Assembly (NCBI GenBank): GCA_015059335.1 | Contig: SVAP01000002.1 | Coordinates: forward strand, 12,170-76,169 | Direction of reading: 5' to 3' | Length of the DNA: 64,000 bases | From: Bacillota bacterium | GTDB lineage: Bacteria > Bacillota_I > Bacilli_A > RF39 > UBA660 | Part shown: piece after piece, positions 1 to 64,000 of the stretch | Layout: each line of letters starts with the position of its first letter | Numbering within the stretch: position 1 is the first letter of the stretch | Program-made: the position numbers and the translations under genes | Notes under the pieces: model-generated | What the model saw: only the letters and a program-made list of their open reading frames with translations | Told to the model about the DNA's origin: nothing | Databases searched by the model: none

Positions 1-548
1 CATTCTCAAAAGCAGAAATAACTGCAGAAGAAGTTGGTTTATCAACACTAACTATTAAAACTCTTGATGGAAGTAATGTTGAAAAAGAAATATTAGTAGA
101 AGTAATTGAACATGACATTCATTCTGATGAATACAATATTGATTTAAATAATAAAAAAGTAAAAAGAATGCATGATAAATTAAAATATAATGATTTATTT
201 ACAAAGATTAATGTTCATGAACAAGTAACTACAAAAGCATTTAAAAATGATGTAGAAATAAATTATGATAATGATATGATTGGTACAGGAACTATTTTAA
301 AAACTTATCTAAATAATAAATTATTCAATAGTTATACAATGATAGTTGATGGGGATTTAAATGGTGATGGTAAAGTCGTAGCAAACGACATATTATTTGT
401 TAAATCTCACATATTGAAAAAACAAACTTTAGAGGGAATATATTTTGAAGCAGGAGATATTGATAAAAATGGTTCAGCAAATGCTACTGATATTCTATAT
501 ATGAAAAGATATATTTTAAGTAAATCTGACAATGTGTGGGGTGATTAA
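1..548 (+). CDS. C-terminal fragment of a secreted Ig-like (Big_2) + dockerin protein; the 5' end lies upstream of the window
   Basis: Frame 3 is open from nt 3 (FSKAEITAEEVGLSTLTIKTLDGSNVEKEILVEV, the end of a Big_2-type domain) into the listed ORF 168..548. The C-terminus has two F-hand repeats, DLNGDGKVVANDILFVKSHIL and DIDKNGSANATDILYMKRYIL. It ends DNVWGD, like the other dockerin proteins of the locus. Confidence 0.8.
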   Translation, partial: FSKAEITAEEVGLSTLTIKTLDGSNVEKEILVEVIEHDIHSDEYNIDLNNKKVKRMHDKLKYNDLFTKINVHEQVTTKAFKNDVEINYDNDMIGTGTILKTYLNNKLFNSYTMIVDGDLNGDGKVVANDILFVKSHILKKQTLEGIYFEAGDIDKNGSANATDILYMKRYILSKSDNVWGD

Positions 549-549
549 G

Positions 550-1455
550 TTGTTTAAAAGAGTATTATGGATCATTCCTTTAGTAATATTGTTATCAACT
601 ACTAATGTGTATGCAGCAACATTTGACATGGATTTGGTAATAGACCAAACAACAGTAACTAAAGGTGAAAATTTAAATGTAAAATTATCTAACAAAAATT
701 TAGATGAAAATGGATTAGCATCAGGTCAATTTTATATTGAGTATGATACAAGTTATTATAATTTCAGTTGTGATGATGTAACATATAAACAAAATGTTAC
801 ATCTTCTGAAATTGATTGTAATGTGTCCAATAATCAAATAATTATTATGTATGTTGATGAAGATGCTGGAGATAGTCCAATAACTAATGGGGAATTTTTA
901 AATTTAAAATTCAACGTTAAAACAGGTGTTACAACAACAACACCAACTACTTTTAAATTAAGTGGAGAAGGATTTTCAAGTGTTAATGGGAGTAAGGTTG
1001 TTAATCTAACATCTAATTCAAATATCACTAAAACTGTTTCAATAGAAAAACAAAAAAATTCAGATATTTATTTAGGAACATTAAGCATTGATGGATATAA
1101 TATAGGATTCGATAAAAATAAATTTGAATATTCTATTGAAGTAGAAAACAATGTATCTAAAATAAATATAAAAGCAATTACTAATACTTCAACATCTACT
1201 GTAGTTGGTAGTGGGGAAAAAGAATTAGTAGTTGGAGATAATAAATTTACATTAACAGTAACTGCTGAAAATGGTTCAAAACAAAACTATGTTATTAATG
1301 TAAAAAGATTAGATGTTGCAAAAGATACAGGAACAATTAAAGAAAATCCACAAACAGGAGTGAATAATAGTATAACAGTTATTGTATTTATACTTATAGC
1401 AGGAGCTGCAACATTATATTTTACAAGAAAGAGAAATTTCTTTCCAAAGATTTAA
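550..1455 (+). CDS. Cell-wall-anchored single-cohesin protein (signal peptide, cohesin-like module, cadherin-like beta-sandwich, NPQTG sortase signal)
   Basis: Signal peptide ends ...STTNVYA. Cohesin-type pattern: GLASGQFYIEYDTSYY...NQIIIMYVDEDAGDSPITNGEFLNLKFNVK. Cadherin-like pattern: LGTLSIDGYNIGFDKNKFEYSIEV...FTLTVTAENGSKQNYVINVKR. C-terminus is NPQTG + hydrophobic helix + RKR. TTG at 550 sits 5 nt after a GGGGTGA SD inside the upstream NVWG codons; GTG 541 and ATG 532 are alternative starts. Confidence 0.75.
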   Translation: MFKRVLWIIPLVILLSTTNVYAATFDMDLVIDQTTVTKGENLNVKLSNKNLDENGLASGQFYIEYDTSYYNFSCDDVTYKQNVTSSEIDCNVSNNQIIIMYVDEDAGDSPITNGEFLNLKFNVKTGVTTTTPTTFKLSGEGFSSVNGSKVVNLTSNSNITKTVSIEKQKNSDIYLGTLSIDGYNIGFDKNKFEYSIEVENNVSKINIKAITNTSTSTVVGSGEKELVVGDNKFTLTVTAENGSKQNYVINVKRLDVAKDTGTIKENPQTGVNNSITVIVFILIAGAATLYFTRKRNFFPKI

Positions 1456-1464
1456 GGAGAATTT

Positions 1465-2550
1465 ATGAAGAAAGTATTTTTAATGATTCTTCCAATATTA
1501 ATGTTATTTATGCCAACAGTTGTAAATGCTAGTACTAATTTTAATACTAGCATTTCTGTTAGTAGTAGTGATATTAAATTGGATAAAGAGTTTAGTATAT
1601 CAATTAATTTATCAAATTTAAGTAGTTCAGGTTTAGCATCTGGACAATATTATATCTCATACGATAAAAGTAAAATGTCGTATTTAGGATATTCAGTAGG
1701 ACAAAACAAACCTGATGCTGATTACAGTGTAAATGATAACAATGGAAATATTGTTGTATTATATGTAGATAATACAGCAGGGGAAAATACATTAAAAAAT
1801 GGTTTATTTGCTACTTTAAAATTTAAAGCAATAAAAGAGGGAACAGGTAGTATTAATTTGTCTGGTGAGGGTTTTGCAACTATTACTGATTCAATTATTG
1901 ATTTATCAACAAATACTGCTAGTAAATCAATTACAATAACAAAAGAAGTTGTTGTTCCGCCGGCACAAGAGGAAAATAAAAATAATAATAATAACAATAA
2001 TACAAACAACAATAATAATTCAAATAATACTACAAATAAAACTGAAAATAAAAAAGAAGAAGTAAAAAATGAAGAATCAAAATTAAGTAATGATGCATTA
2101 TTAAAGAAATTACAAATAGAAGGATTAGAATTAAATTTTAGTAGTGATAAAACTGATTATAAAATATCAGTACCGTATGAAACAACTAAATTAAATATAA
2201 GTTATGAAACATCTCATGATAAGGCAATCGTGGAATTAAATAATAAACCATTACAAGTAGGTAATAATGAAATAACAATCAAAGTAATTGCTGAAGATAA
2301 AACAGAAAAAATATATAAAATAACAGTTACAAGAAATGAAGAAATACCTGTTATAGATTTAGATGATGACGAAAAGAATGATGGAGAAATAGAAGAACAA
2401 GATAATGCTAAATCAAAAGAGAATAATACAACAAAAATTATTGTTTGTTCAATAGTTATAATATTAGTATTTGGACTTGGTGGATATGCATTATACATAA
2501 CCATAAAAAAGAAAAAAGATGAAAAAAATAATATTGAAATTGAAAAATAA
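1465..2550 (+). CDS. Membrane-anchored single-cohesin protein (signal peptide, cohesin-like module, poly-Asn linker, cadherin-like domain, C-terminal TM helix)
   Basis: AAGGAG SD lies 6 nt upstream. Cohesin-type pattern: GLASGQYYISYDKSKM...GNIVVLYVDNTAGENTLKNGLFATLKFKAIK. N-rich linker NKNNNNNNNTNNNNNSNN. Cadherin-like pattern: LLKKLQIEGLELNFSSDKTDYKISV...ITIKVIAEDKTEKIYKITVTR. C-terminal helix IIVCSIVIILVFGLGGYALYI followed by KKKKDEK; no LPXTG-like motif. Confidence 0.7.
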   Translation: MKKVFLMILPILMLFMPTVVNASTNFNTSISVSSSDIKLDKEFSISINLSNLSSSGLASGQYYISYDKSKMSYLGYSVGQNKPDADYSVNDNNGNIVVLYVDNTAGENTLKNGLFATLKFKAIKEGTGSINLSGEGFATITDSIIDLSTNTASKSITITKEVVVPPAQEENKNNNNNNNTNNNNNSNNTTNKTENKKEEVKNEESKLSNDALLKKLQIEGLELNFSSDKTDYKISVPYETTKLNISYETSHDKAIVELNNKPLQVGNNEITIKVIAEDKTEKIYKITVTRNEEIPVIDLDDDEKNDGEIEEQDNAKSKENNTTKIIVCSIVIILVFGLGGYALYITIKKKKDEKNNIEIEK

Positions 2551-4573
2551 AACAACATTTTTAATCTTATCATTCATTTTCATCTTTGCCTTAGTTGGAA
2601 TGTTTTTTTGTAAAAATAATACTAAAACAATTAATGCTAATTATCTTTCTTATTCTATTGAAAATAATAATATTGATGAACCTAAAGAATGTGAGTTTAG
2701 TGAGGAATATAAGGCATGGTTATCACTTTCTGAGGGTGAACAAAATAATATAGAAATGCCTGAAGTATGTGCAGAATATTCAAACGGTGAAATAAACGAT
2801 AATATGACTTTGTTTAATATTGATAGTAAATTACCTTTAAAATATGACTCACGAAATATTGAAGGGAAAAGTTTTATTACAAGTGTTAGAAGTCAAGGAT
2901 TCACTGGATTATGTTGGGCTTTTTCTGCCATTGATGCAATAGAGTCTAATATATTAAAAACAAGTAATCAGAATTTTGATTTATCTCCAACACATATCTC
3001 ATACGCCACATCATATAAAAATTTTATAGATGGTGTAAACATAGAAGGTAATAGTACAAGAATAGTTGGAGATGGTGGAACTCATTTAGACGTTGCATCA
3101 TATTTAACTAAATTAAAAGGACCAATTTTTGAGAGCGATTGGCTAATCAATGATTTTTATAACAAAGAACCTAAAAATGGAAACACAATGTTAAAATCAA
3201 TTTATTTAAATGAAATTAATACAAAAAAAACAATTGCTGATGTTAATAATATAATATGGTATCAAAATGATACTTGCACGAATGATGATTTAAATTATAT
3301 TAAACAAAATATAATGGATCATGGTTCTGTATCCATCTCATATTATAATGCAGATTCTAGTATTGACGGCAGTGATTATATTAATGAAGATTGGTTTGAA
3401 ACAGGAGAATACTACTATTATTATAATGGTACGAAAAATCCCAATCATGCTGTAACATTAGTAGGGTGGGATGACTCTATTTCAATTGATAATTTTTCAT
3501 CAGATAATAGTCCATCAAAAGCCGGCGCTTTCATAGTTAAAAATACTCGTGGTTCACAAATGTTTAATGATGGATATATGTATATATCTTATGAAGATAC
3601 AAATTTATGTAAAAGTGTTGAAATATATAATGATATAGATTATAAAATTGAAGATAATGTTTATTATTATGACCAATTAGGTCATTGGGGAGGAATAGGA
3701 AGTAAAAATTCTAACAATATTGCATGGGCAGCAAATAAATTCAAAAAGAAAACAGCAAATGAAGAAGTATTAAAAGAAGTTACAATTGGTACTAGAGGAG
3801 ATACTGATTATGAAATATATATTTCTTTTAATGATAATTTAAATGATAGGACTTTAATAGGTAAAGGAAATATTGATCATAAAGGATATGGTACTCATAA
3901 GTTTTCTAATGAAATTTTAATTGAAAAAGATTTTTCTATAATTGTAAAATATATTGCAAATTACAGTTCGGATTCATATACTCCTGTAGCAGTACAAGAT
4001 AGTAGGGTAAAAGGATTTGAAAATACAACATTAAGAGCTGGACAAAGTTTCTATTCATTATATGGAAATACTTGGACTGATTTATATGATAAAAGTGATA
4101 CATTTATTCCTTCAATAAAAGCATATACAAATAATAATACATATGATTTAAAATCAGACAAGTATAATTTTGATGACAATTTAATAATTAAAAATATAAA
4201 AGATAAATTATTATTTGATGATTTTATAACTGATTTCACAGTTAATAGTAATATTAAAACTAAAATATTTAATGAAGATAGAGAAATAGATTATACAAAA
4301 CCATTAGGAACAGGGAACAAATTAAAAACATATTCTAATGATGAACTATTAAATGAATATACTTTAATTGTGTCTGGTGATATTAATGGTGATGGACAAG
4401 TAAATGCAAGTGATATTCTATATATGAAAAGACATATTTTAAGTAAAAGTACATTAGAAAATATACTATTTACAGCAGGGGATATTGATGAAAATAATTC
4501 AGTTAATGCTACTGATATTATATATTTAAAAAGATATATACTTGGTAAAACTGATAATGTGTGGGGTAGTTAA
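2519..4573 (+). CDS. Secreted papain-family (C1) cysteine peptidase with C-terminal dockerin
   Basis: N-terminal signal/anchor helix. Catalytic Cys motif SQGFTGLCWAFSAIDAIESN and His motif NHAVTLVGWDD. C-terminal SGDINGDGQVNASDILYMKRHIL ... DIDENNSVNATDIIYLKRYILGKTDNVWGS. Overlaps the upstream gene by 32 nt. Confidence 0.85.
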   Translation: MKKIILKLKNKTTFLILSFIFIFALVGMFFCKNNTKTINANYLSYSIENNNIDEPKECEFSEEYKAWLSLSEGEQNNIEMPEVCAEYSNGEINDNMTLFNIDSKLPLKYDSRNIEGKSFITSVRSQGFTGLCWAFSAIDAIESNILKTSNQNFDLSPTHISYATSYKNFIDGVNIEGNSTRIVGDGGTHLDVASYLTKLKGPIFESDWLINDFYNKEPKNGNTMLKSIYLNEINTKKTIADVNNIIWYQNDTCTNDDLNYIKQNIMDHGSVSISYYNADSSIDGSDYINEDWFETGEYYYYYNGTKNPNHAVTLVGWDDSISIDNFSSDNSPSKAGAFIVKNTRGSQMFNDGYMYISYEDTNLCKSVEIYNDIDYKIEDNVYYYDQLGHWGGIGSKNSNNIAWAANKFKKKTANEEVLKEVTIGTRGDTDYEIYISFNDNLNDRTLIGKGNIDHKGYGTHKFSNEILIEKDFSIIVKYIANYSSDSYTPVAVQDSRVKGFENTTLRAGQSFYSLYGNTWTDLYDKSDTFIPSIKAYTNNNTYDLKSDKYNFDDNLIIKNIKDKLLFDDFITDFTVNSNIKTKIFNEDREIDYTKPLGTGNKLKTYSNDELLNEYTLIVSGDINGDGQVNASDILYMKRHILSKSTLENILFTAGDIDENNSVNATDIIYLKRYILGKTDNVWGS

Positions 4574-4582
4574 GTATGAAAA
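4469..4582 (+). repeat. Near-identical ~114-nt dockerin-end/gene-junction repeat, copy 1
   Basis: tttacagcaggggatattgatgaaaataattcagttaatgctac.gatattatata.ttaaaaagatatat...ggtaaaactgataatgtgtggggtagttaagtatga recurs at 7397..7510 with only a handful of mismatches. A more diverged copy ends at 11717. Confidence 0.85.
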
Positions 4583-7500
4583 AGAAAATATTAAATAAAA
4601 AAATTATTATAATAGGAATATTTATTTTATTAGTGTTTAGTTTAGGCATATTTATAAATAATGCGTTTTTTAAACCAACTAAATTAAATGCATTTATTGC
4701 TGCAAAAATATATAAAAGTCCTGCAAATACTGCGTTTGAAGATGATAATTTTTATAGGTGTGTTGTTGATGCTTATAATAGTGGAAAGGCCAGTAATGAA
4801 CAAGTAGCATATGGACATAGTTTAACTGATGAAGAATTAGAAAGTATTGAAACTTTGTCGTGTGGAAGTAGAACTGATACTATTCATAATATTAATGGTA
4901 TTCACTATTTAACTGGATTGAAAACATTGGTTTTAAATTTTGCTTATTTAGATTCGGATGAACAAAGTGAATTTGTTCTTGATTTAATTGAATTTAAAAA
5001 TTTAAAAACATTATCTTTATATTCTGTTTCTGGAATAACAAAAATAAATATTGGAAATAATGATAGTTTAAAAACAATAAATTTATTTCAATATGGATTA
5101 AATGAAATAAATTTAGGTGATTTACCAAATTTGACATCAATATCAATAGAAGGAGATTTAACTAATGATATCAATGTTACAGGAGCTCCAAAATTAGAGG
5201 TTTTAAAACTTGAAGAAGCGGGTGGTATTCTAACAGAAGAAGGAATATATAATATTGATGTAACAAAAAATCCAGAATTAACTGAATTGGTAGTTGAAGG
5301 AAATAATATATCAACAATTGATGTTACAAATAATTTAAAATTAACTGAATTAATTTTAAATAATAATAATTTATCCGAACTAGATGTAACAAATAATCCG
5401 AATTTATTTAAATTAGATGCAAGGAATAATAATATATCTAGTATAAATTTAACTAATAATTTAGAATTAACACATTTATTATTAGATAATAACACAATAG
5501 AAAAGATTGATTTATCTAATAATAGAAAACTAAATCAGTTATTTATTAGGGATAATAATTTATCTGAAATAAACTTGGAAAATTGTGCAGAACTTACAGA
5601 GGCCTTATTATCAAATAATAAAATAGAATTAATAAAAGTTGCAAACAGTGTTAGTGTAATAGATTTAAGTAATAATAAATTGAATAATGTGGATTTTGAA
5701 AGTAATGATTTTCGTACATTATTAGTGGATAACAATAATTTATCAGAATTAGATATAGAACATATGACTAAATTAGTTTTATTGCAAGCTCGTGATAATA
5801 AAATAAGTACAATAGATTTATCAAGCGCTATTGATTTAGCACATTTAGTTTTAGATAATAATAACATTCAAGAATTAGATTTAGATAATAACATTAATTT
5901 AATAACGTTAGAATTATCTAATAATGATATTAGAGAATTAAATTTAACTCAAAATGTAAATTTGAATTTATTATATTTAAATGGAAATAATAATTTAAAA
6001 AAAGTAATTGTTGATGATATACAAAATATACATGATTTTAAAATTGAAATGACTGATAAAATTATTGGATATAGAAATATAGAAAAAACTATTTCAGTTA
6101 GTGATTATATTGAAAATATTAAAGAAATAGATGAGAGTAAGATAAAAATTTATTTTAATAATAAATTTTTAGAACCACCAATAATCCAATTTGATAATAT
6201 AGGTTTAACACAATTTTCAAGAAATGGTATATATTTTTATAATAACACTAATGAAATGTATGGTAATTTGAATATTAATTATGACTTATATGTACTTGAT
6301 TTAACAAGTGATGTATATACAATTAATAACGATGAAGGTTATATTGATATAGGTGATGAAAGAATCACAAATGATATTATCGAAAATTTAAATGTAAATT
6401 ATGGAGATATTCAGATAAAGAACAATAAATTACAAATTTTATTTGAAGACGAATTAATCAAAGAATTTGACATTGTAACCACTTATGAAGAAAAAATAAA
6501 TATAAACGATTTTGAAATAAGTAATTCAATAAATGATGAAGCAAAATGGTTTAATGGTTATAGAGGAAATATATCATTTAATATTTCATCTGACGATATA
6601 CAAGATTTTTCAAATTTTGACATAAAAGTATTAAAAGATGAAAACGAAATAAATGATTTTCATATTACTAAATCACAAACAAGTGATATATTAAATGTTA
6701 ATATTTCTAGTTTAGTATCAACTAATCCTAATATCTTTGAAACAGGTAACTATGTTATTAACATTTATATTAATGAAAATTTAATAATATTAAAAGAATT
6801 TGAAATTCACGAACCAATTAAGATTACTGATATTCAAATAGAAGATATGATTATAAATTATAGGGATAGCAGTATAAGTATTGATTATGATATTTTACCT
6901 AAAAATGCTACTAATAAAAATTTAACATTTACAATAGATGATACATCAATAGCACAATTAGATATTTATAATAAAATTCATCCACAAACTGTTGGTCAAA
7001 CAAAGTTAACGCTTATAGCACAAGATGGTAGTGATATTGAAAAACAAGTAAATATTTCTATCAATGATTTTGGATTTGCTCAACATACATTTAAAATTGA
7101 TTATAATAATAAAATAATCAGAAAAATAAATGCTAAATTATCATATTCTGATTTTGTTAATAAATTTATAAAACAAGATTTATTGACATTTGGAATTTAT
7201 TCAAATGAAGAAGAAATAAATAATACTGATTATATTAGTACAAATAGTATATTGAAAAGTAACTTTAATGGTGTAAATAATAATTTTACAATGATAGTTG
7301 ATGGGGATTTAAATGGTGATGGATTAGCTAATGCTGCCGATATTATATTTATGAAAAGATATATTTTAGGTAAAAACACCTTAGATGATATTTTGTTTAC
7401 AGCAGGGGATATTGATGAAAATAATTCAGTTAATGCTACCGATATTATATACTTAAAAAGATATATTTTAGGTAAAACTGATAATGTGTGGGGTAGTTAA
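4576..7500 (+). CDS. Secreted leucine-rich-repeat protein with Big_2 Ig-like domain and C-terminal dockerin
   Basis: About 15 consecutive 22-aa LRRs (NNLSELDVTNNPNLFKLDARNNNISSINLTNNLELTHLLLDNN...). Big_2-like segment ITDIQIEDMIINYRDSSISIDYDILPKNATNKNLTFTIDD...GQTKLTLIAQDGSDIEKQVNISI. Dockerin DGDLNGDGLANAADIIFMKRYIL...DIDENNSVNATDIIYLKRYILGKTDNVWGS. The ATG is 2 nt after the upstream stop. Confidence 0.85.
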   Translation: MKKKILNKKIIIIGIFILLVFSLGIFINNAFFKPTKLNAFIAAKIYKSPANTAFEDDNFYRCVVDAYNSGKASNEQVAYGHSLTDEELESIETLSCGSRTDTIHNINGIHYLTGLKTLVLNFAYLDSDEQSEFVLDLIEFKNLKTLSLYSVSGITKINIGNNDSLKTINLFQYGLNEINLGDLPNLTSISIEGDLTNDINVTGAPKLEVLKLEEAGGILTEEGIYNIDVTKNPELTELVVEGNNISTIDVTNNLKLTELILNNNNLSELDVTNNPNLFKLDARNNNISSINLTNNLELTHLLLDNNTIEKIDLSNNRKLNQLFIRDNNLSEINLENCAELTEALLSNNKIELIKVANSVSVIDLSNNKLNNVDFESNDFRTLLVDNNNLSELDIEHMTKLVLLQARDNKISTIDLSSAIDLAHLVLDNNNIQELDLDNNINLITLELSNNDIRELNLTQNVNLNLLYLNGNNNLKKVIVDDIQNIHDFKIEMTDKIIGYRNIEKTISVSDYIENIKEIDESKIKIYFNNKFLEPPIIQFDNIGLTQFSRNGIYFYNNTNEMYGNLNINYDLYVLDLTSDVYTINNDEGYIDIGDERITNDIIENLNVNYGDIQIKNNKLQILFEDELIKEFDIVTTYEEKININDFEISNSINDEAKWFNGYRGNISFNISSDDIQDFSNFDIKVLKDENEINDFHITKSQTSDILNVNISSLVSTNPNIFETGNYVINIYINENLIILKEFEIHEPIKITDIQIEDMIINYRDSSISIDYDILPKNATNKNLTFTIDDTSIAQLDIYNKIHPQTVGQTKLTLIAQDGSDIEKQVNISINDFGFAQHTFKIDYNNKIIRKINAKLSYSDFVNKFIKQDLLTFGIYSNEEEINNTDYISTNSILKSNFNGVNNNFTMIVDGDLNGDGLANAADIIFMKRYILGKNTLDDILFTAGDIDENNSVNATDIIYLKRYILGKTDNVWGS
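5026..6001 (+). repeat. Tandem ~66-bp coding periodicity (the LRR array within 4576..7500)
   Basis: Repeated aat-aat-tta-tc.-gaa-tta-gat-type units translate to LxxLxLxxNxLxxIDLxxN repeats. The repeat is coding. Confidence 0.8.
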
Positions 7501-7510
7501 GTATGAGAAA
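7397..7510 (+). repeat. Near-identical ~114-nt dockerin-end/gene-junction repeat, copy 2
   Basis: Same sequence as 4469..4582, including stop codon, 2-nt spacer and the next ATG (taagtatga). Confidence 0.85.
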
Positions 7511-10500
7511 AAGTATTATAGTATTAATAATTTCTATACTTCTTCTAATTCCACAATATAATGTAAGTGCATTAAATAATAATGAATTAGAAGAAACATA
7601 TAGAACTGAAGAAAATAAAGTTAAGGGTGAACCTTATTTAAATCCAATGTGGGTTGAGTGGAATAACTTACCAGATGAGGAAAAAACAAAATGGGAAGTT
7701 ATTCCCCAAAAACTTATTGTTGATTATGTATATGAACATGAACCGACAACATATGATACATTAATTAATAAATATAACTTATTAGTACCTAAATCTGAAA
7801 CTTATCCAAGTACATATAACTTAAAAGATGAAGGTTATGTTAGTCCAATTAAAAATCAAAGCACATTAGGACTATGTTGGGATTTTGCAACTATTGCTGC
7901 AATAGAGTCTAATGCTCTTAAAACCTTGGGTAAAAGTTTAATATTTTCTGAAAGACAAATAGACTATGCTCTATCTAACCCGGCAACAAGTATTACCGAA
8001 GGATATAATCCTTATGGTGATAGTAATAGAACATTAGGTGATGGTGGAAATTTTAGTGATGTTACAACTTTATTTATGGATGGAATATCACCCCAACTTA
8101 CATCAGTTTGGGGTAATTATTCTACAAGTTCTACGAAACAAAAATTATCCAAAGTAATTAATAACAACAATGTAGAATATCAGGTTACTAATACTGTTCA
8201 ATTTCCATATATAAATATGGGAACTGCTTCCAAAGAAGAAAAGAATTCATATATTAAAATGATCAAAAAACATATTATGAATTATGGTGGTGTTTATATT
8301 TCAACAATTACACCAGATTCTAGAGGTGGAAGTTGCTATAATAGTCAATATAATATGTCTTATAAATATGAGGGATGTACTACTTCAGATACAGATTCTT
8401 GGCATGCTATGTTAATAATTGGATGGAATGATACATATGGTCCAGATTATAATGGTGATGGGGTAGGAGATGGTGCGTGGATACTTAAAAACTCATGGGG
8501 AAGTCAAAATCAATATCCATACGTTTCATATTATTCGTTAGATTCAGAATATAATGGTATTATTTCTATTGAAGAAAAAAATTGGGATAATAATTATAAT
8601 GCTTATGATTTACATACAACAAATATTTTAAGTTCAACTTCATCAGAAACTATAAAAACATTTAAATATTATAAAGATGAAAAAAACAAAGAAATATTAA
8701 ATAAAATAAGTTTTTTTTCTTATGCTGATAAAGAATATAGCATTTATCTTAATCAAACAGATAATATTGAGGATAATATTTTAATTGGACAAATTACTAC
8801 CGACAGAACAGGTATTTATTCTATTGATACACAAGATATAGAATTAATTAATAATTCTTTTACTGTAACAATAAAAGGGCAATCTATATTTGGTAAATTA
8901 AATGTTTATACTAGTGATTATGATGAAAGTACTGAAAAAAAAGTGTCAACATATATAAAAAATGATTTTGTTGATTTTAACAAAACAACATCTTCTAGTA
9001 TTGCTTCTTTTGAATTAGCAACATTTACTAAAAATATTGAAACGGGTACTGAAATAAAATATAAAATATATAAAGAAAATACTGATATAACAAATCTTTT
9101 TACAATTCCCAAAACATATATAATTAATGATGGTTCTTTAACTACTATTGAATATGATAAATCAATAATAGAATATGGTAATTATAAAGTAGAAACATAT
9201 ATAAATAATATTAAAGAGAATACGTACAATTTTACAGTTGGAGCTGAATTAATAAAAGATATATATGTTCCTAGCAAAATAGTTTTATCGTTGGGAGAGA
9301 CACGTTCTCTACCCATAAAAATAAAAGATAGTTCAGCATATGATAAAAGTATTACATATACATTTCTTGATAATGGAATAGTATCAATAGATGAGAGTGG
9401 CAAATTGACTGCAGAAGCATTGGGTAAAACAACATTACACCTATCTACAAATGATTATTCTGATATAGAAAGAAATATAGAAATTGAAGTAAGACAATTA
9501 AATGGTGTAGGAACAATTAATAATCCTTACTTAATTAATGATAAATATGAATTGTATTTGATAAAAAATAATTTGTCGGCGTCTTATAAATTAACCAATA
9601 ATATAACATTTAATGAAGACGATTTTGAACCCAATGGAGATTTCTACAATGCAGGATATAATTGGTATTCTATAAATAATTTTACTGGCATTTTTGATGG
9701 TAATAACAAGAATATTAAAGGGTTAAGGGTATATATAGGTCTATCTGAAATGAATATGGGGTTGTTTGGTAAAATAGAAGGTGCGACTATTAAAAATATT
9801 ACATTTGAAAATTGTTCATCACATGCAACGAGTGGAAATTTTGGGATTGTTGCAGGAATGTCAATTAATTCTACTTTTGAGAATATAACTGTATTAAATT
9901 CAAATATAACAGTTATGAATAAAAGTAATGCAGGAGCAATAGTTGGTTCTGATGAGTCTAGTACATTTAAAAATATATCATCATTAAAAAATAGTATTGG
10001 TGGTATTTCTGGTAATTTAAACAAGAAAATTGGAGGAATAGTTGGCGTTTCAAAAAATACACTATTTAATAACATTAGTAATACCAGTACAGTTTATGGT
10101 GGCTATTTAAGTAATGTTGGTGGGATTGTCGGAGAAAGCAATAATGCTACAATTATAAACTCAACAAATTCTGGTAATATTAAAATATCATATGCATCAA
10201 ATGTTCCAGACACATCAACAACTGGTGGAATTGTCGGCACCTCATTGGATTCTACTATTATTTCTTCAAATAATGATGGTGCAATAAATGGTAGATTTAC
10301 AATGGGTGGTATAGTTGGAAAATCTAACAATACTTACATAAAAGATGTTTATAATAATGGTGCAATTTTACCTATTTCAGATAAAGCAAATTATGGTAAG
10401 CATTCTAGACAATTTTACGTTGGTGCTATTATTGGATATAGTGACTATAGTTTGTTAAGTAATGTGTTTTCTCTTGTAACATATGATAAAGAAACTATAA

Positions 10501-11717
10501 AGTCAAATGATTATTATTGTTCAAATACTGGATGCACCATTCACTTAGGTGGTATTATAGGATATGGATATTATACACAAGTTAATAATTACTATAGTTC
10601 TTACCAAGATAACGCTGATAATTCAGAAATAGGATATAATAGTTCATCATCAAATACTTTAAATAATAAAATTAGTTATGATTATATTAAAGGACAAAAT
10701 TTCGGAACAACTAGTGAAAATATATGTACTTTGGGTTACAATTGCAATGATATATGGGAGAAAAAAGATGATATAGACCATATAACTTTAAAAAAAGAAT
10801 TTATTGATTTTGACATAATTATAAATGGTAAAAAAGGGGATACAATATCAAATATATTTTATCCATATGATAATTTAAGTAGTAATTTAAAAATGAGTAG
10901 TTATAATACAAATTATCTATCAATTAATCAAGATGAAATTACTTTAAAAGATTGTGGAACTACAACATTTGATATTGGTTCTAAAATTGGCTCAGATTTT
11001 ACAAAAAAAATAACAATTAATATTATTGATAAAACAATTGAAGATATTGTTTTAGAAAAATCAGAAATAATAATTGGTTTAAATGAAAATATAAAAGTTA
11101 AATATTATATAACACCAGAGGATGCATCAATAAAACAATTATATTGGGAAACTACTGATAATGATATTGCAACAGTTGACCAAAATGGTAATATTACAGG
11201 GGTGTCTGAGGGAACAACAATGATAAGGGTTAAATCACTTGATGGAAGTAATATTGAAAAAACGATTAAAGTAACAGTAGTAGATTATGACATAAAAACT
11301 GATAAATATAATATTGATGAAAATCTTATAATAAATAAAATAAAAGACAAATTATTATTTAGTGATTTTATAACTGATTTCACAGTTAACAGTAATATAA
11401 TTACTAAAGTATTCAATAATGATACTGAAATTGATTATACAAAATCATTAGGAACAGGATATAAGTTAAAAACATATTCTAATGCTGAGTTAATAAATGA
11501 ATATACTTTAATTGTATCTGGTGATTTAGATGGTAATGGTAGTATTAATGCTGCTGATATTATGAAAATGAAGTTACATATATTGGGTAAAAGTACATTA
11601 AATGATGTTTTGTTTAAAGCAGGAGATGTTAATGATAGTAATTCAGTTAATGCTACTGATATTATATACTTGAAAAGATATATACTTGGTAAATCTGATA
11701 ATGTGTGGAGTAATTAA
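7503..11717 (+). CDS. Large secreted multidomain C1 cysteine peptidase (C1 peptidase, Big_2 domains, GLUG/beta-helix-like GGIVG repeat region, dockerin)
   Basis: Signal peptide ...QYNVSA. Cys motif NQSTLGLCWDFATIAAIESN and His motif WHAMLIIGWND followed by NSWG. Two Big_2-like segments (GKTTLHLSTNDYSDIERNIEIEV; GTTMIRVKSLDGSNIEKTIKVTV). Repeated GGIVG/GGIIG units around aa 750-1020. C-terminal SGDLDGNGSINAADIMKMKLHIL...DVNDSNSVNATDIIYLKRYILGKSDNVWSN. Confidence 0.85.
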   Translation: MRKSIIVLIISILLLIPQYNVSALNNNELEETYRTEENKVKGEPYLNPMWVEWNNLPDEEKTKWEVIPQKLIVDYVYEHEPTTYDTLINKYNLLVPKSETYPSTYNLKDEGYVSPIKNQSTLGLCWDFATIAAIESNALKTLGKSLIFSERQIDYALSNPATSITEGYNPYGDSNRTLGDGGNFSDVTTLFMDGISPQLTSVWGNYSTSSTKQKLSKVINNNNVEYQVTNTVQFPYINMGTASKEEKNSYIKMIKKHIMNYGGVYISTITPDSRGGSCYNSQYNMSYKYEGCTTSDTDSWHAMLIIGWNDTYGPDYNGDGVGDGAWILKNSWGSQNQYPYVSYYSLDSEYNGIISIEEKNWDNNYNAYDLHTTNILSSTSSETIKTFKYYKDEKNKEILNKISFFSYADKEYSIYLNQTDNIEDNILIGQITTDRTGIYSIDTQDIELINNSFTVTIKGQSIFGKLNVYTSDYDESTEKKVSTYIKNDFVDFNKTTSSSIASFELATFTKNIETGTEIKYKIYKENTDITNLFTIPKTYIINDGSLTTIEYDKSIIEYGNYKVETYINNIKENTYNFTVGAELIKDIYVPSKIVLSLGETRSLPIKIKDSSAYDKSITYTFLDNGIVSIDESGKLTAEALGKTTLHLSTNDYSDIERNIEIEVRQLNGVGTINNPYLINDKYELYLIKNNLSASYKLTNNITFNEDDFEPNGDFYNAGYNWYSINNFTGIFDGNNKNIKGLRVYIGLSEMNMGLFGKIEGATIKNITFENCSSHATSGNFGIVAGMSINSTFENITVLNSNITVMNKSNAGAIVGSDESSTFKNISSLKNSIGGISGNLNKKIGGIVGVSKNTLFNNISNTSTVYGGYLSNVGGIVGESNNATIINSTNSGNIKISYASNVPDTSTTGGIVGTSLDSTIISSNNDGAINGRFTMGGIVGKSNNTYIKDVYNNGAILPISDKANYGKHSRQFYVGAIIGYSDYSLLSNVFSLVTYDKETIKSNDYYCSNTGCTIHLGGIIGYGYYTQVNNYYSSYQDNADNSEIGYNSSSSNTLNNKISYDYIKGQNFGTTSENICTLGYNCNDIWEKKDDIDHITLKKEFIDFDIIINGKKGDTISNIFYPYDNLSSNLKMSSYNTNYLSINQDEITLKDCGTTTFDIGSKIGSDFTKKITINIIDKTIEDIVLEKSEIIIGLNENIKVKYYITPEDASIKQLYWETTDNDIATVDQNGNITGVSEGTTMIRVKSLDGSNIEKTIKVTVVDYDIKTDKYNIDENLIINKIKDKLLFSDFITDFTVNSNIITKVFNNDTEIDYTKSLGTGYKLKTYSNAELINEYTLIVSGDLDGNGSINAADIMKMKLHILGKSTLNDVLFKAGDVNDSNSVNATDIIYLKRYILGKSDNVWSN

Positions 11718-11723
11718 AATAGA

Positions 11724-11748
11724 AGAGGAATGATTGTTTCATTCCTCT
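11724..11748. terminator. Hairpin terminator closing the cohesin-dockerin operon; probably bidirectional
   Basis: agaggaatga-ttgtt-tcattcctct, a 10-bp perfect stem. A short T run follows on the + strand and a T-rich run on the - strand. Confidence 0.7.
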
Positions 11749-11950
11749 TTATAAAAAAAGCAACCCAATCACTTATAGGGTTGCCATGCGTGTTAACCGT
11801 CAAATCGTACAATACTACAGTACAAAACAATTAACATATTAATAGTACCATGATAAAATATGATAGTCAATAATTTACATGCATTTTGTCCGGAATATAC
11901 TCGGACTTTACATTCTCACTATAAAATTATTTTTTCTCCATTTATATTAC

Positions 11951-12262
11951 TTAGTTTTTTCTACTTATTCTGTAATTGTAATCAATAATTACCGCTTTAA
12001 TTATCTTATCAAAATCTTTGATGCTGTTATAATACGACTTTATATATTCGTTATTTTTATATGGATATAATTTTAAAAATGATTTATTTTTGTTAATAAT
12101 TAAATCAACCATATAGTTATTGTTTTTATATTTTACATAAAAATCTGTATAAGGCGATATCTCAAAATGAAATCCCATTTTTAAATATTTTTTTCTTTTT
12201 TTAAATATTTTAATCCATAAATTTGATACTAAATTTAATCTATAATTTGTACATAACTTCAT
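11951..12262 (-). CDS. Hypothetical protein (103 aa, K/N/Y-rich)
   Basis: ORF only. No recognisable motif and no clear SD. Retained because it fills an otherwise empty 600-nt gap. Confidence 0.3.
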   Translation of the reverse strand: MKLCTNYRLNLVSNLWIKIFKKRKKYLKMGFHFEISPYTDFYVKYKNNNYMVDLIINKNKSFLKLYPYKNNEYIKSYYNSIKDFDKIIKAVIIDYNYRISRKN

Positions 12263-12389
12263 TTTATATATTTTTCATTAAATAATAAGTGCCTAGTGTA
12301 GGGGAAATCTACAATTATAATATTTTACTTATCTTTTTTTGATATTATTTCTATGTACTATGAAATCAATTAGAAGTAGGTGATTTAAA

Positions 12390-12608
12390 TTGAGAACGAT
12401 TTCCCTTAATAAATGTTCTGAAGCCGAGTTTATAAAATTTATTAGAGAATCATTAGGTCTTACTCAAAAACAATTTGGCGAATTGATTGGTAAATCACCT
12501 AGAACTGTTGCTGACTACGAATCAGGTAAAACAATGTATAATGCTGCAACTCTAAAAAAACTATGCAACATTAAAAAAATAAAAATAGATTTCGTTGCCT
12601 CTAAATAA
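12390..12608 (+). CDS. XRE-family helix-turn-helix transcriptional regulator (72 aa)
   Basis: HTH_3 pattern LGLTQKQFGELIGKSPRTVADYESGK. TTG start is preceded by agtaggtga. Paralogous to 14109..14324 (KFIR..TQ..FG..I..S..T..DYE..K..Y). Confidence 0.75.
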   Translation: MRTISLNKCSEAEFIKFIRESLGLTQKQFGELIGKSPRTVADYESGKTMYNAATLKKLCNIKKIKIDFVASK

Positions 12609-12614
12609 GTACTC

Positions 12615-12983
12615 CTATTTTAAAAGGGTTTTACGAATTTGAACTTCCAATTCATTTAAGAGTGAAATATAATTTGAAGTTTTAAAATTCTTAACCTTTT
12701 TTTTATACTCAAACCAACATTTTAAAAAATTAGTGTATTCATCAAATTTAATATTATCAAATTTATATTTTTTATAGATTACATCAATTAATATTGAGTA
12801 ATTATTATTAATTAGATTATTCTTTATCATTTTTATTTTAAATTGTATTTTATTATTATTTATGGTTGTAGAATGTAATATATAGAATAGAGTTATATTT
12901 TTAGAATTTGATTTTTTTATTAATGATATTTTATTTAATTCACTTATAAAATCAAAAGTTTTTTGTATCCCTTGTTTTAACAT
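12615..12983 (-). CDS. Hypothetical protein (122 aa)
   Basis: Overlaps the upstream minus-strand gene by 7 nt. An AGGGGA SD lies 6-7 nt before the ATG. No recognisable motif. Confidence 0.55.
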   Translation of the reverse strand: MLKQGIQKTFDFISELNKISLIKKSNSKNITLFYILHSTTINNNKIQFKIKMIKNNLINNNYSILIDVIYKKYKFDNIKFDEYTNFLKCWFEYKKKVKNFKTSNYISLLNELEVQIRKTLLK

Positions 12984-13501
12984 AAAATTCCCCTATACAT
13001 TGCATCATAAATATATTCACTCATACTTTGTTCATTAACTGTTTCTTTTCTAAAAGTATCCTTAATTGTTTCAAATATAGCTATATATGTATTAAGCATT
13101 GCACCGCTTATATATCTATAATCAACAAACACATCTGTCATTCTACTAGAATATAGATCAGATGTAATTTTGTGAAATATAAATAATTTCATTAAGTTAT
13201 TTTTATTAATTAATGGTATATATTCTTTATACATTAATTTACAAAATTTATCAGTATTTACATATTTGTTTAAACTATACATAAGGGTATTTGCTAATAT
13301 TAAATCTATTCTTAATAATGTATTACTATCTTCATACTCAATATAATTATTCTTATTTAAATCAAAATTTTTTATTTTTAAAAATTTATTTGTTTTTTTT
13401 ACAAATTCGATTATTTTTTCAATTATATCCTCATCAAATTCTTCATTTATATAAAATAAATCAATTATTCTTTTTCTTAATAAATCTTCAATAAACTCCA
13501 T
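12977..13501 (-). CDS. Hypothetical protein (174 aa, predicted helical)
   Basis: GGAAAGGA SD precedes the ATG on the minus strand. Composition is plausibly globular. No recognisable motif. Confidence 0.6.
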   Translation of the reverse strand: MEFIEDLLRKRIIDLFYINEEFDEDIIEKIIEFVKKTNKFLKIKNFDLNKNNYIEYEDSNTLLRIDLILANTLMYSLNKYVNTDKFCKLMYKEYIPLINKNNLMKLFIFHKITSDLYSSRMTDVFVDYRYISGAMLNTYIAIFETIKDTFRKETVNEQSMSEYIYDAMYRGILC

Positions 13502-13649
13502 GATAATATTTTCCTTTCCATATTAAGTATATAAATGAAATATCATTTCACCTCCTATGTAGTAACAATTGCATCACATAGCAGTATTTCTCGGTTCTGA
13601 ATATTTTAAAAATATTGTAGCATATTAATGTAATGGCGGAGTTGATGGA

Positions 13650-13919
13650 ATGGAAAGTTTATCAAAAATTGTTGGTGCAAATATTAAATATTACCGATTT
13701 CAGAAAAAATTATCACAAGAGACTCTTTCTGAATCACTAGATTTATCAATGAAGTATATATCAGATGTTGAAAGTGGTAAATATAATTTATCATTATCAA
13801 GTTTAGAAAAATTAGGGAAATTATTAGATGTTGCACCTTATAAGTTTTTAATGCCAAATCCTAAAGCAAAAAATCTTCCATCAAGAGTTGATTTATATTG
13901 GAAATCAAAAACAAACTAA
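13650..13919 (+). CDS. XRE-family helix-turn-helix transcriptional regulator (89 aa)
   Basis: LSQETLSESLDLSMKYISDVESGKYNLSLSSLEKLGKLLDV is the canonical HTH_3 pattern. Divergent from the 13501 minus-strand operon. Confidence 0.8.
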   Translation: MESLSKIVGANIKYYRFQKKLSQETLSESLDLSMKYISDVESGKYNLSLSSLEKLGKLLDVAPYKFLMPNPKAKNLPSRVDLYWKSKTN

Positions 13920-14108
13920 CATTAATTATATTAAATGCTACAATTGTAATGCTTATTATTACCCAATTTAATAATATATTAATGTTTTTTTATTGTCAAT
14001 ATTATCAAAACAAAAAGTAATGTGTGAACACCATTTTTAAAACATACAAACTAAAATATTATATACTTTATCTAAGTAATGTGTAAGTGAAAATAGAGGT
14101 AAGTATAT

Positions 14109-14324
14109 ATGAAAATAGTAGCAAATGAATATTCTGTTGGAGAAGTAATGAAATTTATTAGACAAGCAGAAGATATGACACAAGAAGAATTTGGAAATGC
14201 CATATCAAGAAGTAAAAATACAATTAAAGATTATGAAAAAAATAAGATTAAATATAGTTTTGAACTTTTATTAAAGTTTGCAAAAAAATACAATTATAGA
14301 ATTACCATTGAAAAAATGAAATAG
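14109..14324 (+). CDS. XRE-like helix-turn-helix protein (71 aa)
   Basis: MTQEEFGNAISRSKNTIKDYEKNK. GAGGTAAG SD upstream. Paralog of 12390..12608. Confidence 0.65.
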   Translation: MKIVANEYSVGEVMKFIRQAEDMTQEEFGNAISRSKNTIKDYEKNKIKYSFELLLKFAKKYNYRITIEKMK

Positions 14325-14387
14325 TTAATAAGTTTTTTATTAACTATTTTTATTATTTTTGTGTTATAATTTGTATAGTAGAAAGTA

Positions 14388-16181
14388 GTGAGTTTTATGG
14401 AAATAGTATATTCTGTGATTTTTCTAATATATTCACTTATTCTTCTTATAACATATTTTAGTAAATCACATGATAAAAAGATGGAGAACAAGGTTTATTC
14501 AGTATTATTAATAATTAATGTATTAGGAATAGTTTTAGAGATTTTAAAATTTCTTGTTGTAGGATATGATTTCACATCATCTTATAGCATTATATCTAAA
14601 TTTTATCACATATATCTATTATCATGGATGGGTGCATTTTCTTTGTATGCAATTATTATATCTAACAATTATAACACTGATGATAACAAAATGTTTGGAC
14701 TTCCATATATGATTTTATTTTACTTTTTAAGTATAGTGGCAGTAATTATATTGCCATCAAAAATTGTTTTTAAAAATAACATGTTTTATTCAAATGGTGC
14801 AAGTACTAATTATTTATATTTTTGTAGTTTAATATATACTCTTATTATTGCGTTTAATTTGTTTAAAAATATTTATAAAATGTATAGTAAAAAATATTAT
14901 CCAATATACTTATTTTTTGTGTTAGGTGTTTTATTATTCATTGTAAAGTCATTTAATCCAGAATTTGTGCAAATTTCATATGTTATTTCACTTATCACTA
15001 CTTTAATATACTTTACAAAGGAAAATCCTGATTTAAAATTAATAAAAGAATTAAATTATTCTAGATTATTAGCAGATAAAACAAGAAACAGTACGGTTGA
15101 TATTTTAAATAATATGAAATACGAATTAAAAGATTCACTAACTAATTTAGTTGACTTTGGATATATTGATATTAACAATATGAGTAGTGAACAGATGAAT
15201 CGAAAAATTAATGATATGAGAAAAATGACATTGGCATTAAATGATAAAATATCAAATTTAATTGAAATAGGAAAAATTGAAAGCGATAATTACTCATTAA
15301 ATAAAGCGGAATATAATCCAAATGAACTATTAGTAGAAATAAATGAATTTTTCAATAATAAAAAAGATGTTAATGATGTAAATATAAAAGAAAATATTTT
15401 CCCACCAATTGATAATATACTATTTGGGGATCCATTAAAAATAAAACAAATCATACTACATGCATATAATTACATAATAGATAAAAATAAAAAAGGTAGC
15501 ATACAATTAAAAATTGAACATAAAATAGTTGGTAATCTATGTAGATTAAAATTCTATTTTATATGTAAAAACAAAAAACAAATTGATTATAATGATGATA
15601 GTCTTGATTATCAAATAATTATTAAATTATTAGATTTAATGAATGGGAATATTGATATAAAATATATTGATAATGAAGTAACAGAATTACAAATTATTTT
15701 AGACCAAAAAATTATAAGCAAATATGATTTAAAAAATGAGAATATGAAGTATATCTCAAAAAAACTAAAAAATTATTATGATGCAAGCAACAAAAGAATT
15801 ATCATTTTTGATGATAATAGAGAAAAGATTAACACACTTAAAAATATTTTAGAACCTACTAAAGCTGATATAAGTATTGTAAATACAATTGATGAATTAT
15901 TATATTTACTAGGAACAGAAAAAACATACGATTTGATAATAATTGATGATATTGTTACTAATGTTGAAAATAATACTATTACAAATGAAGAAATATTAAA
16001 AACTTGCAATTCACGTAATTTAAAAAAATTGTTTAATTATGAAATACCTGTAATTATTTTAGTAACTAAAAACAACAAAAAACTAGAAGAAAAATATTTA
16101 AAGATGGGATTTAGTGAGTTTATTATTAAACCTGTTACATATAGAAAAGTTATTAAAAAAATTCAAAAATCATTAAAATAA
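14388..16181 (+). CDS. Polytopic membrane histidine-kinase-like protein with degenerate kinase core fused to an apparently intact receiver domain
   Basis: About 6 N-terminal TM helices. The HisKA-like helix NNMKYELKDSLTNL has Tyr where the phospho-His is expected. IEIGKIESDNYSLNKAEYNPNELL and GDPLKIKQIILHAYNYII are retained, but no DxGxG or GxGxG ATP-lid glycines are seen. The receiver keeps IIFDDN, LIIIDDIV, ILVTK and IIKPV. Start could be GTG 14388 or ATG 14397. Confidence 0.65.
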   Translation: MSFMEIVYSVIFLIYSLILLITYFSKSHDKKMENKVYSVLLIINVLGIVLEILKFLVVGYDFTSSYSIISKFYHIYLLSWMGAFSLYAIIISNNYNTDDNKMFGLPYMILFYFLSIVAVIILPSKIVFKNNMFYSNGASTNYLYFCSLIYTLIIAFNLFKNIYKMYSKKYYPIYLFFVLGVLLFIVKSFNPEFVQISYVISLITTLIYFTKENPDLKLIKELNYSRLLADKTRNSTVDILNNMKYELKDSLTNLVDFGYIDINNMSSEQMNRKINDMRKMTLALNDKISNLIEIGKIESDNYSLNKAEYNPNELLVEINEFFNNKKDVNDVNIKENIFPPIDNILFGDPLKIKQIILHAYNYIIDKNKKGSIQLKIEHKIVGNLCRLKFYFICKNKKQIDYNDDSLDYQIIIKLLDLMNGNIDIKYIDNEVTELQIILDQKIISKYDLKNENMKYISKKLKNYYDASNKRIIIFDDNREKINTLKNILEPTKADISIVNTIDELLYLLGTEKTYDLIIIDDIVTNVENNTITNEEILKTCNSRNLKKLFNYEIPVIILVTKNNKKLEEKYLKMGFSEFIIKPVTYRKVIKKIQKSLK

Positions 16182-16307
16182 TTTTTTTATACTTAATATC
16201 CTGGTATTTTTCGGACAATTTTTAGAAAAACTATTGACAAATTCTATTAATTTTTATACCATAACATTCATGTGTTTTAGCTTGTTAATGTGAAAGGGGG
16301 AATATTA

Positions 16308-16370
16308 ATGAGTTTTCAAAATAAAGTTTGTTTATATTTAGATATTTATGAGGGTGAAAGTTCTATATAG
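16308..16370 (+). CDS. Candidate 20-aa leader peptide MSFQNKVCLYLDIYEGESSI
   Basis: Strong SD aaagggggaa lies 7 nt before the ATG. The last five sense codons and the stop lie inside the downstream terminator hairpin. Sits after a TTGACA promoter-like box at 16244. Confidence 0.45.
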   Translation: MSFQNKVCLYLDIYEGESSI

Positions 16371-16389
16371 GGACTTTTGCCCTCTTTTT
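16350..16389 (+). terminator. Intrinsic terminator/attenuator upstream of the GT2-kinase-Nudix operon
   Basis: gagggtgaaag (16350-60) pairs with cttttgccctc (16374-84) as 11 bp with two G-U pairs, followed by ttttt. It lies 55 nt upstream of the 16444 start codon. Confidence 0.6.
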
Positions 16390-16443
16390 CAATTTTAAGA
16401 TAACTAAAATACATATATTTTAGAGTAATGGGAGGTAGAGAAA

Positions 16444-18384
16444 ATGATTATAGGGTTAACAAATAATAATCAATCTGGAAAACAAAAAATATCTAATTTT
16501 ATAGAAAAAAAATATGGTTTCAAATATATAGATATTGATAAAGTTCTCGAAAATATTTTAAAAGAAAAATTTTATTTAGATGAATTTAATAATTGTAATT
16601 GGAAAGACAATATTTCATTTTTGTTAAATATTAGAAATGAAATTGATAAACGTATTAATAATATTGTGAAAAATCATCCTAACGAAGTAATAGTTTTAGA
16701 CTATTCATTGTTAGAAGATACATATATTTTTAATAATTGTGATATTCTTATAAAAAATATTTCTAATAATAGTATTGATAATACTAGCGAAATAGAAATG
16801 GTAATGAATGATAGAAAAAATAGCATACATGCAAAATATGATAATTCTAAATATCATATTGAATTGGATATGGATTCAGATTGGGAAAACAAACTAGAGG
16901 AATATATTAATTTTAATATTAATAATGATACAAAGGTAACAGTTGTAGTGCCAATTTATAATACATGTGATTATTTACCAAAATGTATAAATAGTATTAC
17001 AAATCAAACATATAGAAATTTAGAAATAATTTTAATCAATGATGGTTCAACTGATGAATCATTAAAAATATGTAACTTTCTAGCAGAAAAAGATAATAGG
17101 GTAAAAGTAGTAACCCAAAAAAATATGGGACTTTCTGAAACAAGAAATAGAGGTATGGAACTTGCAACAGGTGAATATATATGTTTTATTGATTCAGACG
17201 ATTATATAGAAAAGGAAATGATTGAAACATTACTAAAAACAGCAAAGAAGACAAATGCTGATGTATGTGAAAGTAGTTTTTATATTCACATGAAAGATGG
17301 AAATATTAAAGATGTTAGTTGTGAACAAAAAGGTATAAAATTTGTAGAAGGTAAGCTTGACTTGATTAATTCATATTCTGATGCAACTATATTAATTCCT
17401 GCATGGGATAAATTATATAAATTATCTGCTATAAAAGATTTTAAATTTGATAAAAATTGTTTTAAAGAAGATTCAGATTATATATATAGACTTTGTATGG
17501 CAGAAAAAACATTTGCATTGGTTAATATTCCATTCTATCATTATATAAAAAGAAAATCTGTATCTTTAACAGGTAATAAAATAAGTGATAGATTATTTAC
17601 ACTTCAAGATTGGGGTAAAGAAGCATATAAAAATACTTTAGCACTTGGTGAAGAATATAGAGATGCTGCAGAAAAAATTTTATATAATAGTCTAGTACAT
17701 ATTTTAAGAAATTACATGAGAGATTATAAAAATAATATATTAAAAGAAAATGAGTTTAAAGATGAAATACAAAATGTTGTTAATGATATAATTAGTTTAT
17801 TACTTAAAGCAAAAAATGTAAAAAAATTTAGGAAACTTGATGAAGTATTATCAATAATTAATGAATTAAAAGACGATAACGTCATTGAAAAAGACAAAAT
17901 GCCATCAATTGAACTTCCATGTGTTGGTATACTGTGGAATTCATTAAGTAAAGAAATGATAGAAGAAGCAATGAAATTTATTAAAGAACGAGCAACTATA
18001 AATGAGTGTGTTTCAGTGGATTTAAAAGATAAGTATAGAGAATTTATAAATGAAATTTATTTGTATAATAACGAATTTGAGGGGATTCCTGTAATTAAGT
18101 CTGGAACGCTAATTGATAGATATGATAGTAATACAATAGTAATTTTAAATTTAATAGTAAAAGTAAGTAATTATTTATATTTTAATAAATTAAAAGGATT
18201 TATGTTTGAAGAAATAGCAGAATTAAAATCATTTATTAGAAAATATTTTAAATATAAAATAAGAGATTATGCTTATGATAACATTTTCCATTTAACAGTG
18301 GATGATGAAGAATATGAATATACTGATGAAATTTGTAAAAAGTATATCAAGGATTATAGGGGGATTAAAAATGGAAAGCAATAA
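16444..18384 (+). CDS. Three-module protein: degenerate dephospho-CoA-kinase-like N-terminus, family-2 glycosyltransferase, unknown C-terminal domain
   Basis: N-terminus MIIGLTNNNQSGKQK resembles the CoaE IGLTGGIGSGKST motif but has a broken Walker A. GT2 core VTVVVPIYNTCDYLPKCINSITNQTYRNLEIILINDGSTDES...GEYICFIDSDDYIE. The last ~170 aa have no motif I recognise. Confidence 0.7.
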   Translation: MIIGLTNNNQSGKQKISNFIEKKYGFKYIDIDKVLENILKEKFYLDEFNNCNWKDNISFLLNIRNEIDKRINNIVKNHPNEVIVLDYSLLEDTYIFNNCDILIKNISNNSIDNTSEIEMVMNDRKNSIHAKYDNSKYHIELDMDSDWENKLEEYINFNINNDTKVTVVVPIYNTCDYLPKCINSITNQTYRNLEIILINDGSTDESLKICNFLAEKDNRVKVVTQKNMGLSETRNRGMELATGEYICFIDSDDYIEKEMIETLLKTAKKTNADVCESSFYIHMKDGNIKDVSCEQKGIKFVEGKLDLINSYSDATILIPAWDKLYKLSAIKDFKFDKNCFKEDSDYIYRLCMAEKTFALVNIPFYHYIKRKSVSLTGNKISDRLFTLQDWGKEAYKNTLALGEEYRDAAEKILYNSLVHILRNYMRDYKNNILKENEFKDEIQNVVNDIISLLLKAKNVKKFRKLDEVLSIINELKDDNVIEKDKMPSIELPCVGILWNSLSKEMIEEAMKFIKERATINECVSVDLKDKYREFINEIYLYNNEFEGIPVIKSGTLIDRYDSNTIVILNLIVKVSNYLYFNKLKGFMFEEIAELKSFIRKYFKYKIRDYAYDNIFHLTVDDEEYEYTDEICKKYIKDYRGIKNGKQ

Positions 18385-19348
18385 TAATTCCTCAGTTAAA
18401 AATTATCAAAGTGATTCAGTTATTAAAAAAATGTATAATGAATCATTTAATTGTACTTATGATAATATTAAAATAAAAAAACTAAGTGGTGGATTAAAAA
18501 ATGCTGTATATTTAATTCAAGATTTAGATAAAAAAGTTGTTCTTAAAATTGCATCAAAAGATGAAACAAAAATGATAACTGCTGATCGTAATACATTTTG
18601 GTGGGAGGCAAAAATGTTAGAGTTAATGAAAACAATTGACATTCCAAGTCCGAGACTTTTACATTTTGATAATAGTTGTAATACATGTGGTTCTCCTTAT
18701 ATTTTTATGACTTATATAGAAGGAGAAAATTATTTAAAAACCAAAGAAATTTTAAATGACGAGGAAAATAAAAAAATTGAATATCAATTAGGTAAGATCT
18801 GTTCAAAAATCTGTAATATAAAAGGACAAAATTATTTTTTACCAAGTCAACCAAATAAAAAATTTAATGATAATTATGAATTTATATTAAACCTATTTAA
18901 TTTATTATTAAATGACGCATTAGAGAAAAATATGGATTTAGGCAAAGATACTTATAAAAAAATAAAAGATATTATTATTACTAATGAAAAAAGTTTAAAT
19001 AGTAATATTAATCTTAGTCTTTGTCATACAGATATTTGGCATGGAAATATTTTAATTGATAACGGGAATGTTTCTGGTGTAGTAGATTTTTCTGACTTAT
19101 ATTATTGTGATGAATTAATGACTTTTTACTTTCATACTATTGATGGAAAAACAAGTATAGATTTTTTAAAAGGTTTTAATAATAAAGTTTTATCAAATGA
19201 TGAATTAACAAGAATAGAAATATATAGAATGTATGTAATTTTAAAAATGATTGTTGATTGCGAATTAAAACAATACGGAAAATTTGATTGGATGTATAGT
19301 AATTTAAATACTAGGATAAGTAATTTACAAAAAAAAACTTTAAATTAA
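18371..19348 (+). CDS. Aminoglycoside/choline-kinase-type (APH family) phosphotransferase
   Basis: Brenner motif and DFG-like motif: LCHTDIWHGNILIDNGNVSGVVDFSD. Start moved from the track's 18302 to ATG 18371, which has a GGGGGA SD and overlaps the upstream stop by 14 nt. Confidence 0.75.
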   Translation: MESNNNSSVKNYQSDSVIKKMYNESFNCTYDNIKIKKLSGGLKNAVYLIQDLDKKVVLKIASKDETKMITADRNTFWWEAKMLELMKTIDIPSPRLLHFDNSCNTCGSPYIFMTYIEGENYLKTKEILNDEENKKIEYQLGKICSKICNIKGQNYFLPSQPNKKFNDNYEFILNLFNLLLNDALEKNMDLGKDTYKKIKDIIITNEKSLNSNINLSLCHTDIWHGNILIDNGNVSGVVDFSDLYYCDELMTFYFHTIDGKTSIDFLKGFNNKVLSNDELTRIEIYRMYVILKMIVDCELKQYGKFDWMYSNLNTRISNLQKKTLN

Positions 19349-19396
19349 TTAATATGGTATAATATTATTTATAATAAATAGAAAGTAGGGATTTTT

Positions 19397-19843
19397 ATGA
19401 AAGAATATAAACAATTAGGTGCATATGGAATAATAGTAAAAGATGGACAAATACTATTAATAAAAAAATCTGGTGGTCCATATGATGGAAAATTGGATTT
19501 ACCAGGTGGAACAATTGAGTTTTGTGAAAGACCAGAACAAGCATTAAAAAGGGAGTTAATTGAAGAAGTTGGTATTGAAATTGAAAAGTATGAATTATTT
19601 GATGCCGATTCAGTTTCTTTCGAATGGCAATTTAAAGAAGAGGTTTTAGTGAAAGTACATCATACCGGAATATTTTATAAGGTTTTTGAGTTTAAAAATG
19701 ATATAAAAAAAGAAGTTGAAATAGACTCAATAAATGATGATTCACTAGGTGCAGAATTTTTTGAGATAAATAAATTGAAAAAAGAACAATTATCACAAAT
19801 AGCTATTTTAGAATTAGAAAAAATGGGTTATGATATACGATAG
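19397..19843 (+). CDS. Nudix hydrolase
   Basis: Nudix box GGTIEFCERPEQALKRELIEEVGIEI (GX5EX7REUXEEXGU). Confidence 0.85.
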   Translation: MKEYKQLGAYGIIVKDGQILLIKKSGGPYDGKLDLPGGTIEFCERPEQALKRELIEEVGIEIEKYELFDADSVSFEWQFKEEVLVKVHHTGIFYKVFEFKNDIKKEVEIDSINDDSLGAEFFEINKLKKEQLSQIAILELEKMGYDIR

Positions 19844-19941
19844 AAAATATTTTCTTTATCATCTACCTAAAATGAAGAATTAAATAATTCACTAAAACAA
19901 TTGTGTCATTGAAATAGAACAATAAAAGATAGAGGTAAATC

Positions 19942-20865
19942 ATGAAAGAAGAATTTAAATATGTTGTTGATAATAGTAAATATGTATCTATAAATGAAAA
20001 TGAAATAGATGAATTTATAAATGCCTTAGGTGATATAAATTATAGTCATTGGTCTAATGAATTAAATTTAGATTTATCAGAAAAAGAATGGATATTACTT
20101 GCTTTTATAATTGAATCTATGAACTTTTGCTTTTGGAAAAAACCTAAATGGAAAATTGAATATAATAATGAAATAATAAGTGGTTCAAATGCATTGTTCT
20201 ATTCTGTAATTAGAGAAGTAGAAAGTAACGAAGATTTTTTAAATATTGATTATTTACAAAATATAAATAAAGAACAATTTATAAAAATATTTAATAGCAT
20301 TGGGGGAGAAATCCCACTTTTTGAGGAAAGATACAATAATTTTAAAGAAGTAGTAAATTATATATATAATAATGAGAACTTTTATAATGATTTATTTTCT
20401 ATTAAAAGCGATAGAGAATTATTAAAATATATAACTGATAATTTTAGTAGTTTTGACGATAAGTCAATATACAAAAATAAAACTATTCACTTTAATAAAC
20501 GTGCTACATTATTAACAAACGATTTATTTTATCTGTCTAAAACAATTAATAACAATTTAGGAAATGTAAATAATTTAAGTGGTTGTGCAGATTATGGTAT
20601 TCCTAGAACATTCAGAGATTATAATATTTTGGTATATAACGATGAACTATCTGAAATTATAGATAATGAAAAAGAATTACAACATGATAGTGAAATGGAA
20701 ATCGAAATAAGAGCAAATATGTTATATATTATTGAAATTATCAAAGAAGCATTGGCAAAAAAAGGAATAATAGTAAATTCTGTGGAATTAGACAATTTAA
20801 TTTGGTGGATGGGTAAGAAAAATAAAAAAAGTAATACCCATCACACAGTTACAATATATTATTAA
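19942..20865 (+). CDS. Queuosine-salvage family protein (DUF2419/Qng1-like)
   Basis: MNFCFWKKPKW and SGCADYGIPRTF match the family signatures NFCFW and ADY.(I/V)P as I remember them. The ~300-aa length also fits. Confidence 0.5.
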   Translation: MKEEFKYVVDNSKYVSINENEIDEFINALGDINYSHWSNELNLDLSEKEWILLAFIIESMNFCFWKKPKWKIEYNNEIISGSNALFYSVIREVESNEDFLNIDYLQNINKEQFIKIFNSIGGEIPLFEERYNNFKEVVNYIYNNENFYNDLFSIKSDRELLKYITDNFSSFDDKSIYKNKTIHFNKRATLLTNDLFYLSKTINNNLGNVNNLSGCADYGIPRTFRDYNILVYNDELSEIIDNEKELQHDSEMEIEIRANMLYIIEIIKEALAKKGIIVNSVELDNLIWWMGKKNKKSNTHHTVTIYY

Positions 20866-20876
20866 TTATTAATAAG

Positions 20877-20901
20877 AAACAATGATTAGCATTGTTTTTT
20901 T
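20877..20901 (+). terminator. Intrinsic terminator
   Basis: aaacaatg-attag-cattgttt followed by a T run. Confidence 0.75.
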
Positions 20902-21019
20902 ATTTAAAGATAGTTGCATTTTTACATTATTTAATTATAATATTAATTGAAAAAACGATTACTTGATAAAAGCAGTATTTCAACATGTCAATTGTATTTC
21001 AAAAATAGAAAGAGGAAAG

Positions 21020-22486
21020 ATGATGAAAACACAAACAAAAAGATTAATTTCATCATTGTTGATTGCTGCAAATTTAACATTACCTGCAAACATAACATTA
21101 GCAAAAGAAGAGTCTAAACATAATACTGAAATTGTAGTAAAATTCAACAATGAACAAATTGAGTTTGACCAACAACCAATAATAGTAGATGGAAGAACAA
21201 AAGTACCTTTTAGAGCAATATTTGAAACAATGGGAACAGTTGTTTATTATAGGAATAGTGATAGTAGTATTTTAGGTATTACACGTGATGGGGATATAAT
21301 AAAGCATACTGTAGGAACAAATAAGGCAACAATAAATGGTATAGAAAAAACATACGATAGTGTATCACAAATTGTAAATGATAGAACATTAATTCCTGTA
21401 AGAATGGTGGCAGATTTATTACAAGCAGAAGTAGAATGGATTGAAAAAACAAAAACAGTTGAAATAGAAAAAGATATTATAACAAATGAATATCACAAGA
21501 AAGTAAGAAATATCTTAGAATGTACTTTAGATAGTAACTTTAATCCAGAGGACTTTAAAAGATATTTAGATTATCAATCTAAACATCCAGAAATAAATAC
21601 AAAACAAGTTATATTGGATGTTAATATGGATTTAGATAGAGAAATGGTAGAAGTTGATACAATTAAAAATATTGATGGAACACATTTTGAAGCAAAAGAA
21701 GAAGATATTTCAATAATAAAGAATCCACATAATCCATTGGTATTAGTTAATAGATATAACAAATTACCGGACGATTATAAACCACAAAATACAATGGAAG
21801 TTGATTTAGAACATAGAACAGGAATGTATGCAGAAATAAGTTCTATTATCTATAATGATTATTTAGAATTATATAATGCTGGAGTAAAAGATGGTTTTGA
21901 TTTTAAAATAATTCAAGGAATAATAGAAACAAATCCAGAATTAGCATCTGCATATTTTTATACACCAAACGCATTTTATTTAAGACAAGAAAGTTATGCA
22001 TTTAATTTATATCCACTACATAGATTTTGCGAATTAGAAACAGGACTAGCAATAAATGTTGTTGCAGTAAGCAGTAGTTATACATATTTTCTAAAATATG
22101 CACACGAAAATAATATATTACCGGTTAATGGTAGCGGAAAACAATGGACTCAAGAACAATTTGATTTAAAATTTTATGGTTCTGAATTAGATCCAAACTA
22201 TCCTGCTAATTATAGACCGCAAATAGATGAAGAAGATAGAAAATATAATTGGTTAGAGAATAATAGTTATAAATATGGTTTTGTTGTAAGATATCCAAAA
22301 GGAAAAGAAAATATAACAAAATATTATTATATGCCCTGGCATTTAAGATATGTTGGAAAAGAAGTTGCTAAAGTTATGCATGATGAAAATTTATGTTTAG
22401 AAGAATATTATGCAAAATATATTAATCCATCTGGTTATGTAACTGATTTAAAATCTACAAAAGAAAAAGTTTTAAAATTATACTAA
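21020..22486 (+). CDS. Secreted protein: copper-amine-oxidase-N-like stalk domain + VanY/M15B-like domain with substituted catalytic residues
   Basis: Signal peptide. DGRTKVPFRAIFETMGTVVYY and NDRTLIPVRMVADLLQAEVEW. VanY-type LVNRYNKLPDDYKP and MPWHLRYVG. Where SxHxxGxAxD is expected, the sequence is CELETGLAIN. Start moved to ATG 21020 (AGAGGAAAG SD). Confidence 0.6.
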   Translation: MMKTQTKRLISSLLIAANLTLPANITLAKEESKHNTEIVVKFNNEQIEFDQQPIIVDGRTKVPFRAIFETMGTVVYYRNSDSSILGITRDGDIIKHTVGTNKATINGIEKTYDSVSQIVNDRTLIPVRMVADLLQAEVEWIEKTKTVEIEKDIITNEYHKKVRNILECTLDSNFNPEDFKRYLDYQSKHPEINTKQVILDVNMDLDREMVEVDTIKNIDGTHFEAKEEDISIIKNPHNPLVLVNRYNKLPDDYKPQNTMEVDLEHRTGMYAEISSIIYNDYLELYNAGVKDGFDFKIIQGIIETNPELASAYFYTPNAFYLRQESYAFNLYPLHRFCELETGLAINVVAVSSSYTYFLKYAHENNILPVNGSGKQWTQEQFDLKFYGSELDPNYPANYRPQIDEEDRKYNWLENNSYKYGFVVRYPKGKENITKYYYMPWHLRYVGKEVAKVMHDENLCLEEYYAKYINPSGYVTDLKSTKEKVLKLY

Positions 22487-22488
22487 AA

Positions 22489-22527
22489 GCTAGATATAAC
22501 AAAGTTTATGTTATATCTAGTTTTTTT
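22489..22527 (+). terminator. Intrinsic terminator
   Basis: gctagatataac-aaagtttat-gttatatctag followed by ttttttt. Confidence 0.85.
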
Positions 22528-22623
22528 AGTATTATCAAAATATGGAAATTAAATCATTGATTAAATAATATGTTTATGTTATCCTAGTATTATAAGGATA
22601 AGATGATAATGGAGTGGGTTGTA

Positions 22624-23277
22624 ATGAATAAAATATTAAAATATATTCTTCTATCAGTTATAGTTTTACTACCATATAAAGTTAATGCAACTTGTAGTAA
22701 CGATTTTAAACAACAAATTTATAGTAGTGCAAATAATATTTCTATAAATTATAATTTAATAGATGAGGAAAAACTGTCTGATAATGATAAATTATTGGAT
22801 AATAGATTTAAAATAACAATATCTGGTTTAACAGAAGATATTGTTATTGAAGATGATTCACTTCATGAACAATATTCAATTAAAAAAGATGAAAGTAATC
22901 CAATACCTGAGGGTGCATCATTAAAGTTTTATTATTTTTATAATGGAAATCAATGTGAACCATATTTAATAAAAACTAAAGTTGTTAATATTCCATATTA
23001 TAATGAGTTTTGGGATGATGAAATATGTGAGAATTTAAATGATTTCAAATATTGTAAAAAGACTACAAGTATTAAAGTGGATTATGATTTTCTAAAAAAA
23101 GAAGTTGATAAATATAAAAATAAAATAGGAAATAATAATGGTGTAGAAATAATTGATTCAGAAAATAATATTTTTGATTATAAAATATTGTTTATAGTAG
23201 TCCCTATTTTTATAGTAGTAATTGCAGTTATAGTAGTTTTGATTAAAAAGAAGAAAAAAAGAGGTAAAGTATTATGA
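22624..23277 (+). CDS. Hypothetical secreted, C-terminally membrane-anchored Cys-containing protein (217 aa)
   Basis: Signal peptide ...LLPYKVNA. C-terminal helix ILFIVVPIFIVVIAVIVVLI followed by KKKKKRGK. The stop overlaps the next start (ATGA). Start moved to ATG 22624. Confidence 0.6.
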   Translation: MNKILKYILLSVIVLLPYKVNATCSNDFKQQIYSSANNISINYNLIDEEKLSDNDKLLDNRFKITISGLTEDIVIEDDSLHEQYSIKKDESNPIPEGASLKFYYFYNGNQCEPYLIKTKVVNIPYYNEFWDDEICENLNDFKYCKKTTSIKVDYDFLKKEVDKYKNKIGNNNGVEIIDSENNIFDYKILFIVVPIFIVVIAVIVVLIKKKKKRGKVL

Positions 23278-26200
23278 TAAAGAAGTTGTTATATACGATT
23301 ATATTTATACTTGTAATATTTTTATCAGTAGATAAAGTATATGCATATACATACGATACTAATATTAGTGGACTTAGTCCATATTATGATATTACTTCTT
23401 TATCTATTAGTAATAATAAACTAACAATATCTGGATGGGCATACGTAGATGAAAAAGATAATGGAAAGTTTAATAATAATAGTATAGAATTTATTCCACA
23501 ATATACTGTGTTTGTTAAAGATGGCAATGGAAATACCATTACAAGTGGAAGTTATTACAAAAATGATAATTCAATACCATCTAATCCATTTTCATTAACT
23601 TGTATATTATTTACAGATAATGATGGGACAGGTGGTTCTGCAAATAGTGGACAAGATTGTATGAATTATAATACAAGTAAAAACTTTAATGTAAGAAATA
23701 CAATGATTGAGAAAAACGTAAATCAAACTCCATATAAAAATAGATATTATGATGGAATAGATTTTAAAATTACAATAGATATTTCAAATTTACAACATAG
23801 TACAGAATATCATTTAGAATTACAAATGAAGTTAGGAGATTATTATAGTAAATCAGTTCCACTATTGATATATCAAGATAGAATTCATAACAATAGTGAG
23901 GTAACTAAAATCGAAACTAAAAATGTAACAGATTGGGTAAAAATAACATCAAATTTAGCATTAATGCAAAACGGTAATATTAAGTATAATAATTCAGCAT
24001 CAATTCAACAATATTGTCATTTTGTTCATAATGGTAACTACCAATATAGTGAAATTAAAGAAGAAACAGAAATTAGTACAAATGATGTAAAATATTATTA
24101 TTATGAATTAATGATGAGTAAAGGAGCATATCATGGAGATTGCTCAACAATAACAAATTCTTTATTATATAAAACAAGTCCAAGTGATTATAAAGTATAT
24201 GCTCATGCAGGATGGTTACAACCAACAGGTAATACAGGATTAATAATTGAAAAAAGAAATCCATGTATTGAGGGAACTGAAACAGAAACAGCAGTTGAAT
24301 ATGCTATAAATAATCCGGGTGTATGTTGTTATGAGATACCAGAAACTTGTTGTGGTAATAAGGTATATATTGAGGAATTATATAATTTAAATCCTAACCA
24401 TTTCTTATTCTCATCAAATTATTGTTGTAATACTGATGGGATATATCAAATAAATAGTTATGATTTATATAAGGGTAAAAACTTTTATTCATTTTATCAT
24501 TATTTCAATAATGAATTAGAATCTTATAAAATGCCATATTGGCAATCTATTGATAATACAAAATTTTATTCTCAAAATTATATTAGCAGCATATGTGAAA
24601 AATCAGAATGGGCAGGTAAAGTTTGTCCAAGTGGTACAACAAAAGATGAAGATTCAACTATTTTATCAATGCAATATGTAAATCATAATTCAACTAGTGG
24701 AACAATAAAACACGATGTATATATGTATTTAGAAAATGATAAAGTTTCAAAAGATGAAATAGGTATTAATTATTTTACTGATGCAGATTTTGAAGAATAT
24801 TTAAGAGAAAATAAATCAAGTGAATTTAAAAATATTAATTATAAAGATTATGCTTTAAATAATAAACATTTTAAGATCACTATTAACAGTGTTAGTAAAG
24901 TTAATAATACCAAAACAAATGGAAAGTATAAATATAAAATAAGTTTTAGTATAGATATCACATCACTAAGTGAAAGTAAATATTCAGCAAAAGGTTATTA
25001 TTTTCTACCTGTTAAGTTGTGGTATTGTGAAAAAGAAAAAGAAGAAGAAACACCACCAAGTTGTAGTGATAATACATATTTTAACGAACACAAATATGAA
25101 TGTTGTTTAGAAAATCCAACTAAAGAGGGTTGTGCTTGTGAAACAACAAGTGATGAAGTATGTTATACATATCTTGAAACATCAGATTGTAATAAAGAAA
25201 GTAATGCAATTTATAACTATGGTACTAAAACTAAAAATTTAACAAATGGAACAGAAACTATTACAGAGGAAATTAAATTTAATAATTATCCTACATTAAC
25301 AAAAATGAAAAATAATACATTAAAAGCAGGAACAGGATTTGAATATGATATAGATGTTACACATGATATAACAATGGAAAGACATTATAGTAGTGCATAT
25401 AGTGGAAGTACAACAATTTATTGTTATTATAGCGGATGTTCATCAGCAAAAAAACAATCAGTAGATAGCTTTTATAGTGGTGTAGATAGAGTATTGACTA
25501 CTGATGTTTCAGAGATTCAAAATCTACAATATAATTTTGATGGTATAAGTTCTGAGGAAATATATGATATTTCAATGACTGATAGTGGTAATAGAACAAA
25601 TTTAAAAAACGACTCTATAAGATTTTGTGAGAGTCTATATAATTCATATACTGATAGTTGGAATACCACTTGTTCTGGTTATTATTCATATCCATCTAAA
25701 GTATTATATAGATATAACTACAAACTAAATCTAAAAGAAAAATACATCTTAAAATTACATAATGCAACAGAGGAATCACAAAACATACTTAATAGTAAAC
25801 CATCAAATGAAGAATTAAAAAACTATCTTGAGGGTGGTAATAAATTTTATACATCTCTTAGTTCATCAAAAGGAATTTATGGGATAAACATATCTTTAGT
25901 AAATACAAATAATAAAGGATTAACAGGATTATTAAACGAAACTGAAAAATTTACTTGTCAATATGAAATAGTTAGTGGAATTAAAAATACTAAAACAAAA
26001 AATTCAGATTTCTATTTTAGACAAATATCATTAACCACTCCTTTTCCGAATAACAGAATAATAGGTGGTAATTGGAATAAATATTGTAGTGATGGTGAAA
26101 ACTGTACATATATAACTTATAATGAAGATAATACACAAAAGGGTAGTAATGTGTATAGCAATGAACCATTATACGAAATAACTTTAACTCCAAATATTAT

Positions 26201-26393
26201 TAAACAAGTTAAAGATTATAGTAAAGATATGGATAATGATTATAGTTGGAAAAATATGACTACTTATGTTAATAACGATTATGCTTTAACAAGTAATTTC
26301 TTTAATACAACAGGAGAACAACATGTTAATTGGGGTACTAATTTAAAATTTAAAACTAACTTTGATAGAAAGATTAAGATAGGTGATTTTTAA
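23274..26393 (+). CDS. Large secreted Cys-rich protein of unknown function (1039 aa)
   Basis: Signal peptide ...SVDKVYA. Clusters of paired cysteines (GVCCYEIPETCCGNK, NYCCNTDG, YECCLENPTKEGCACE). No catalytic or repeat motif I can name. Translationally coupled on both sides. Confidence 0.65.
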   Translation: MIKKLLYTIIFILVIFLSVDKVYAYTYDTNISGLSPYYDITSLSISNNKLTISGWAYVDEKDNGKFNNNSIEFIPQYTVFVKDGNGNTITSGSYYKNDNSIPSNPFSLTCILFTDNDGTGGSANSGQDCMNYNTSKNFNVRNTMIEKNVNQTPYKNRYYDGIDFKITIDISNLQHSTEYHLELQMKLGDYYSKSVPLLIYQDRIHNNSEVTKIETKNVTDWVKITSNLALMQNGNIKYNNSASIQQYCHFVHNGNYQYSEIKEETEISTNDVKYYYYELMMSKGAYHGDCSTITNSLLYKTSPSDYKVYAHAGWLQPTGNTGLIIEKRNPCIEGTETETAVEYAINNPGVCCYEIPETCCGNKVYIEELYNLNPNHFLFSSNYCCNTDGIYQINSYDLYKGKNFYSFYHYFNNELESYKMPYWQSIDNTKFYSQNYISSICEKSEWAGKVCPSGTTKDEDSTILSMQYVNHNSTSGTIKHDVYMYLENDKVSKDEIGINYFTDADFEEYLRENKSSEFKNINYKDYALNNKHFKITINSVSKVNNTKTNGKYKYKISFSIDITSLSESKYSAKGYYFLPVKLWYCEKEKEEETPPSCSDNTYFNEHKYECCLENPTKEGCACETTSDEVCYTYLETSDCNKESNAIYNYGTKTKNLTNGTETITEEIKFNNYPTLTKMKNNTLKAGTGFEYDIDVTHDITMERHYSSAYSGSTTIYCYYSGCSSAKKQSVDSFYSGVDRVLTTDVSEIQNLQYNFDGISSEEIYDISMTDSGNRTNLKNDSIRFCESLYNSYTDSWNTTCSGYYSYPSKVLYRYNYKLNLKEKYILKLHNATEESQNILNSKPSNEELKNYLEGGNKFYTSLSSSKGIYGINISLVNTNNKGLTGLLNETEKFTCQYEIVSGIKNTKTKNSDFYFRQISLTTPFPNNRIIGGNWNKYCSDGENCTYITYNEDNTQKGSNVYSNEPLYEITLTPNIIKQVKDYSKDMDNDYSWKNMTTYVNNDYALTSNFFNTTGEQHVNWGTNLKFKTNFDRKIKIGDF

Positions 26394-26794
26394 TGAAAGA
26401 ATCATTTTGGGGTTATTTAATAATAATACTTGGTGTTTTTACTCTTTCTGTCATAATGTTATTTAATGATGTAACAAATACAAACGACCAGAATTATTAT
26501 CTGGTAAAAGAGGTTACTGAAGCTGCAATGTTGGACTCTGTAGATATTGCATATTATCGACAAACAGGTATTGTTTCCATAAACAAAGATAAATTTGCTG
26601 AAAACTTTTCTAGAAGATATGCAGAAAGTGCAGGACTAAATAAAACTTATAAAATAAAAATTTATGATATAGTAGAACAACCTCCTAAAGTAAGTTTAAG
26701 TGTTAGTTCTAAAACAGGTACAGTAAATATTTCTGGAACAGCAGAACAGTTTGATATAGTTAATAAAATAGATGCAATACTTGAAAATAAATAA
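26393..26794 (+). CDS. Small membrane-anchored protein of unknown function (133 aa)
   Basis: The ATG overlaps the upstream TAA by 1 nt. One N-terminal TM helix (GYLIIILGVFTLSVIMLF) followed by a ~100-aa soluble domain. Confidence 0.6.
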   Translation: MKESFWGYLIIILGVFTLSVIMLFNDVTNTNDQNYYLVKEVTEAAMLDSVDIAYYRQTGIVSINKDKFAENFSRRYAESAGLNKTYKIKIYDIVEQPPKVSLSVSSKTGTVNISGTAEQFDIVNKIDAILENK

Positions 26795-26833
26795 AAAATA
26801 TTAGTTATTTAAATAAATACTAATATTTTTTTT
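26795..26833 (+). terminator. Intrinsic terminator ending the secreted-protein trio
   Basis: aaaatattagt ... actaatatttt stem followed by a T run. Confidence 0.75.
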
Positions 26834-26860
26834 ATTATAAAACTTGATAAAATAAGCACA

Positions 26861-26890
26861 TGTACCAAAATGTACCAACTTGCACCAAAA
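26861..26890 (+). repeat. Three exactly phased 10-bp direct repeats upstream of promoter P1
   Basis: tgtaccaaaa / tgtaccaact / tgcaccaaaa, flanked on both sides by agcaca. Ends 25 nt upstream of the -35 box. Confidence 0.8.
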
Positions 26891-26914
26891 AGCACAGAAA
26901 AAAACCATAAAATG

Positions 26915-26943
26915 CTTGACTTGTGCTTGTCAAGTGGTATAAT
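26915..26943 (+). promoter_or_regulatory. Sigma-A-type promoter P1 with embedded inverted repeat
   Basis: -35 TTGACT (26916-21), 16-nt spacer, extended -10 TGgTATAAT (26935-43). CTTGAC-N8-GTCAAG overlaps the -35 box and spacer. Confidence 0.65.
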
Positions 26944-26960
26944 AAGGTAAAATGAGATAA

Positions 26961-26994
26961 GTATGGAGAAAGCAAAAATCCATGCTTTTTTTTT
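26961..26994 (+). terminator. Terminator T1, about 45 nt downstream of P1
   Basis: gtatgg ... ccatgc (6 bp including one G-U pair) followed by a 9-T run. Confidence 0.5.
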
Positions 26995-27011
26995 ATATTT
27001 TATTAAAAATA

Positions 27012-27040
27012 CTTGACAAGTTAAAAACAAGTGATAAAAT
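27012..27040 (+). promoter_or_regulatory. Sigma-A-type promoter P2, paralogous to P1
   Basis: -35 TTGACA (27013-18), 16-nt spacer, extended -10 TGaTAAAAT. Shares cttgac ... caagtg.ata.aat with P1. Confidence 0.6.
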
Positions 27041-27079
27041 ATAAATCAAAAATTTATATCTTGATTTTATAGAGAAAAA

Positions 27080-27117
27080 AAGCAGTACCCAAATCTCTTG
27101 TGTGTATTGCTTTTTTT
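27080..27117 (+). terminator. Terminator T2
   Basis: aagcagtac ... gtattgctt stem followed by a 7-T run. Confidence 0.55.
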
Positions 27118-27134
27118 CAAGGGGGGGAGTATAA

Positions 27135-27254
27135 ATGGTAAAATTTGGATTATTATTTGTATTGGATAACAATATATGGAGAGTTGATTTTTCTCCTTAT
27201 AGTTTTCTTGCCCCTATAAAATCAACTTCAATTTTTAATAAAAAGAGAAATTAA
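27135..27254 (+). CDS. Candidate 39-aa leader ORF MVKFGLLFVLDNNIWRVDFSPYSFLAPIKSTSIFNKKRN
   Basis: Preceded by a G7-containing SD (aagggggggag) 5 nt before the ATG. Its stop codon lies in the 5' arm of terminator T3. Below the ORF-track size cut-off. Confidence 0.4.
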   Translation: MVKFGLLFVLDNNIWRVDFSPYSFLAPIKSTSIFNKKRN

Positions 27255-27288
27255 TGGGATGTTTTCCCCTAAAATTTCTCTTTTTTTC
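27243..27288 (+). terminator. Terminator T3 immediately upstream of the regulator gene
   Basis: aagagaaatt ... aatttctctt 10-bp stem with an inner ggga/tccc pairing, followed by tttttt. Ends 20 nt before the AGGAGG SD of 27308. Confidence 0.7.
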
Positions 27289-27307
27289 ATGCTAGGAGGT
27301 TTTCAAT

Positions 27308-27778
27308 ATGGAAAATGAACAATTAGAAAACGAACAAGAATATGAGTTTGATTTGTTATCTAAAAAATTTATTTCTCAATTTAATATGGAAAAAACTGAA
27401 GAAAATGTTTCAGAAATAATGTCAAAGTTTTTTAAAGCACAGTATAAATTCACAAATATATTGCCACCACGTATGACTCCAAATTATGAATTAAGATATG
27501 AATATATTACTATGACTTATTCTGATTCTTTAGGAGACCATGTAGCAGATAAATTAGATACTAAACAGGAAATTATAAATTTTTATAATACAATAGCAGG
27601 TGCAATAACAAGAATGAATACTACTGAAAGAGTTTATTATGTAGAAATGTTACTTAACTCAAAATCTGAAAGACATACTGCTGATGTAATAGGTGTTTCT
27701 AGACGTTTGTTACCACCTATTAAAAATAGTTGTATATTGAAAATAGCACTAGCATTTGGTAAGGAAGTTGAATTATAA
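27308..27778 (+). CDS. ArpU-family / sigma-70 region-4-like transcriptional regulator
   Basis: AGGAGG SD. The C-terminal TERVYYVEMLLNSKSERHTADVIGVSRRLLPPIKNSCILKIALAFG has the layout of ArpU-type or sigma region-4 HTH proteins. The ~150-aa size fits. Confidence 0.45.
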   Translation: MENEQLENEQEYEFDLLSKKFISQFNMEKTEENVSEIMSKFFKAQYKFTNILPPRMTPNYELRYEYITMTYSDSLGDHVADKLDTKQEIINFYNTIAGAITRMNTTERVYYVEMLLNSKSERHTADVIGVSRRLLPPIKNSCILKIALAFGKEVEL

Positions 27779-28081
27779 CTTTACTATGAGTTTATAGGGA
27801 GCTCATTTCAAAAAACTAAATATAAAACAGAAAGTGAGGTGATGATGAACCAATATTTATAATAAGGTAATTATTGATTTGTGAAAACAAATAATAATTC
27901 CACACAAAATATCACAGAAGAAAAAATAATAGAAAACAACATTGCTGAAAAAACACAAAATTAATACCATTAATTATTATCTATTATTGATTTTTCCCGC
28001 TATATGGATTGTTTGAAAATAAGAAAGAGATATACATTTAATATCTAGAGAAAACCTTTTAAATATAAGAAATACTATAAT

Positions 28082-28105
28082 GCAACCAATTAGGTTGCTT
28101 TTTTT
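28082..28105 (+). terminator. Hairpin plus T run directly upstream of the TasA-like gene
   Basis: gcaacc-aatta-ggttgc followed by ttttttt. Overlapped by a TATAAT box at 28076-81, so it could equally be a 5' mRNA stem-loop. Confidence 0.45.
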
Positions 28106-28131
28106 AATTAATTAGAGGAGGAATTTAAAAT

Positions 28132-28749
28132 ATGAAAAAATTAAATAAAACAAACGAAAAAAGAAATAAGAAAAAATTATTAATAGTTACAATTATAAGT
28201 GCATTTACAATATTAGGTGGAACTCTTGCTTTCTTTACTACACATACAGAAATAGAAAATTTAGTTAAAACTGCATTATATCAACATAATATAGTTAAAA
28301 CTTGGGAAGCACCAGAAAATTGGCAACCTGCTGAAAAATTTACTCCATCATTTACTATAACTAATACTGGTAATATTGATATGGCTTTAAGAGCTAAATA
28401 TACAGAAAAATGGACTTCATCAGATGGCACTGATTTACCTACAACTAAAGGCAATTATAACGTTGCAATAATTCACACAGGAGCTTATTGGGATTTAGAT
28501 GAAGATGGATATTATTATTATAGAAATGTTAATGGTAATATACCTTTAAAACCAAATGAAACAACTCAATCATTTATTGAAGACATAATTTTCTTTGAAG
28601 GTATGGAGGCAACTTTAAACAAAACTGTGTCTGAAGATGGCAATACTATCACTTATACTTCTAGTGGTAGAGGATATGATGATGCGACTTATACTTTAAC
28701 TGTACAATTCGATACTTTTCAATTTGACAAAGCAAATAGTGTTTGGTAA
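28132..28749 (+). CDS. TasA/CalY/BsaA-family (camelysin-like) secreted matrix/fibre protein with SipW-type signal peptide
   Basis: Signal ...ILGGTLAFFTTHTE is the GGT(F/L)AFF(S/T)D-type SipW-dependent motif. It is followed by ENWQPAEKFTPSFTITNTGNIDMALRAKYTEKW, typical of the family. GAGGAGG SD. Confidence 0.75.
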   Translation: MKKLNKTNEKRNKKKLLIVTIISAFTILGGTLAFFTTHTEIENLVKTALYQHNIVKTWEAPENWQPAEKFTPSFTITNTGNIDMALRAKYTEKWTSSDGTDLPTTKGNYNVAIIHTGAYWDLDEDGYYYYRNVNGNIPLKPNETTQSFIEDIIFFEGMEATLNKTVSEDGNTITYTSSGRGYDDATYTLTVQFDTFQFDKANSVW

Positions 28750-28779
28750 TAAAAATCCTAGTTAGAAAGGAAATAAAAA

Positions 28780-29277
28780 ATGCTAACAAAAACTAAAAAT
28801 CTTATATTTAGAATCGTTTATATTTTAATATTGGTATATCTAATGATTTATATCCCCAGCTTCTGGGGATATAATCCATTAGTGGTTGTGTCAGGAAGTA
28901 TGGAACCATCATTAAAAGTTGGTGGACTACTTTATTATAATGAAAAAAACAAAGAAGACTTTAAAACCGGTGATATTATTGTATTTAAATCTAAAGAACA
29001 TATTATTTCTCACAGATTAGTAGAAAAAACAGAAACAGGATATATAACAAAAGGTGATGCTAATAATACAACTGATCCTCATGAAATAAAACATACTCAA
29101 TTATTGGGGGAAGGAACAAAATGGTGTATACCATTTCTTGGATATTATGCTGACTTTATTTATAGTAATAAATATTTGTTATATATATCTGTTGCAATTA
29201 TAACTCTTGATTTATGTAATGATGCTTATGGAGAACATAAAAGAAAAGTTGCAAAAAACAATGAAAAAATTGAATAA
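28780..29277 (+). CDS. sipW: Signal peptidase I, SipW (archaeal/ER-type S26B)
   Basis: VVSGSMEPSLKVGGLLYY, GDIIVFKS, ISHRLVEK, GYITKGDANNTTDP. A C-terminal TM helix is present. Located next to the TasA-like gene. Confidence 0.85.
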   Translation: MLTKTKNLIFRIVYILILVYLMIYIPSFWGYNPLVVVSGSMEPSLKVGGLLYYNEKNKEDFKTGDIIVFKSKEHIISHRLVEKTETGYITKGDANNTTDPHEIKHTQLLGEGTKWCIPFLGYYADFIYSNKYLLYISVAIITLDLCNDAYGEHKRKVAKNNEKIE

Positions 29278-30370
29278 ACTTTTAGCACTTATTCTTGCTA
29301 TACATTGTTCTCTATATCAAACTTATGCTTATTTTACTACTAGTTCTAAAGTAGAAAGTAAAATAAAAACTCTAGGTTATAATTTTACTTTAAATGGTAA
29401 TGGTGGTACTTTCGATTCTGAAAATATCACTATAATTAATAATTCTACTATACTACCTATACCTACTAAATTAGGATATAATTTTTTAGGTTATAGTAAT
29501 ATTTTAAATGGTGAGATAAATTATTCTAATAATATTAATAATGTTAATGAAATAAATAATAAAGAAATATTTGCTAATTGGGAATCAACAACGTATTCTA
29601 TTACCTATAATCTAGATAATGGAACTATCTTTAATCAAAAGACAGAATATAATGTTGAAGAAACATTTACTTTACCTAATCCAACAAAGACAGGACATAC
29701 ATTTTTAGGATGGACAGGTTCTAATGGAACAACACCACAAAAAGATTTATCAGTACAAAAAGGAACAACAGGTAATTTAGTTTTTAATGCTAATTGGGAA
29801 ACTCACTTATTTGAGGTTGATGTTAATCCAATAATTCAAAATACTACATATAATGGTGGAGTTAATAGCTTTACCTTTTCAGTATGGTTAAATGATGAAC
29901 AAGTAGCAGATAGAGTAACAGATTATTATAATGATGCAGTACCATATGGTTCAACTATAAGAGTATATGTATATGACAGAGATGGATATAATATAACTTC
30001 ATTTAGAGATAAAACATGGACTATTACTGAATCGTTGATTATAAATCCTAGTTGGTATGATAATATACCACCAACTATTACAACATTTAATGTTACTAAT
30101 CTTGGTTTACATGCAAATCAAGGAACAGAGACAGGATGGGATATCAGAATTTATGTTGATGGATATGATAGTGGTTCTGGAATACAAAAATATCAAACTT
30201 GGTTAGTACCATATGGTAATGGGTCTGGTTCTCCAAGAAAAGATGGAAATGATAGAACTATGACAGATGTTATAAATTTAAATACAGCAAGTGGAAGAAC
30301 ATTCTGTGCTTATGCAATTGATAATGCAGGTAATGAAGCTGAACAATGTAAAACAATAAAAGTTAATTAA
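29261..30370 (+). CDS. Secreted protein with a second SipW-type signal peptide and Listeria-Bacteroides (Flg_new/InlB B-type) repeats
   Basis: Start moved to ATG 29261 (MKKLNKLLALILAIHCSLYQTYAYFTTSSK). Repeats GYNFLGYSN and GHTFLGWTG. Overlaps the sipW end by 17 nt. Confidence 0.65.
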   Translation: MKKLNKLLALILAIHCSLYQTYAYFTTSSKVESKIKTLGYNFTLNGNGGTFDSENITIINNSTILPIPTKLGYNFLGYSNILNGEINYSNNINNVNEINNKEIFANWESTTYSITYNLDNGTIFNQKTEYNVEETFTLPNPTKTGHTFLGWTGSNGTTPQKDLSVQKGTTGNLVFNANWETHLFEVDVNPIIQNTTYNGGVNSFTFSVWLNDEQVADRVTDYYNDAVPYGSTIRVYVYDRDGYNITSFRDKTWTITESLIINPSWYDNIPPTITTFNVTNLGLHANQGTETGWDIRIYVDGYDSGSGIQKYQTWLVPYGNGSGSPRKDGNDRTMTDVINLNTASGRTFCAYAIDNAGNEAEQCKTIKVN

Positions 30371-30408
30371 ATTTTATATTAATATAAAATGATGAAAGGA
30401 AAAAATAT

Positions 30409-30744
30409 ATGAAAAAAATTAGTAAAGGTTCAATATATTATACAAATATAGAACAAAATGAGAAAAACAGCACTCCTGTTTTAGTGATTCAAAACAATAT
30501 TGGTAATGAAATAAATTCTTCAACAATAATTACACCAATTATTACAAAAGATTATGCAGGAAAAAAGAAAACTACACATATAGAATTAGATAGTTTAAAA
30601 AATGTAAGACCAAATTCTATTGTATGTTTAGAACAGATAAGAACAATTAATAAAAGCAAACTACATGGTTTTGTATGTATGCTTAAAGAAAGAGAAATAA
30701 GAAAAATAGATAAAGCAATAAAAATATCTTTAGGATTAAAGTAG
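30409..30744 (+). CDS. MazF/PemK (EndoA-like) endoribonuclease-fold protein with no adjacent antitoxin gene
   Basis: PVLVIQNNIGNEINSSTIITPIIT...THIELD...NSIVCLEQIRTINKSKL...IDKAIKISLGL parallels B. subtilis EndoA (PVLVIQNDIGN...PTHVEID...LLEQIRTIDKQRL...ALQISLAL, from memory). Confidence 0.7.
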   Translation: MKKISKGSIYYTNIEQNEKNSTPVLVIQNNIGNEINSSTIITPIITKDYAGKKKTTHIELDSLKNVRPNSIVCLEQIRTINKSKLHGFVCMLKEREIRKIDKAIKISLGLK

Positions 30745-30781
30745 ATTATAGGAAAATTACAATATGATTAAATTTACAGAT

Positions 30782-30811
30782 ACCACTTATTAGATAAGTG
30801 GTTATTTTTTT
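30782..30811 (+). terminator. Intrinsic terminator
   Basis: accactta-ttaga-taagtggt followed by a T run. Confidence 0.8.
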
Positions 30812-30887
30812 AAAAATAATACTAATAGAATGATAAGGTAATATTTACTTGGTTGTTATTTATGGGTGAATTTTTGGAGGGATAAAA

Positions 30888-31163
30888 ATGAAAAAAGATA
30901 ATTATGAACATTTAAAAGAAAAATTATTAATATGTAAGAACATGTCTTTAAATGAAATAGACGTTGATGAAATAGATGAAATATCAAGTGTAAAAATAGA
31001 TAGAAGAAAATCAAGTAATGAAAGAATACTTGATTTTTTAAATGGTGTTAAAAATCCTTATATTTTTAATATAAATGGAAGAATAGTTAAAATGAGTTTT
31101 TCTGATAGCGAAAAAACTGCTGATGATTGTTTAACAAACGTATTAAAAAATTTGTATAGATAG
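30888..31163 (+). CDS. Small conserved protein of the type found just upstream of clostridial large serine recombinases (91 aa)
   Basis: GGAGGG SD. The motif ILDFLNGVKNPYIFNINGRIVKMSF resembles the ...IKNPYCF..G...VK.SF small proteins I recall next to such recombinases. Confidence 0.45.
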   Translation: MKKDNYEHLKEKLLICKNMSLNEIDVDEIDEISSVKIDRRKSSNERILDFLNGVKNPYIFNINGRIVKMSFSDSEKTADDCLTNVLKNLYR

Positions 31164-31250
31164 TCAAGTGTACAAATAAAAAATTTCCACCTTCGATAAA
31201 AAAAATAAATTGAATTATGATTTGTTTGTGATTTGAAAGGAGGAAAATAT

Positions 31251-32963
31251 ATGGCAGGACGCGGAAAGAAAAAACAAAGTAAAACAGATTTAAACAACAG
31301 AAAATGGATTATTGGTTTTTATGGAAGACGTTCTTTTGATGATGGTGACTCAAACGAATCATATACAATTATTAATCAGAGAGCATTAATTGATTCCTTT
31401 TTAGAAAACAAACCAAACATAATAATTTACGATTATTATATTGATGATGGATATACAGGAACTAATTTTAATAGACCTGGGTTTAAAAGAATGATGCAAG
31501 ATGTAATTGATGGGAGAATAAATGGAATTATAGTAAAAGATTTATCTCGATTAGGGAGGAATCATAAGGAAGTTGGAAAATATATTGAAGAAGTATTTCC
31601 AATATACGATTTAAGAATAATATCTGTAAATGATAATGTTGATTCTTATTTAGACCCAGAATCAATTAATAGTCTAATTGTCCCTGTAAAGAATTTGATG
31701 AACGAAAGTTACTCAAAAGATATATCAAAAAAAGTTTCTAGTGCTTATGAAACAATGGCAAAAAATGGACAATTTGTTGGAGGAACAGCACCATATGGAT
31801 ATATGTTCGATCCAGAAGATAAACATCATTTAATACCAAATCCAGATGAAGTAGTTATAGTTAAAAAAATATTTGAAATGGCTTTATCTGGAAATGGTAG
31901 AATTAAAATTTGTAAATATCTAAACGATAATGGAATTCTGTGTAGAAAGGAACTTCAAAGGAGAAAAAAAAGAAAATTATCATTAGAACCTTATGAAATC
32001 ACTTCCACTTATTATTGGAGCACATCTACAATTGGTAGAATGCTCTCTAGTGAAACCTATATTGGAAATTTAGTTCAATTAAAGACAAAACGTGTAACAT
32101 TTGGTGAGGATAAATATATACAAAAAGATAGAGATGAATGTATTTATTCTGAAAATACACATGAGGCAATTATATCAAAAGAAACTTTTTTTAAAGTACA
32201 AGAAATAGTTAAACAAAACGAAAAAAAGAAAAATTTGCCATGTCCAACAAATTATTCAATATTTAGAGGAATATTAAAATGTGCTGATTGCGGTAGAGCA
32301 ATGACAAAACAGGAAGATTTCAGAGGAAATCGTCAATTATCAAACTATTTTTGTATGAGTTATTTGCAAATAAGTAAATCATGTACTCCGCACAAAATAA
32401 GGACAAAAGATTTAGAAAATACTGTATTAGAGGCAATTCAACTACAAATAAAATTAGTGATTGAATTAGAAAAAAGTTTAACTAAACTCTATTATAAAAG
32501 TAATCAGGGTTCAATAGAAAATGAATATAAACATAATGTGAAAATAACAGAAATTAAAATTTTTAATTTGAACGAACAAAAAAGAAAAGCATATGAGGAA
32601 TGGAAATTTAACGTAATTGAAAAAAGTAAATTTATAAAGATTTCAGAGGAAATTGAAAATAAAATTAAACAGTTAAATGAACAAATAGAGTTTTATACAT
32701 TGAATTATAAAGATAAAATAAAAAAAGCAAAAAAAAATGATTATTGGATAGGACATTATAAAAGAAATCGAAAAATTAAAAACCTCTCAAGGGAAGTATT
32801 AAATGAATTAATAGAGGTGATTCATGTTTCAGAAAATGGCAATATAAACTTGAAGTTTAAATATCACGATGAATATTTGAATTTAGTAAATTATTTAGAA
32901 AGTGAAGGAGTAATTGGAAATGAAAAAATGGAAATTAGCAATTTATCGCAGGCGTTCATTTGA
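31251..32963 (+). CDS. Large serine recombinase 1
   Basis: AGGAGG SD with ATG 31251. Resolvase core FYGRRSFDD...YIDDGYTGTNFNRPGFKRMM...IIVKDLSRLGRN. Recombinase domain APYGY. Zn-ribbon LKCADCGRAM. Coiled-coil C-terminus. Confidence 0.9.
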   Translation: MAGRGKKKQSKTDLNNRKWIIGFYGRRSFDDGDSNESYTIINQRALIDSFLENKPNIIIYDYYIDDGYTGTNFNRPGFKRMMQDVIDGRINGIIVKDLSRLGRNHKEVGKYIEEVFPIYDLRIISVNDNVDSYLDPESINSLIVPVKNLMNESYSKDISKKVSSAYETMAKNGQFVGGTAPYGYMFDPEDKHHLIPNPDEVVIVKKIFEMALSGNGRIKICKYLNDNGILCRKELQRRKKRKLSLEPYEITSTYYWSTSTIGRMLSSETYIGNLVQLKTKRVTFGEDKYIQKDRDECIYSENTHEAIISKETFFKVQEIVKQNEKKKNLPCPTNYSIFRGILKCADCGRAMTKQEDFRGNRQLSNYFCMSYLQISKSCTPHKIRTKDLENTVLEAIQLQIKLVIELEKSLTKLYYKSNQGSIENEYKHNVKITEIKIFNLNEQKRKAYEEWKFNVIEKSKFIKISEEIENKIKQLNEQIEFYTLNYKDKIKKAKKNDYWIGHYKRNRKIKNLSREVLNELIEVIHVSENGNINLKFKYHDEYLNLVNYLESEGVIGNEKMEISNLSQAFI

Positions 32964-34500
32964 TGAAAAACGTGAAGAAGAGTCAAATAGTGTTACAAAT
33001 CAAAAGAAATTGATAGATGATTTTTTAATTGAAAAAAAAGATTTAATAATATGTAACGATTATGTTGATGATGGATATACAGGAACTGATTTTAATAGAC
33101 CTGGTTATAAAAAGATGCTGAATGATATTAGAAATGGAAAAATTAACGCTGTAATTGTAAAAGATTTATCTCGTTTAGGGAGAAATTATATACAGGTAGG
33201 GGATTTTATAGATGAAATTATACCGCAATATAATCTAAGATTTATTTCTATAAATGATAATGTTGATTCTTATGAGAATCCTAATACAATGAGTTCGCTT
33301 GAAATACCCCTTAAAAACCTTATGAATGAGGGTTATTCAAAAGATTCTTCAAAAAAAATGAGAACATCACTTAATGCTAGCAAAAAAGCAGGAAATTTTG
33401 TTGGTAAGGTTGCTCCTTATGGATATATTAAAGATCCAGAAGATAAACATAAATTTTTAATAGATAAAGATGCAGCAAAAATAGTTAAAAAAATATTTGA
33501 TTTAGTTTTAAAAGGATATAGTAAACAAGAAATTGCAAAAGAGTTAAATAATAATCATATAATTACGCCGAGTACTTATCTTAAAGAAAAATTGAATTAT
33601 AACTGTGTTGTAAAATGTAATAAGTGGAATTCAAGTATGCTTGATTATATTTTAAAAAATGAATCATACATGGGTAATCTAGTTCAGGGAAAAACCACTA
33701 GAATAAGTCATAAAGTACATAATGTTGTTAGAGTTTCAGAAGATGAATGGATTAAATGTGATAATCACCATGAACCTATAATTGATGAGGAAGTCTATCG
33801 ACAAGTTCAAAGTATATTATACAATCGTAATTCTAAAATAAATAAAAATGGAAAATATTATAAATATACAGGATTTATTAAATGTGCAGATTGCGGATGT
33901 AATTTATATAGAATTACAAGGACAAAACATAAAAAGGAACAAATATACTATTATTGTAGCTCATATATAAGAGCAAAACAATGTAGTCAGCATTATATTA
34001 AGGAACAGGAAGTAGATGAAATTGTTTTGAAAATACTAAATCTACATATTGATTTAGTATGTGATGTTAGTAAGAAAATTGAAGATACTGTATCATTTTC
34101 TAGAATTGAGTATAACGCGGAAGTTAAAAAAATAAGAATTGTAGAACTTAATAAGGGGATAGAAAAATATCAAACATTATTAAATGAAATAATAAAAGAT
34201 TATGAATTGAATTATATAACACAGGATGATTTTGAAAGATTTAACAGAAAATACTTATATGAAATAAATAATTTGAAACTAGAAAAAGAAGAACTAGAAA
34301 AAAGCAAACTAACATCAAATAAATTAAAATGGCTTGATAAATTTAAAAAAATTGGAAAGTTAGATACAATCGATAGAAATGTTGTAAATGAATTTATTGA
34401 TAACATTTTAGTAAATGATGATAGGAGTGTTATAGTAAATTTAAAATATAAAGAACAATATGAAGACGCAATTAACTATTTAAAAAGTAAGGAAATATGA
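32920..34500 (+). CDS. Large serine recombinase 2
   Basis: GAAGGAG SD 9 nt before ATG 32920. AIYRRRSFDE...YVDDGYTGTDFNRPGYKKML...VIVKDLSRLGRN. APYGY. IKCADCGCNL. Overlaps recombinase 1 by 44 nt. Confidence 0.9.
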   Translation: MKKWKLAIYRRRSFDEKREEESNSVTNQKKLIDDFLIEKKDLIICNDYVDDGYTGTDFNRPGYKKMLNDIRNGKINAVIVKDLSRLGRNYIQVGDFIDEIIPQYNLRFISINDNVDSYENPNTMSSLEIPLKNLMNEGYSKDSSKKMRTSLNASKKAGNFVGKVAPYGYIKDPEDKHKFLIDKDAAKIVKKIFDLVLKGYSKQEIAKELNNNHIITPSTYLKEKLNYNCVVKCNKWNSSMLDYILKNESYMGNLVQGKTTRISHKVHNVVRVSEDEWIKCDNHHEPIIDEEVYRQVQSILYNRNSKINKNGKYYKYTGFIKCADCGCNLYRITRTKHKKEQIYYYCSSYIRAKQCSQHYIKEQEVDEIVLKILNLHIDLVCDVSKKIEDTVSFSRIEYNAEVKKIRIVELNKGIEKYQTLLNEIIKDYELNYITQDDFERFNRKYLYEINNLKLEKEELEKSKLTSNKLKWLDKFKKIGKLDTIDRNVVNEFIDNILVNDDRSVIVNLKYKEQYEDAINYLKSKEI

Positions 34501-34565
34501 TATAATATTCCATGAAGAACTTTCTATATTAACGAAAGCAAGTAATAAAAAGGAGATGGATTTTT

Positions 34566-35441
34566 ATGAATAATAATTCAATTGATAGGGGGGTTAAAAA
34601 AACCGATGTCAACTGGTATCCTGGTCATATGGCCAAAACAAAAAGACTTATAAAGGAAAAACTTGATTTAGTTGATATTGTATATGAAGTTGTTGATGCA
34701 AGAATTCCTAAAAGTTCTAAAATAAAAGACATTGATGAACTAATAAAAAATAAAAAAAGAATTTTAATAATGACCAAGATGGATTTGTGTGATTTAGAGG
34801 AAACTAATAAATGGGTTAAGTACTATGAGGATAGTGGATATAAGGTTATTTTAGTTGATTTAATTAATGGTAAAAATGTTAGTAGAATAATTGAAGAAAC
34901 TAATAAATTAATGGAGGATATGAATACAAAGAGAATTCAAAAAGGACTTCAACCTAGAAAAATACGTGCTTTAGTAGTAGGAATTCCTAACGTTGGTAAA
35001 TCAACATTAATAAATAGATTAGTTGGTAGAAAAGCTGTAAATGTAGGTAACAAACCAGGTGTTACAAAGTCACTAGATTGGATACGTATTAATAAAGATA
35101 TTGAATTATTAGATACTCCTGGTATATTGTGGCCTAGATTAGATGATGATGTAGTTGCATATAATTTAGCATCAATGACAGCAATAAAAGAGGAAGTTCT
35201 ACCAATCGATAGAGTTTGTTTTTATATATTAAAAACATTAAACGACAAGTATAAAAATTTATTAGAATTTAGATATGGAATAACAGAATATAATGAAGAA
35301 GAATTAATCGAAGCTCTTGACATAATCGGTAAAAAAAGGGGATGTGTAATTCGTGGTGGAGAAATTGACTATGAAAAAGTATATCAAACTGTACTTAGAG
35401 ATTTGAGAGATGGATTAATAGGTAAAGTTACTTTTGATTAA
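34566..35441 (+). CDS. rbgA: Ribosome biogenesis GTPase A (YlqF/RbgA)
   Basis: VNWYPGHMAKTKR, circularly permuted G motifs (MTKMDL ... GIPNVGKSTLINRL ... LLDTPGILWP). Confidence 0.9.
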   Translation: MNNNSIDRGVKKTDVNWYPGHMAKTKRLIKEKLDLVDIVYEVVDARIPKSSKIKDIDELIKNKKRILIMTKMDLCDLEETNKWVKYYEDSGYKVILVDLINGKNVSRIIEETNKLMEDMNTKRIQKGLQPRKIRALVVGIPNVGKSTLINRLVGRKAVNVGNKPGVTKSLDWIRINKDIELLDTPGILWPRLDDDVVAYNLASMTAIKEEVLPIDRVCFYILKTLNDKYKNLLEFRYGITEYNEEELIEALDIIGKKRGCVIRGGEIDYEKVYQTVLRDLRDGLIGKVTFD

Positions 35442-35538
35442 TAAAATAGGTAAAAAGTGTCAAAAACACCAGTAAAATTACCAAATAAGTATTTTAAATA
35501 CTTGTGAAATGTTATATTATAGTAATAGGTGATGAAAA

Positions 35539-36138
35539 ATGAAGGTAAGTTTTGGAAAAAGATTTGCCAGTTATGTAATTGATTTTATTATAATAACAGT
35601 AATACTTAATTTAGTATCGTTTGTAATACCAGAAAATAAGAATCTTACAAATCTGAACAATGAATTAACAGAATTAACTAATGAATATGCAGAAAAAGAT
35701 ATACATACTGAAGAAGAAATAGAAAATTATATGGAAGCATCAGCACCACTTACATATCGAATTGATAAAGAAAACTTTTTATTTTCAGTGGTTGGAATTA
35801 TTATTTATATTTTATATTATGTAGTATTCCAATATAAAAATAATGGTCAAACATTAGGTAAAAAAATAATGGGAATAAAAGTAGTAAAAGAAGATAGTGA
35901 AATTTCTATCAATGATTTTATTTATAGAAGTTTTATAATAAATTCAATATTATTTAATATGATAATTTTGATACTGCTATTCATAACTAAAGATGTAACA
36001 TATATTACTTTAGTTGGTGTTTTAGGAATAATACAATTCATAATAATAGCAGTTAGTGTGTGTATGATTTTATTTAGAAAAGATAAGAAATCATTACATG
36101 ATATTATAACAAATACGAAAGTAGTAGAGGTGGCATAA
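35539..36138 (+). CDS. RDD-family membrane protein
   Basis: FGKRFASYVIDFIII, GQTLGKKIMGIKVV, SLHDIITNTKVV. Three to four TM helices. Confidence 0.7.
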   Translation: MKVSFGKRFASYVIDFIIITVILNLVSFVIPENKNLTNLNNELTELTNEYAEKDIHTEEEIENYMEASAPLTYRIDKENFLFSVVGIIIYILYYVVFQYKNNGQTLGKKIMGIKVVKEDSEISINDFIYRSFIINSILFNMIILILLFITKDVTYITLVGVLGIIQFIIIAVSVCMILFRKDKKSLHDIITNTKVVEVA

Positions 36139-37619
36139 TGAGAGAATTAACTGAACAAGAAATAGTAAGACGAGAAAAAATAGAAAAAATTAGTGAAGTA
36201 TGTAATCCATATCCAGAAAGATTTGAGATTACACATGAAATTAAAGATGCAAAAAATTTAGATGATGGAACTAGTAATGTTAGTGTTGCTGGTCGTATTG
36301 TGCTTATGAGAAAAATGGGTAAACTTAGTTTCTTAACAATAAGAGATGTTGAAGGAGATATCCAAATCTCAATTAAAGTTGATATGGTTGGTGAAGAAAA
36401 ATATAAATTCTTCAAAGATAACTTTGATTTAGGTGATTTTATCGGAGTTACTGGTGAAATTTTTACAACACATACTGGAGAAAAAACTGTAAGAGCTGAT
36501 GAGTTTGTATTTTTAGGTAAAGCTTTAAAACCATTACCAGATAAATTTCATGGTCTAGTTGATAGTGAACTTTGTTATAGAAATCGTTATGTAGATTTAA
36601 TAATGAATGAAGATACTAGAGATAGATTTAGAAAAAAATATGAATTCATTAAAGAAATTAGAAGATATTTAGAAGATAGAAATTATATTGAAGTTGAAAC
36701 ACCAGTATTAATTAATAAACCATCTGGAGCACTTGCTAAACCATTTACTGCGCATCATAATGCATTAGATATAGATGTATATTTAAGAATTGCTCCTGAA
36801 ACATATTTAAAAAGAGCAGTGGTTGGTGGATTTAATAAAGTATTTGAATTTGCAAGATGTTTTAGAAACGAAGGTATGGATTCAACTCACTTACAAGATT
36901 TTACAATGTTAGAATGTTATTGTAGCTATTATAATTATAAAGATAATATGATATTAATAGAAGATATGCTTAAAACAGTTATTAAAAAAGTTTTTGGTGG
37001 TCTAACTATTACTATTGATGGAAAAGAAATAGACTTTTCTAAAAAATGGGAAACAGTTTCATTTAGAGAACTAATCATTAAATATATTGATATTGATATT
37101 AACGAATATAACACTAAAGAAAAATTATTAGATGTTATAAAAGAACGTCATATCGAATTAGAATCAGAAACGGATATTGGTTTACTTGGTTTTGGTAACT
37201 TAGTAGATTTGTTATATAAAAAGGTTGCAAGACCTATGATGATTGAACCTGTATTTTTAGTAGATCATCCAATTGAATTATCACCACTAGCGCGTGCAAA
37301 TGATGATAATCCTGGTATAACAGATAGATTCCAACTAGTAATCAATGGTGCAGAAATTGTTAATGCTTATTCAGAACTTGTTGATCCAGCAGAACAAATG
37401 AAGAGATTAGAAGAACAAGCTAAACTTAATAGTGAAGGTGATGAAGAAGCAATGGTAATGGACCACGATTATATTGAGGCTATGGAATACGGTATGCCAC
37501 CAATATCAGGTTGGGGAATGGGAATTGATAGAGTAATGCAGGTATTAACTGATGTGCCTAACATTAAAGATAATATATTATTTCCGTTATTAAGACCAAT
37601 CGATCATAAAGAAAATTAG
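36138..37619 (+). CDS. lysS: Lysine--tRNA ligase (class II)
   Basis: OB-fold VSVAGRIVLMRKMGKLSFLTIRD. Class II motifs FRNEGMDSTHLQDFTMLE and GWGMGIDRV. 493 aa. Confidence 0.95.
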   Translation: MRELTEQEIVRREKIEKISEVCNPYPERFEITHEIKDAKNLDDGTSNVSVAGRIVLMRKMGKLSFLTIRDVEGDIQISIKVDMVGEEKYKFFKDNFDLGDFIGVTGEIFTTHTGEKTVRADEFVFLGKALKPLPDKFHGLVDSELCYRNRYVDLIMNEDTRDRFRKKYEFIKEIRRYLEDRNYIEVETPVLINKPSGALAKPFTAHHNALDIDVYLRIAPETYLKRAVVGGFNKVFEFARCFRNEGMDSTHLQDFTMLECYCSYYNYKDNMILIEDMLKTVIKKVFGGLTITIDGKEIDFSKKWETVSFRELIIKYIDIDINEYNTKEKLLDVIKERHIELESETDIGLLGFGNLVDLLYKKVARPMMIEPVFLVDHPIELSPLARANDDNPGITDRFQLVINGAEIVNAYSELVDPAEQMKRLEEQAKLNSEGDEEAMVMDHDYIEAMEYGMPPISGWGMGIDRVMQVLTDVPNIKDNILFPLLRPIDHKEN

Positions 37620-37634
37620 AAAGGAAGTTTTCAA

Positions 37635-39080
37635 ATGAAAAAACATAATTTATTTAAAATTCTTGCAATAATGATTTTAGTATTTGTTGTTTTATCTTGG
37701 ATTATTCCAACTGGATATTTATCTGGTACAGAAATTCAAAAAGCTGAAGAACTTACTAGAATTGGGATATGGAATGTATTTAATATGTTCACAGTATCTG
37801 CAAGTAGTTTTATAACTTATCCATTTTATTTAATTACAGTTGGAGTATTCTATCTAGTATTAAATAAAACTGGTGTATACCAAAGAATGGTAACTAACTT
37901 TGCTAAAAAGTTAAAAAAATATCCTAAACTATTTTTAGCAATAACAATAAGTTTATTCGCAATCATTTCATCAGTTACTAATTTAGGATTAATGCTATTT
38001 TTACTTGTACCATTTTTCATATCAGTAATTTTAAAATTAGGATATGATAAGTTTGTAGCACTAGCAAGTACAATTGGTGCAATATTTGTAGGTATTATTG
38101 GTTCTACTTATGGTTATTATGTAAGTAAAATTATTAATAGTGTGTTAAATTTAGATTTTACATCTAATATTATTGCTAAGGTAGCATTATTAGTTGTTTC
38201 AACTGCATTATTAATTTTATATGAATTCTCATATATTAAACGTGATAAAAAACCTAAATCTAAAGATGTAGTAAAAGAAGAAGTTAAAGATGAATTATTA
38301 ATTGAAACTGATAAAAATTCTAATAAAAAATCATGGCCAATGATTTTAGTAATGGTTTTAGTACTAGTAATTACTTTCTTATCTGCAATTGCATGGAATT
38401 CTGCATATGGATTTGAAGTGTTTACTAAATTCCATGAATCAGTTATGAATTTATCAATTGGTAAAGATTTTAATATATTACAATATATTCTAGGTGCTCC
38501 AGTTAATATTGGATACTATGCACAATATGGTATCAAAGAATTAGGTGGATGGGATTATACTGATTTATCAATAATGTTAATTTTTGCATCATTAATAATT
38601 GGATTAATGTATAAAGTTAAATTTAGTGATATTTTAGATTCTTTCAAAGATAGTGGTAAAAAATTCGCTAAAGCATCATTATTAATTATTGTAGCATATA
38701 CATTATTTGTATTAAATTATTATATTCCAGTATTTACAACTGTAATTGGTTGGGTTGGAAATTCATTTAATATTGTAACTAGTTCATTAATCGCAATATT
38801 ATCATCAGTTATCAATATTGATATGATGTATGTAGCACAAGGAACATTAGCTACAGTATCTGCAATATTTGATGATGTTGCTCTTAATCCAACACTTGCT
38901 GTATTATATCAAGCAATGTATGGTTTAACATCATTCTTTGCGCCAACTAGTATCTTATTAATTACTGGATTATGTTACTTAAATATTTCTTATAAAGAAT
39001 GGATGAAACATATTTGGAAATTCTTATTAGAATTATTAGTAGTAATCTTAATAGTATTAATTATATTAATGGTTATATAA
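37635..39080 (+). CDS. YfcC/DcuC-like polytopic membrane transporter
   Basis: About 12 TM segments. The N-terminus KILAIMILVFVVLSWIIPTG resembles the YfcC family N-terminus. The assignment is by architecture only. Confidence 0.45.
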   Translation: MKKHNLFKILAIMILVFVVLSWIIPTGYLSGTEIQKAEELTRIGIWNVFNMFTVSASSFITYPFYLITVGVFYLVLNKTGVYQRMVTNFAKKLKKYPKLFLAITISLFAIISSVTNLGLMLFLLVPFFISVILKLGYDKFVALASTIGAIFVGIIGSTYGYYVSKIINSVLNLDFTSNIIAKVALLVVSTALLILYEFSYIKRDKKPKSKDVVKEEVKDELLIETDKNSNKKSWPMILVMVLVLVITFLSAIAWNSAYGFEVFTKFHESVMNLSIGKDFNILQYILGAPVNIGYYAQYGIKELGGWDYTDLSIMLIFASLIIGLMYKVKFSDILDSFKDSGKKFAKASLLIIVAYTLFVLNYYIPVFTTVIGWVGNSFNIVTSSLIAILSSVINIDMMYVAQGTLATVSAIFDDVALNPTLAVLYQAMYGLTSFFAPTSILLITGLCYLNISYKEWMKHIWKFLLELLVVILIVLIILMVI

Positions 39081-39104
39081 AAGGATTATTTAAATCCTTT
39101 TTTT
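39081..39104 (+). terminator. Intrinsic terminator
   Basis: aaggatt-attta-aatcctt followed by a T run. Confidence 0.75.
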
Positions 39105-39143
39105 GTTTTATTATGATATAATTATATTGTAAGGAGAATTAAT

Positions 39144-39725
39144 ATGGAATTAACAAGTAATAAAGCACTTGAAATGTTAAAAGAAGCAGAAACTATAACA
39201 CCTGATTTAGGTTGGATTAAACATTCAATATGTGTAGGTAATACCGCTGAAATAATTGCGACTGCACTAAATCTTGATTCAGAAAAAGCTAAAACATTAG
39301 GCTATATACATGATATTGGTAAAAGAAATGGTGATTTTAGAAATCATGTAATAAATGGATATCATTATTTAAAAGATTTGGGATATGATATTGAATACTG
39401 TAACATATGCTTAACACATTCATATTTGAATAATGATGTGTATTGTACAGCAGGTGGTATTCCTGTTGATATACCTTTTAAAACAGATTTTATTAAAAAT
39501 CATGAATATACTATTTATGAAAAAATAATTAATTTATGCGATTTAATGTGCACTAGAGTAGTTAATACAGTTGATAAAAGATTAATTGATATAATTATTA
39601 GACGTGGGGCATATGAAAATACTCAATATCATGTTAAGGAAGCATATAGATTAAAAGAATATTTTGATAATTTATTAGGTTATAACTTATATGATTTATT
39701 TCCAGAGATAAAAGAAAATTTATAA
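39144..39725 (+). CDS. HD-domain phosphohydrolase
   Basis: HSICVGNTAEIIA ... GYIHDIGK (H...HD motif). Confidence 0.7.
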   Translation: MELTSNKALEMLKEAETITPDLGWIKHSICVGNTAEIIATALNLDSEKAKTLGYIHDIGKRNGDFRNHVINGYHYLKDLGYDIEYCNICLTHSYLNNDVYCTAGGIPVDIPFKTDFIKNHEYTIYEKIINLCDLMCTRVVNTVDKRLIDIIIRRGAYENTQYHVKEAYRLKEYFDNLLGYNLYDLFPEIKENL

Positions 39726-39731
39726 TTATAC

Positions 39732-39848
39732 TTGATTTATCATAAAATATAATGTATTATATTGTTGTTGCCAAATCTTGGTGATTAGACTTCTTCCAGT
39801 CTGTTACTCAGATTTAGGTGTATTATAAAGAAAGGAAGGAAAATTAAA
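39732..39848 (+). promoter_or_regulatory. rpsO promoter and structured 5' leader (possible S15 autoregulatory element)
   Basis: TTGATT-17 nt-TATTAT. The leader contains nested pairings ccaaatct/agatttagg and agact/agtct. Confidence 0.3.
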
Positions 39849-40118
39849 ATGGCTTTAACAAAAGAAAGAAAAACAGAAATCATTAAGAATTTTGCTAAAG
39901 ATGCAAAAGATACAGGATCTGTTGAAGTACAAGTTGCAATTCTTACTGAAGAAATTAAAACTTTAACTGATCACTTAAAAGAACATATTCACGATTTTCA
40001 TTCTAAAAGAGGTTTATTAATGAAAGTTGGTAAACGTAGAAGTTTACTTGACTATCTTAAAAAACACGATGTTGTTAGATACCGTGAATTAATCAAAAAA
40101 TTAGGATTAAGAAAATAG
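39849..40118 (+). CDS. rpsO: 30S ribosomal protein S15
   Basis: [15 protein letters not shown]...[39 protein letters not shown]. 89 aa. Confidence 0.97.
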
Positions 40119-40416
40119 GCACTTTTTTTAGGTGTCTCTTTTTATTTGAAAATACATTATGCAAAAGGAGATGATTCATCCATGGAACTTGAACCAAGGA
40201 CAGAATATCGACATATTATGAAGCCAAGAACGAAATTATGTTCAAATGTTGATGATAATGTAGTTATAGATTCTTCATCATATATAACAAGTGTTCAAAT
40301 ACAATCAGCACTTGTTAAATATAAACGTTATAAAAATAATCATAAAGTTAAAAATTCAAATAAAGTACACATAAAAAAATTAGTAATGAAAATGAATAGT
40401 AATGGAGGTAATATAA

Positions 40417-42603
40417 ATGTGTAAAAAAGTATTCGAACTAGATTTCAGGGGAAGAAAATTAGTAGTAGAAAATGGAGAAATGGCTAAACAAGCTAATGGT
40501 GCAGTGTTAGTTAGATATGGTGATACTGTTGTACTTAGTACTGCAGTAGTTAAAAAAGAAGCTAATGTTTTATCAGATTTCTTTCCATTAATGGTAATTT
40601 ATCAAGAAAAATTATATTCAGTTGGTAAAATACCTGGTGGATTCATTAAAAGAGAAGGACGTCCAACAGATGCAGCTACACTTGCAGCTCGTATGATTGA
40701 TAGACCAATGCGTCCTATGTTTCCAGAAAACTTTAAAAATGAAGTACAAATAGTTAATACAGTATTATCAGTTGATACTGACAATTCACCAGAACTAACT
40801 GCAATGTTTGCTTCATCATTATCAGTAGGTATAAGTGAAATACCATTTGATGGACCAATCGCAGGAGTTAAAGTTGGACATGTTAATGGAGAATTTATTA
40901 TTAACCCAACACCAGCAGAATTAGAATTATCTGATATAGATTTAACTGTTGCAGGAACTAAAGATGCAATTAACATGGTTGAAGCAGGAAGTAAAGAAGT
41001 TAGTGAAGAACTAATGTTAGAAGCATTAATGTTTGGACATGAAGCAATTAAAGAATTAGTTGCATTCCAAGAACAAATTATATCTGAAATTGGTAAGCCA
41101 GATATGGAATATCAAGTATTAGAAATATCTGATGAATTAAAAAATGAAATAGCTAGTCTTGCTACAGATAATTTAAATAATGCAATGAGAATTAAAGATA
41201 AGTTAGAAAAATATGCTGCAATTGATAAAGCAAAAGAAGATGTTGTAAATAAATACACTCTTGAAAACGAAGATAATTTAAAAGAAAAAGAATTAAATGA
41301 GTTAATTACTAAAGTTAAATTAGTATTAGAACAAATTGAATATGAAATTTTCAGAAAAATAGTTGTTAAGGAGAAAACAAGAGCTGATGGTAGAAGAATG
41401 GATGAAATTAGACCATTATCAACTGATATTGATATTCTACCTAGAACTCATGGATCAGCACTATTTACTCGTGGACAAACTCAAGCTTTAGCAATTACAA
41501 CACTAGGAGCACTTGGTGAACATCAAATTTTAGATGGGTTAAGTTTAGAAGCAGAAAAAAGATTTATGCTACACTATAACTTCCCAGCATTCTCAGTTGG
41601 TGAGACAGGAAGATATGGAGCGCCTGGTAGACGTGAAATTGGACATGGTGCATTAGGTGAAAGAGCGTTACTTCAAGTTATGCCTAATGAAGAAGAATTC
41701 CCATATACTGTACGTGTAGTATCAGAAGTATTAGAAAGTAATGGGTCATCAAGTCAAGCAACAATTTGTGCTGGATGTATGAGTTTAATGGCTGCTGGTG
41801 TTCCAATTAAAGCTCCAGTTGCTGGTATTGCTATGGGTCTTATTACTGATGGAGATGATTATACAATTCTTACTGATATCCAAGGTATGGAAGACCATTT
41901 AGGAGATATGGATTTTAAAGTTGCAGGTACTAAAGATGGTATTTGTGCACTACAAATGGATATTAAAATTAAAGGTATTACTAAAGAAATTCTTAGAGAA
42001 GCTTTAGAACAAGCAAAAAAAGCTAGAATGGAAATATTAGATGTAATTACAGCTCAAATCCCAGAACCAAGAAAAGAAGTTAGTAAATATGCGCCTAAAA
42101 CTGTTACATTTATGATTAATCCAGATAAGATTAAAGAAGTAATTGGTCGTGGTGGAGAAATGATTACTAAAATTATTCTTGAAAGTAGCAATGTTGAAAC
42201 TGTAAATGATGTTAATGCTGTTAAAGTTGATTTAGAAGACGATGGTAGAGTAATTATTTATCATACAGATAAAGAAGTTATTGAAAAAACTAGAACTGCA
42301 ATTGAAAATATCGTTAGAGAACCTGAAATTGGTAAAATGTATACTGTTAAAGTATTAAACGTTGAAAGCTTTGGGGCATTTGTTGAATTATGGCCAGGTT
42401 GTGAAGGATTTATTCATGTTTCTAACTTAAGTGACGAAAGAGTTAAACATCCAAGTGATGTAGTTAAAACTGGTGATATATTAGTTGCGAAAGCTATTGA
42501 GTATGATAGAAAAGGTAAGATAAATTTAAGCTTAAGAACAAGTAATAAACCAAAAGTTGATAAAGAAAACAATAAAAAAGATAAAGAAGAAAAAGATAAT
42601 TAA
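40417..42603 (+). CDS. pnp: Polyribonucleotide nucleotidyltransferase (PNPase)
   Basis: Two RNase PH domains (GRRMDEIRP; [16 protein letters not shown]), then KH and S1 ([20 protein letters not shown]). GGAGGT SD. Confidence 0.97.
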
Positions 42604-42641
42604 AAAATGAAAAAAGTATCGAAATAGGCAATTAGATATGA

Positions 42642-42680
42642 AAAGGTTACAGATAATGAAAATTATGTGTGGCCTTTTTA
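42642..42680 (+). terminator. Intrinsic terminator after pnp
   Basis: aaaggttaca ... tgtggccttt (10 bp, two G-U pairs) followed by a T run. Confidence 0.6.
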
Positions 42681-42757
42681 ATTTTTAATATAAAAAAACA
42701 GAAAATAATTTTCCTTAATTTTCAAAATATTGTATAATACTAATTAGGTGAAGTATT

Positions 42758-45298
42758 ATGAAACGTAGTGAAGTAAATAGAGATAAATTAAGTCCTATGA
42801 TGAAGCAATATATGGGTATAAAAGATAAATATGAAGATGTTGTGTTATTGTTTAGACTAGGGGACTTTTACGAATTATTTTTTGAAGATGCTATTAATAT
42901 ATCAAGAGAATTAGAATTAACATTAACTGGTAAAAATGCAGGATTAGAAGAAAGAATTCCAATGTGTGGTATACCATATCACGCATTAAATATTTATTTA
43001 GAAAAATTAATTGAAAAAGGTTATAAAGTAGGAATATGTGAACAAACAGAAGATCCTAAAAATGTCAAAGGAATAGTTAAAAGAGAAGTTGTTCAAATAA
43101 TATCAAAAGGAACATTAATCAATAATGAACTTCTAAACGAAAAGGAAAATAATTACATAGGTAATATTTATGATTTTGTTCATGCATATGGAATTAGTTA
43201 TACAGATATTTCAACTGGTGAATTTAAAACATTTTTAATTGACCATGATATACCTAAATTAATAAATGAAATAATTAATCTTAATCTAAATGAAATAATA
43301 TTAACTGATAAGTGCGACAAAAATATTATTAATATACTTAAGAATCAATATCATATGTCTATAACTGTGTATGATGAAGTATATGAAGGTGATACATATC
43401 AATATTTATATGAGGATTTAAATGATGTTAGGTATCAAACTACTATTAAACATCTATTATCATATTTACTAGAAACTCAAAAGAGAAGTTTAAATCACTT
43501 ACAAAAGGTAAAAATAAAAGATAATAATTATCTTAGAATGGATGTTCACACAAAAAGAAATTTAGAATTAACCGAAACATTAAGATTAAAACAAAGAACT
43601 TATTCTTTAATATGGTTACTAGATAAAACTAAAACAGCATCAGGTTCAAGACTTTTAAAACAATGGATAGAAAACCCTCTAGTAAATAGAAAAGAAATAG
43701 AAAAGAGATATAATGTAATAGATACATTATTAAATCAATTTATAATCAAGGAAGAACTTAGAAATTTATTATGCGAAGTATATGACATTGAAAGATTAAC
43801 TGGAAGAATTGCATATGGTAATGCGAATGGTAGGGATTTAATACAACTTAAAAATTCATTAAAGGTACTTCCTGATATTAAAAAGAATTTAAATGACATT
43901 AATTTTTATCATGATATAGATACTTTAGAAGAATTATATGATTTATTAGAAAGTAGTATTTATGAAACTCCACCAGTTAGTATAAAAGAGGGGTATTTAA
44001 TTAAAAACGGTTTTAATACAGAATTAGATGAATTAAAAGAAATAAGATATTCAGGAAAAGATTTTATTGCAAAGTTAGAATATGAAGAAAGAGAAAGAAC
44101 CGGAATTAAGACTTTAAAAGTAGGATATAATAGAGTATTTGGATATTATATTGAAGTATCTAAAGGAAGTATAAGTCAAGTAAAAGAAGAATTTGGATAT
44201 GAAAGAAAACAAACATTAAGTACTGGTGAAAGATATATTACTCCACTACTTAAAGAGAAAGAAGCACTAGTATTAAATGCAGAGGAAAAAATAGTAGAGT
44301 TAGAATACAATTTATTTTGTGAAATTAGAAATCAAATTCAAAAATATATTTCAAAACTACAAGATACAGCCAAAGTATTATCTGAAATAGATGTTTTAGC
44401 AGCATTTACAACAGTGACTGAAGAAAATAAATTTGTTAGACCAACATTAGTAAACAATAGGGAAGTATATATTAAAAATAATAGACATCCTGTAGTAGAA
44501 AAAGTAATGAAAGATGAATATGTAGAAAATGATATTATTATGGGTGAAGGTACTAATCTACTTTTGATTACTGGACCAAATATGAGTGGTAAATCAACTT
44601 ATATGAGACAATTCGCTATTACTGCAATAATGGCTCAAATCGGATGTTTTGTTCCTGCAACTGAATGTAGAATACCAATATTTGATAAGATATTTACTAG
44701 AATTGGAGCATCAGATGATTTAGTTAGTGGCGAATCAACATTTATGGTAGAAATGATGGAAGCTAATAACGCTATACAAAACGCTACATCTAATAGTTTA
44801 ATATTATTTGATGAATTAGGTAGAGGTACAGCAACATATGATGGTATGAGTTTAGCACAAGCTATACTTGAATATATTTGTAATAATATTCAGGCTAAAA
44901 CTATGTTTTCTACACATTATCATGAACTAACTAGTTTAGATAAAAAAATATCTGGTCTTAAAAATATACATGTTTCTGCACATGAAGAAAATGGAACAGT
45001 AACATTCCTTCACAAAATTAAGAATGGCCCAGTAGATAAAAGTTATGGAATACATGTTGCAAGACTTGCGAAGTTACCAGACGACTTGATTAAAAGGGCT
45101 AATGAAATATTAAATGTTTATGAGAAAAAAGAAAAAAAAGAAGAAGTGTTTACTCAAATATCTTTAGATTTTGATAGATGTGAACCACAAACTAGCAAAG
45201 TTGAAGAAATAATTAGGGATATTAATCCTCTAGAAATAACTCCTTTAGAAGCATTAAATATTTTATATGAATTAAAAAAAGAAATAAAAGAAAAGTAA
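42758..45298 (+). CDS. mutS: DNA mismatch repair protein MutS
   Basis: LSPMMKQYMGIKDKYEDVVLLFRLGDFYELFFEDA; Walker A TGPNMSGKSTYMRQ; STHYHEL. Confidence 0.97.
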   Translation: MKRSEVNRDKLSPMMKQYMGIKDKYEDVVLLFRLGDFYELFFEDAINISRELELTLTGKNAGLEERIPMCGIPYHALNIYLEKLIEKGYKVGICEQTEDPKNVKGIVKREVVQIISKGTLINNELLNEKENNYIGNIYDFVHAYGISYTDISTGEFKTFLIDHDIPKLINEIINLNLNEIILTDKCDKNIINILKNQYHMSITVYDEVYEGDTYQYLYEDLNDVRYQTTIKHLLSYLLETQKRSLNHLQKVKIKDNNYLRMDVHTKRNLELTETLRLKQRTYSLIWLLDKTKTASGSRLLKQWIENPLVNRKEIEKRYNVIDTLLNQFIIKEELRNLLCEVYDIERLTGRIAYGNANGRDLIQLKNSLKVLPDIKKNLNDINFYHDIDTLEELYDLLESSIYETPPVSIKEGYLIKNGFNTELDELKEIRYSGKDFIAKLEYEERERTGIKTLKVGYNRVFGYYIEVSKGSISQVKEEFGYERKQTLSTGERYITPLLKEKEALVLNAEEKIVELEYNLFCEIRNQIQKYISKLQDTAKVLSEIDVLAAFTTVTEENKFVRPTLVNNREVYIKNNRHPVVEKVMKDEYVENDIIMGEGTNLLLITGPNMSGKSTYMRQFAITAIMAQIGCFVPATECRIPIFDKIFTRIGASDDLVSGESTFMVEMMEANNAIQNATSNSLILFDELGRGTATYDGMSLAQAILEYICNNIQAKTMFSTHYHELTSLDKKISGLKNIHVSAHEENGTVTFLHKIKNGPVDKSYGIHVARLAKLPDDLIKRANEILNVYEKKEKKEEVFTQISLDFDRCEPQTSKVEEIIRDINPLEITPLEALNILYELKKEIKEK

Positions 45299-45303
45299 AA
45301 AAA

Positions 45304-45331
45304 TATAAGTCATAATTGGCTTATATTTTTT
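45304..45331. terminator. Bidirectional terminator between mutS and the convergent gene
   Basis: tataagtca-taat-tggcttata with T runs on both strands. Confidence 0.7.
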
Positions 45332-45869
45332 ATGTTGGATTGTAAGCTAACTTTAATACTTTTTTTGGAGAACCACAAGATAAAGTATATTTTTTACTTC
45401 CCATAATATGTTCTTGAACAATTGAAATATTTTTAATTTCTCCATTGTCACATATCGGAACATTAATATATTTATCTTGTTTTATATATATAGCTTTCGA
45501 TTCTGAACGATAAATTTTATAATTTGTTTTATATTTTTCTGATTTTATTAATAAATCATAATTAGTACTAACACCTATATTCTTTAATGCTAGTGATAAA
45601 TCCTTTAATTGATTTGTAGTTACATATTTAAAATCTTTTGCCATCATTTTATTAACAATAGCTACAGGTAGTGAGTATAAAATAAGAAATACTGGGATAC
45701 TTTTTAATGTTTTTTCTAATAATATTGGGCTTGTTATATTAAGAAGTGAATATATTGTTGTTGCGATCGCTGTTTTTGGTAAAATAAATTTACAATTTCT
45801 ATTTAAAGATATACCTGTTTTTGATTCTCTTATTTTATCAAATAAATCATAATTAATATTTATTTTCAT
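45330..45869 (-). CDS. Hypothetical membrane protein (179 aa)
   Basis: Two hydrophobic segments. No recognisable motif. Convergent with mutS. Confidence 0.5.
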   Translation of the reverse strand: MKININYDLFDKIRESKTGISLNRNCKFILPKTAIATTIYSLLNITSPILLEKTLKSIPVFLILYSLPVAIVNKMMAKDFKYVTTNQLKDLSLALKNIGVSTNYDLLIKSEKYKTNYKIYRSESKAIYIKQDKYINVPICDNGEIKNISIVQEHIMGSKKYTLSCGSPKKVLKLAYNPT

Positions 45870-45971
45870 ATTATCATTTCCTAACTGGATATATATTATA
45901 TAATATTTATTGTTTTTGTCAATTTCATATTCAAAATTATAATAAAATATAGTACAATATAACTAGAAGGG

Positions 45972-46520
45972 ATGAAGAAAATTATGATAACTGAAGAAGT
46001 AAAACAAAGAATGCAAAAAGCAATTGAAAATATGAAACAAAGATTTACAACTGTAAGAGCAGGTAGAGCTAATCCTGCATTAGTAAGTGATTTAAAAGTA
46101 CAATATTATGGGGTAGATACACCTTTACAACAACTTGCTACAATCTCAATTCCAGAAGCAAGACAATTATCAATTAAACCATTTGATAGATCATGTTTAA
46201 AAGATATTGAAAAAGCTATTTTTGAAGCTAATATTGGACTTACTCCAACTAATAATGGAGAAATAATCATAATCACTATTCCTGAACTTACTGAAGAGAG
46301 AAGAAGAGATTATGTTAAACAAGCTAAGTCAATAGCAGAAGAAGCTAAAATTGCACTTCGTAATATTAGACAAGATGCTAATAAAGATGTTAAAAATCAA
46401 GAATTAGCAGAAGATGAAGAAAAAAGAACAATGGATAGAATACAAGAATTAACTAATGATTTCAATAAACAAGTTGATGAATTATTAAAAGAAAAAGAAA
46501 AAGAATTAATGAGTGTATAA
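45972..46520 (+). CDS. frr: Ribosome recycling factor
   Basis: TTVRAGRANPALVSDLKVQYYG...IKPFD...LTPTNNGEIIIITIPELTEERRRD. ATG 45984 is an alternative start. Confidence 0.95.
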   Translation: MKKIMITEEVKQRMQKAIENMKQRFTTVRAGRANPALVSDLKVQYYGVDTPLQQLATISIPEARQLSIKPFDRSCLKDIEKAIFEANIGLTPTNNGEIIIITIPELTEERRRDYVKQAKSIAEEAKIALRNIRQDANKDVKNQELAEDEEKRTMDRIQELTNDFNKQVDELLKEKEKELMSV

Positions 46521-46522
46521 AT

Positions 46523-46951
46523 ATGAGTAGTTTATTTTGGTTAATAGTTTTTATTGGATTAGTAGTTATTGAATTATTAACTGTTGGATTAGTATCAGTA
46601 TGGTTTGCAACTGGTGCTGTAGCAGCATTTATTACTTCATATTTTACTAATAATGCCTACATTCAAACATCAATATTTGTTGTTATATCAATTCTCTCTT
46701 TAATTATTACTAGACCAATACTAAAAAAATATTTTAATAAAGATATAGTTAAAACAAATGTTAATAAGTTAATTGGAGAAACTGCAATAGTAATAGAAGA
46801 GTTAAGCAAAACAAATATAGGTAAAGTCAAAGTAGATGGGCAAATATGGAGTGCATTAAATAGTGAAAAAGGAAAAATAAGAATAGACTCTGAAGTAGAA
46901 ATATTATCTATTGAAGGTGTTAAACTTATTGTAAGAAAGAAGGAAGATTAA
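46523..46951 (+). CDS. NfeD-family membrane protein
   Basis: Two to three TM helices followed by the OB-like C-terminus GETAIVIEELSKTNIGKVKVDGQIWSA. Immediately upstream of an SPFH gene. Confidence 0.8.
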   Translation: MSSLFWLIVFIGLVVIELLTVGLVSVWFATGAVAAFITSYFTNNAYIQTSIFVVISILSLIITRPILKKYFNKDIVKTNVNKLIGETAIVIEELSKTNIGKVKVDGQIWSALNSEKGKIRIDSEVEILSIEGVKLIVRKKED

Positions 46952-46952
46952 T

Positions 46953-47846
46953 ATGGATTTGATATATTTTTTATTAATTATAATAGTTGTGTTAATAATT
47001 GCTAATATTAGAATTGTTCCTCAATCTAAAGCAATTGTTATTGAAAGATTAGGTGCATATAAAGAAACATGGCAAACTGGTTTACATGTTAAAATACCTT
47101 TTATTGATAAAATTGCAAATACAATTACATTAAAAGAACAAATAAGAGATTTCCCACCACAACCAGTTATTACAAAAGACAATGTAACAATGCATATAGA
47201 TACAGTAGTTTATTTTCAAATTACTGATCCAAAGTTATATACTTATGGGATTGAATATCCAATTAATGCAATCGAAAATTTAACAGCAACAACATTGCGT
47301 AATATTATTGGTGATCTTGAGTTAGATGAAACATTAACTTCAAGGGATTTAATTAATACTCATATGAGAACAATTCTAGATGAAGCAACTGATCCATGGG
47401 GAATTAAAGTTAATAGAGTAGAAGTTAAAAATATTTTACCACCAAGAGATATTCAAGATGCAATGGAAAAACAAATGAGAGCCGAACGTGAAAGACGTGA
47501 AGCAATTCTTAGAGCTGAAGGAGAAAAGAAAGCTGCAATCTTAAGAGCAGAGGGAGAAAAAGAAAGTGCAATACTTATTGCAGAAGCAAATAAAGAAAGA
47601 CAAATAAGAGAAGCTGAAGGTCAAGCTGAAGCTATAATTAAAGTTAAAAAAGCAGAAGCAGATGGATTAAAATTATTAAAAGATGCTAAAATGGACGAAG
47701 CAGTCCTTAAATTAAAAAGTTTTGAAGCAATGGTTAATGTTGCAAATGGACAATCAACAAAAATCATTATTCCATCAGATATGCAAAACATGGCAGGATT
47801 AGTTACAACTGCTAGTGAATTATTTAAAGATAAAGAAAGCAAATAA
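46953..47846 (+). CDS. SPFH/band-7 (stomatin-like) protein
   Basis: IVPQSKAIVIERLGAYKETWQTGLHVKIPFIDK followed by an AEGEK-repeat coiled coil. Confidence 0.9.
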   Translation: MDLIYFLLIIIVVLIIANIRIVPQSKAIVIERLGAYKETWQTGLHVKIPFIDKIANTITLKEQIRDFPPQPVITKDNVTMHIDTVVYFQITDPKLYTYGIEYPINAIENLTATTLRNIIGDLELDETLTSRDLINTHMRTILDEATDPWGIKVNRVEVKNILPPRDIQDAMEKQMRAERERREAILRAEGEKKAAILRAEGEKESAILIAEANKERQIREAEGQAEAIIKVKKAEADGLKLLKDAKMDEAVLKLKSFEAMVNVANGQSTKIIIPSDMQNMAGLVTTASELFKDKESK

Positions 47847-47865
47847 TAATAAACACATTTTATAA

Positions 47866-47949
47866 TAACAAAATAAAACTACTTCCAATTTAATTTGAGA
47901 GTAGTTTTTATATTAATCTTGAAAGGTTCAAGTAACAAACAATATGGTG
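47866..47949. repeat. tRNA-trailer/terminator module, copy A (no tRNA attached)
   Basis: taacaaaataaaactacttccaatttaatttgagagtagtttttatattaatcttgaaaggttcaagt...tggtg aligns with 49104..49188, apparently at high identity by eye. Contains bidirectional terminator aaaactact/agtagtttt and a second hairpin cttgaa/ttcaag. Confidence 0.8.
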
Positions 47950-48118
47950 CACTAAGGGAAGAAGTAGAACAACTTCTAGTACAAAAGAAACAGTTAGTAA
48001 TAACTATTAACTAATAAAAGTATAGTATTATATGTAGCAAAAAATAGCATCTATTTAAATATTGACCATAATATGTTATAATTAATATGGTTTTAGTTCC
48101 TGATGAAAGAGGTGCTAT

Positions 48119-48577
48119 ATGCATTTTTATGAATTAATGAAAAAATTAACTGAAGATAAAAAAACAATTATCTATGTTGATATGGATGGTGTAATTGCTT
48201 CTTATGATTTTGGGAAGCCACTTGATTTTAAAAATAAAAGACCTTTAACTACAAATATTAAAATATTAAGCAAATTATGCAATCTAAAAAATGTTGAATT
48301 ACATATATTATCAGTTTGTAGATTTAATAATGAGGTAAATGAAAAAAATGAATGGTTAAATAAATATGCTCCATTTTTTGAAAAAGATAAAAGGACTATT
48401 ATTCCAAAAGAAAGTTATCCGCATTATTCATCAAAAGAATTGAAATTAAATTATTTAAAATCATTAAAAAATGATGAACAAATTATTTTTATTGATGATG
48501 ACAATGAAGTTTTGAGAACTGTTCGTAATGGTTTGAAAGACATAATATTATATCAAGATTCTGAATTGATAGATTAG
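48119..48577 (+). CDS. HAD-superfamily 5'(3')-deoxyribonucleotidase-like (NT5C family) protein
   Basis: HAD motif I IIYVDMDGVIASYDF and C-terminal IIFIDDDNEV. The ~150-aa size is typical of YorS/NT5C-type enzymes. Confidence 0.6.
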   Translation: MHFYELMKKLTEDKKTIIYVDMDGVIASYDFGKPLDFKNKRPLTTNIKILSKLCNLKNVELHILSVCRFNNEVNEKNEWLNKYAPFFEKDKRTIIPKESYPHYSSKELKLNYLKSLKNDEQIIFIDDDNEVLRTVRNGLKDIILYQDSELID

Positions 48578-48594
48578 AAAGGCGAAATACATAT

Positions 48595-49053
48595 ATGTTA
48601 AGTTATGAAGGAATATTTTTTGAAGCAGATATGGTTGATTTGATACATTCGTTAGAAACAGAAAAATTAGCCAGAGTTAATGATGAAATACATTGTACTT
48701 TTAAATATCATCCAACAACTAATGAAATTTTCAATGATATAGTTGGGAGAACATTTGAAGTATATTTAATAGGTTACGGTAATGATGGACAAAATAGTGG
48801 ATTTGAAATATTATTTACTGATGAATTAAAAGATTATTATATAAATTATGATGAACAAAATGCAACTGTTTTAAAAACACCTCATATTACTGCATCACTA
48901 GCTGAAGGTGCAAAAGCATCAAACACAAAAAATCTTAATTTTAAACCTTTAGATAAACCTGTTAAGTTAGTTGGAAGATTTGGTTATTGGATCAAAGGTG
49001 AAAACGAAGAATACGTATCTTATGAACCATATTTTAAGGGTAAAACAAGATAA
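48595..49053 (+). CDS. Putative 2H-phosphoesterase-fold protein (152 aa)
   Basis: Two HxT motifs at the expected spacing: IHCTFKY (His33) and PHITASL (His97). Confidence 0.45.
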   Translation: MLSYEGIFFEADMVDLIHSLETEKLARVNDEIHCTFKYHPTTNEIFNDIVGRTFEVYLIGYGNDGQNSGFEILFTDELKDYYINYDEQNATVLKTPHITASLAEGAKASNTKNLNFKPLDKPVKLVGRFGYWIKGENEEYVSYEPYFKGKTR

Positions 49054-49103
49054 TAATTTATCACCGCTAATTGCTGTGTCAATTTGCAAGTGTGTTTCTA
49101 AAT

Positions 49104-49188
49104 TAACAAAATAAAACTACTTTCAATTTATTTGAGAGTAGTTTTTATATTTAATCTCGAAAAGTTCGAGTTTCCTATCAATCTGGTG
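49104..49188. repeat. tRNA-trailer/terminator module, copy B (abuts the 3' end of tRNA-Lys)
   Basis: See copy A. Hairpins aaaactact/agtagtttt and ctcgaa/ttcgag. Ends in the tggtg that is the CCA end of the minus-strand tRNA. Confidence 0.8.
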
Positions 49189-49259
49189 GGCCGCCAGGGG
49201 CTCGAACCCTGGACCCATCGCTTAAGAGGCGATTGCTCTACCAACTGAGCTAGCGGCCC
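49184..49259 (-). tRNA. tRNA-Lys (anticodon CUU), CCA encoded
   Basis: The reverse complement GGGCCGC-TA-GCTC-AGTTGGTA-GAGC-A-ATCGC-CTCTTAA-GCGAT-GGGTC-CAGGG-TTCGAGC-CCCTG-GCGGCCC-ACCA folds as a canonical cloverleaf. Confidence 0.92.
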
Positions 49260-49356
49260 AAATAACTTACTCACTTATTATAACACATAATTTACATATT
49301 TCAATAATTTTTATTTCAAATATTAAAATATATGTTATACTTTAATAGGTGATAAT

Positions 49357-49935
49357 ATGAAAAAAGGTATTAGAATTACATTAATAATTATTTTGATGAC
49401 AATAATTGGAACAGGTAGCTATTTTATATCAAAGGAAGTTACTGAATCTTATTTAAAAGATAATAAAACAATAAAAGATATTAATTTAGAAACATTTGTA
49501 ACTGATTTTAATAAAAATTTAAAAGAAAGCAATATGGACTTAGAATTAATTATAGATGAAGATGTTGTAGCTAATGAAAATAAAACATATTGGATTAATA
49601 TACAAGAAGGTATTGATATAGCAGTATTAATGGATAAAATAACTGAAAATAAAAATAAAGATGTTGTTAGGGTTACTGGATTAGCTTTTAAAACTGATTA
49701 TGAAGATAAAGAAAAAATAGAAAGTTATTTAAAAGTGTTGTTAAAAACTAACAATCCTAAATTAAGTGATGAAGATATAAATAAAATGATTAAAAACGCA
49801 AATAATATGAATAATTCAACTGAAAAAGATGGAAATAAAACTTCTAAAACATTTGAATATAAAGGATTAGGAATTGATCAAAATTCTAATTTAGAATCAA
49901 CTATATATAGAATTGCACGTTATAACAAATATTAG
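49357..49935 (+). CDS. Hypothetical membrane-anchored/secreted protein (192 aa)
   Basis: N-terminal helix ITLIIILMTIIGTGSYFI. No recognisable motif. Confidence 0.55.
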   Translation: MKKGIRITLIIILMTIIGTGSYFISKEVTESYLKDNKTIKDINLETFVTDFNKNLKESNMDLELIIDEDVVANENKTYWINIQEGIDIAVLMDKITENKNKDVVRVTGLAFKTDYEDKEKIESYLKVLLKTNNPKLSDEDINKMIKNANNMNNSTEKDGNKTSKTFEYKGLGIDQNSNLESTIYRIARYNKY

Positions 49936-49936
49936 T

Positions 49937-49963
49937 AGCACAATTTAAAATTGTGCTTTCTTT
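49937..49963 (+). terminator. Intrinsic terminator
   Basis: agcacaatt-taa-aattgtgct followed by a T-rich run. Confidence 0.7.
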
Positions 49964-49979
49964 AGCAAGGAGGTAGTCC

Positions 49980-52352
49980 ATGGTAGATAAGAATAATATA
50001 GTAAGATATAATCCAGATATTAAGTATGGATTATCAACTGAGGAAGTAAAAAAGAGATTTGAACAAAATTTAGTAAATTATGATACATCAGTAAAAACTA
50101 AAAAGATACCAGATATCATTAAAGGTAATCTATTCACATTATTTAATCTTTTAAATTTTATTTTAGGTTTAGCTATTTTTTTAGTGAAATCATATAAGAA
50201 TTTATTGTTTTTAGGTGTAGTAATAAGTAATACGGTTATAAGTACAATTCAAGAGATACATGCAAAAAAAACAATTGATAAACTTTCTTTAATTGCTGCA
50301 ACTAAAGTTAGAGTAATAAGAAATGGTGATGAATTTGATGTTCCAATAAATGAAGTTGTATTAGATGACATCATTAAATTAACACAAGGTAATCAAATAG
50401 TAACTGATGCAATAATTATGAGCGGAGAATGTGAAGTTAATGAAGCTTTTATAACTGGTGAATCAGATCCTATTTTAAAGAAAAAGGGCGATATGATTTT
50501 ATCGGGAAGTTTTATTGTAGGTGGGAAAGTTATTGCAAAAGTAGAACATATAGGAATTGATAATTATACTTCTTCAATTTCCAGTGGCGCTGGGTATATT
50601 AAAAAAGCTAATTCGGAGATTTTAAAATCATTAAATATGGTTATAAAATATGTTTCAATCGCAATTATTCCTATAAGTTTATTACTATTTAATAATCAAT
50701 TACATATAGATAATAATACATTACAAAATGCAGTAATAAATACTGTGGCAGCATTAATTGGAATGATACCTGAAGGTCTAATCCTTCTTACAAGTACTGT
50801 ATTTGCGGTTAGTGTTATTAGATTATCAAAATATAATGTACTAGTACAACAATTATATTGTAGTGAAACATTAGCTAGAGTAGATGTATTATGTTTAGAT
50901 AAAACTGGTACAATTACTGAAGGTATGATGGAAGTGTATGATATCATTGAACTTAGGAAAAATAGTATTGATGAAATTAATAATTCGTTATGTGCATTAT
51001 GTAATGTTTTAGAAGATGACAATGCAACTTTTAAAGCTATTCATAAGTTATTTAATTTAGAAAGCGATTATAAAGCAAAACAAATTATACCATTTTCATC
51101 TCAAAGAAAATGGTCTGGAGCTTATTTTGAACATGAAGGTTTATATGTAATTGGCGCTCCTGAAATAGTACTTAAAAATACTTCAGTTGTAATCAGAAAC
51201 AAAATTGAAGAATATTCTAAAGAAAATAGGGTAGTCGTACTGGCAAAATCAAAAGAGAATTTTAATGGTAAGATTTTACCTGAGAAAATGACGCCTTTAG
51301 CTTTGATTTTAATTAGGGATAAGGTAAGAAAAGAAGCAATTAAAACATTAAATTATTTTAAAGATCAGGGTGTAGATATTAAAATTATCTCTGGTGATAA
51401 TGTCATAACTGTTTCAAATATTGCAAAAAGGGTTGGTTTAGAGAATTATGATAAATGTATTGATGCAAGAAAATTAAACAGTTATGATGAAGTAAAAGAA
51501 GCAGTTTTAAAATATTCGATTTTTGGTAGAGTATCACCTTTTCAAAAAAAACAAATAATATTAGCTTTAAAAGAAGCAGGCCATACAGTTGCGATGACTG
51601 GAGATGGAGTAAATGATTGTTTAGCATTAAAAGAAGCAGACTGTAGTATTGCATTATCTTCTGGAAGCGATGCAGCTCGTAATGTTTCTGAATTAGTTTT
51701 ATTAGATTCTAATTTTGATTCTATGCCTAAAATAGTTGCTGAAGGTAGAAGAACCATTAATAACATACAAAGATCGGCAACATTATTTTTAGTAAAAACA
51801 ATTTATGCTTCATTACTAGCTGTAATCTTTGTTTTTGTTAGTATGAATTATCCATTTCAACCAATACAATTAACATTAACTAGTATTGTAACAATTGGTA
51901 TACCATCATTTGTATTAGCATTAGAACGGAATAGGGCAATGGTAAAAGGAAATTTTTTACTAAATGTAATTAGTAAAGCTATCCCAACTGCTTTAACTAT
52001 TGTAACTAATATATTAGTTGTTATGTTGGCATCATATATATTTAATATTAATCCTAGTGAAACATCAACATTATGTGTTATTTTAACGGGGTATACTGGT
52101 TTTATTCTTTTATATAAATTATGTTTACCATTTAATTTTACTAGAAAAATATTGTTTAGTAGCATGATAATTTTATTTTTAGTAGGTATCATTGGACTTA
52201 ATACGCTATTCTCATTAACCATGTTAGGTCCATATATGATATTTTTAATGATAATCTTAATGACAATTTCAGTATATATGTTTAGCATAATAACTATATT
52301 AACTAGAAAGATTATAAAAAAGTATGAAAGTAAATTAATAAGGAAAATATAA
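49980..52352 (+). CDS. Cation-transporting P-type ATPase (type II-like, PEGL motif)
   Basis: TGES; IPEGL in TM4; phosphorylation site CLDKTGTITEG; hinge MTGDGVNDCLALKEAD. 790 aa. Confidence 0.9.
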   Translation: MVDKNNIVRYNPDIKYGLSTEEVKKRFEQNLVNYDTSVKTKKIPDIIKGNLFTLFNLLNFILGLAIFLVKSYKNLLFLGVVISNTVISTIQEIHAKKTIDKLSLIAATKVRVIRNGDEFDVPINEVVLDDIIKLTQGNQIVTDAIIMSGECEVNEAFITGESDPILKKKGDMILSGSFIVGGKVIAKVEHIGIDNYTSSISSGAGYIKKANSEILKSLNMVIKYVSIAIIPISLLLFNNQLHIDNNTLQNAVINTVAALIGMIPEGLILLTSTVFAVSVIRLSKYNVLVQQLYCSETLARVDVLCLDKTGTITEGMMEVYDIIELRKNSIDEINNSLCALCNVLEDDNATFKAIHKLFNLESDYKAKQIIPFSSQRKWSGAYFEHEGLYVIGAPEIVLKNTSVVIRNKIEEYSKENRVVVLAKSKENFNGKILPEKMTPLALILIRDKVRKEAIKTLNYFKDQGVDIKIISGDNVITVSNIAKRVGLENYDKCIDARKLNSYDEVKEAVLKYSIFGRVSPFQKKQIILALKEAGHTVAMTGDGVNDCLALKEADCSIALSSGSDAARNVSELVLLDSNFDSMPKIVAEGRRTINNIQRSATLFLVKTIYASLLAVIFVFVSMNYPFQPIQLTLTSIVTIGIPSFVLALERNRAMVKGNFLLNVISKAIPTALTIVTNILVVMLASYIFNINPSETSTLCVILTGYTGFILLYKLCLPFNFTRKILFSSMIILFLVGIIGLNTLFSLTMLGPYMIFLMIILMTISVYMFSIITILTRKIIKKYESKLIRKI

Positions 52353-52521
52353 CTTCCTTATTTTTTTATTATAAAAATATTGACAAAGTATGACATTTTA
52401 TTGTAATATAAATGAGCAGTGGAAAGAATGGTTATAATATACAAGTTTTTACCACAAAATTCATTTTTTACTTGATTTTATCATAATAATATAGTAAAAT
52501 GAAATAGTCGTTTAACCAAAT

Positions 52522-52598
<77 letters not shown>

Positions 52599-52614
52599 TT
52601 TATTTTGTTAATAT

Positions 52615-52691
52615 GGCCCGTTGGTGAAGTGGTTCAACACACATGCCTTTCACGCATGCATTCACGAGTTCAAATCTCGTACGGGTCACCA
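52615..52691 (+). tRNA. tRNA-Glu (anticodon UUC), CCA encoded
   Basis: GGCCCGTTGGTGAAGTGGTT...CATGC-CTTTCAC-GCATG...ACGAG-TTCAAAT-CTCGT-ACGGGTC-ACCA. Very similar to Bacillus tRNA-Glu. Confidence 0.9.
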
Positions 52692-52807
52692 AATGTCATT
52701 ACAGGGAGTTTGTTATTTTTCAGGCTCCCTTTAATATTGCTTATTTGGCTAATATTATTTATACTTTATTTATTACATGATATAATATAGTAGTTACGAG
52801 GTGTATT

Positions 52808-53320
52808 ATGAACTTTTTAGAAAATGATGTAGACTATTCATATTTAGTTGATGATATAATGGATAACAATGAGTTTAAAAAACTTTCAAAAATACCACAT
52901 CATGGTGAAACAAGATTAGATCATTCAATTAAAGTGTCATACATATCATATAAAATTTGTAAATTTTTAAAATTAGATTATATACAAACAGCAAGAGCTG
53001 GATTACTTCATGATTTTTATTTTGACAGAACTGCTAATCATAAAAAAATTAGTAAAAAAGTAAAATTATATACTACAGGTCATCCATGTGATGCACTAGA
53101 AAATGCAAACAATCATTTTATTTTATCTGATAAAGAAAAAGATATTATTAAAGCTCACATGTTTCCATTTGATTTTAGAATTCCAAAATATTTGGAAGGT
53201 TGGGTTGTTAATTTAGTTGACACTGGAATAAGTTTTTTTGAATTTACAAAAAAATTCAGTTATAAATTAAATACTGCTCTTAATATTTGGTTAATATTAA
53301 TTGTTAATTTACGAAAATAA
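52808..53320 (+). CDS. HD-domain phosphohydrolase (170 aa)
   Basis: HHGETRLDHSIKVSYISY ... AGLLHDFYF. Confidence 0.7.
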   Translation: MNFLENDVDYSYLVDDIMDNNEFKKLSKIPHHGETRLDHSIKVSYISYKICKFLKLDYIQTARAGLLHDFYFDRTANHKKISKKVKLYTTGHPCDALENANNHFILSDKEKDIIKAHMFPFDFRIPKYLEGWVVNLVDTGISFFEFTKKFSYKLNTALNIWLILIVNLRK

Positions 53321-53359
53321 AGGTTACAAAGTAACCTTTTTATGTTATATTAATGTTGT

Positions 53360-53436
53360 GTCCTTGTAGCTCAGTAGGATAGAGCAATCGCCTCCTAAGC
53401 GATAGGTCGTTGGTTCGATTCCAATCAAGGACGCCA
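53360..53436 (+). tRNA. tRNA-Arg (anticodon CCU), CCA encoded
   Basis: GTCCTTG-TA-GCTC-AGTAGGATA-GAGC-A-ATCGC-CTCCTAA-GCGAT-AGGTC-GTTGG-TTCGATT-CCAAT-CAAGGAC-GCCA. Confidence 0.92.
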
Positions 53437-53448
53437 GATGTTATATAA

Positions 53449-53652
53449 ATGTCTTGGAAATTATATATTTTCAAGATGTTTTTATTTAAAAAGTTAATAA
53501 AAAAAAGAAAAATTGACAAATTTGGATATGTTATTAATAAAGGTGTTAAAACAAATGAATTCTGGGATGGAACAATTACATTTAGTAAGAAACCATTAAG
53601 AATCAAGATAAGAAATATATCTGGTGATGAATTAGTTATTAAAATTGATTAG
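53449..53652 (+). CDS. Small ORF (67 aa) of doubtful status; possibly a remnant of a larger gene
   Basis: No SD. Begins 13 nt after tRNA-Arg. A hairpin (gagtaactt/aagttgctc) follows. Sequence FGYVINKGVKTNEFWDGTITFSKKPLRIKIRN has no assignable family. Confidence 0.25.
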   Translation: MSWKLYIFKMFLFKKLIKKRKIDKFGYVINKGVKTNEFWDGTITFSKKPLRIKIRNISGDELVIKID

Positions 53653-53742
53653 AGTAACTTTATAATAAGTTGCTCTTTTATTTATGTAATTTTTATAAAC
53701 TTTTTTAATTACTCTAATATAATAATATTAGATAGGATAAAT

Positions 53743-54588
53743 GTGATAATTATGTATGTATATATAATTTTATTAGCTAGTTTATTTAGTACGATTGGGC
53801 AATATTTAGATAAACATTTGGTCAATTTGGGAGTAAGTAAAAAAGACTATTGTTATTATATGTGTTTATCAACTATACCATTCACAATACTAATGTTGAT
53901 TATAGAATATTTTACACAACAATTAAGATTTTATTTTTATCCACTACCATTTATTTTAATATTATTCGCAATGTTTTTTAGATATAAAAAATTATACACT
54001 GTTGTAGGATGTTTAAAACATCTTAATCCATATGAAGATTCAGCATACTTGTCATTAAGTGTAATACTAGCTTATATAATAGATTTAATATTAAAAATAG
54101 AAACATTTAATTATATTTCAATTATATCTATAATACTAACTATAACAGGTGTTTTTATCCTTTCTTCATCTAAATTAAAAATTAGAAATCTTCAGAAAAG
54201 TTTAATAATAAGAATATTATCATCTTTAATGATGGGATATGTTACTCATTATATACTACAATATTGGTCTAATGCATTTTATATGCTATTATTGAATTTA
54301 ATGTTAACATTAATATTTTCAAAAGATTATACAATAAAATATAACAAAGAACATAGTAATATAATTAAGTGGGTATTTATACAGCAAACATTTGGATTTT
54401 CATTTTTATATTTAAGTAATTATTTGTCATCTAATTCAGTGACATTATCATCATACATTAAACCAATGTCAGTAATTATGGTTGTAATTTTATCAATGTT
54501 TATAAAACAGAAGGATAAAAAACCAAATATAAGACAAATAATTGCGATTATCTTAGTAATATTTGGAGTTGTTTTAATTAATAAATAA
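53743..54588 (+). CDS. Polytopic membrane protein, DMT/EamA-like by architecture
   Basis: About 9-10 TM segments over 281 aa. GTG 53743 is 5 nt after AGGAT; ATG 53752 is an alternative start. Confidence 0.4.
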   Translation: MIIMYVYIILLASLFSTIGQYLDKHLVNLGVSKKDYCYYMCLSTIPFTILMLIIEYFTQQLRFYFYPLPFILILFAMFFRYKKLYTVVGCLKHLNPYEDSAYLSLSVILAYIIDLILKIETFNYISIISIILTITGVFILSSSKLKIRNLQKSLIIRILSSLMMGYVTHYILQYWSNAFYMLLLNLMLTLIFSKDYTIKYNKEHSNIIKWVFIQQTFGFSFLYLSNYLSSNSVTLSSYIKPMSVIMVVILSMFIKQKDKKPNIRQIIAIILVIFGVVLINK

Positions 54589-54658
54589 AACTACTCATAA
54601 TTTTTTGAGTAGTTTTTATATTTTCCTCGAAAAATTCGAGTTTCATATCAATCTGGTG
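54582..54658. repeat. tRNA-trailer/terminator module, copy C (abuts the 3' end of tRNA-Thr)
   Basis: ataaataaaactactcataattttttgagtagtttttatattttcctcgaaaaattcgagtttcatatcaatctggtg. The segment gtagtttttatatt...ctcgaaaa.ttcgagtttc.tatcaatctggtg is nearly identical to copy B. Confidence 0.8.
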
Positions 54659-54727
54659 CCACAAGTAGGAATCGGACCTACGTTAAAGCCTTACCATGGC
54701 CTCGTAATACCATTATACTATTGTGGC
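54654..54727 (-). tRNA. tRNA-Thr (anticodon GGU), CCA encoded, with a non-canonical T-loop (C at position 55)
   Basis: The reverse complement is GCCACAA-TA-GTA-TAATGGTAT-TAC-G-AGGCC-ATGGTAA-GGCTT-TAAC-GTAGG-TCCGATT-CCTAC-TTGTGGC-ACCA. The D stem has only 3 bp and the T-loop reads TCCGATT, not TTCGATT. Confidence 0.7.
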
Positions 54728-54838
54728 ATAACAAAATTGTAACACATTCACATTTACAACACAACTTATACTAACAATTTTTATAAATTTATGTTTTTTA
54801 TTTTATAGTGTGGTTAGAATAATTATGAGGGTGAATAT

Positions 54839-55447
54839 ATGAAAAAAATAAAATATGGTGTTACATTGATAATTTTTATAACTATATTAATAATGTTCTT
54901 GATTAAATCAATAAGACTTGGAAATTATGAAAATTTTATACCGGTTATATCTACAATATTTGCTTTTTTTATTCCTATTATTGTAGAAAAAATATTTAAA
55001 ATTAAACTACCAGATATATTAAAGACATTTTTTGTTATATTTATATTTGTATCAAAATTTATGGGTGGAGATAATTTTTACTTTTCAACTATGCCATTAT
55101 ACGATAAAATCATTCATTTAATATATGGAATATTTTCATATTTTATAAGTATATTTATATTAGTAAGATTTGTAAGAATTAAAAAAACAAATATATTATT
55201 TAATATATTTTTTTGTATTGTATTTGCTTTAGGTACGTCAGTTATTTGGGAATTTTTAGAATTTGCATTTGATAAGGTACTTTATCAAAATAATCAAAGA
55301 TTAGAAACTGGAATTAATGATACAATGTTTGACTTAATGTATACATCTATGTCATGTATTATAGTTTCAATGTTTTATTATGTAGAAGAAAAATTAAATA
55401 AAAGTATAATAGTAAATAAATTTATTAATTCATTGAATAAAGTGTAG
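54839..55447 (+). CDS. Membrane protein, paralog 1 (202 aa)
   Basis: Five to six TM helices. Conserved DKIIHLIYG, WEFLEFAFD, NDTMFDLM. Family not identified. Confidence 0.6.
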   Translation: MKKIKYGVTLIIFITILIMFLIKSIRLGNYENFIPVISTIFAFFIPIIVEKIFKIKLPDILKTFFVIFIFVSKFMGGDNFYFSTMPLYDKIIHLIYGIFSYFISIFILVRFVRIKKTNILFNIFFCIVFALGTSVIWEFLEFAFDKVLYQNNQRLETGINDTMFDLMYTSMSCIIVSMFYYVEEKLNKSIIVNKFINSLNKV

Positions 55448-55483
55448 TATTTTGTTAGAATAAAATAAGAAAAGGTGGTAATT

Positions 55484-56095
55484 ATGAAAAAAATAAAACT
55501 AATTAATTGGATTATTATATTAAGTGTTTCAATATTTTCAATATTTTATTTATTCTTTGGGAATCATGAAAAGACTATATATAAGAATTTGATTATTATT
55601 TCAATAATACCAGTAATGTTAATACCATCATTACTAAATAAATTTTCAAAATTTAAAATCAATCCTGAAATAGAATTTGTATATTTAATTTTTATATTCT
55701 TTGGACACTTCTTAGGTTCTGTATTAAATTTTTATTATAAAATAGGAATATATGATAAACTAATCCATGGATTATCAGGAGTTATGACATCAATTTTAGC
55801 TGTTGTAATATTAGTTAAAAGCAAGTGTTATGAAAATAATCCAATATGGGTTAATATATTATTTATTATATCTGTAACATTATCTGTTGCAGCATTCTGG
55901 GAATTTTTTGAATTTATAAATGATAATATTTTTAGTAAAGATGCTCAAAAAGTTATTAAGACTGGTGTTGATGATACTATGACGGATATGATAATGGCAT
56001 TTATTGGTTCTATTATTTATTCAGTGATGTATTTTATTGAAACAAAAACAAAAAAGAAAATGGTAGTAGGTAAGTTTGCAGATAATATAAAATAA
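55484..56095 (+). CDS. Membrane protein, paralog 2 (203 aa)
   Basis: DKLIHGLSG, WEFFEFIND, DDTMTDMI. Start moved to ATG 55484, 5-6 nt after AAAGGTGG. Confidence 0.6.
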   Translation: MKKIKLINWIIILSVSIFSIFYLFFGNHEKTIYKNLIIISIIPVMLIPSLLNKFSKFKINPEIEFVYLIFIFFGHFLGSVLNFYYKIGIYDKLIHGLSGVMTSILAVVILVKSKCYENNPIWVNILFIISVTLSVAAFWEFFEFINDNIFSKDAQKVIKTGVDDTMTDMIMAFIGSIIYSVMYFIETKTKKKMVVGKFADNIK

Positions 56096-56154
56096 TAAAA
56101 GCATATTGAAAAAATATGCTTTTTATTGTATATTGATAATAGGAGGAATGAGAT

Positions 56155-57606
56155 ATGAACAAAGTTCAAAAAATATTAGGGGTTTTAGTTGTTTCGTTAT
56201 TTTCATGTGTAGTATTTCCAAATTTTGTTAGTGCAACTGAATATGAAGAAAATTTAATTAAAAGAATCGCTCCAGATGGTAAAAATGTAACAATTAAAGC
56301 AATTAAACCTAAAAATGACGAGGAAGTATTTAGATACATAAATGGTATTGCGCAAACAATGTTAAATGAAGAAGATTATGATTTGTATATGACATGTGAC
56401 AATGATGATGTTACAAAATGTAATATAACTATTCAAGAAATATCTGATAAAGCAGAAAATTTCACCAAATCATATGATGTTAATGTAACTTATATTGAAC
56501 CAGAAAAGAATTCAATAATCGAGTCATATATTAATAACTATTTAGGAGATTTAAAAGATTTTAATTGGGATGTAGATGATTTTTTCAAAGTTACTGATTT
56601 AGGGTTAATTAACTACTATATGACAAGTGAAAAATCTGAATTGTGGAATCCAAATGCCGCAAGTCGTGCGATAAAATATTCAAAAGATGTTATTGAAATG
56701 ACCAATGGAAGTAACTTATCATTTATACTTCGCACTGGAATGGGTGAGCAAGGTGACGATTTAATGTATGAAACAGCTGTTGGTGAAATGACTGTTTTGT
56801 ATAATGGTTATGCATATGGTGGAAAACAACAAGGAGTTTATTTAAGAAGAGTACTTTATATTCCAGAATCAACAGAAAACACAAAAGAAGCATATGTTGC
56901 TGCTGCTCAAAAAAGAATCGATGATTATTTAGGACAAAAGGGATTAGTAACTGTTTCTTATGGAGGAGATTTATCGTCAGGTATAGCGTTAGATAGTCTA
57001 GTTGATGTTGATAGAACAGATGGTAATTATTATAATATAAGCGTTACTGTTAATGATGTTGTCAAAACATATCCGTTCTATATTATGAAAGGTAGCACTG
57101 AAGACTTAACCGTTCCAACATATTTAGGTAGTGATATAGAATCAAATATTACTATTACAAATAGTGATCCATATATTCCACTTGATACATCACTTACTGT
57201 TAAAAATGTTATAGATGATAATATTAAGAAAATTTTAGGTACTAATAATTATAAAGCTTTTGATATTAAACTATATTCTGATGGATTAGGTGCATTAATA
57301 GAAAAAAGTAATGATAAGTTTCTAGTACGTATGCCACTTCCTGAAGAATATGAAGATAAAAGTTTAATTGTGTATTATATCAATTCTAACAATGAAAAAG
57401 AAGAACATACTGTTACTGTTAAAGATGGGTATGCAACATTTGAAACAAACCATTTTAGTACATATATCCTAACTGAAAATACTAATAATACAGTTGTAGA
57501 AACTCCTAATACTTTAGATAATATTTCATTATATTTTATCTTTGGAATAATTTCAGTTATGGGGTTAGTATCAACTTCAATATATTTAAATAAAAGATAT
57601 AATTAA
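56155..57606 (+). CDS. Secreted protein with C-terminal membrane anchor (483 aa), unknown function
   Basis: Signal peptide ...FPNFVSA. C-terminal helix ISLYFIFGIISVMGLVSTSIYL followed by NKRYN. AGGAGGAA SD. Confidence 0.6.
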   Translation: MNKVQKILGVLVVSLFSCVVFPNFVSATEYEENLIKRIAPDGKNVTIKAIKPKNDEEVFRYINGIAQTMLNEEDYDLYMTCDNDDVTKCNITIQEISDKAENFTKSYDVNVTYIEPEKNSIIESYINNYLGDLKDFNWDVDDFFKVTDLGLINYYMTSEKSELWNPNAASRAIKYSKDVIEMTNGSNLSFILRTGMGEQGDDLMYETAVGEMTVLYNGYAYGGKQQGVYLRRVLYIPESTENTKEAYVAAAQKRIDDYLGQKGLVTVSYGGDLSSGIALDSLVDVDRTDGNYYNISVTVNDVVKTYPFYIMKGSTEDLTVPTYLGSDIESNITITNSDPYIPLDTSLTVKNVIDDNIKKILGTNNYKAFDIKLYSDGLGALIEKSNDKFLVRMPLPEEYEDKSLIVYYINSNNEKEEHTVTVKDGYATFETNHFSTYILTENTNNTVVETPNTLDNISLYFIFGIISVMGLVSTSIYLNKRYN

Positions 57607-57633
57607 AGGAATGAGCAAATCATTCCTTTTTTT
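57605..57633. terminator. Bidirectional terminator
   Basis: aaaggaatga-gcaaa-tcattccttt with T/A runs on both sides. Confidence 0.8.
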
Positions 57634-57967
57634 ACATCATATACATATTGGAATCACTTATATTATAATTATCTGATGAACTTTTATAATCAAATGAATC
57701 AATATTTAATTTATTTTCCAATCTAGCAACTCTAGAATCAAGTCTTCTTATTTGTCTTTCCATACGATTTAATCTTTGTTCAATAATTGAAATCTCATTA
57801 TTTTGATTATATATATTTGGACAATTTTGAATAGGCATATTCATATATGGATTCATTTGAAAAGCATTACTTGTAAACATTTGTGAATTTTGAAAACCTG
57901 GTTGACCAAACATTGGATTTCCAAAATAACTTTGATTTTCAAAATACATATCTCTATCTTTTTTCAT
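57632..57967 (-). CDS. Small Q/N/M/F-rich protein with C-terminal coiled coil (111 aa)
   Basis: N-terminal half YFENQSYFGNPMFGQPGFQNSQMFTSNAFQMNPYMNMPIQN, followed by EQRLNRMERQIRRLDSRVARLENKL. GAAGGGAGAC SD on the minus strand. Confidence 0.55.
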   Translation of the reverse strand: MKKDRDMYFENQSYFGNPMFGQPGFQNSQMFTSNAFQMNPYMNMPIQNCPNIYNQNNEISIIEQRLNRMERQIRRLDSRVARLENKLNIDSFDYKSSSDNYNISDSNMYMM

Positions 57968-58056
57968 AAAAAGTCTCCCTTCATACTCATTTAATTATAT
58001 GACAAAAGTTTACAAAAATTGTGGGCTATAGTATAATTTTTATGGGTGAAACAAAA

Positions 58057-58683
58057 ATGAGACTTAGAAATGTTAAAGGTAAAGAAGCAATAATATCAAA
58101 TTCTTGTTATATAATCAAAAATCCAACACAATATAAGGGTAAATGGAAGAGTGTTTTTAATAATGACAATGATATTTATATCGAAATTGGAATGGGCAAA
58201 GGTAAATTTATAATTGAGAATGCGATAAAATATCCTAATATTAATTTTATAGGTATTGAAAAATACGATAGTGTAATGGTTAGGGCATTAGAAAAGTTAC
58301 AAGATAAGAAAATTGATAATTTGAAATTGATTATTTTTGATGCATTAAAATTAGATGAGATATTTGATAAAGAAATTAATAGAATATATTTAAATTTTTC
58401 TGATCCTTGGCCAAAGAAAAGACATACACATAGAAGACTAACTAGTGAAATATTTTTAAAATTATATGACAAGGTATTTGCATGTGATAATGAAATAATT
58501 ATGAAAACTGATAATAAAGGACTATTTGCTTTTTCGATTGAATCATTAAGCAAATATGGATACATCTTAGAAAATGTTACTTTGGATTTACAAGATGAAG
58601 ATGATAATATTACTACTGAATATGAAGAAAAATTTAGAAATAGAGATATTACTATAAACAGATTAGAAGCTAGAAAAAAATAG
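58057..58683 (+). CDS. trmB: tRNA (guanine46-N7)-methyltransferase
   Basis: MRLRNVKG..., IGIEKY, FSDPWPKKRHTHRRL. Start moved from 58021 to ATG 58057. Confidence 0.9.
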   Translation: MRLRNVKGKEAIISNSCYIIKNPTQYKGKWKSVFNNDNDIYIEIGMGKGKFIIENAIKYPNINFIGIEKYDSVMVRALEKLQDKKIDNLKLIIFDALKLDEIFDKEINRIYLNFSDPWPKKRHTHRRLTSEIFLKLYDKVFACDNEIIMKTDNKGLFAFSIESLSKYGYILENVTLDLQDEDDNITTEYEEKFRNRDITINRLEARKK

Positions 58684-58691
58684 GTGATGTT

Positions 58692-59402
58692 ATGCAAAGA
58701 TATTTTGTTGACAATAAAGAGTTTAAACTAAATTCTGGTGATATTCATCATATTAAAAATGTTATGAGAATGAATGTTGGAGAATTAATTGAAGTTATTA
58801 ACGACGAAAAACTATATATATGTAAAATAACAGAAATAGATAAAGATAAAGTTAGTGTTAGTGTTGTAGAAGAAAAAGAAGATAATAATGAATTATCTAA
58901 ACATATTACTATTGCCTTTTCTATTACGAAAGAAGATAAAATTGATTTGATTTTACAAAAATGCACTGAATTAGGAATTAAAGAGTTTATTCCTGTAGAA
59001 ATGTCTAGATGTAATATTAAGATAGATAAAAGTAAAGTCGATAAAAAAGTTGATAGATGGAATTTAATATGTAAAGAGGCAGCAGAACAATCTAAAAGGA
59101 ATATCATTCCTAAAGTTAATAAAATCCATAAATTAAAGGATTTAATTAATTTAGATTATGATTTAAAAATATTATGTAGTGTAAACCAAGGTGTAATAAA
59201 TATAAAGAATGTATTACATAATAATACAAAGTGTGATAAAATTATATTTGTAATAGGACCAGAAGGTGGAATTTCTAGTGAGGAAGAAAACTTCCTAATT
59301 GAAAATAATTTTATTCCAACTTCACTTGGTAGAAGGGTTCTTAGAACTGAAACTGCACCTATAGTTATAGGTAGCATGTTAAATTATGAATATATGGAGT
59401 GA
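58692..59402 (+). CDS. rsmE: 16S rRNA (uracil1498-N3)-methyltransferase
   Basis: MQRYFV...HHIKNVMRMNVGE ... IGPEGGISSEEENFL ... LGRRVLRTETAP. Confidence 0.9.
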   Translation: MQRYFVDNKEFKLNSGDIHHIKNVMRMNVGELIEVINDEKLYICKITEIDKDKVSVSVVEEKEDNNELSKHITIAFSITKEDKIDLILQKCTELGIKEFIPVEMSRCNIKIDKSKVDKKVDRWNLICKEAAEQSKRNIIPKVNKIHKLKDLINLDYDLKILCSVNQGVINIKNVLHNNTKCDKIIFVIGPEGGISSEEENFLIENNFIPTSLGRRVLRTETAPIVIGSMLNYEYME

Positions 59403-59406
59403 TATT

Positions 59407-60108
59407 ATGGATAAGCTATTCAATATATTAAATGGTTTAAGTATAACTGATAAAGCATTATTAGTTGTTTTAATTGGATTAGTATTATTACTTATTATAA
59501 TGGTAATAATATTTGCTTGTACAAAAAAAAGCGCAATAACTGACATAGAAGCTAGTTTAGATTTCTTTGATGAGTTAAAAAAGGAAGACGATAATACTAA
59601 AAGTGTTTATGTTAGTGAGGAAGAAGTTAAAGAAGAAAAAGCTATTGCAGTTAAAATAGAAGAAGAGCCTAAATCTAAAATGGATTTAGAATCTATTTCA
59701 AATCAAATGGAACAAGATATGAATAAATCAAATATTGATTTAACTGACTTTGAAATAGAACAAGAAGAAAAAGCTATTATTAGTTATAAAGAATTAATAA
59801 ATAAAGTAAAACAAAATGATTTGAGTAATGTTAATGTTCAAACTGTTGATTTAGATGATAGAGGATATACATTACCTGAAGTTGAAAATGAATTTTCATA
59901 TGATACAGAAGTGTTAGACTTTTCAGATCTTTTAGAAAAAACTACTGAGATTATAGCTCCAATTAATGAAATTGAAAGTCCATCTGCAGAAATAATTAAA
60001 AATACAAATATTAAAAGTATATTAGATATAGAGGATTTAGATCAACCAATATATAATTGTAATGAATTTTTAAGTGCGCTTAAAGATTTGAGGGACAGTC
60101 TACAATGA
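59407..60108 (+). CDS. Acidic membrane-anchored protein of unknown function
   Basis: One N-terminal TM helix (ALLVVLIGLVLLLIIMVIIFA) followed by an E/D-rich region. GGAGTG SD 5 nt before ATG 59407. The stop overlaps the mtaB start. Confidence 0.55.
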   Translation: MDKLFNILNGLSITDKALLVVLIGLVLLLIIMVIIFACTKKSAITDIEASLDFFDELKKEDDNTKSVYVSEEEVKEEKAIAVKIEEEPKSKMDLESISNQMEQDMNKSNIDLTDFEIEQEEKAIISYKELINKVKQNDLSNVNVQTVDLDDRGYTLPEVENEFSYDTEVLDFSDLLEKTTEIIAPINEIESPSAEIIKNTNIKSILDIEDLDQPIYNCNEFLSALKDLRDSLQ

Positions 60109-61403
60109 CATTTAGTATATATACTTTAGGATGTAAGGTTAATGCGTATGAAAGTGAGTTTATGACTCACTTATTTACGTCTTATGGGTACAAATTGGTT
60201 GATTATGAAGATAATGCAGATATTTATGTTATAAATACTTGTACAGTAACAAATAGTGCGGATAATAAATCTAAAAAAATTATAAGACATACTAGAAAAA
60301 ATAATCCTAATTCAATAATAATTGTATGTGGGTGTTATACTCAATATAAAAAAGGTGAAATAGAAGTAATTGATGATGTTGATATTGTTATTGGAAATAA
60401 AGATAAAAGTAAAGTTATAGAATATCTTGAAAAGTATTTGGCAAATAAAAATAAGATAAATACCATATATGATTTAAAAAAACAAGAATTTGAAGATATG
60501 GAAATTAAGGAATTTAATAGTAAGACTCGTGCGTTTGTTAAAATTCAAGATGGATGTAATAATTTTTGTTCTTATTGTATTATTCCATATGTAAGGGGTA
60601 ATATTAGAAGTAAAAAATTAGAGACAGTTATTGAGGAGATTACAAATCTAGTAAATAATGGTCATAAAGAAGTAGTTTTAACAGGTATTCATACAGGTCA
60701 CTATGGTAGTGATATAAATAGTAATTTAACTACTTTGCTTCAAGAAATTAGTAAAATTTCAGGACTAGAGAGAATTAGAATATCTTCTATCGAAATAACT
60801 GAATTAGATGATAATTTCTTGAAAGAGTTAGAAAATAATAAACTTATTGTAGATCATATGCATATTCCTTTACAAAGTGGTTGTGATAAGACTCTATATG
60901 AAATGAATAGAAAATATGATACTAAATACTTTGAAGAGAAAATTAACAAAATAAGAAGTATCAGACCGGATATATCAATTACAACTGATGTGATAGTAGG
61001 ATTTCCTAATGAAACTGATGAAGATTTTGATAATACAGTAGAGTTTATAAATAAAATTAAATTTTCTAAATTGCATGTATTTCCATACTCAAAAAGAGAT
61101 GGTACAAAAGCTGCAGTAATGGAAAATCAAGTTGATGAAAAAGTTAAAAAACAAAGAGCTAGAATTTTACTTAACTTATCTAAATATTTAGAACATGAGT
61201 ATTATATTAAGTTTGAAGGCAGAAATTTAGATGTACTATTTGAAACTAATAAAAATGGTAAATATCAAGGTCATACTGAAAATTATCTTGAAGTAGAAGT
61301 TAGTAGTGATAGAGATATTAGAAATGAAATGCATAATGTAAGATTAAAAAAAGTAATTGATAATAAATGTGAAGGAAAAATTATTGAAAAAATCAAACAA
61401 TAG
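60105..61403 (+). CDS. mtaB: tRNA (t6A37) methylthiotransferase MtaB (radical SAM, MiaB-like)
   Basis: UPF0004 N-domain TLGCKVNAYESE...INTCTVT. Radical SAM GCNNFCSYCIIPYVRG. TRAM C-terminus. The order rsmE...mtaB matches B. subtilis yqeU-yqeV. Confidence 0.85.
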   Translation: MTFSIYTLGCKVNAYESEFMTHLFTSYGYKLVDYEDNADIYVINTCTVTNSADNKSKKIIRHTRKNNPNSIIIVCGCYTQYKKGEIEVIDDVDIVIGNKDKSKVIEYLEKYLANKNKINTIYDLKKQEFEDMEIKEFNSKTRAFVKIQDGCNNFCSYCIIPYVRGNIRSKKLETVIEEITNLVNNGHKEVVLTGIHTGHYGSDINSNLTTLLQEISKISGLERIRISSIEITELDDNFLKELENNKLIVDHMHIPLQSGCDKTLYEMNRKYDTKYFEEKINKIRSIRPDISITTDVIVGFPNETDEDFDNTVEFINKIKFSKLHVFPYSKRDGTKAAVMENQVDEKVKKQRARILLNLSKYLEHEYYIKFEGRNLDVLFETNKNGKYQGHTENYLEVEVSSDRDIRNEMHNVRLKKVIDNKCEGKIIEKIKQ

Positions 61404-61425
61404 AATATACAAATAATATAATTTG

Positions 61426-61434
61426 TGTTATAAT
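61426..61434 (+). promoter_or_regulatory. Extended -10 promoter element TGtTATAAT for the downstream structured RNA
   Basis: tgt-tataat at 61426-61434, about 7 nt before the first paired base of the RNA. Confidence 0.5.
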
Positions 61435-61440
61435 TAAAAT

Positions 61441-61616
61441 ACCTGAAGGGTACGTAAGTCATTCATTTAAAACCGACTAATTGAGTTTATAAGGGAATCT
61501 AATGGATAACTGGTGTTGAATGCCTGCTTCTAAGTAGGAATCCTAAAAGTTATACTGTGATGCCCACCTGTAAAAATGCAGGTTTTATACTCATGGCAGC
61601 GTCCTTTTGGGTTTTA
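61441..61616 (+). ncRNA. ssrS: Candidate 6S RNA (~176 nt rod-like RNA)
   Basis: The 5' ACCUGAAGGGUACG..GUCAU..UAAAACC pairs with the 3' GGUUUUA..AUGGC..CGUCCUUUUGGGU to form a long interrupted closing helix. Internal loops and a terminal hairpin CCUGCU-UCUA-AGUAGG. Non-coding. Lies directly upstream of tcdA (yrvM), the locus where B. subtilis 6S-1 (bsrA) maps. Confidence 0.5.
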
Positions 61617-61643
61617 TTATGTTTTAAAAAGTGGTGAATATAT

Positions 61644-62330
61644 ATGAACGAATTTTCTAGATCTGAAAGTTTAATTGGTACTGATAATTTAAATAAAATT
61701 AAAAATTCTAAAGTGTTAGTTATTGGATTAGGTGGAGTAGGAAGTAGCGCAGTTGAAACACTTGTTAGAAGTGGTGTAGAAAATATTATATTAGTTGATT
61801 ATGATAAAGTAGATATTACTAATATAAATAGACAATTAATTGCGTTACATTCAACAATTGATGAATATAAAACTGATGTATTTGAAAAAAGGATTAAAGA
61901 TATTAATCCTAATTGTAATGTTGTAAAGATTAATAAAAGAATAGATAATAGTAACATAGATGAAATCTTTAATTATGATTTAGATTATATTATTGATGCT
62001 TGTGATACAGTTGAAACTAAAAAATTATTAATAAAAATATCACATGATAAAAATATTAATTTGATTTCTTGTATGGGTACAGCTAAGAAATTAGATCCAA
62101 CTAAATTGTATATTACAGATATTAGAAAAACATCATATGATAAACTTGCAAAAGTACTAAGAAAATGGGTAATTGATGAGAAAATTAATTATAAAGTTAT
62201 GGTAGTATCATCATCTGAAGAAGTAATTAAAACAGATGACAATATATTAGCATCAATGTCATTTGTACCAAATACTGCGGGGATATTATGTGCGAAATAT
62301 GTGATAGATAAGATATTAGGTGAAGATTAA
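61644..62330 (+). CDS. tcdA: tRNA threonylcarbamoyladenosine dehydratase (ThiF/E1-like)
   Basis: VLVIGLGGVGSSAVETLVRSGVENIILVDYDKVDITNINRQ. About 230 aa. Confidence 0.85.
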   Translation: MNEFSRSESLIGTDNLNKIKNSKVLVIGLGGVGSSAVETLVRSGVENIILVDYDKVDITNINRQLIALHSTIDEYKTDVFEKRIKDINPNCNVVKINKRIDNSNIDEIFNYDLDYIIDACDTVETKKLLIKISHDKNINLISCMGTAKKLDPTKLYITDIRKTSYDKLAKVLRKWVIDEKINYKVMVVSSSEEVIKTDDNILASMSFVPNTAGILCAKYVIDKILGED

Positions 62331-62361
62331 TATCTTTTTTATTAATTTGTTTTAAAATGCG

Positions 62362-62471
62362 TTGACAAATGTATAGAAATATTATATTATTTCAACAAGT
62401 GAATATAATATGTAACATGAAGATTAAAATAACATAATAGTACAGGGTCATAAACGACCTTGTGCTTTTTC
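62362..62471 (+). promoter_or_regulatory. Orphan promoter-terminator unit (candidate ~75-nt sRNA or helD attenuator)
   Basis: TTGACA (62362-67), 17 nt, TATTAT (62385-90). A 10-bp hairpin gtacagggtc-ataaac-gaccttgtgc followed by ttttt at 62441-62471. No plausible ORF. Confidence 0.45.
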
Positions 62472-62540
62472 GCGTGTCATTAAGTAAATTAATTATTATA
62501 TCGCTATAATAAAATATTTAATTGGAAAGAGGTGTTAATA

Positions 62541-64000
62541 ATGAATAAAAATTTTGAAGAAGAAAAAGAACATTTAAAATCCACATTGGTAAAATTCCAA
62601 GAAATAATTGAGGACACAGAATTAAGATTAGATTCTATACCAAGAATGTATGGAGACAATCCTACTTTACTAGAAAACTTTTTAAAACAATATTCTAATA
62701 AACTAAAATTATTAGAAAAAACAAAAGACAAACCGTATTTTGCTAGAATTGATTTTAAAGATGATAGTTCTAATAATATTGATCAGTGTTATATAGGTAA
62801 AGTAGGAGTTGTGGATGAAGATAATAAAATAGTTACAGTTGATTGGAGAGCACCAATTGCTTCAATGTACTATGATAGTAATATTGGGAAAGCATCATAT
62901 GAGGCTCCTGGTGGAACATATACTGGAGAATTACTAGTAAAAAGACAATATGATATTGAAAATGGTGTTTTAAATGGTTATCAAGATGTAGATACAGTTT
63001 CAAATGATGAAATATTAAAACCATATTTAGGTGTTAATGCTGACAATCGACTTAAAAATATTGTTTCAACAATTCAAACTGAACAAAATGAAATTATTAG
63101 AGAAAAATTATTTAGTAATTTAATAATTCAAGGTGTTGCTGGTAGTGGTAAAACAACAGTTGCACTACATAGAATTGCTTATTTAGTGTATAACAATTTT
63201 AAAAGTATTAAACCAGAACAATACTTAGTAGTTGCTCCAAATAAATTTTTTGTTAATTATATTTCTGGAGTATTGCCTGATTTAGATGTTAATAATGTAT
63301 CACAGAAGACATATGATGAAATTGTTAAAGATTTTTTAGGAGAAGATTTCTTTCTTATATCTGATGAAGAAAAATTAATTAAGTCTATAAAAGATCCTAA
63401 TAAATTATTTTTCGAAAGATTAAGAGTATCTATGACATTTAAAAATGCACTTGATAAATTTATAAAAGAATATGATAAAACAATAGTGCCAGAAGAAAGT
63501 TTTGTAATAAAAGGATACAAAATTTTACCTAATTCGATTATACATAAAGTATATGACGATATAGAAAATGATTCAGTAGTTGATTATAGTATTATTGCAA
63601 AAAAGATTGAAAGAGCTTGCCTAATTTTGGGAAAATATATAGAAGAAAATTACGATTCTATTTTATCAAATATACGTAATCAATTTGATAAAAATGTTGA
63701 GACAGTTTCTAGGATGGAATTTGAAAAGGAAAGAAAAAATTTAACTTTTGTTGAAAAGGAACTAAGAAATAAATGTAATCAAAGTTTAAAAAAATATTTT
63801 TCTAACGGAAGACCTAAAATTATGAACTTGTATATTAAATTTTTAAATAATATAAATTCATATATTTTAATTGATGATTACAATGTTGGAGCATTTAGTA
63901 AAAAAACTATATCAAATATTAGAACAAAAAAAGTTGAATTCGAAGATTTAGCTTCATTGTTATATTTAAATTATAGATTTTATGGTTCAAAAGAATACAT
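62541..64000 (+). CDS. helD: HelD (helicase IV / UvrD-like RNA-polymerase-associated ATPase), N-terminal 486 codons; continues beyond the window
   Basis: Not in the ORF track because it has no stop in the window. I read the frame as open from ATG 62541 (GAAAGAGG SD) to nt 64000. KPYFARIDF...VTVDWRAPIASMYYD is the HelD N-terminal signature. Walker A is IIQGVAGSGKTTVALHRIAYL. Confidence 0.85.
   Translation, partial: MNKNFEEEKEHLKSTLVKFQEIIEDTELRLDSIPRMYGDNPTLLENFLKQYSNKLKLLEKTKDKPYFARIDFKDDSSNNIDQCYIGKVGVVDEDNKIVTVDWRAPIASMYYDSNIGKASYEAPGGTYTGELLVKRQYDIENGVLNGYQDVDTVSNDEILKPYLGVNADNRLKNIVSTIQTEQNEIIREKLFSNLIIQGVAGSGKTTVALHRIAYLVYNNFKSIKPEQYLVVAPNKFFVNYISGVLPDLDVNNVSQKTYDEIVKDFLGEDFFLISDEEKLIKSIKDPNKLFFERLRVSMTFKNALDKFIKEYDKTIVPEESFVIKGYKILPNSIIHKVYDDIENDSVVDYSIIAKKIERACLILGKYIEENYDSILSNIRNQFDKNVETVSRMEFEKERKNLTFVEKELRNKCNQSLKKYFSNGRPKIMNLYIKFLNNINSYILIDDYNVGAFSKKTISNIRTKKVEFEDLASLLYLNYRFYGSKEY

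What the first reader, a model, noticed from the sequence alone, without database searches (positions are those of the whole stretch)
1..11717. Compact cohesin-dockerin surface-display locus whose cargo is proteases and an LRR protein, not carbohydrate-active enzymes
Seen in sequence: six co-directional genes are packed with 2-10 nt gaps or overlaps. Two of them encode signal peptide + a ~140-aa module with the cohesin pattern + a cadherin-like beta-sandwich + a cell anchor. The cohesin patterns are GLASGQFYIEYD...IIIMYVDEDAGDSPITNGEFLNLKFNVK and GLASGQYYISYD...IVVLYVDNTAGENTLKNGLFATLKFKAIK. One anchor is an NPQTG sortase signal; the other is a TM helix with a Lys-rich tail. Four genes (one cut by the window edge) end in a duplicated F-hand dockerin (DxNxDGxxxxxD twice). 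Cargo modules are two papain-family C1 peptidases, a ~15-repeat LRR protein, Big_2 Ig domains and a GGIVG-rich GLUG/beta-helix region. I see nothing resembling a GH, PL, CE or CBM module. Established knowledge: cohesin-dockerin pairs assemble cellulosomes, and scattered pairs exist in non-cellulolytic bacteria where their role is mostly unknown. Inference: this is a minimal, self-contained two-anchor system that displays proteases and an adhesin-like LRR protein on the cell surface.
Basis: partly seen in the sequence, partly recalled or inferred. Interest (0 to 1): 0.8.

Follow-up and report, generated by a model that had tools for sequence, protein, structure and literature searches.

The report
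Non-cellulosomal cohesin-dockerin surface-display operon
An uncultured low-GC gut bacterium carries a compact operon that most likely uses the cellulosome's plug-and-socket modules (dockerin and cohesin) to hang an adhesin-like protein and cysteine proteases, rather than plant-fibre enzymes, on its cell surface; this is a tidy, testable variant of a kind of system that is already known.

Summary
Pfam, PDB sequence searches and AlphaFold/Foldseek confirm two anchored cohesin proteins and four dockerin proteins in window 1-11717. No CAZyme module is present.

The interpretation needs three corrections.
1. The locus is cut by the window edge. The truncated first gene is a 1018-aa adaptor with a third cohesin, a different internal dockerin and a C-terminal dockerin. 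A second cargo/anchor pair lies further upstream.
2. In related loci the conserved unit is adaptor, sortase-type anchor, membrane anchor and an internalin-J-like LRR protein. The two Cwp84-like C1 proteases are additions in this strain.
3. No sortase gene lies in the window, so the system is not fully self-contained.

Best explanation: a non-cellulosomal type-I-like cohesin-dockerin display system in an uncultured Bacilli MAG from ruminant gut. Which dockerin binds which cohesin is inferred, not shown.

Dockerin-borne peptidases and LRR proteins, sortase-anchored single cohesins and cohesin+dockerin adaptors are all published for Ruminococcus. I rate it a new variant of a known kind, of moderate interest.

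The parts
1..548 (+). g1, 3' end of a 1018-aa adaptor ('scaffoldin-like') gene. The window holds the last Ig-like module, the ~70-aa pre-dockerin X module (about 126-350) and the type-A dockerin (about 351-520). The rest lies upstream of the window (L001 6961-9469): signal peptide, cohesin, internal type-B dockerin and Big_2 modules.
   Evidence: Dockerin_1 7.7e-14. Full gene seen on contigs L001/L011. Cohesin 1.1e-9 when the N-terminus is scanned alone. BLASTP to the g3 cohesin 3e-14. F-hand pairs at residues 242/276 and 955/989.
532..1455 (+). g2, a 307-aa anchor. Signal peptide, cohesin (about 631-960), Cadherin-like module (about 1085-1308), then a cell-wall sorting signal: NPQTG (1345-1359), a hydrophobic stretch and a TRKRNFFPKI tail.
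   Evidence: Cohesin 7.5e-10 and Cadherin-like 8.6e-10. Orthologues in L007 and L014 keep ENKNTG + TM + KKxFFPKM.
1465..2550 (+). g3, a 361-aa anchor. Signal peptide, cohesin (about 1555-1938), Asn-rich linker, Cadherin-like module (about 2104-2334), TM helix (about 2437-2505) and a Lys-rich cytoplasmic tail.
   Evidence: Cohesin 7.7e-13 and Cadherin-like 1.1e-11. AF2 pLDDT 91 with nine strands. Foldseek top hits are type I cohesins 5NRM, 5NRK and 2VN6. Cohesin profile against PDB: 2VN5 at 3.6e-8.
2519..4573 (+). g4, a 684-aa cargo. N-terminal signal/TM segment, papain-family C1 peptidase (about 2831-3613), Cwp84-type lectin-like domain (about 3659-4129), X module (about 4151-4363) and type-A dockerin (about 4376-4543).
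   Evidence: Peptidase_C1 2.9e-14, Lectin_like 3.3e-19 and Dockerin_1 2.1e-14. Best PDB match is C. difficile Cwp84 (4CI7) at 4.7e-17 over residues 103-525. Gln/Cys/His/Asn motifs are present. The dockerin fold matches 2CCL_B.
4576..7500 (+). g5, a 974-aa cargo. Signal/TM segment, about 15 LRRs of 21 residues (about 4993-6015), Ig-like region, X module and type-A dockerin (about 7303-7470). This is the cargo conserved in related loci.
   Evidence: Internalin J (3BZ5) at 1.2e-24. Repeat count. Dockerin_1 1.4e-10. Full-length homologues follow g3 in L010 (2e-135), L018 and L014.
7503..11717 (+). g6, a 1404-aa cargo. Signal peptide, C1 peptidase (about 7806-8522), Ig-like modules, a GGIVG-rich GLUG/M26_N-like region (about 9420-10802), Big_2 (about 11088-11246), X module and type-A dockerin (about 11520-11687).
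   Evidence: Peptidase_C1 2.8e-9, Big_2 1.2e-14 and Dockerin_1 1.4e-9. Cwp84 at 1.7e-8 over residues 75-416. Catalytic motifs present. Glug 0.0028 and M26_N 1.9e-4, both below cut-off.
11723..11749 (.). An 11-bp-stem hairpin 5 nt after the g6 stop codon. It is the probable end of the operon. On the + strand it is followed by an A-run, not a T-run.
   Evidence: Terminator-like scan; sequence read.

Best explanation
This is a non-cellulosomal, type-I-like cohesin-dockerin surface-display system of an uncultured, very low-GC (~25%) Bacilli-class gut bacterium.

Anchors. Two single-cohesin proteins sit on the envelope. g2 is probably linked covalently to peptidoglycan by a sortase through its NPQTG sorting signal. 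g3 is held in the membrane by a C-terminal TM helix. In each, a Cadherin-like beta-sandwich and a linker hold the cohesin away from the membrane.

Cargo. Secreted proteins that end in a conserved 'X module + dockerin' dyad (type A) plug into these cohesins in a Ca2+-dependent way. They are an internalin-J-like LRR protein (g5) and two Cwp84-like papain-family proteases with intact catalytic residues (g4, g6).

Adaptor. g1 carries the same C-terminal dockerin, so it can occupy an anchor. Its long Ig-like stalk then holds out its own N-terminal cohesin, either for further cargo or for another g1, which would give chains. It also holds out an internal dockerin of a different sequence type, whose partner is unknown.

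Net effect. The cell surface is decorated with an adhesin and proteases. The dockerin replaces the CWB2 repeats of Cwp84 and the LPXTG anchor of internalins.

Shown: module identities and folds, anchor signals, intact catalytic motifs, operon packing, conservation of the adaptor/anchor/anchor/LRR unit, and variability of the other cargo.

Inferred: that these dockerins bind these cohesins, which one binds which, Ca2+ dependence, sortase linkage, and the substrates of the proteases and the LRR protein.
For: - Module identity: Pfam; PDB sequence; structure.
- The dockerins resemble the C. thermocellum type I dockerin. A[ST] sits at repeat positions 10-11 and K-R at positions 17-18.
- The second dockerin repeat, NATDI[IL]Y[LM]KRYIL, is invariant in all four window genes. 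It is nearly so in loci whose cohesins are only 40-47% identical.
- The three cohesins share GLASGQ[FY]YI, Y.D, NG, L.F and SGEGF.
- Gene order adaptor / sortase-type cohesin / TM cohesin recurs in four further loci: L010, L018, L007 and L014.
- A g5-like LRR cargo follows that unit in L010, L018 and L014.
- The 12 closest X-dockerin families in 1.84 billion representatives are C1 peptidases (5), an LRR protein, adaptors, and Ig-like or unknown proteins. None is a GH.
- Among the top 60 hits, 8 carry Peptidase_C1, 5 LRR_5 and 4 LRR_8. Only one carries a GH.
- Published precedent. The sortase-anchored Sca2 cohesin of R. bromii binds the dockerins of a peptidase and of an LRR protein. [quoted passage not shown]
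Against: - No binding data and no complex model. The tools return no interface information.
- No sortase gene in the window. In orthologues the sorting motif loses its proline (ENKNTG), so covalent wall linkage is less certain than for a canonical LPXTG.
- The rest of the genome could not be scanned. Dockerin-bearing CAZymes elsewhere cannot be excluded.
- The three cohesins are only 28-35% identical to each other, so they may differ in specificity. The partner of the internal dockerin is unknown.
- There are no expression data.
Confidence: 0.72

Rival explanations
1. The locus is one arm of a conventional polysaccharide-degrading complex (cellulosome or amylosome). The CAZyme subunits carry the same dockerin and are encoded elsewhere in the genome. 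The proteases and the LRR protein are minor accessory subunits, as in R. flavefaciens and R. bromii.
For: In R. flavefaciens FD-1, 16 peptidase modules and 28 LRR modules sit on dockerin proteins alongside many GHs. In R. bromii the same cohesins bind amylases, a peptidase and an LRR protein. Only 64 kb plus about 10 kb of this genome was examined.
Against: None of the 12 closest type-A X-dockerin families carries a CAZyme, and only 1 of the top 60 does (GH123). No protein has more than one cohesin. There is no CBM. The rest of the window holds no dockerin and no GH.
Confidence: 0.1
2. The proteases are housekeeping surface-maturation enzymes, like Cwp84, which cleaves the S-layer precursor SlpA in C. 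difficile (from my own knowledge, not checked here). They would process the cell's own displayed proteins, such as the adaptor, the LRR protein or other surface-layer proteins, rather than attack external or host proteins. This rival concerns the cargo's role and is compatible with the display mechanism.
For: The best solved homologue of g4 and g6 is Cwp84, including its lectin-like domain in g4. The proteases are co-transcribed with the surface proteins they might process.
Against: There are three paralogous proteases: g4, g6 and the upstream 1577-aa protein. Two of them are fused to adhesin-type modules (GLUG/M26_N-like, Big_2, Flg_new), which are typical of substrate- or host-binding proteins. 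The closest relatives keep the adaptor, anchors and LRR protein without any protease. The proteases are therefore not required for assembly.
Confidence: 0.2
3. The unit is an accessory adhesion or aggregation cassette on a mobile or hypervariable island. Its main role would be cell-cell or cell-substrate attachment, for example for colonisation or mating-pair formation. The cohesin-dockerin pairs might even bridge neighbouring cells.
For: - Two genomes that are 92% identical across the core share synteny only from the HTH gene to the end of g3. Both flanks differ.
- A serine recombinase abuts the cargo in L010.
- ParB_N, small HTH genes, a sigma-70 region 4 protein and a T2SSE ATPase flank the locus in L014.
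- A CHAP-domain protein lies upstream in this strain.
- The conserved cargo is an adhesin-like LRR protein.
Against: GC content and skew do not differ from the surrounding chromosome. tblastn of g3 against 72,556 plasmids and 50,697 phages matches only the Cadherin-like part. No integrase or repeat boundary was found next to the locus in the window. In L007 the locus lies among housekeeping genes (comEC, ezrA, ileS).
Confidence: 0.12
4. The locus-encoded dockerins and cohesins are not partners of one another. The dockerins would dock onto scaffoldins of other species in the gut community, and the cohesins would scavenge foreign dockerin proteins.
For: Opportunistic scavenging has been suggested for P. 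guangzhouensis scaffoldins (PMC11557425). The X-dockerin dyad is widespread: 9481 representatives at E <= 0.001.
Against: Cohesin and dockerin genes are tightly linked and translationally coupled, and this linkage is conserved across divergent loci. Two-gene 'dockerin cargo + Cohesin-Cadherin anchor' pairs recur elsewhere.
Confidence: 0.05

Closest known systems
Ruminococcus bromii amylosome components: Sca2 (sortase-anchored single cohesin) and Amy4 (cohesin + dockerin). PMC4611034.
   Same: A single-cohesin protein carries a C-terminal sortase signal. An adaptor-like protein carries both a cohesin and a dockerin. Dockerin-bearing peptidase, cysteine protease and LRR proteins bind the anchor cohesin experimentally.
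   Different: In R. bromii the defining cargo is GH13 amylases with starch CBMs, and the genes are scattered. The organism is a Clostridia (Oscillospiraceae). Here no CAZyme is present and all parts sit in one operon. The anchors carry a Cadherin-like module, there is a second membrane-anchored cohesin, and the host is a Bacilli-class MAG.
Ruminococcus flavefaciens cellulosome: ScaE sortase anchor, adaptor scaffoldins, X-dockerin dyads, dockerin-borne peptidases and LRR proteins. PMC2930009, PMC3573020.
   Same: Sortase anchoring, adaptors, an X module in front of the dockerin, and many non-CAZyme dockerin proteins (16 peptidase and 28 LRR modules).
   Different: R. flavefaciens has multi-cohesin scaffoldins, hundreds of dockerins, mostly CAZyme cargo and type III cohesins. 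Here the cohesins are closest to type I and there is never more than one per protein.
'Scaffoldin-containing' non-cellulolytic microbes, e.g. Lachnoclostridium sp. MSJ-17 and Limihaloglobus sulfuriphilus (PMC11557425), and the minimal cohesin-dockerin pair of Cellulosilyticum lentocellum (PMC13487519).
   Same: Few cohesins, some with C-terminal TM helices. Dockerins are fused to non-cellulolytic domains, including peptidase-like ones. The systems are small.
   Different: Those were found by genome-wide census and are not organised as one operon. None is described with Cwp84-like or internalin-like cargo, Cadherin-like anchors, or adaptors with one cohesin and several dockerins.
Clostridioides difficile Cwp84 (PDB 4CI7, 4D59).
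   Same: A C1 papain-family protease followed by the PF18560 lectin-like domain, located on the cell surface.
   Different: Cwp84 is held on the wall by CWB2 repeats (my own knowledge). g4 and g6 end in an X-dockerin instead. Sequence similarity is distant (E 5e-17 and 2e-8).
Listeria monocytogenes internalin J (PDB 3BZ5).
   Same: A run of 21-residue LRRs in a surface-exposed protein of a Gram-positive bacterium.
   Different: InlJ is an LPXTG sortase substrate (my own knowledge). g5 has no sorting signal and ends in an X-dockerin. A host ligand for g5 is purely speculative.

Membership tests
Cohesin-dockerin system (general) | Cohesin module: PF00963, nine-stranded jelly-roll | tested here: met
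   Pfam Cohesin above cut-off in g2, g3 and g1. AF2 pLDDT 91. Foldseek top 37 hits are all cohesins, TM up to 0.80.
Cohesin-dockerin system (general) | Dockerin module with a duplicated Ca2+-binding F-hand | tested here: met
   Dockerin_1 in g1, g4, g5 and g6. Two DxNxDGxxxxxD loops in each. The model superposes on 1OHZ_B/2CCL_B at rmsd 0.9 A.
Cohesin-dockerin system (general) | Specific, Ca2+-dependent binding of the dockerin to the cohesin | not testable with these tools
   No binding assay is possible and structure prediction returns no interface read-out. The pairing rests on linkage and conservation only.
Cellulosome sensu stricto | Primary scaffoldin with several cohesins | tested here: not met
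   Every cohesin protein here and in the related loci has exactly one cohesin.
Cellulosome sensu stricto | Dockerin-borne plant-cell-wall CAZymes (GH/CE/PL) and a cellulose-binding CBM | tested here: not met
   No such Pfam family in the six proteins or in the upstream pair. Among related X-dockerin proteins, 0 of the 12 closest and 1 of the top 60 carry a GH. The whole genome was not scanned.
Sortase substrate (cell-wall sorting signal) | LPXTG-like motif, then a hydrophobic stretch, then a positively charged tail at the C-terminus | tested here: met
   g2 ends ENPQTG-VNNSITVIVFILIAGAATLYF-TRKRNFFPKI. Orthologues have ENKNTG with the same layout. The motif is non-canonical and resembles class B sortase or C. 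difficile-type motifs (my own knowledge).
Sortase substrate (cell-wall sorting signal) | A cognate sortase encoded in the genome | tested here: inconclusive
   No T[LIV]xTC signature in any frame of the window, L001-L010. The rest of the genome was not available.
Cwp84-like C1 peptidase | Papain catalytic residues Gln, Cys, His and Asn | tested here: met
   g4: QGFTGLCWAF, HAVTLVGW, IVKNTRG. g6: QSTLGLCWDF, HAMLIIGW, ILKNSWG.
Cwp84-like C1 peptidase | Lectin-like domain PF18560 after the protease | tested here: met
   g4 at 3.3e-19. Not detected in g6.
Cwp84-like C1 peptidase | CWB2 cell-wall-binding repeats | tested here: not met
   No CWB2 hit. The C-terminus is X module + dockerin.
Internalin family | LRR domain of 21-22-residue repeats | tested here: met
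   InlJ at 1.2e-24. Repeat spacing is 21 residues.
Internalin family | LPXTG, GW or WxL surface anchor | tested here: not met
   g5 ends in a dockerin and has no sorting signal.

The most novel reading that the evidence does not exclude
The locus would be the prototype of a distinct, modular 'adhesin/protease display platform' of wall-bearing uncultured gut Bacilli.
- Inverted scaffoldins, with one cohesin and one to several orthogonal dockerins on an Ig stalk, would build chains or branched stalks on two kinds of anchor.
- They would present host- or prey-directed effectors (Cwp84-like proteases, InlJ-like adhesin), functionally replacing CWB2 and LPXTG anchoring.
- Cargo genes would be exchanged between strains by recombination at the conserved X-dockerin 3' ends.
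Probability: 0.25. Interest if true: 0.65.

Novelty: new variant of a known kind. Interest (0 to 1): 0.45.

Why it matters
What the many cohesin-dockerin pairs outside cellulolytic bacteria are for is, to my knowledge, still largely open.

This operon puts two anchors, an adaptor and three cargo proteins side by side. None of them acts on carbohydrates. A handful of recombinant modules would therefore be enough to test binding specificities, chain formation by the adaptor, and the idea that dockerins can replace CWB2 or LPXTG anchoring for protease and adhesin display.

It also extends the system to an uncultured Bacilli lineage of ruminant guts, with more distant relatives of the locus in human-gut samples. 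The cargo resembles colonisation factors of pathogens. The small orthogonal cohesin-dockerin sets could be useful for designer surface display.

Tried and rejected
1. The search for homologous proteins with the 181-aa g1 fragment returned nothing, so one search was lost. The full-length g1 query worked.
2. Two scans of metagenome contigs, with the X-dockerin alignment and with the cohesin alignment, confirmed no locus. The genome-contig scan gave only one species representative, Bacilli bacterium RGIG3080. A broad synteny survey therefore rests on six loci obtained through the look-up of encoding contigs.
3. Is the N-terminal module of the upstream 498-aa anchor a cohesin? hhalign gives 81% probability, E 1.2e-5, but the alignment includes the signal peptide. 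There is no Pfam or PDB sequence hit. Left undecided. The structure could not be predicted because the protein is outside the permitted set.
4. Plasmid or phage origin: tblastn of g3 found only Cadherin-like matches. Not supported.
5. Promoter scan: 150 promoter-like sites found against 147 expected, so it is uninformative at 25% GC.
6. Complex prediction to pair cohesins with dockerins was not attempted. Structure prediction takes one chain and reports no contacts.
7. A Pfam tally of all 131 aligned X-dockerin hits exceeded the residue limit. It was repeated with the top 60.
8. A first Pfam call on the GLUG region used the wrong frame and was repeated.


Full report
**1. What is in the sequence**

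Window 1-11717 holds six + strand genes. Junctions are a 17-nt overlap, a 9-nt gap, a 32-nt overlap and two 2-nt gaps.

The 25 nt before the g5 start and before the g6 start are identical: ctgataatgtgtggggtagttaagt. The last dockerin codons (DNVWGS*) therefore supply a G-rich, Shine-Dalgarno-like stretch for the next gene. This fits translational coupling.

An 11-bp-stem hairpin follows the g6 stop codon.

The window is about 25% G+C throughout, with no compositional break at the locus. It is chromosomal: it carries tRNAs, 6S RNA, pnp, mutS, frr and lysS.

**2. Module identities**

Pfam results:

| Gene | Hits |
|---|---|
| g1 | Dockerin_1 7.7e-14 |
| g2 | Cohesin 7.5e-10; Cadherin-like 8.6e-10 |
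| g3 | Cohesin 7.7e-13; Cadherin-like 1.1e-11 |
| g4 | Peptidase_C1 2.9e-14; Lectin_like PF18560 3.3e-19; Dockerin_1 2.1e-14 |
| g5 | Dockerin_1 1.4e-10; LRR families below cut-off |
| g6 | Peptidase_C1 2.8e-9; Big_2 1.2e-14; Dockerin_1 1.4e-9 |

No GH, PL, CE or CBM family was hit.

A profile of the cohesins matches type I cohesins in the PDB (2VN5 at 3.6e-8).

An AlphaFold2 model of the g3 cohesin has pLDDT 91 and nine strands. Its Foldseek hits are type I cohesins, TM 0.76-0.80.

The g4 X-dockerin model has pLDDT 83.6. Its dockerin half superposes on the C. thermocellum Xyn10B dockerin at rmsd 0.9 A and 41% identity. The ~70-residue beta module in front of it has no solved relative.

g4 and g6 are closest to C. 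difficile Cwp84, at 4.7e-17 and 1.7e-8. Both keep the papain Gln, Cys, His and Asn motifs.

The g5 LRR region matches Listeria internalin J at 1.2e-24, with a 21-residue period.

The GGIVG-rich part of g6 gives only sub-threshold Glug and Peptidase_M26_N hits.

**3.

The exact g2 protein occurs on 23 metagenome contigs. These contigs extend upstream of the window.

The gene cut by the window edge is a 1018-aa protein, annotated as a hypothetical protein of a MAG, locus tag E7166_03100. Its parts, in order:
- signal peptide
- a cohesin of the same family as g2 and g3 (Pfam 1.1e-9 when scanned alone; BLASTP 3e-14; shared GLASGQ[FY]YI, NG, L.F and SGEGF motifs)
- an internal dockerin of a clearly different sequence type
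- Big_2 modules
- the C-terminal X-dockerin

It is an adaptor with one cohesin and two dockerins.

A divergently transcribed HTH_3 gene precedes it.

Further upstream lies a second pair:
- A 1577-aa C1 peptidase, paralogous to g6. It carries a GLUG-like region, four Flg_new repeats and a third dockerin type whose two repeats share the same helix sequence (SLADLSKFYNYYQGN twice).
- A 498-aa protein with a signal peptide, an unassigned N-terminal beta-rich module, a Pro/Thr linker, a Cadherin-like module and a TM anchor.

Whether that N-terminal module is a divergent cohesin is undecided.

**4. Comparative picture**

The source is an uncultured MAG labelled 'Firmicutes bacterium'.

Among 185,579 species representatives, only one carries this cohesin subtype: 'Bacilli bacterium RGIG3080', from goat rectum.

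That genome is 92% identical in DNA from the HTH gene to the end of g3. It differs on both sides. Upstream it lacks the second pair. Downstream it has a single 1103-aa cargo followed by a serine recombinase.

Other loci:

| Locus | Content |
|---|---|
| L018 | adaptor / sortase-type cohesin / TM cohesin, then a 1101-aa LRR cargo |
| L014 | HTH, adaptor with two internal dockerins, two anchors, then an 865-aa cargo |
| L007-L009 (L008 from a Hadza sample) | the three core genes, no adjacent cargo |
| L019 | TM-type cohesin followed by a 1248-aa gene |

The cargo genes of L010 and L014 are full-length homologues of g5.

The conserved unit is therefore adaptor + two anchors + LRR protein. The proteases g4 and g6 are additions in this strain.

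C1 peptidases are still the commonest catalytic cargo on this dockerin type. A profile of the four X-dockerin dyads was searched against 1.84 billion representatives. It found 12 families at E < 1e-30. Five of these are Peptidase_C1, mostly with Lectin_like. Two are adaptors with up to five dockerin stretches. None is a GH. Among the top 60 hits, 8 carry Peptidase_C1, 5 LRR_5, 4 LRR_8 and 1 a GH123.

More distant 'Cohesin + Cadherin-like + TM' anchors are abundant in gut metagenomes. In the one such locus examined (L016), the anchor directly follows a dockerin cargo gene.

**5. Mechanism**

The best-supported reading is a surface-display system.

- g2 has a tripartite sorting signal: ENPQTG, a hydrophobic stretch and a basic tail. 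Orthologues have ENKNTG. It is probably linked to the wall by a sortase.
- g3 is membrane-anchored.
- Both present a type-I-like cohesin on a Cadherin-like spacer.
- Type-A dockerins resemble the C. thermocellum type I dockerin, with A[ST] at repeat positions 10-11 and KR at positions 17-18.
- The second repeat of the type-A dockerin is invariant in the window and nearly so in distant loci. I infer that this helix makes the main contact with the cohesin.
- The adaptor can dock through its own type-A dockerin. It then offers a distal cohesin, either for cargo or for another adaptor, which would give chains. This parallels R. bromii Amy4, whose cohesin binds its own dockerin.
- The partner of the internal dockerin is unknown.

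All pairings are inference. Nothing here measures binding.

**6. Relation to what is known**

- Dockerin-borne peptidases and LRR proteins are documented in R. flavefaciens FD-1: 16 peptidase and 28 LRR modules.
- In R. bromii the sortase-anchored Sca2 cohesin binds peptidase and LRR dockerins.
- Non-cellulolytic 'scaffoldin-containing' bacteria and minimal cohesin-dockerin pairs have been described.
- In a rumen metagenome survey, 21% of the non-carbohydrate functions found on dockerin proteins related to protein catabolism.

The locus fails two defining features of a cellulosome: a multi-cohesin scaffoldin and CAZyme cargo. It meets the module-level features of a cohesin-dockerin system.

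What differs from published cases:
- complete operon organisation with no CAZyme
- Cwp84-like and InlJ-like cargo
- Cadherin-like spacers in both anchors
- adaptors with one cohesin and one to several dockerins
- cargo content that varies by strain
- a Bacilli-class host

A full-text search for dockerin, cohesin and cadherin-like together returned five papers. Judging by their titles and abstracts (I did not read them), none describes such anchors.

**7. Verdict**

It is a new variant of a known kind.

Interest is moderate (0.45). It would not astonish a specialist in cellulosomes. It is, however, one of the tidiest candidates for testing experimentally what non-cellulosomal cohesin-dockerin systems do.

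Noticed in passing
Upstream of the window: L011 1997-8237 (same contig, about 3-7.5 kb before window position 1): A second cargo/anchor pair. The cargo is a 1577-aa C1 peptidase with a GLUG-like region, four Flg_new repeats and a dockerin whose two repeats share the same helix sequence (SLADLSKFYNYYQGN twice). The anchor is a 498-aa protein with a signal peptide, an unassigned N-terminal module, a Pro/Thr linker, a Cadherin-like module and a TM helix. A 253-aa TM protein follows. The pair is absent from the close relative RGIG3080.
   Followed up: partly
window 4551-4578 and 7478-7505: An identical 25-nt junction, ctgataatgtgtggggtagttaagt + ATG, precedes g5 and g6. The 3' X-dockerin coding segments form a four-copy direct repeat (65-80% identity to the reference copy; copies at 327-586, 4352-4611, 7279-7538 and 11496-11755). 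They could act as recombination sites for cargo exchange.
   Followed up: partly
window 28132-30370: Three adjacent + strand genes. A 205-aa protein with a weak camelysin/TasA-like hit (Peptidase_M73, E 0.035). A SipW-like type I signal peptidase (Peptidase_S26, 5e-7). A 387-aa Flg_new-repeat protein. Together they could be a tapA-sipW-tasA-like surface-fibre cluster.
   Followed up: no
window 31233-34500: Two tandem, slightly overlapping large serine recombinases (Resolvase + Recombinase + Zn_ribbon_recom). They may mark an integrated element. A serine recombinase also abuts the cohesin-dockerin locus in the relative (L010 14866-16656).
   Followed up: no
window 11951-14000: The only stretch of the window with reversed GC skew, at about 21% G+C. 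It has three minus-strand ORFs (103, 122 and 174 aa); the 174-aa one, the only one scanned, has no Pfam hit. An HTH_3 gene follows (13650-13919), then a multi-pass membrane protein with a C-terminal receiver domain (14388-16181).
   Followed up: no
window 22603-26393: Two adjacent ORFs of 224 and 1039 aa with no Pfam family at E <= 0.001.
   Followed up: no
L016 5565-9653 (ENA ERZ28508970, 90-kb contig): A distantly related anchor family: about 549 aa, Cohesin + two Cadherin-like modules + TM. Many near-identical clusters appear in the search, one with 495 member sequences. In this locus the anchor sits directly after an 806-aa dockerin protein with T6SS_VgrG3-like_C, RicinB and Flg_new modules. 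This suggests that two-gene dockerin-cargo/cohesin-anchor pairs are widespread in gut Firmicutes.
   Followed up: partly
L014 225-16047 (ENA ERZ15610113): A related locus whose adaptor has two internal dockerins. It is flanked by ParB_N, several small HTH genes, a sigma-70 region 4 protein, a PXO2_28_C-like protein, DUF5411 and a T2SSE ATPase. This context hints at a mobile or conjugative element.
   Followed up: no
window 126-350, 4151-4363, 7078-7300, 11295-11517: The ~70-aa module in front of each dockerin is a small beta domain (pLDDT 74-84) with no Pfam or PDB match. Many of the 9481 profile hits cover both this module and the dockerin, so the X-dockerin dyad is a widespread unit with no Pfam family.
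   Followed up: partly
window 61437-61617: 6S RNA (Rfam RF00013, 82.9 bits). Five tRNA genes lie at 49184-54727.
   Followed up: no
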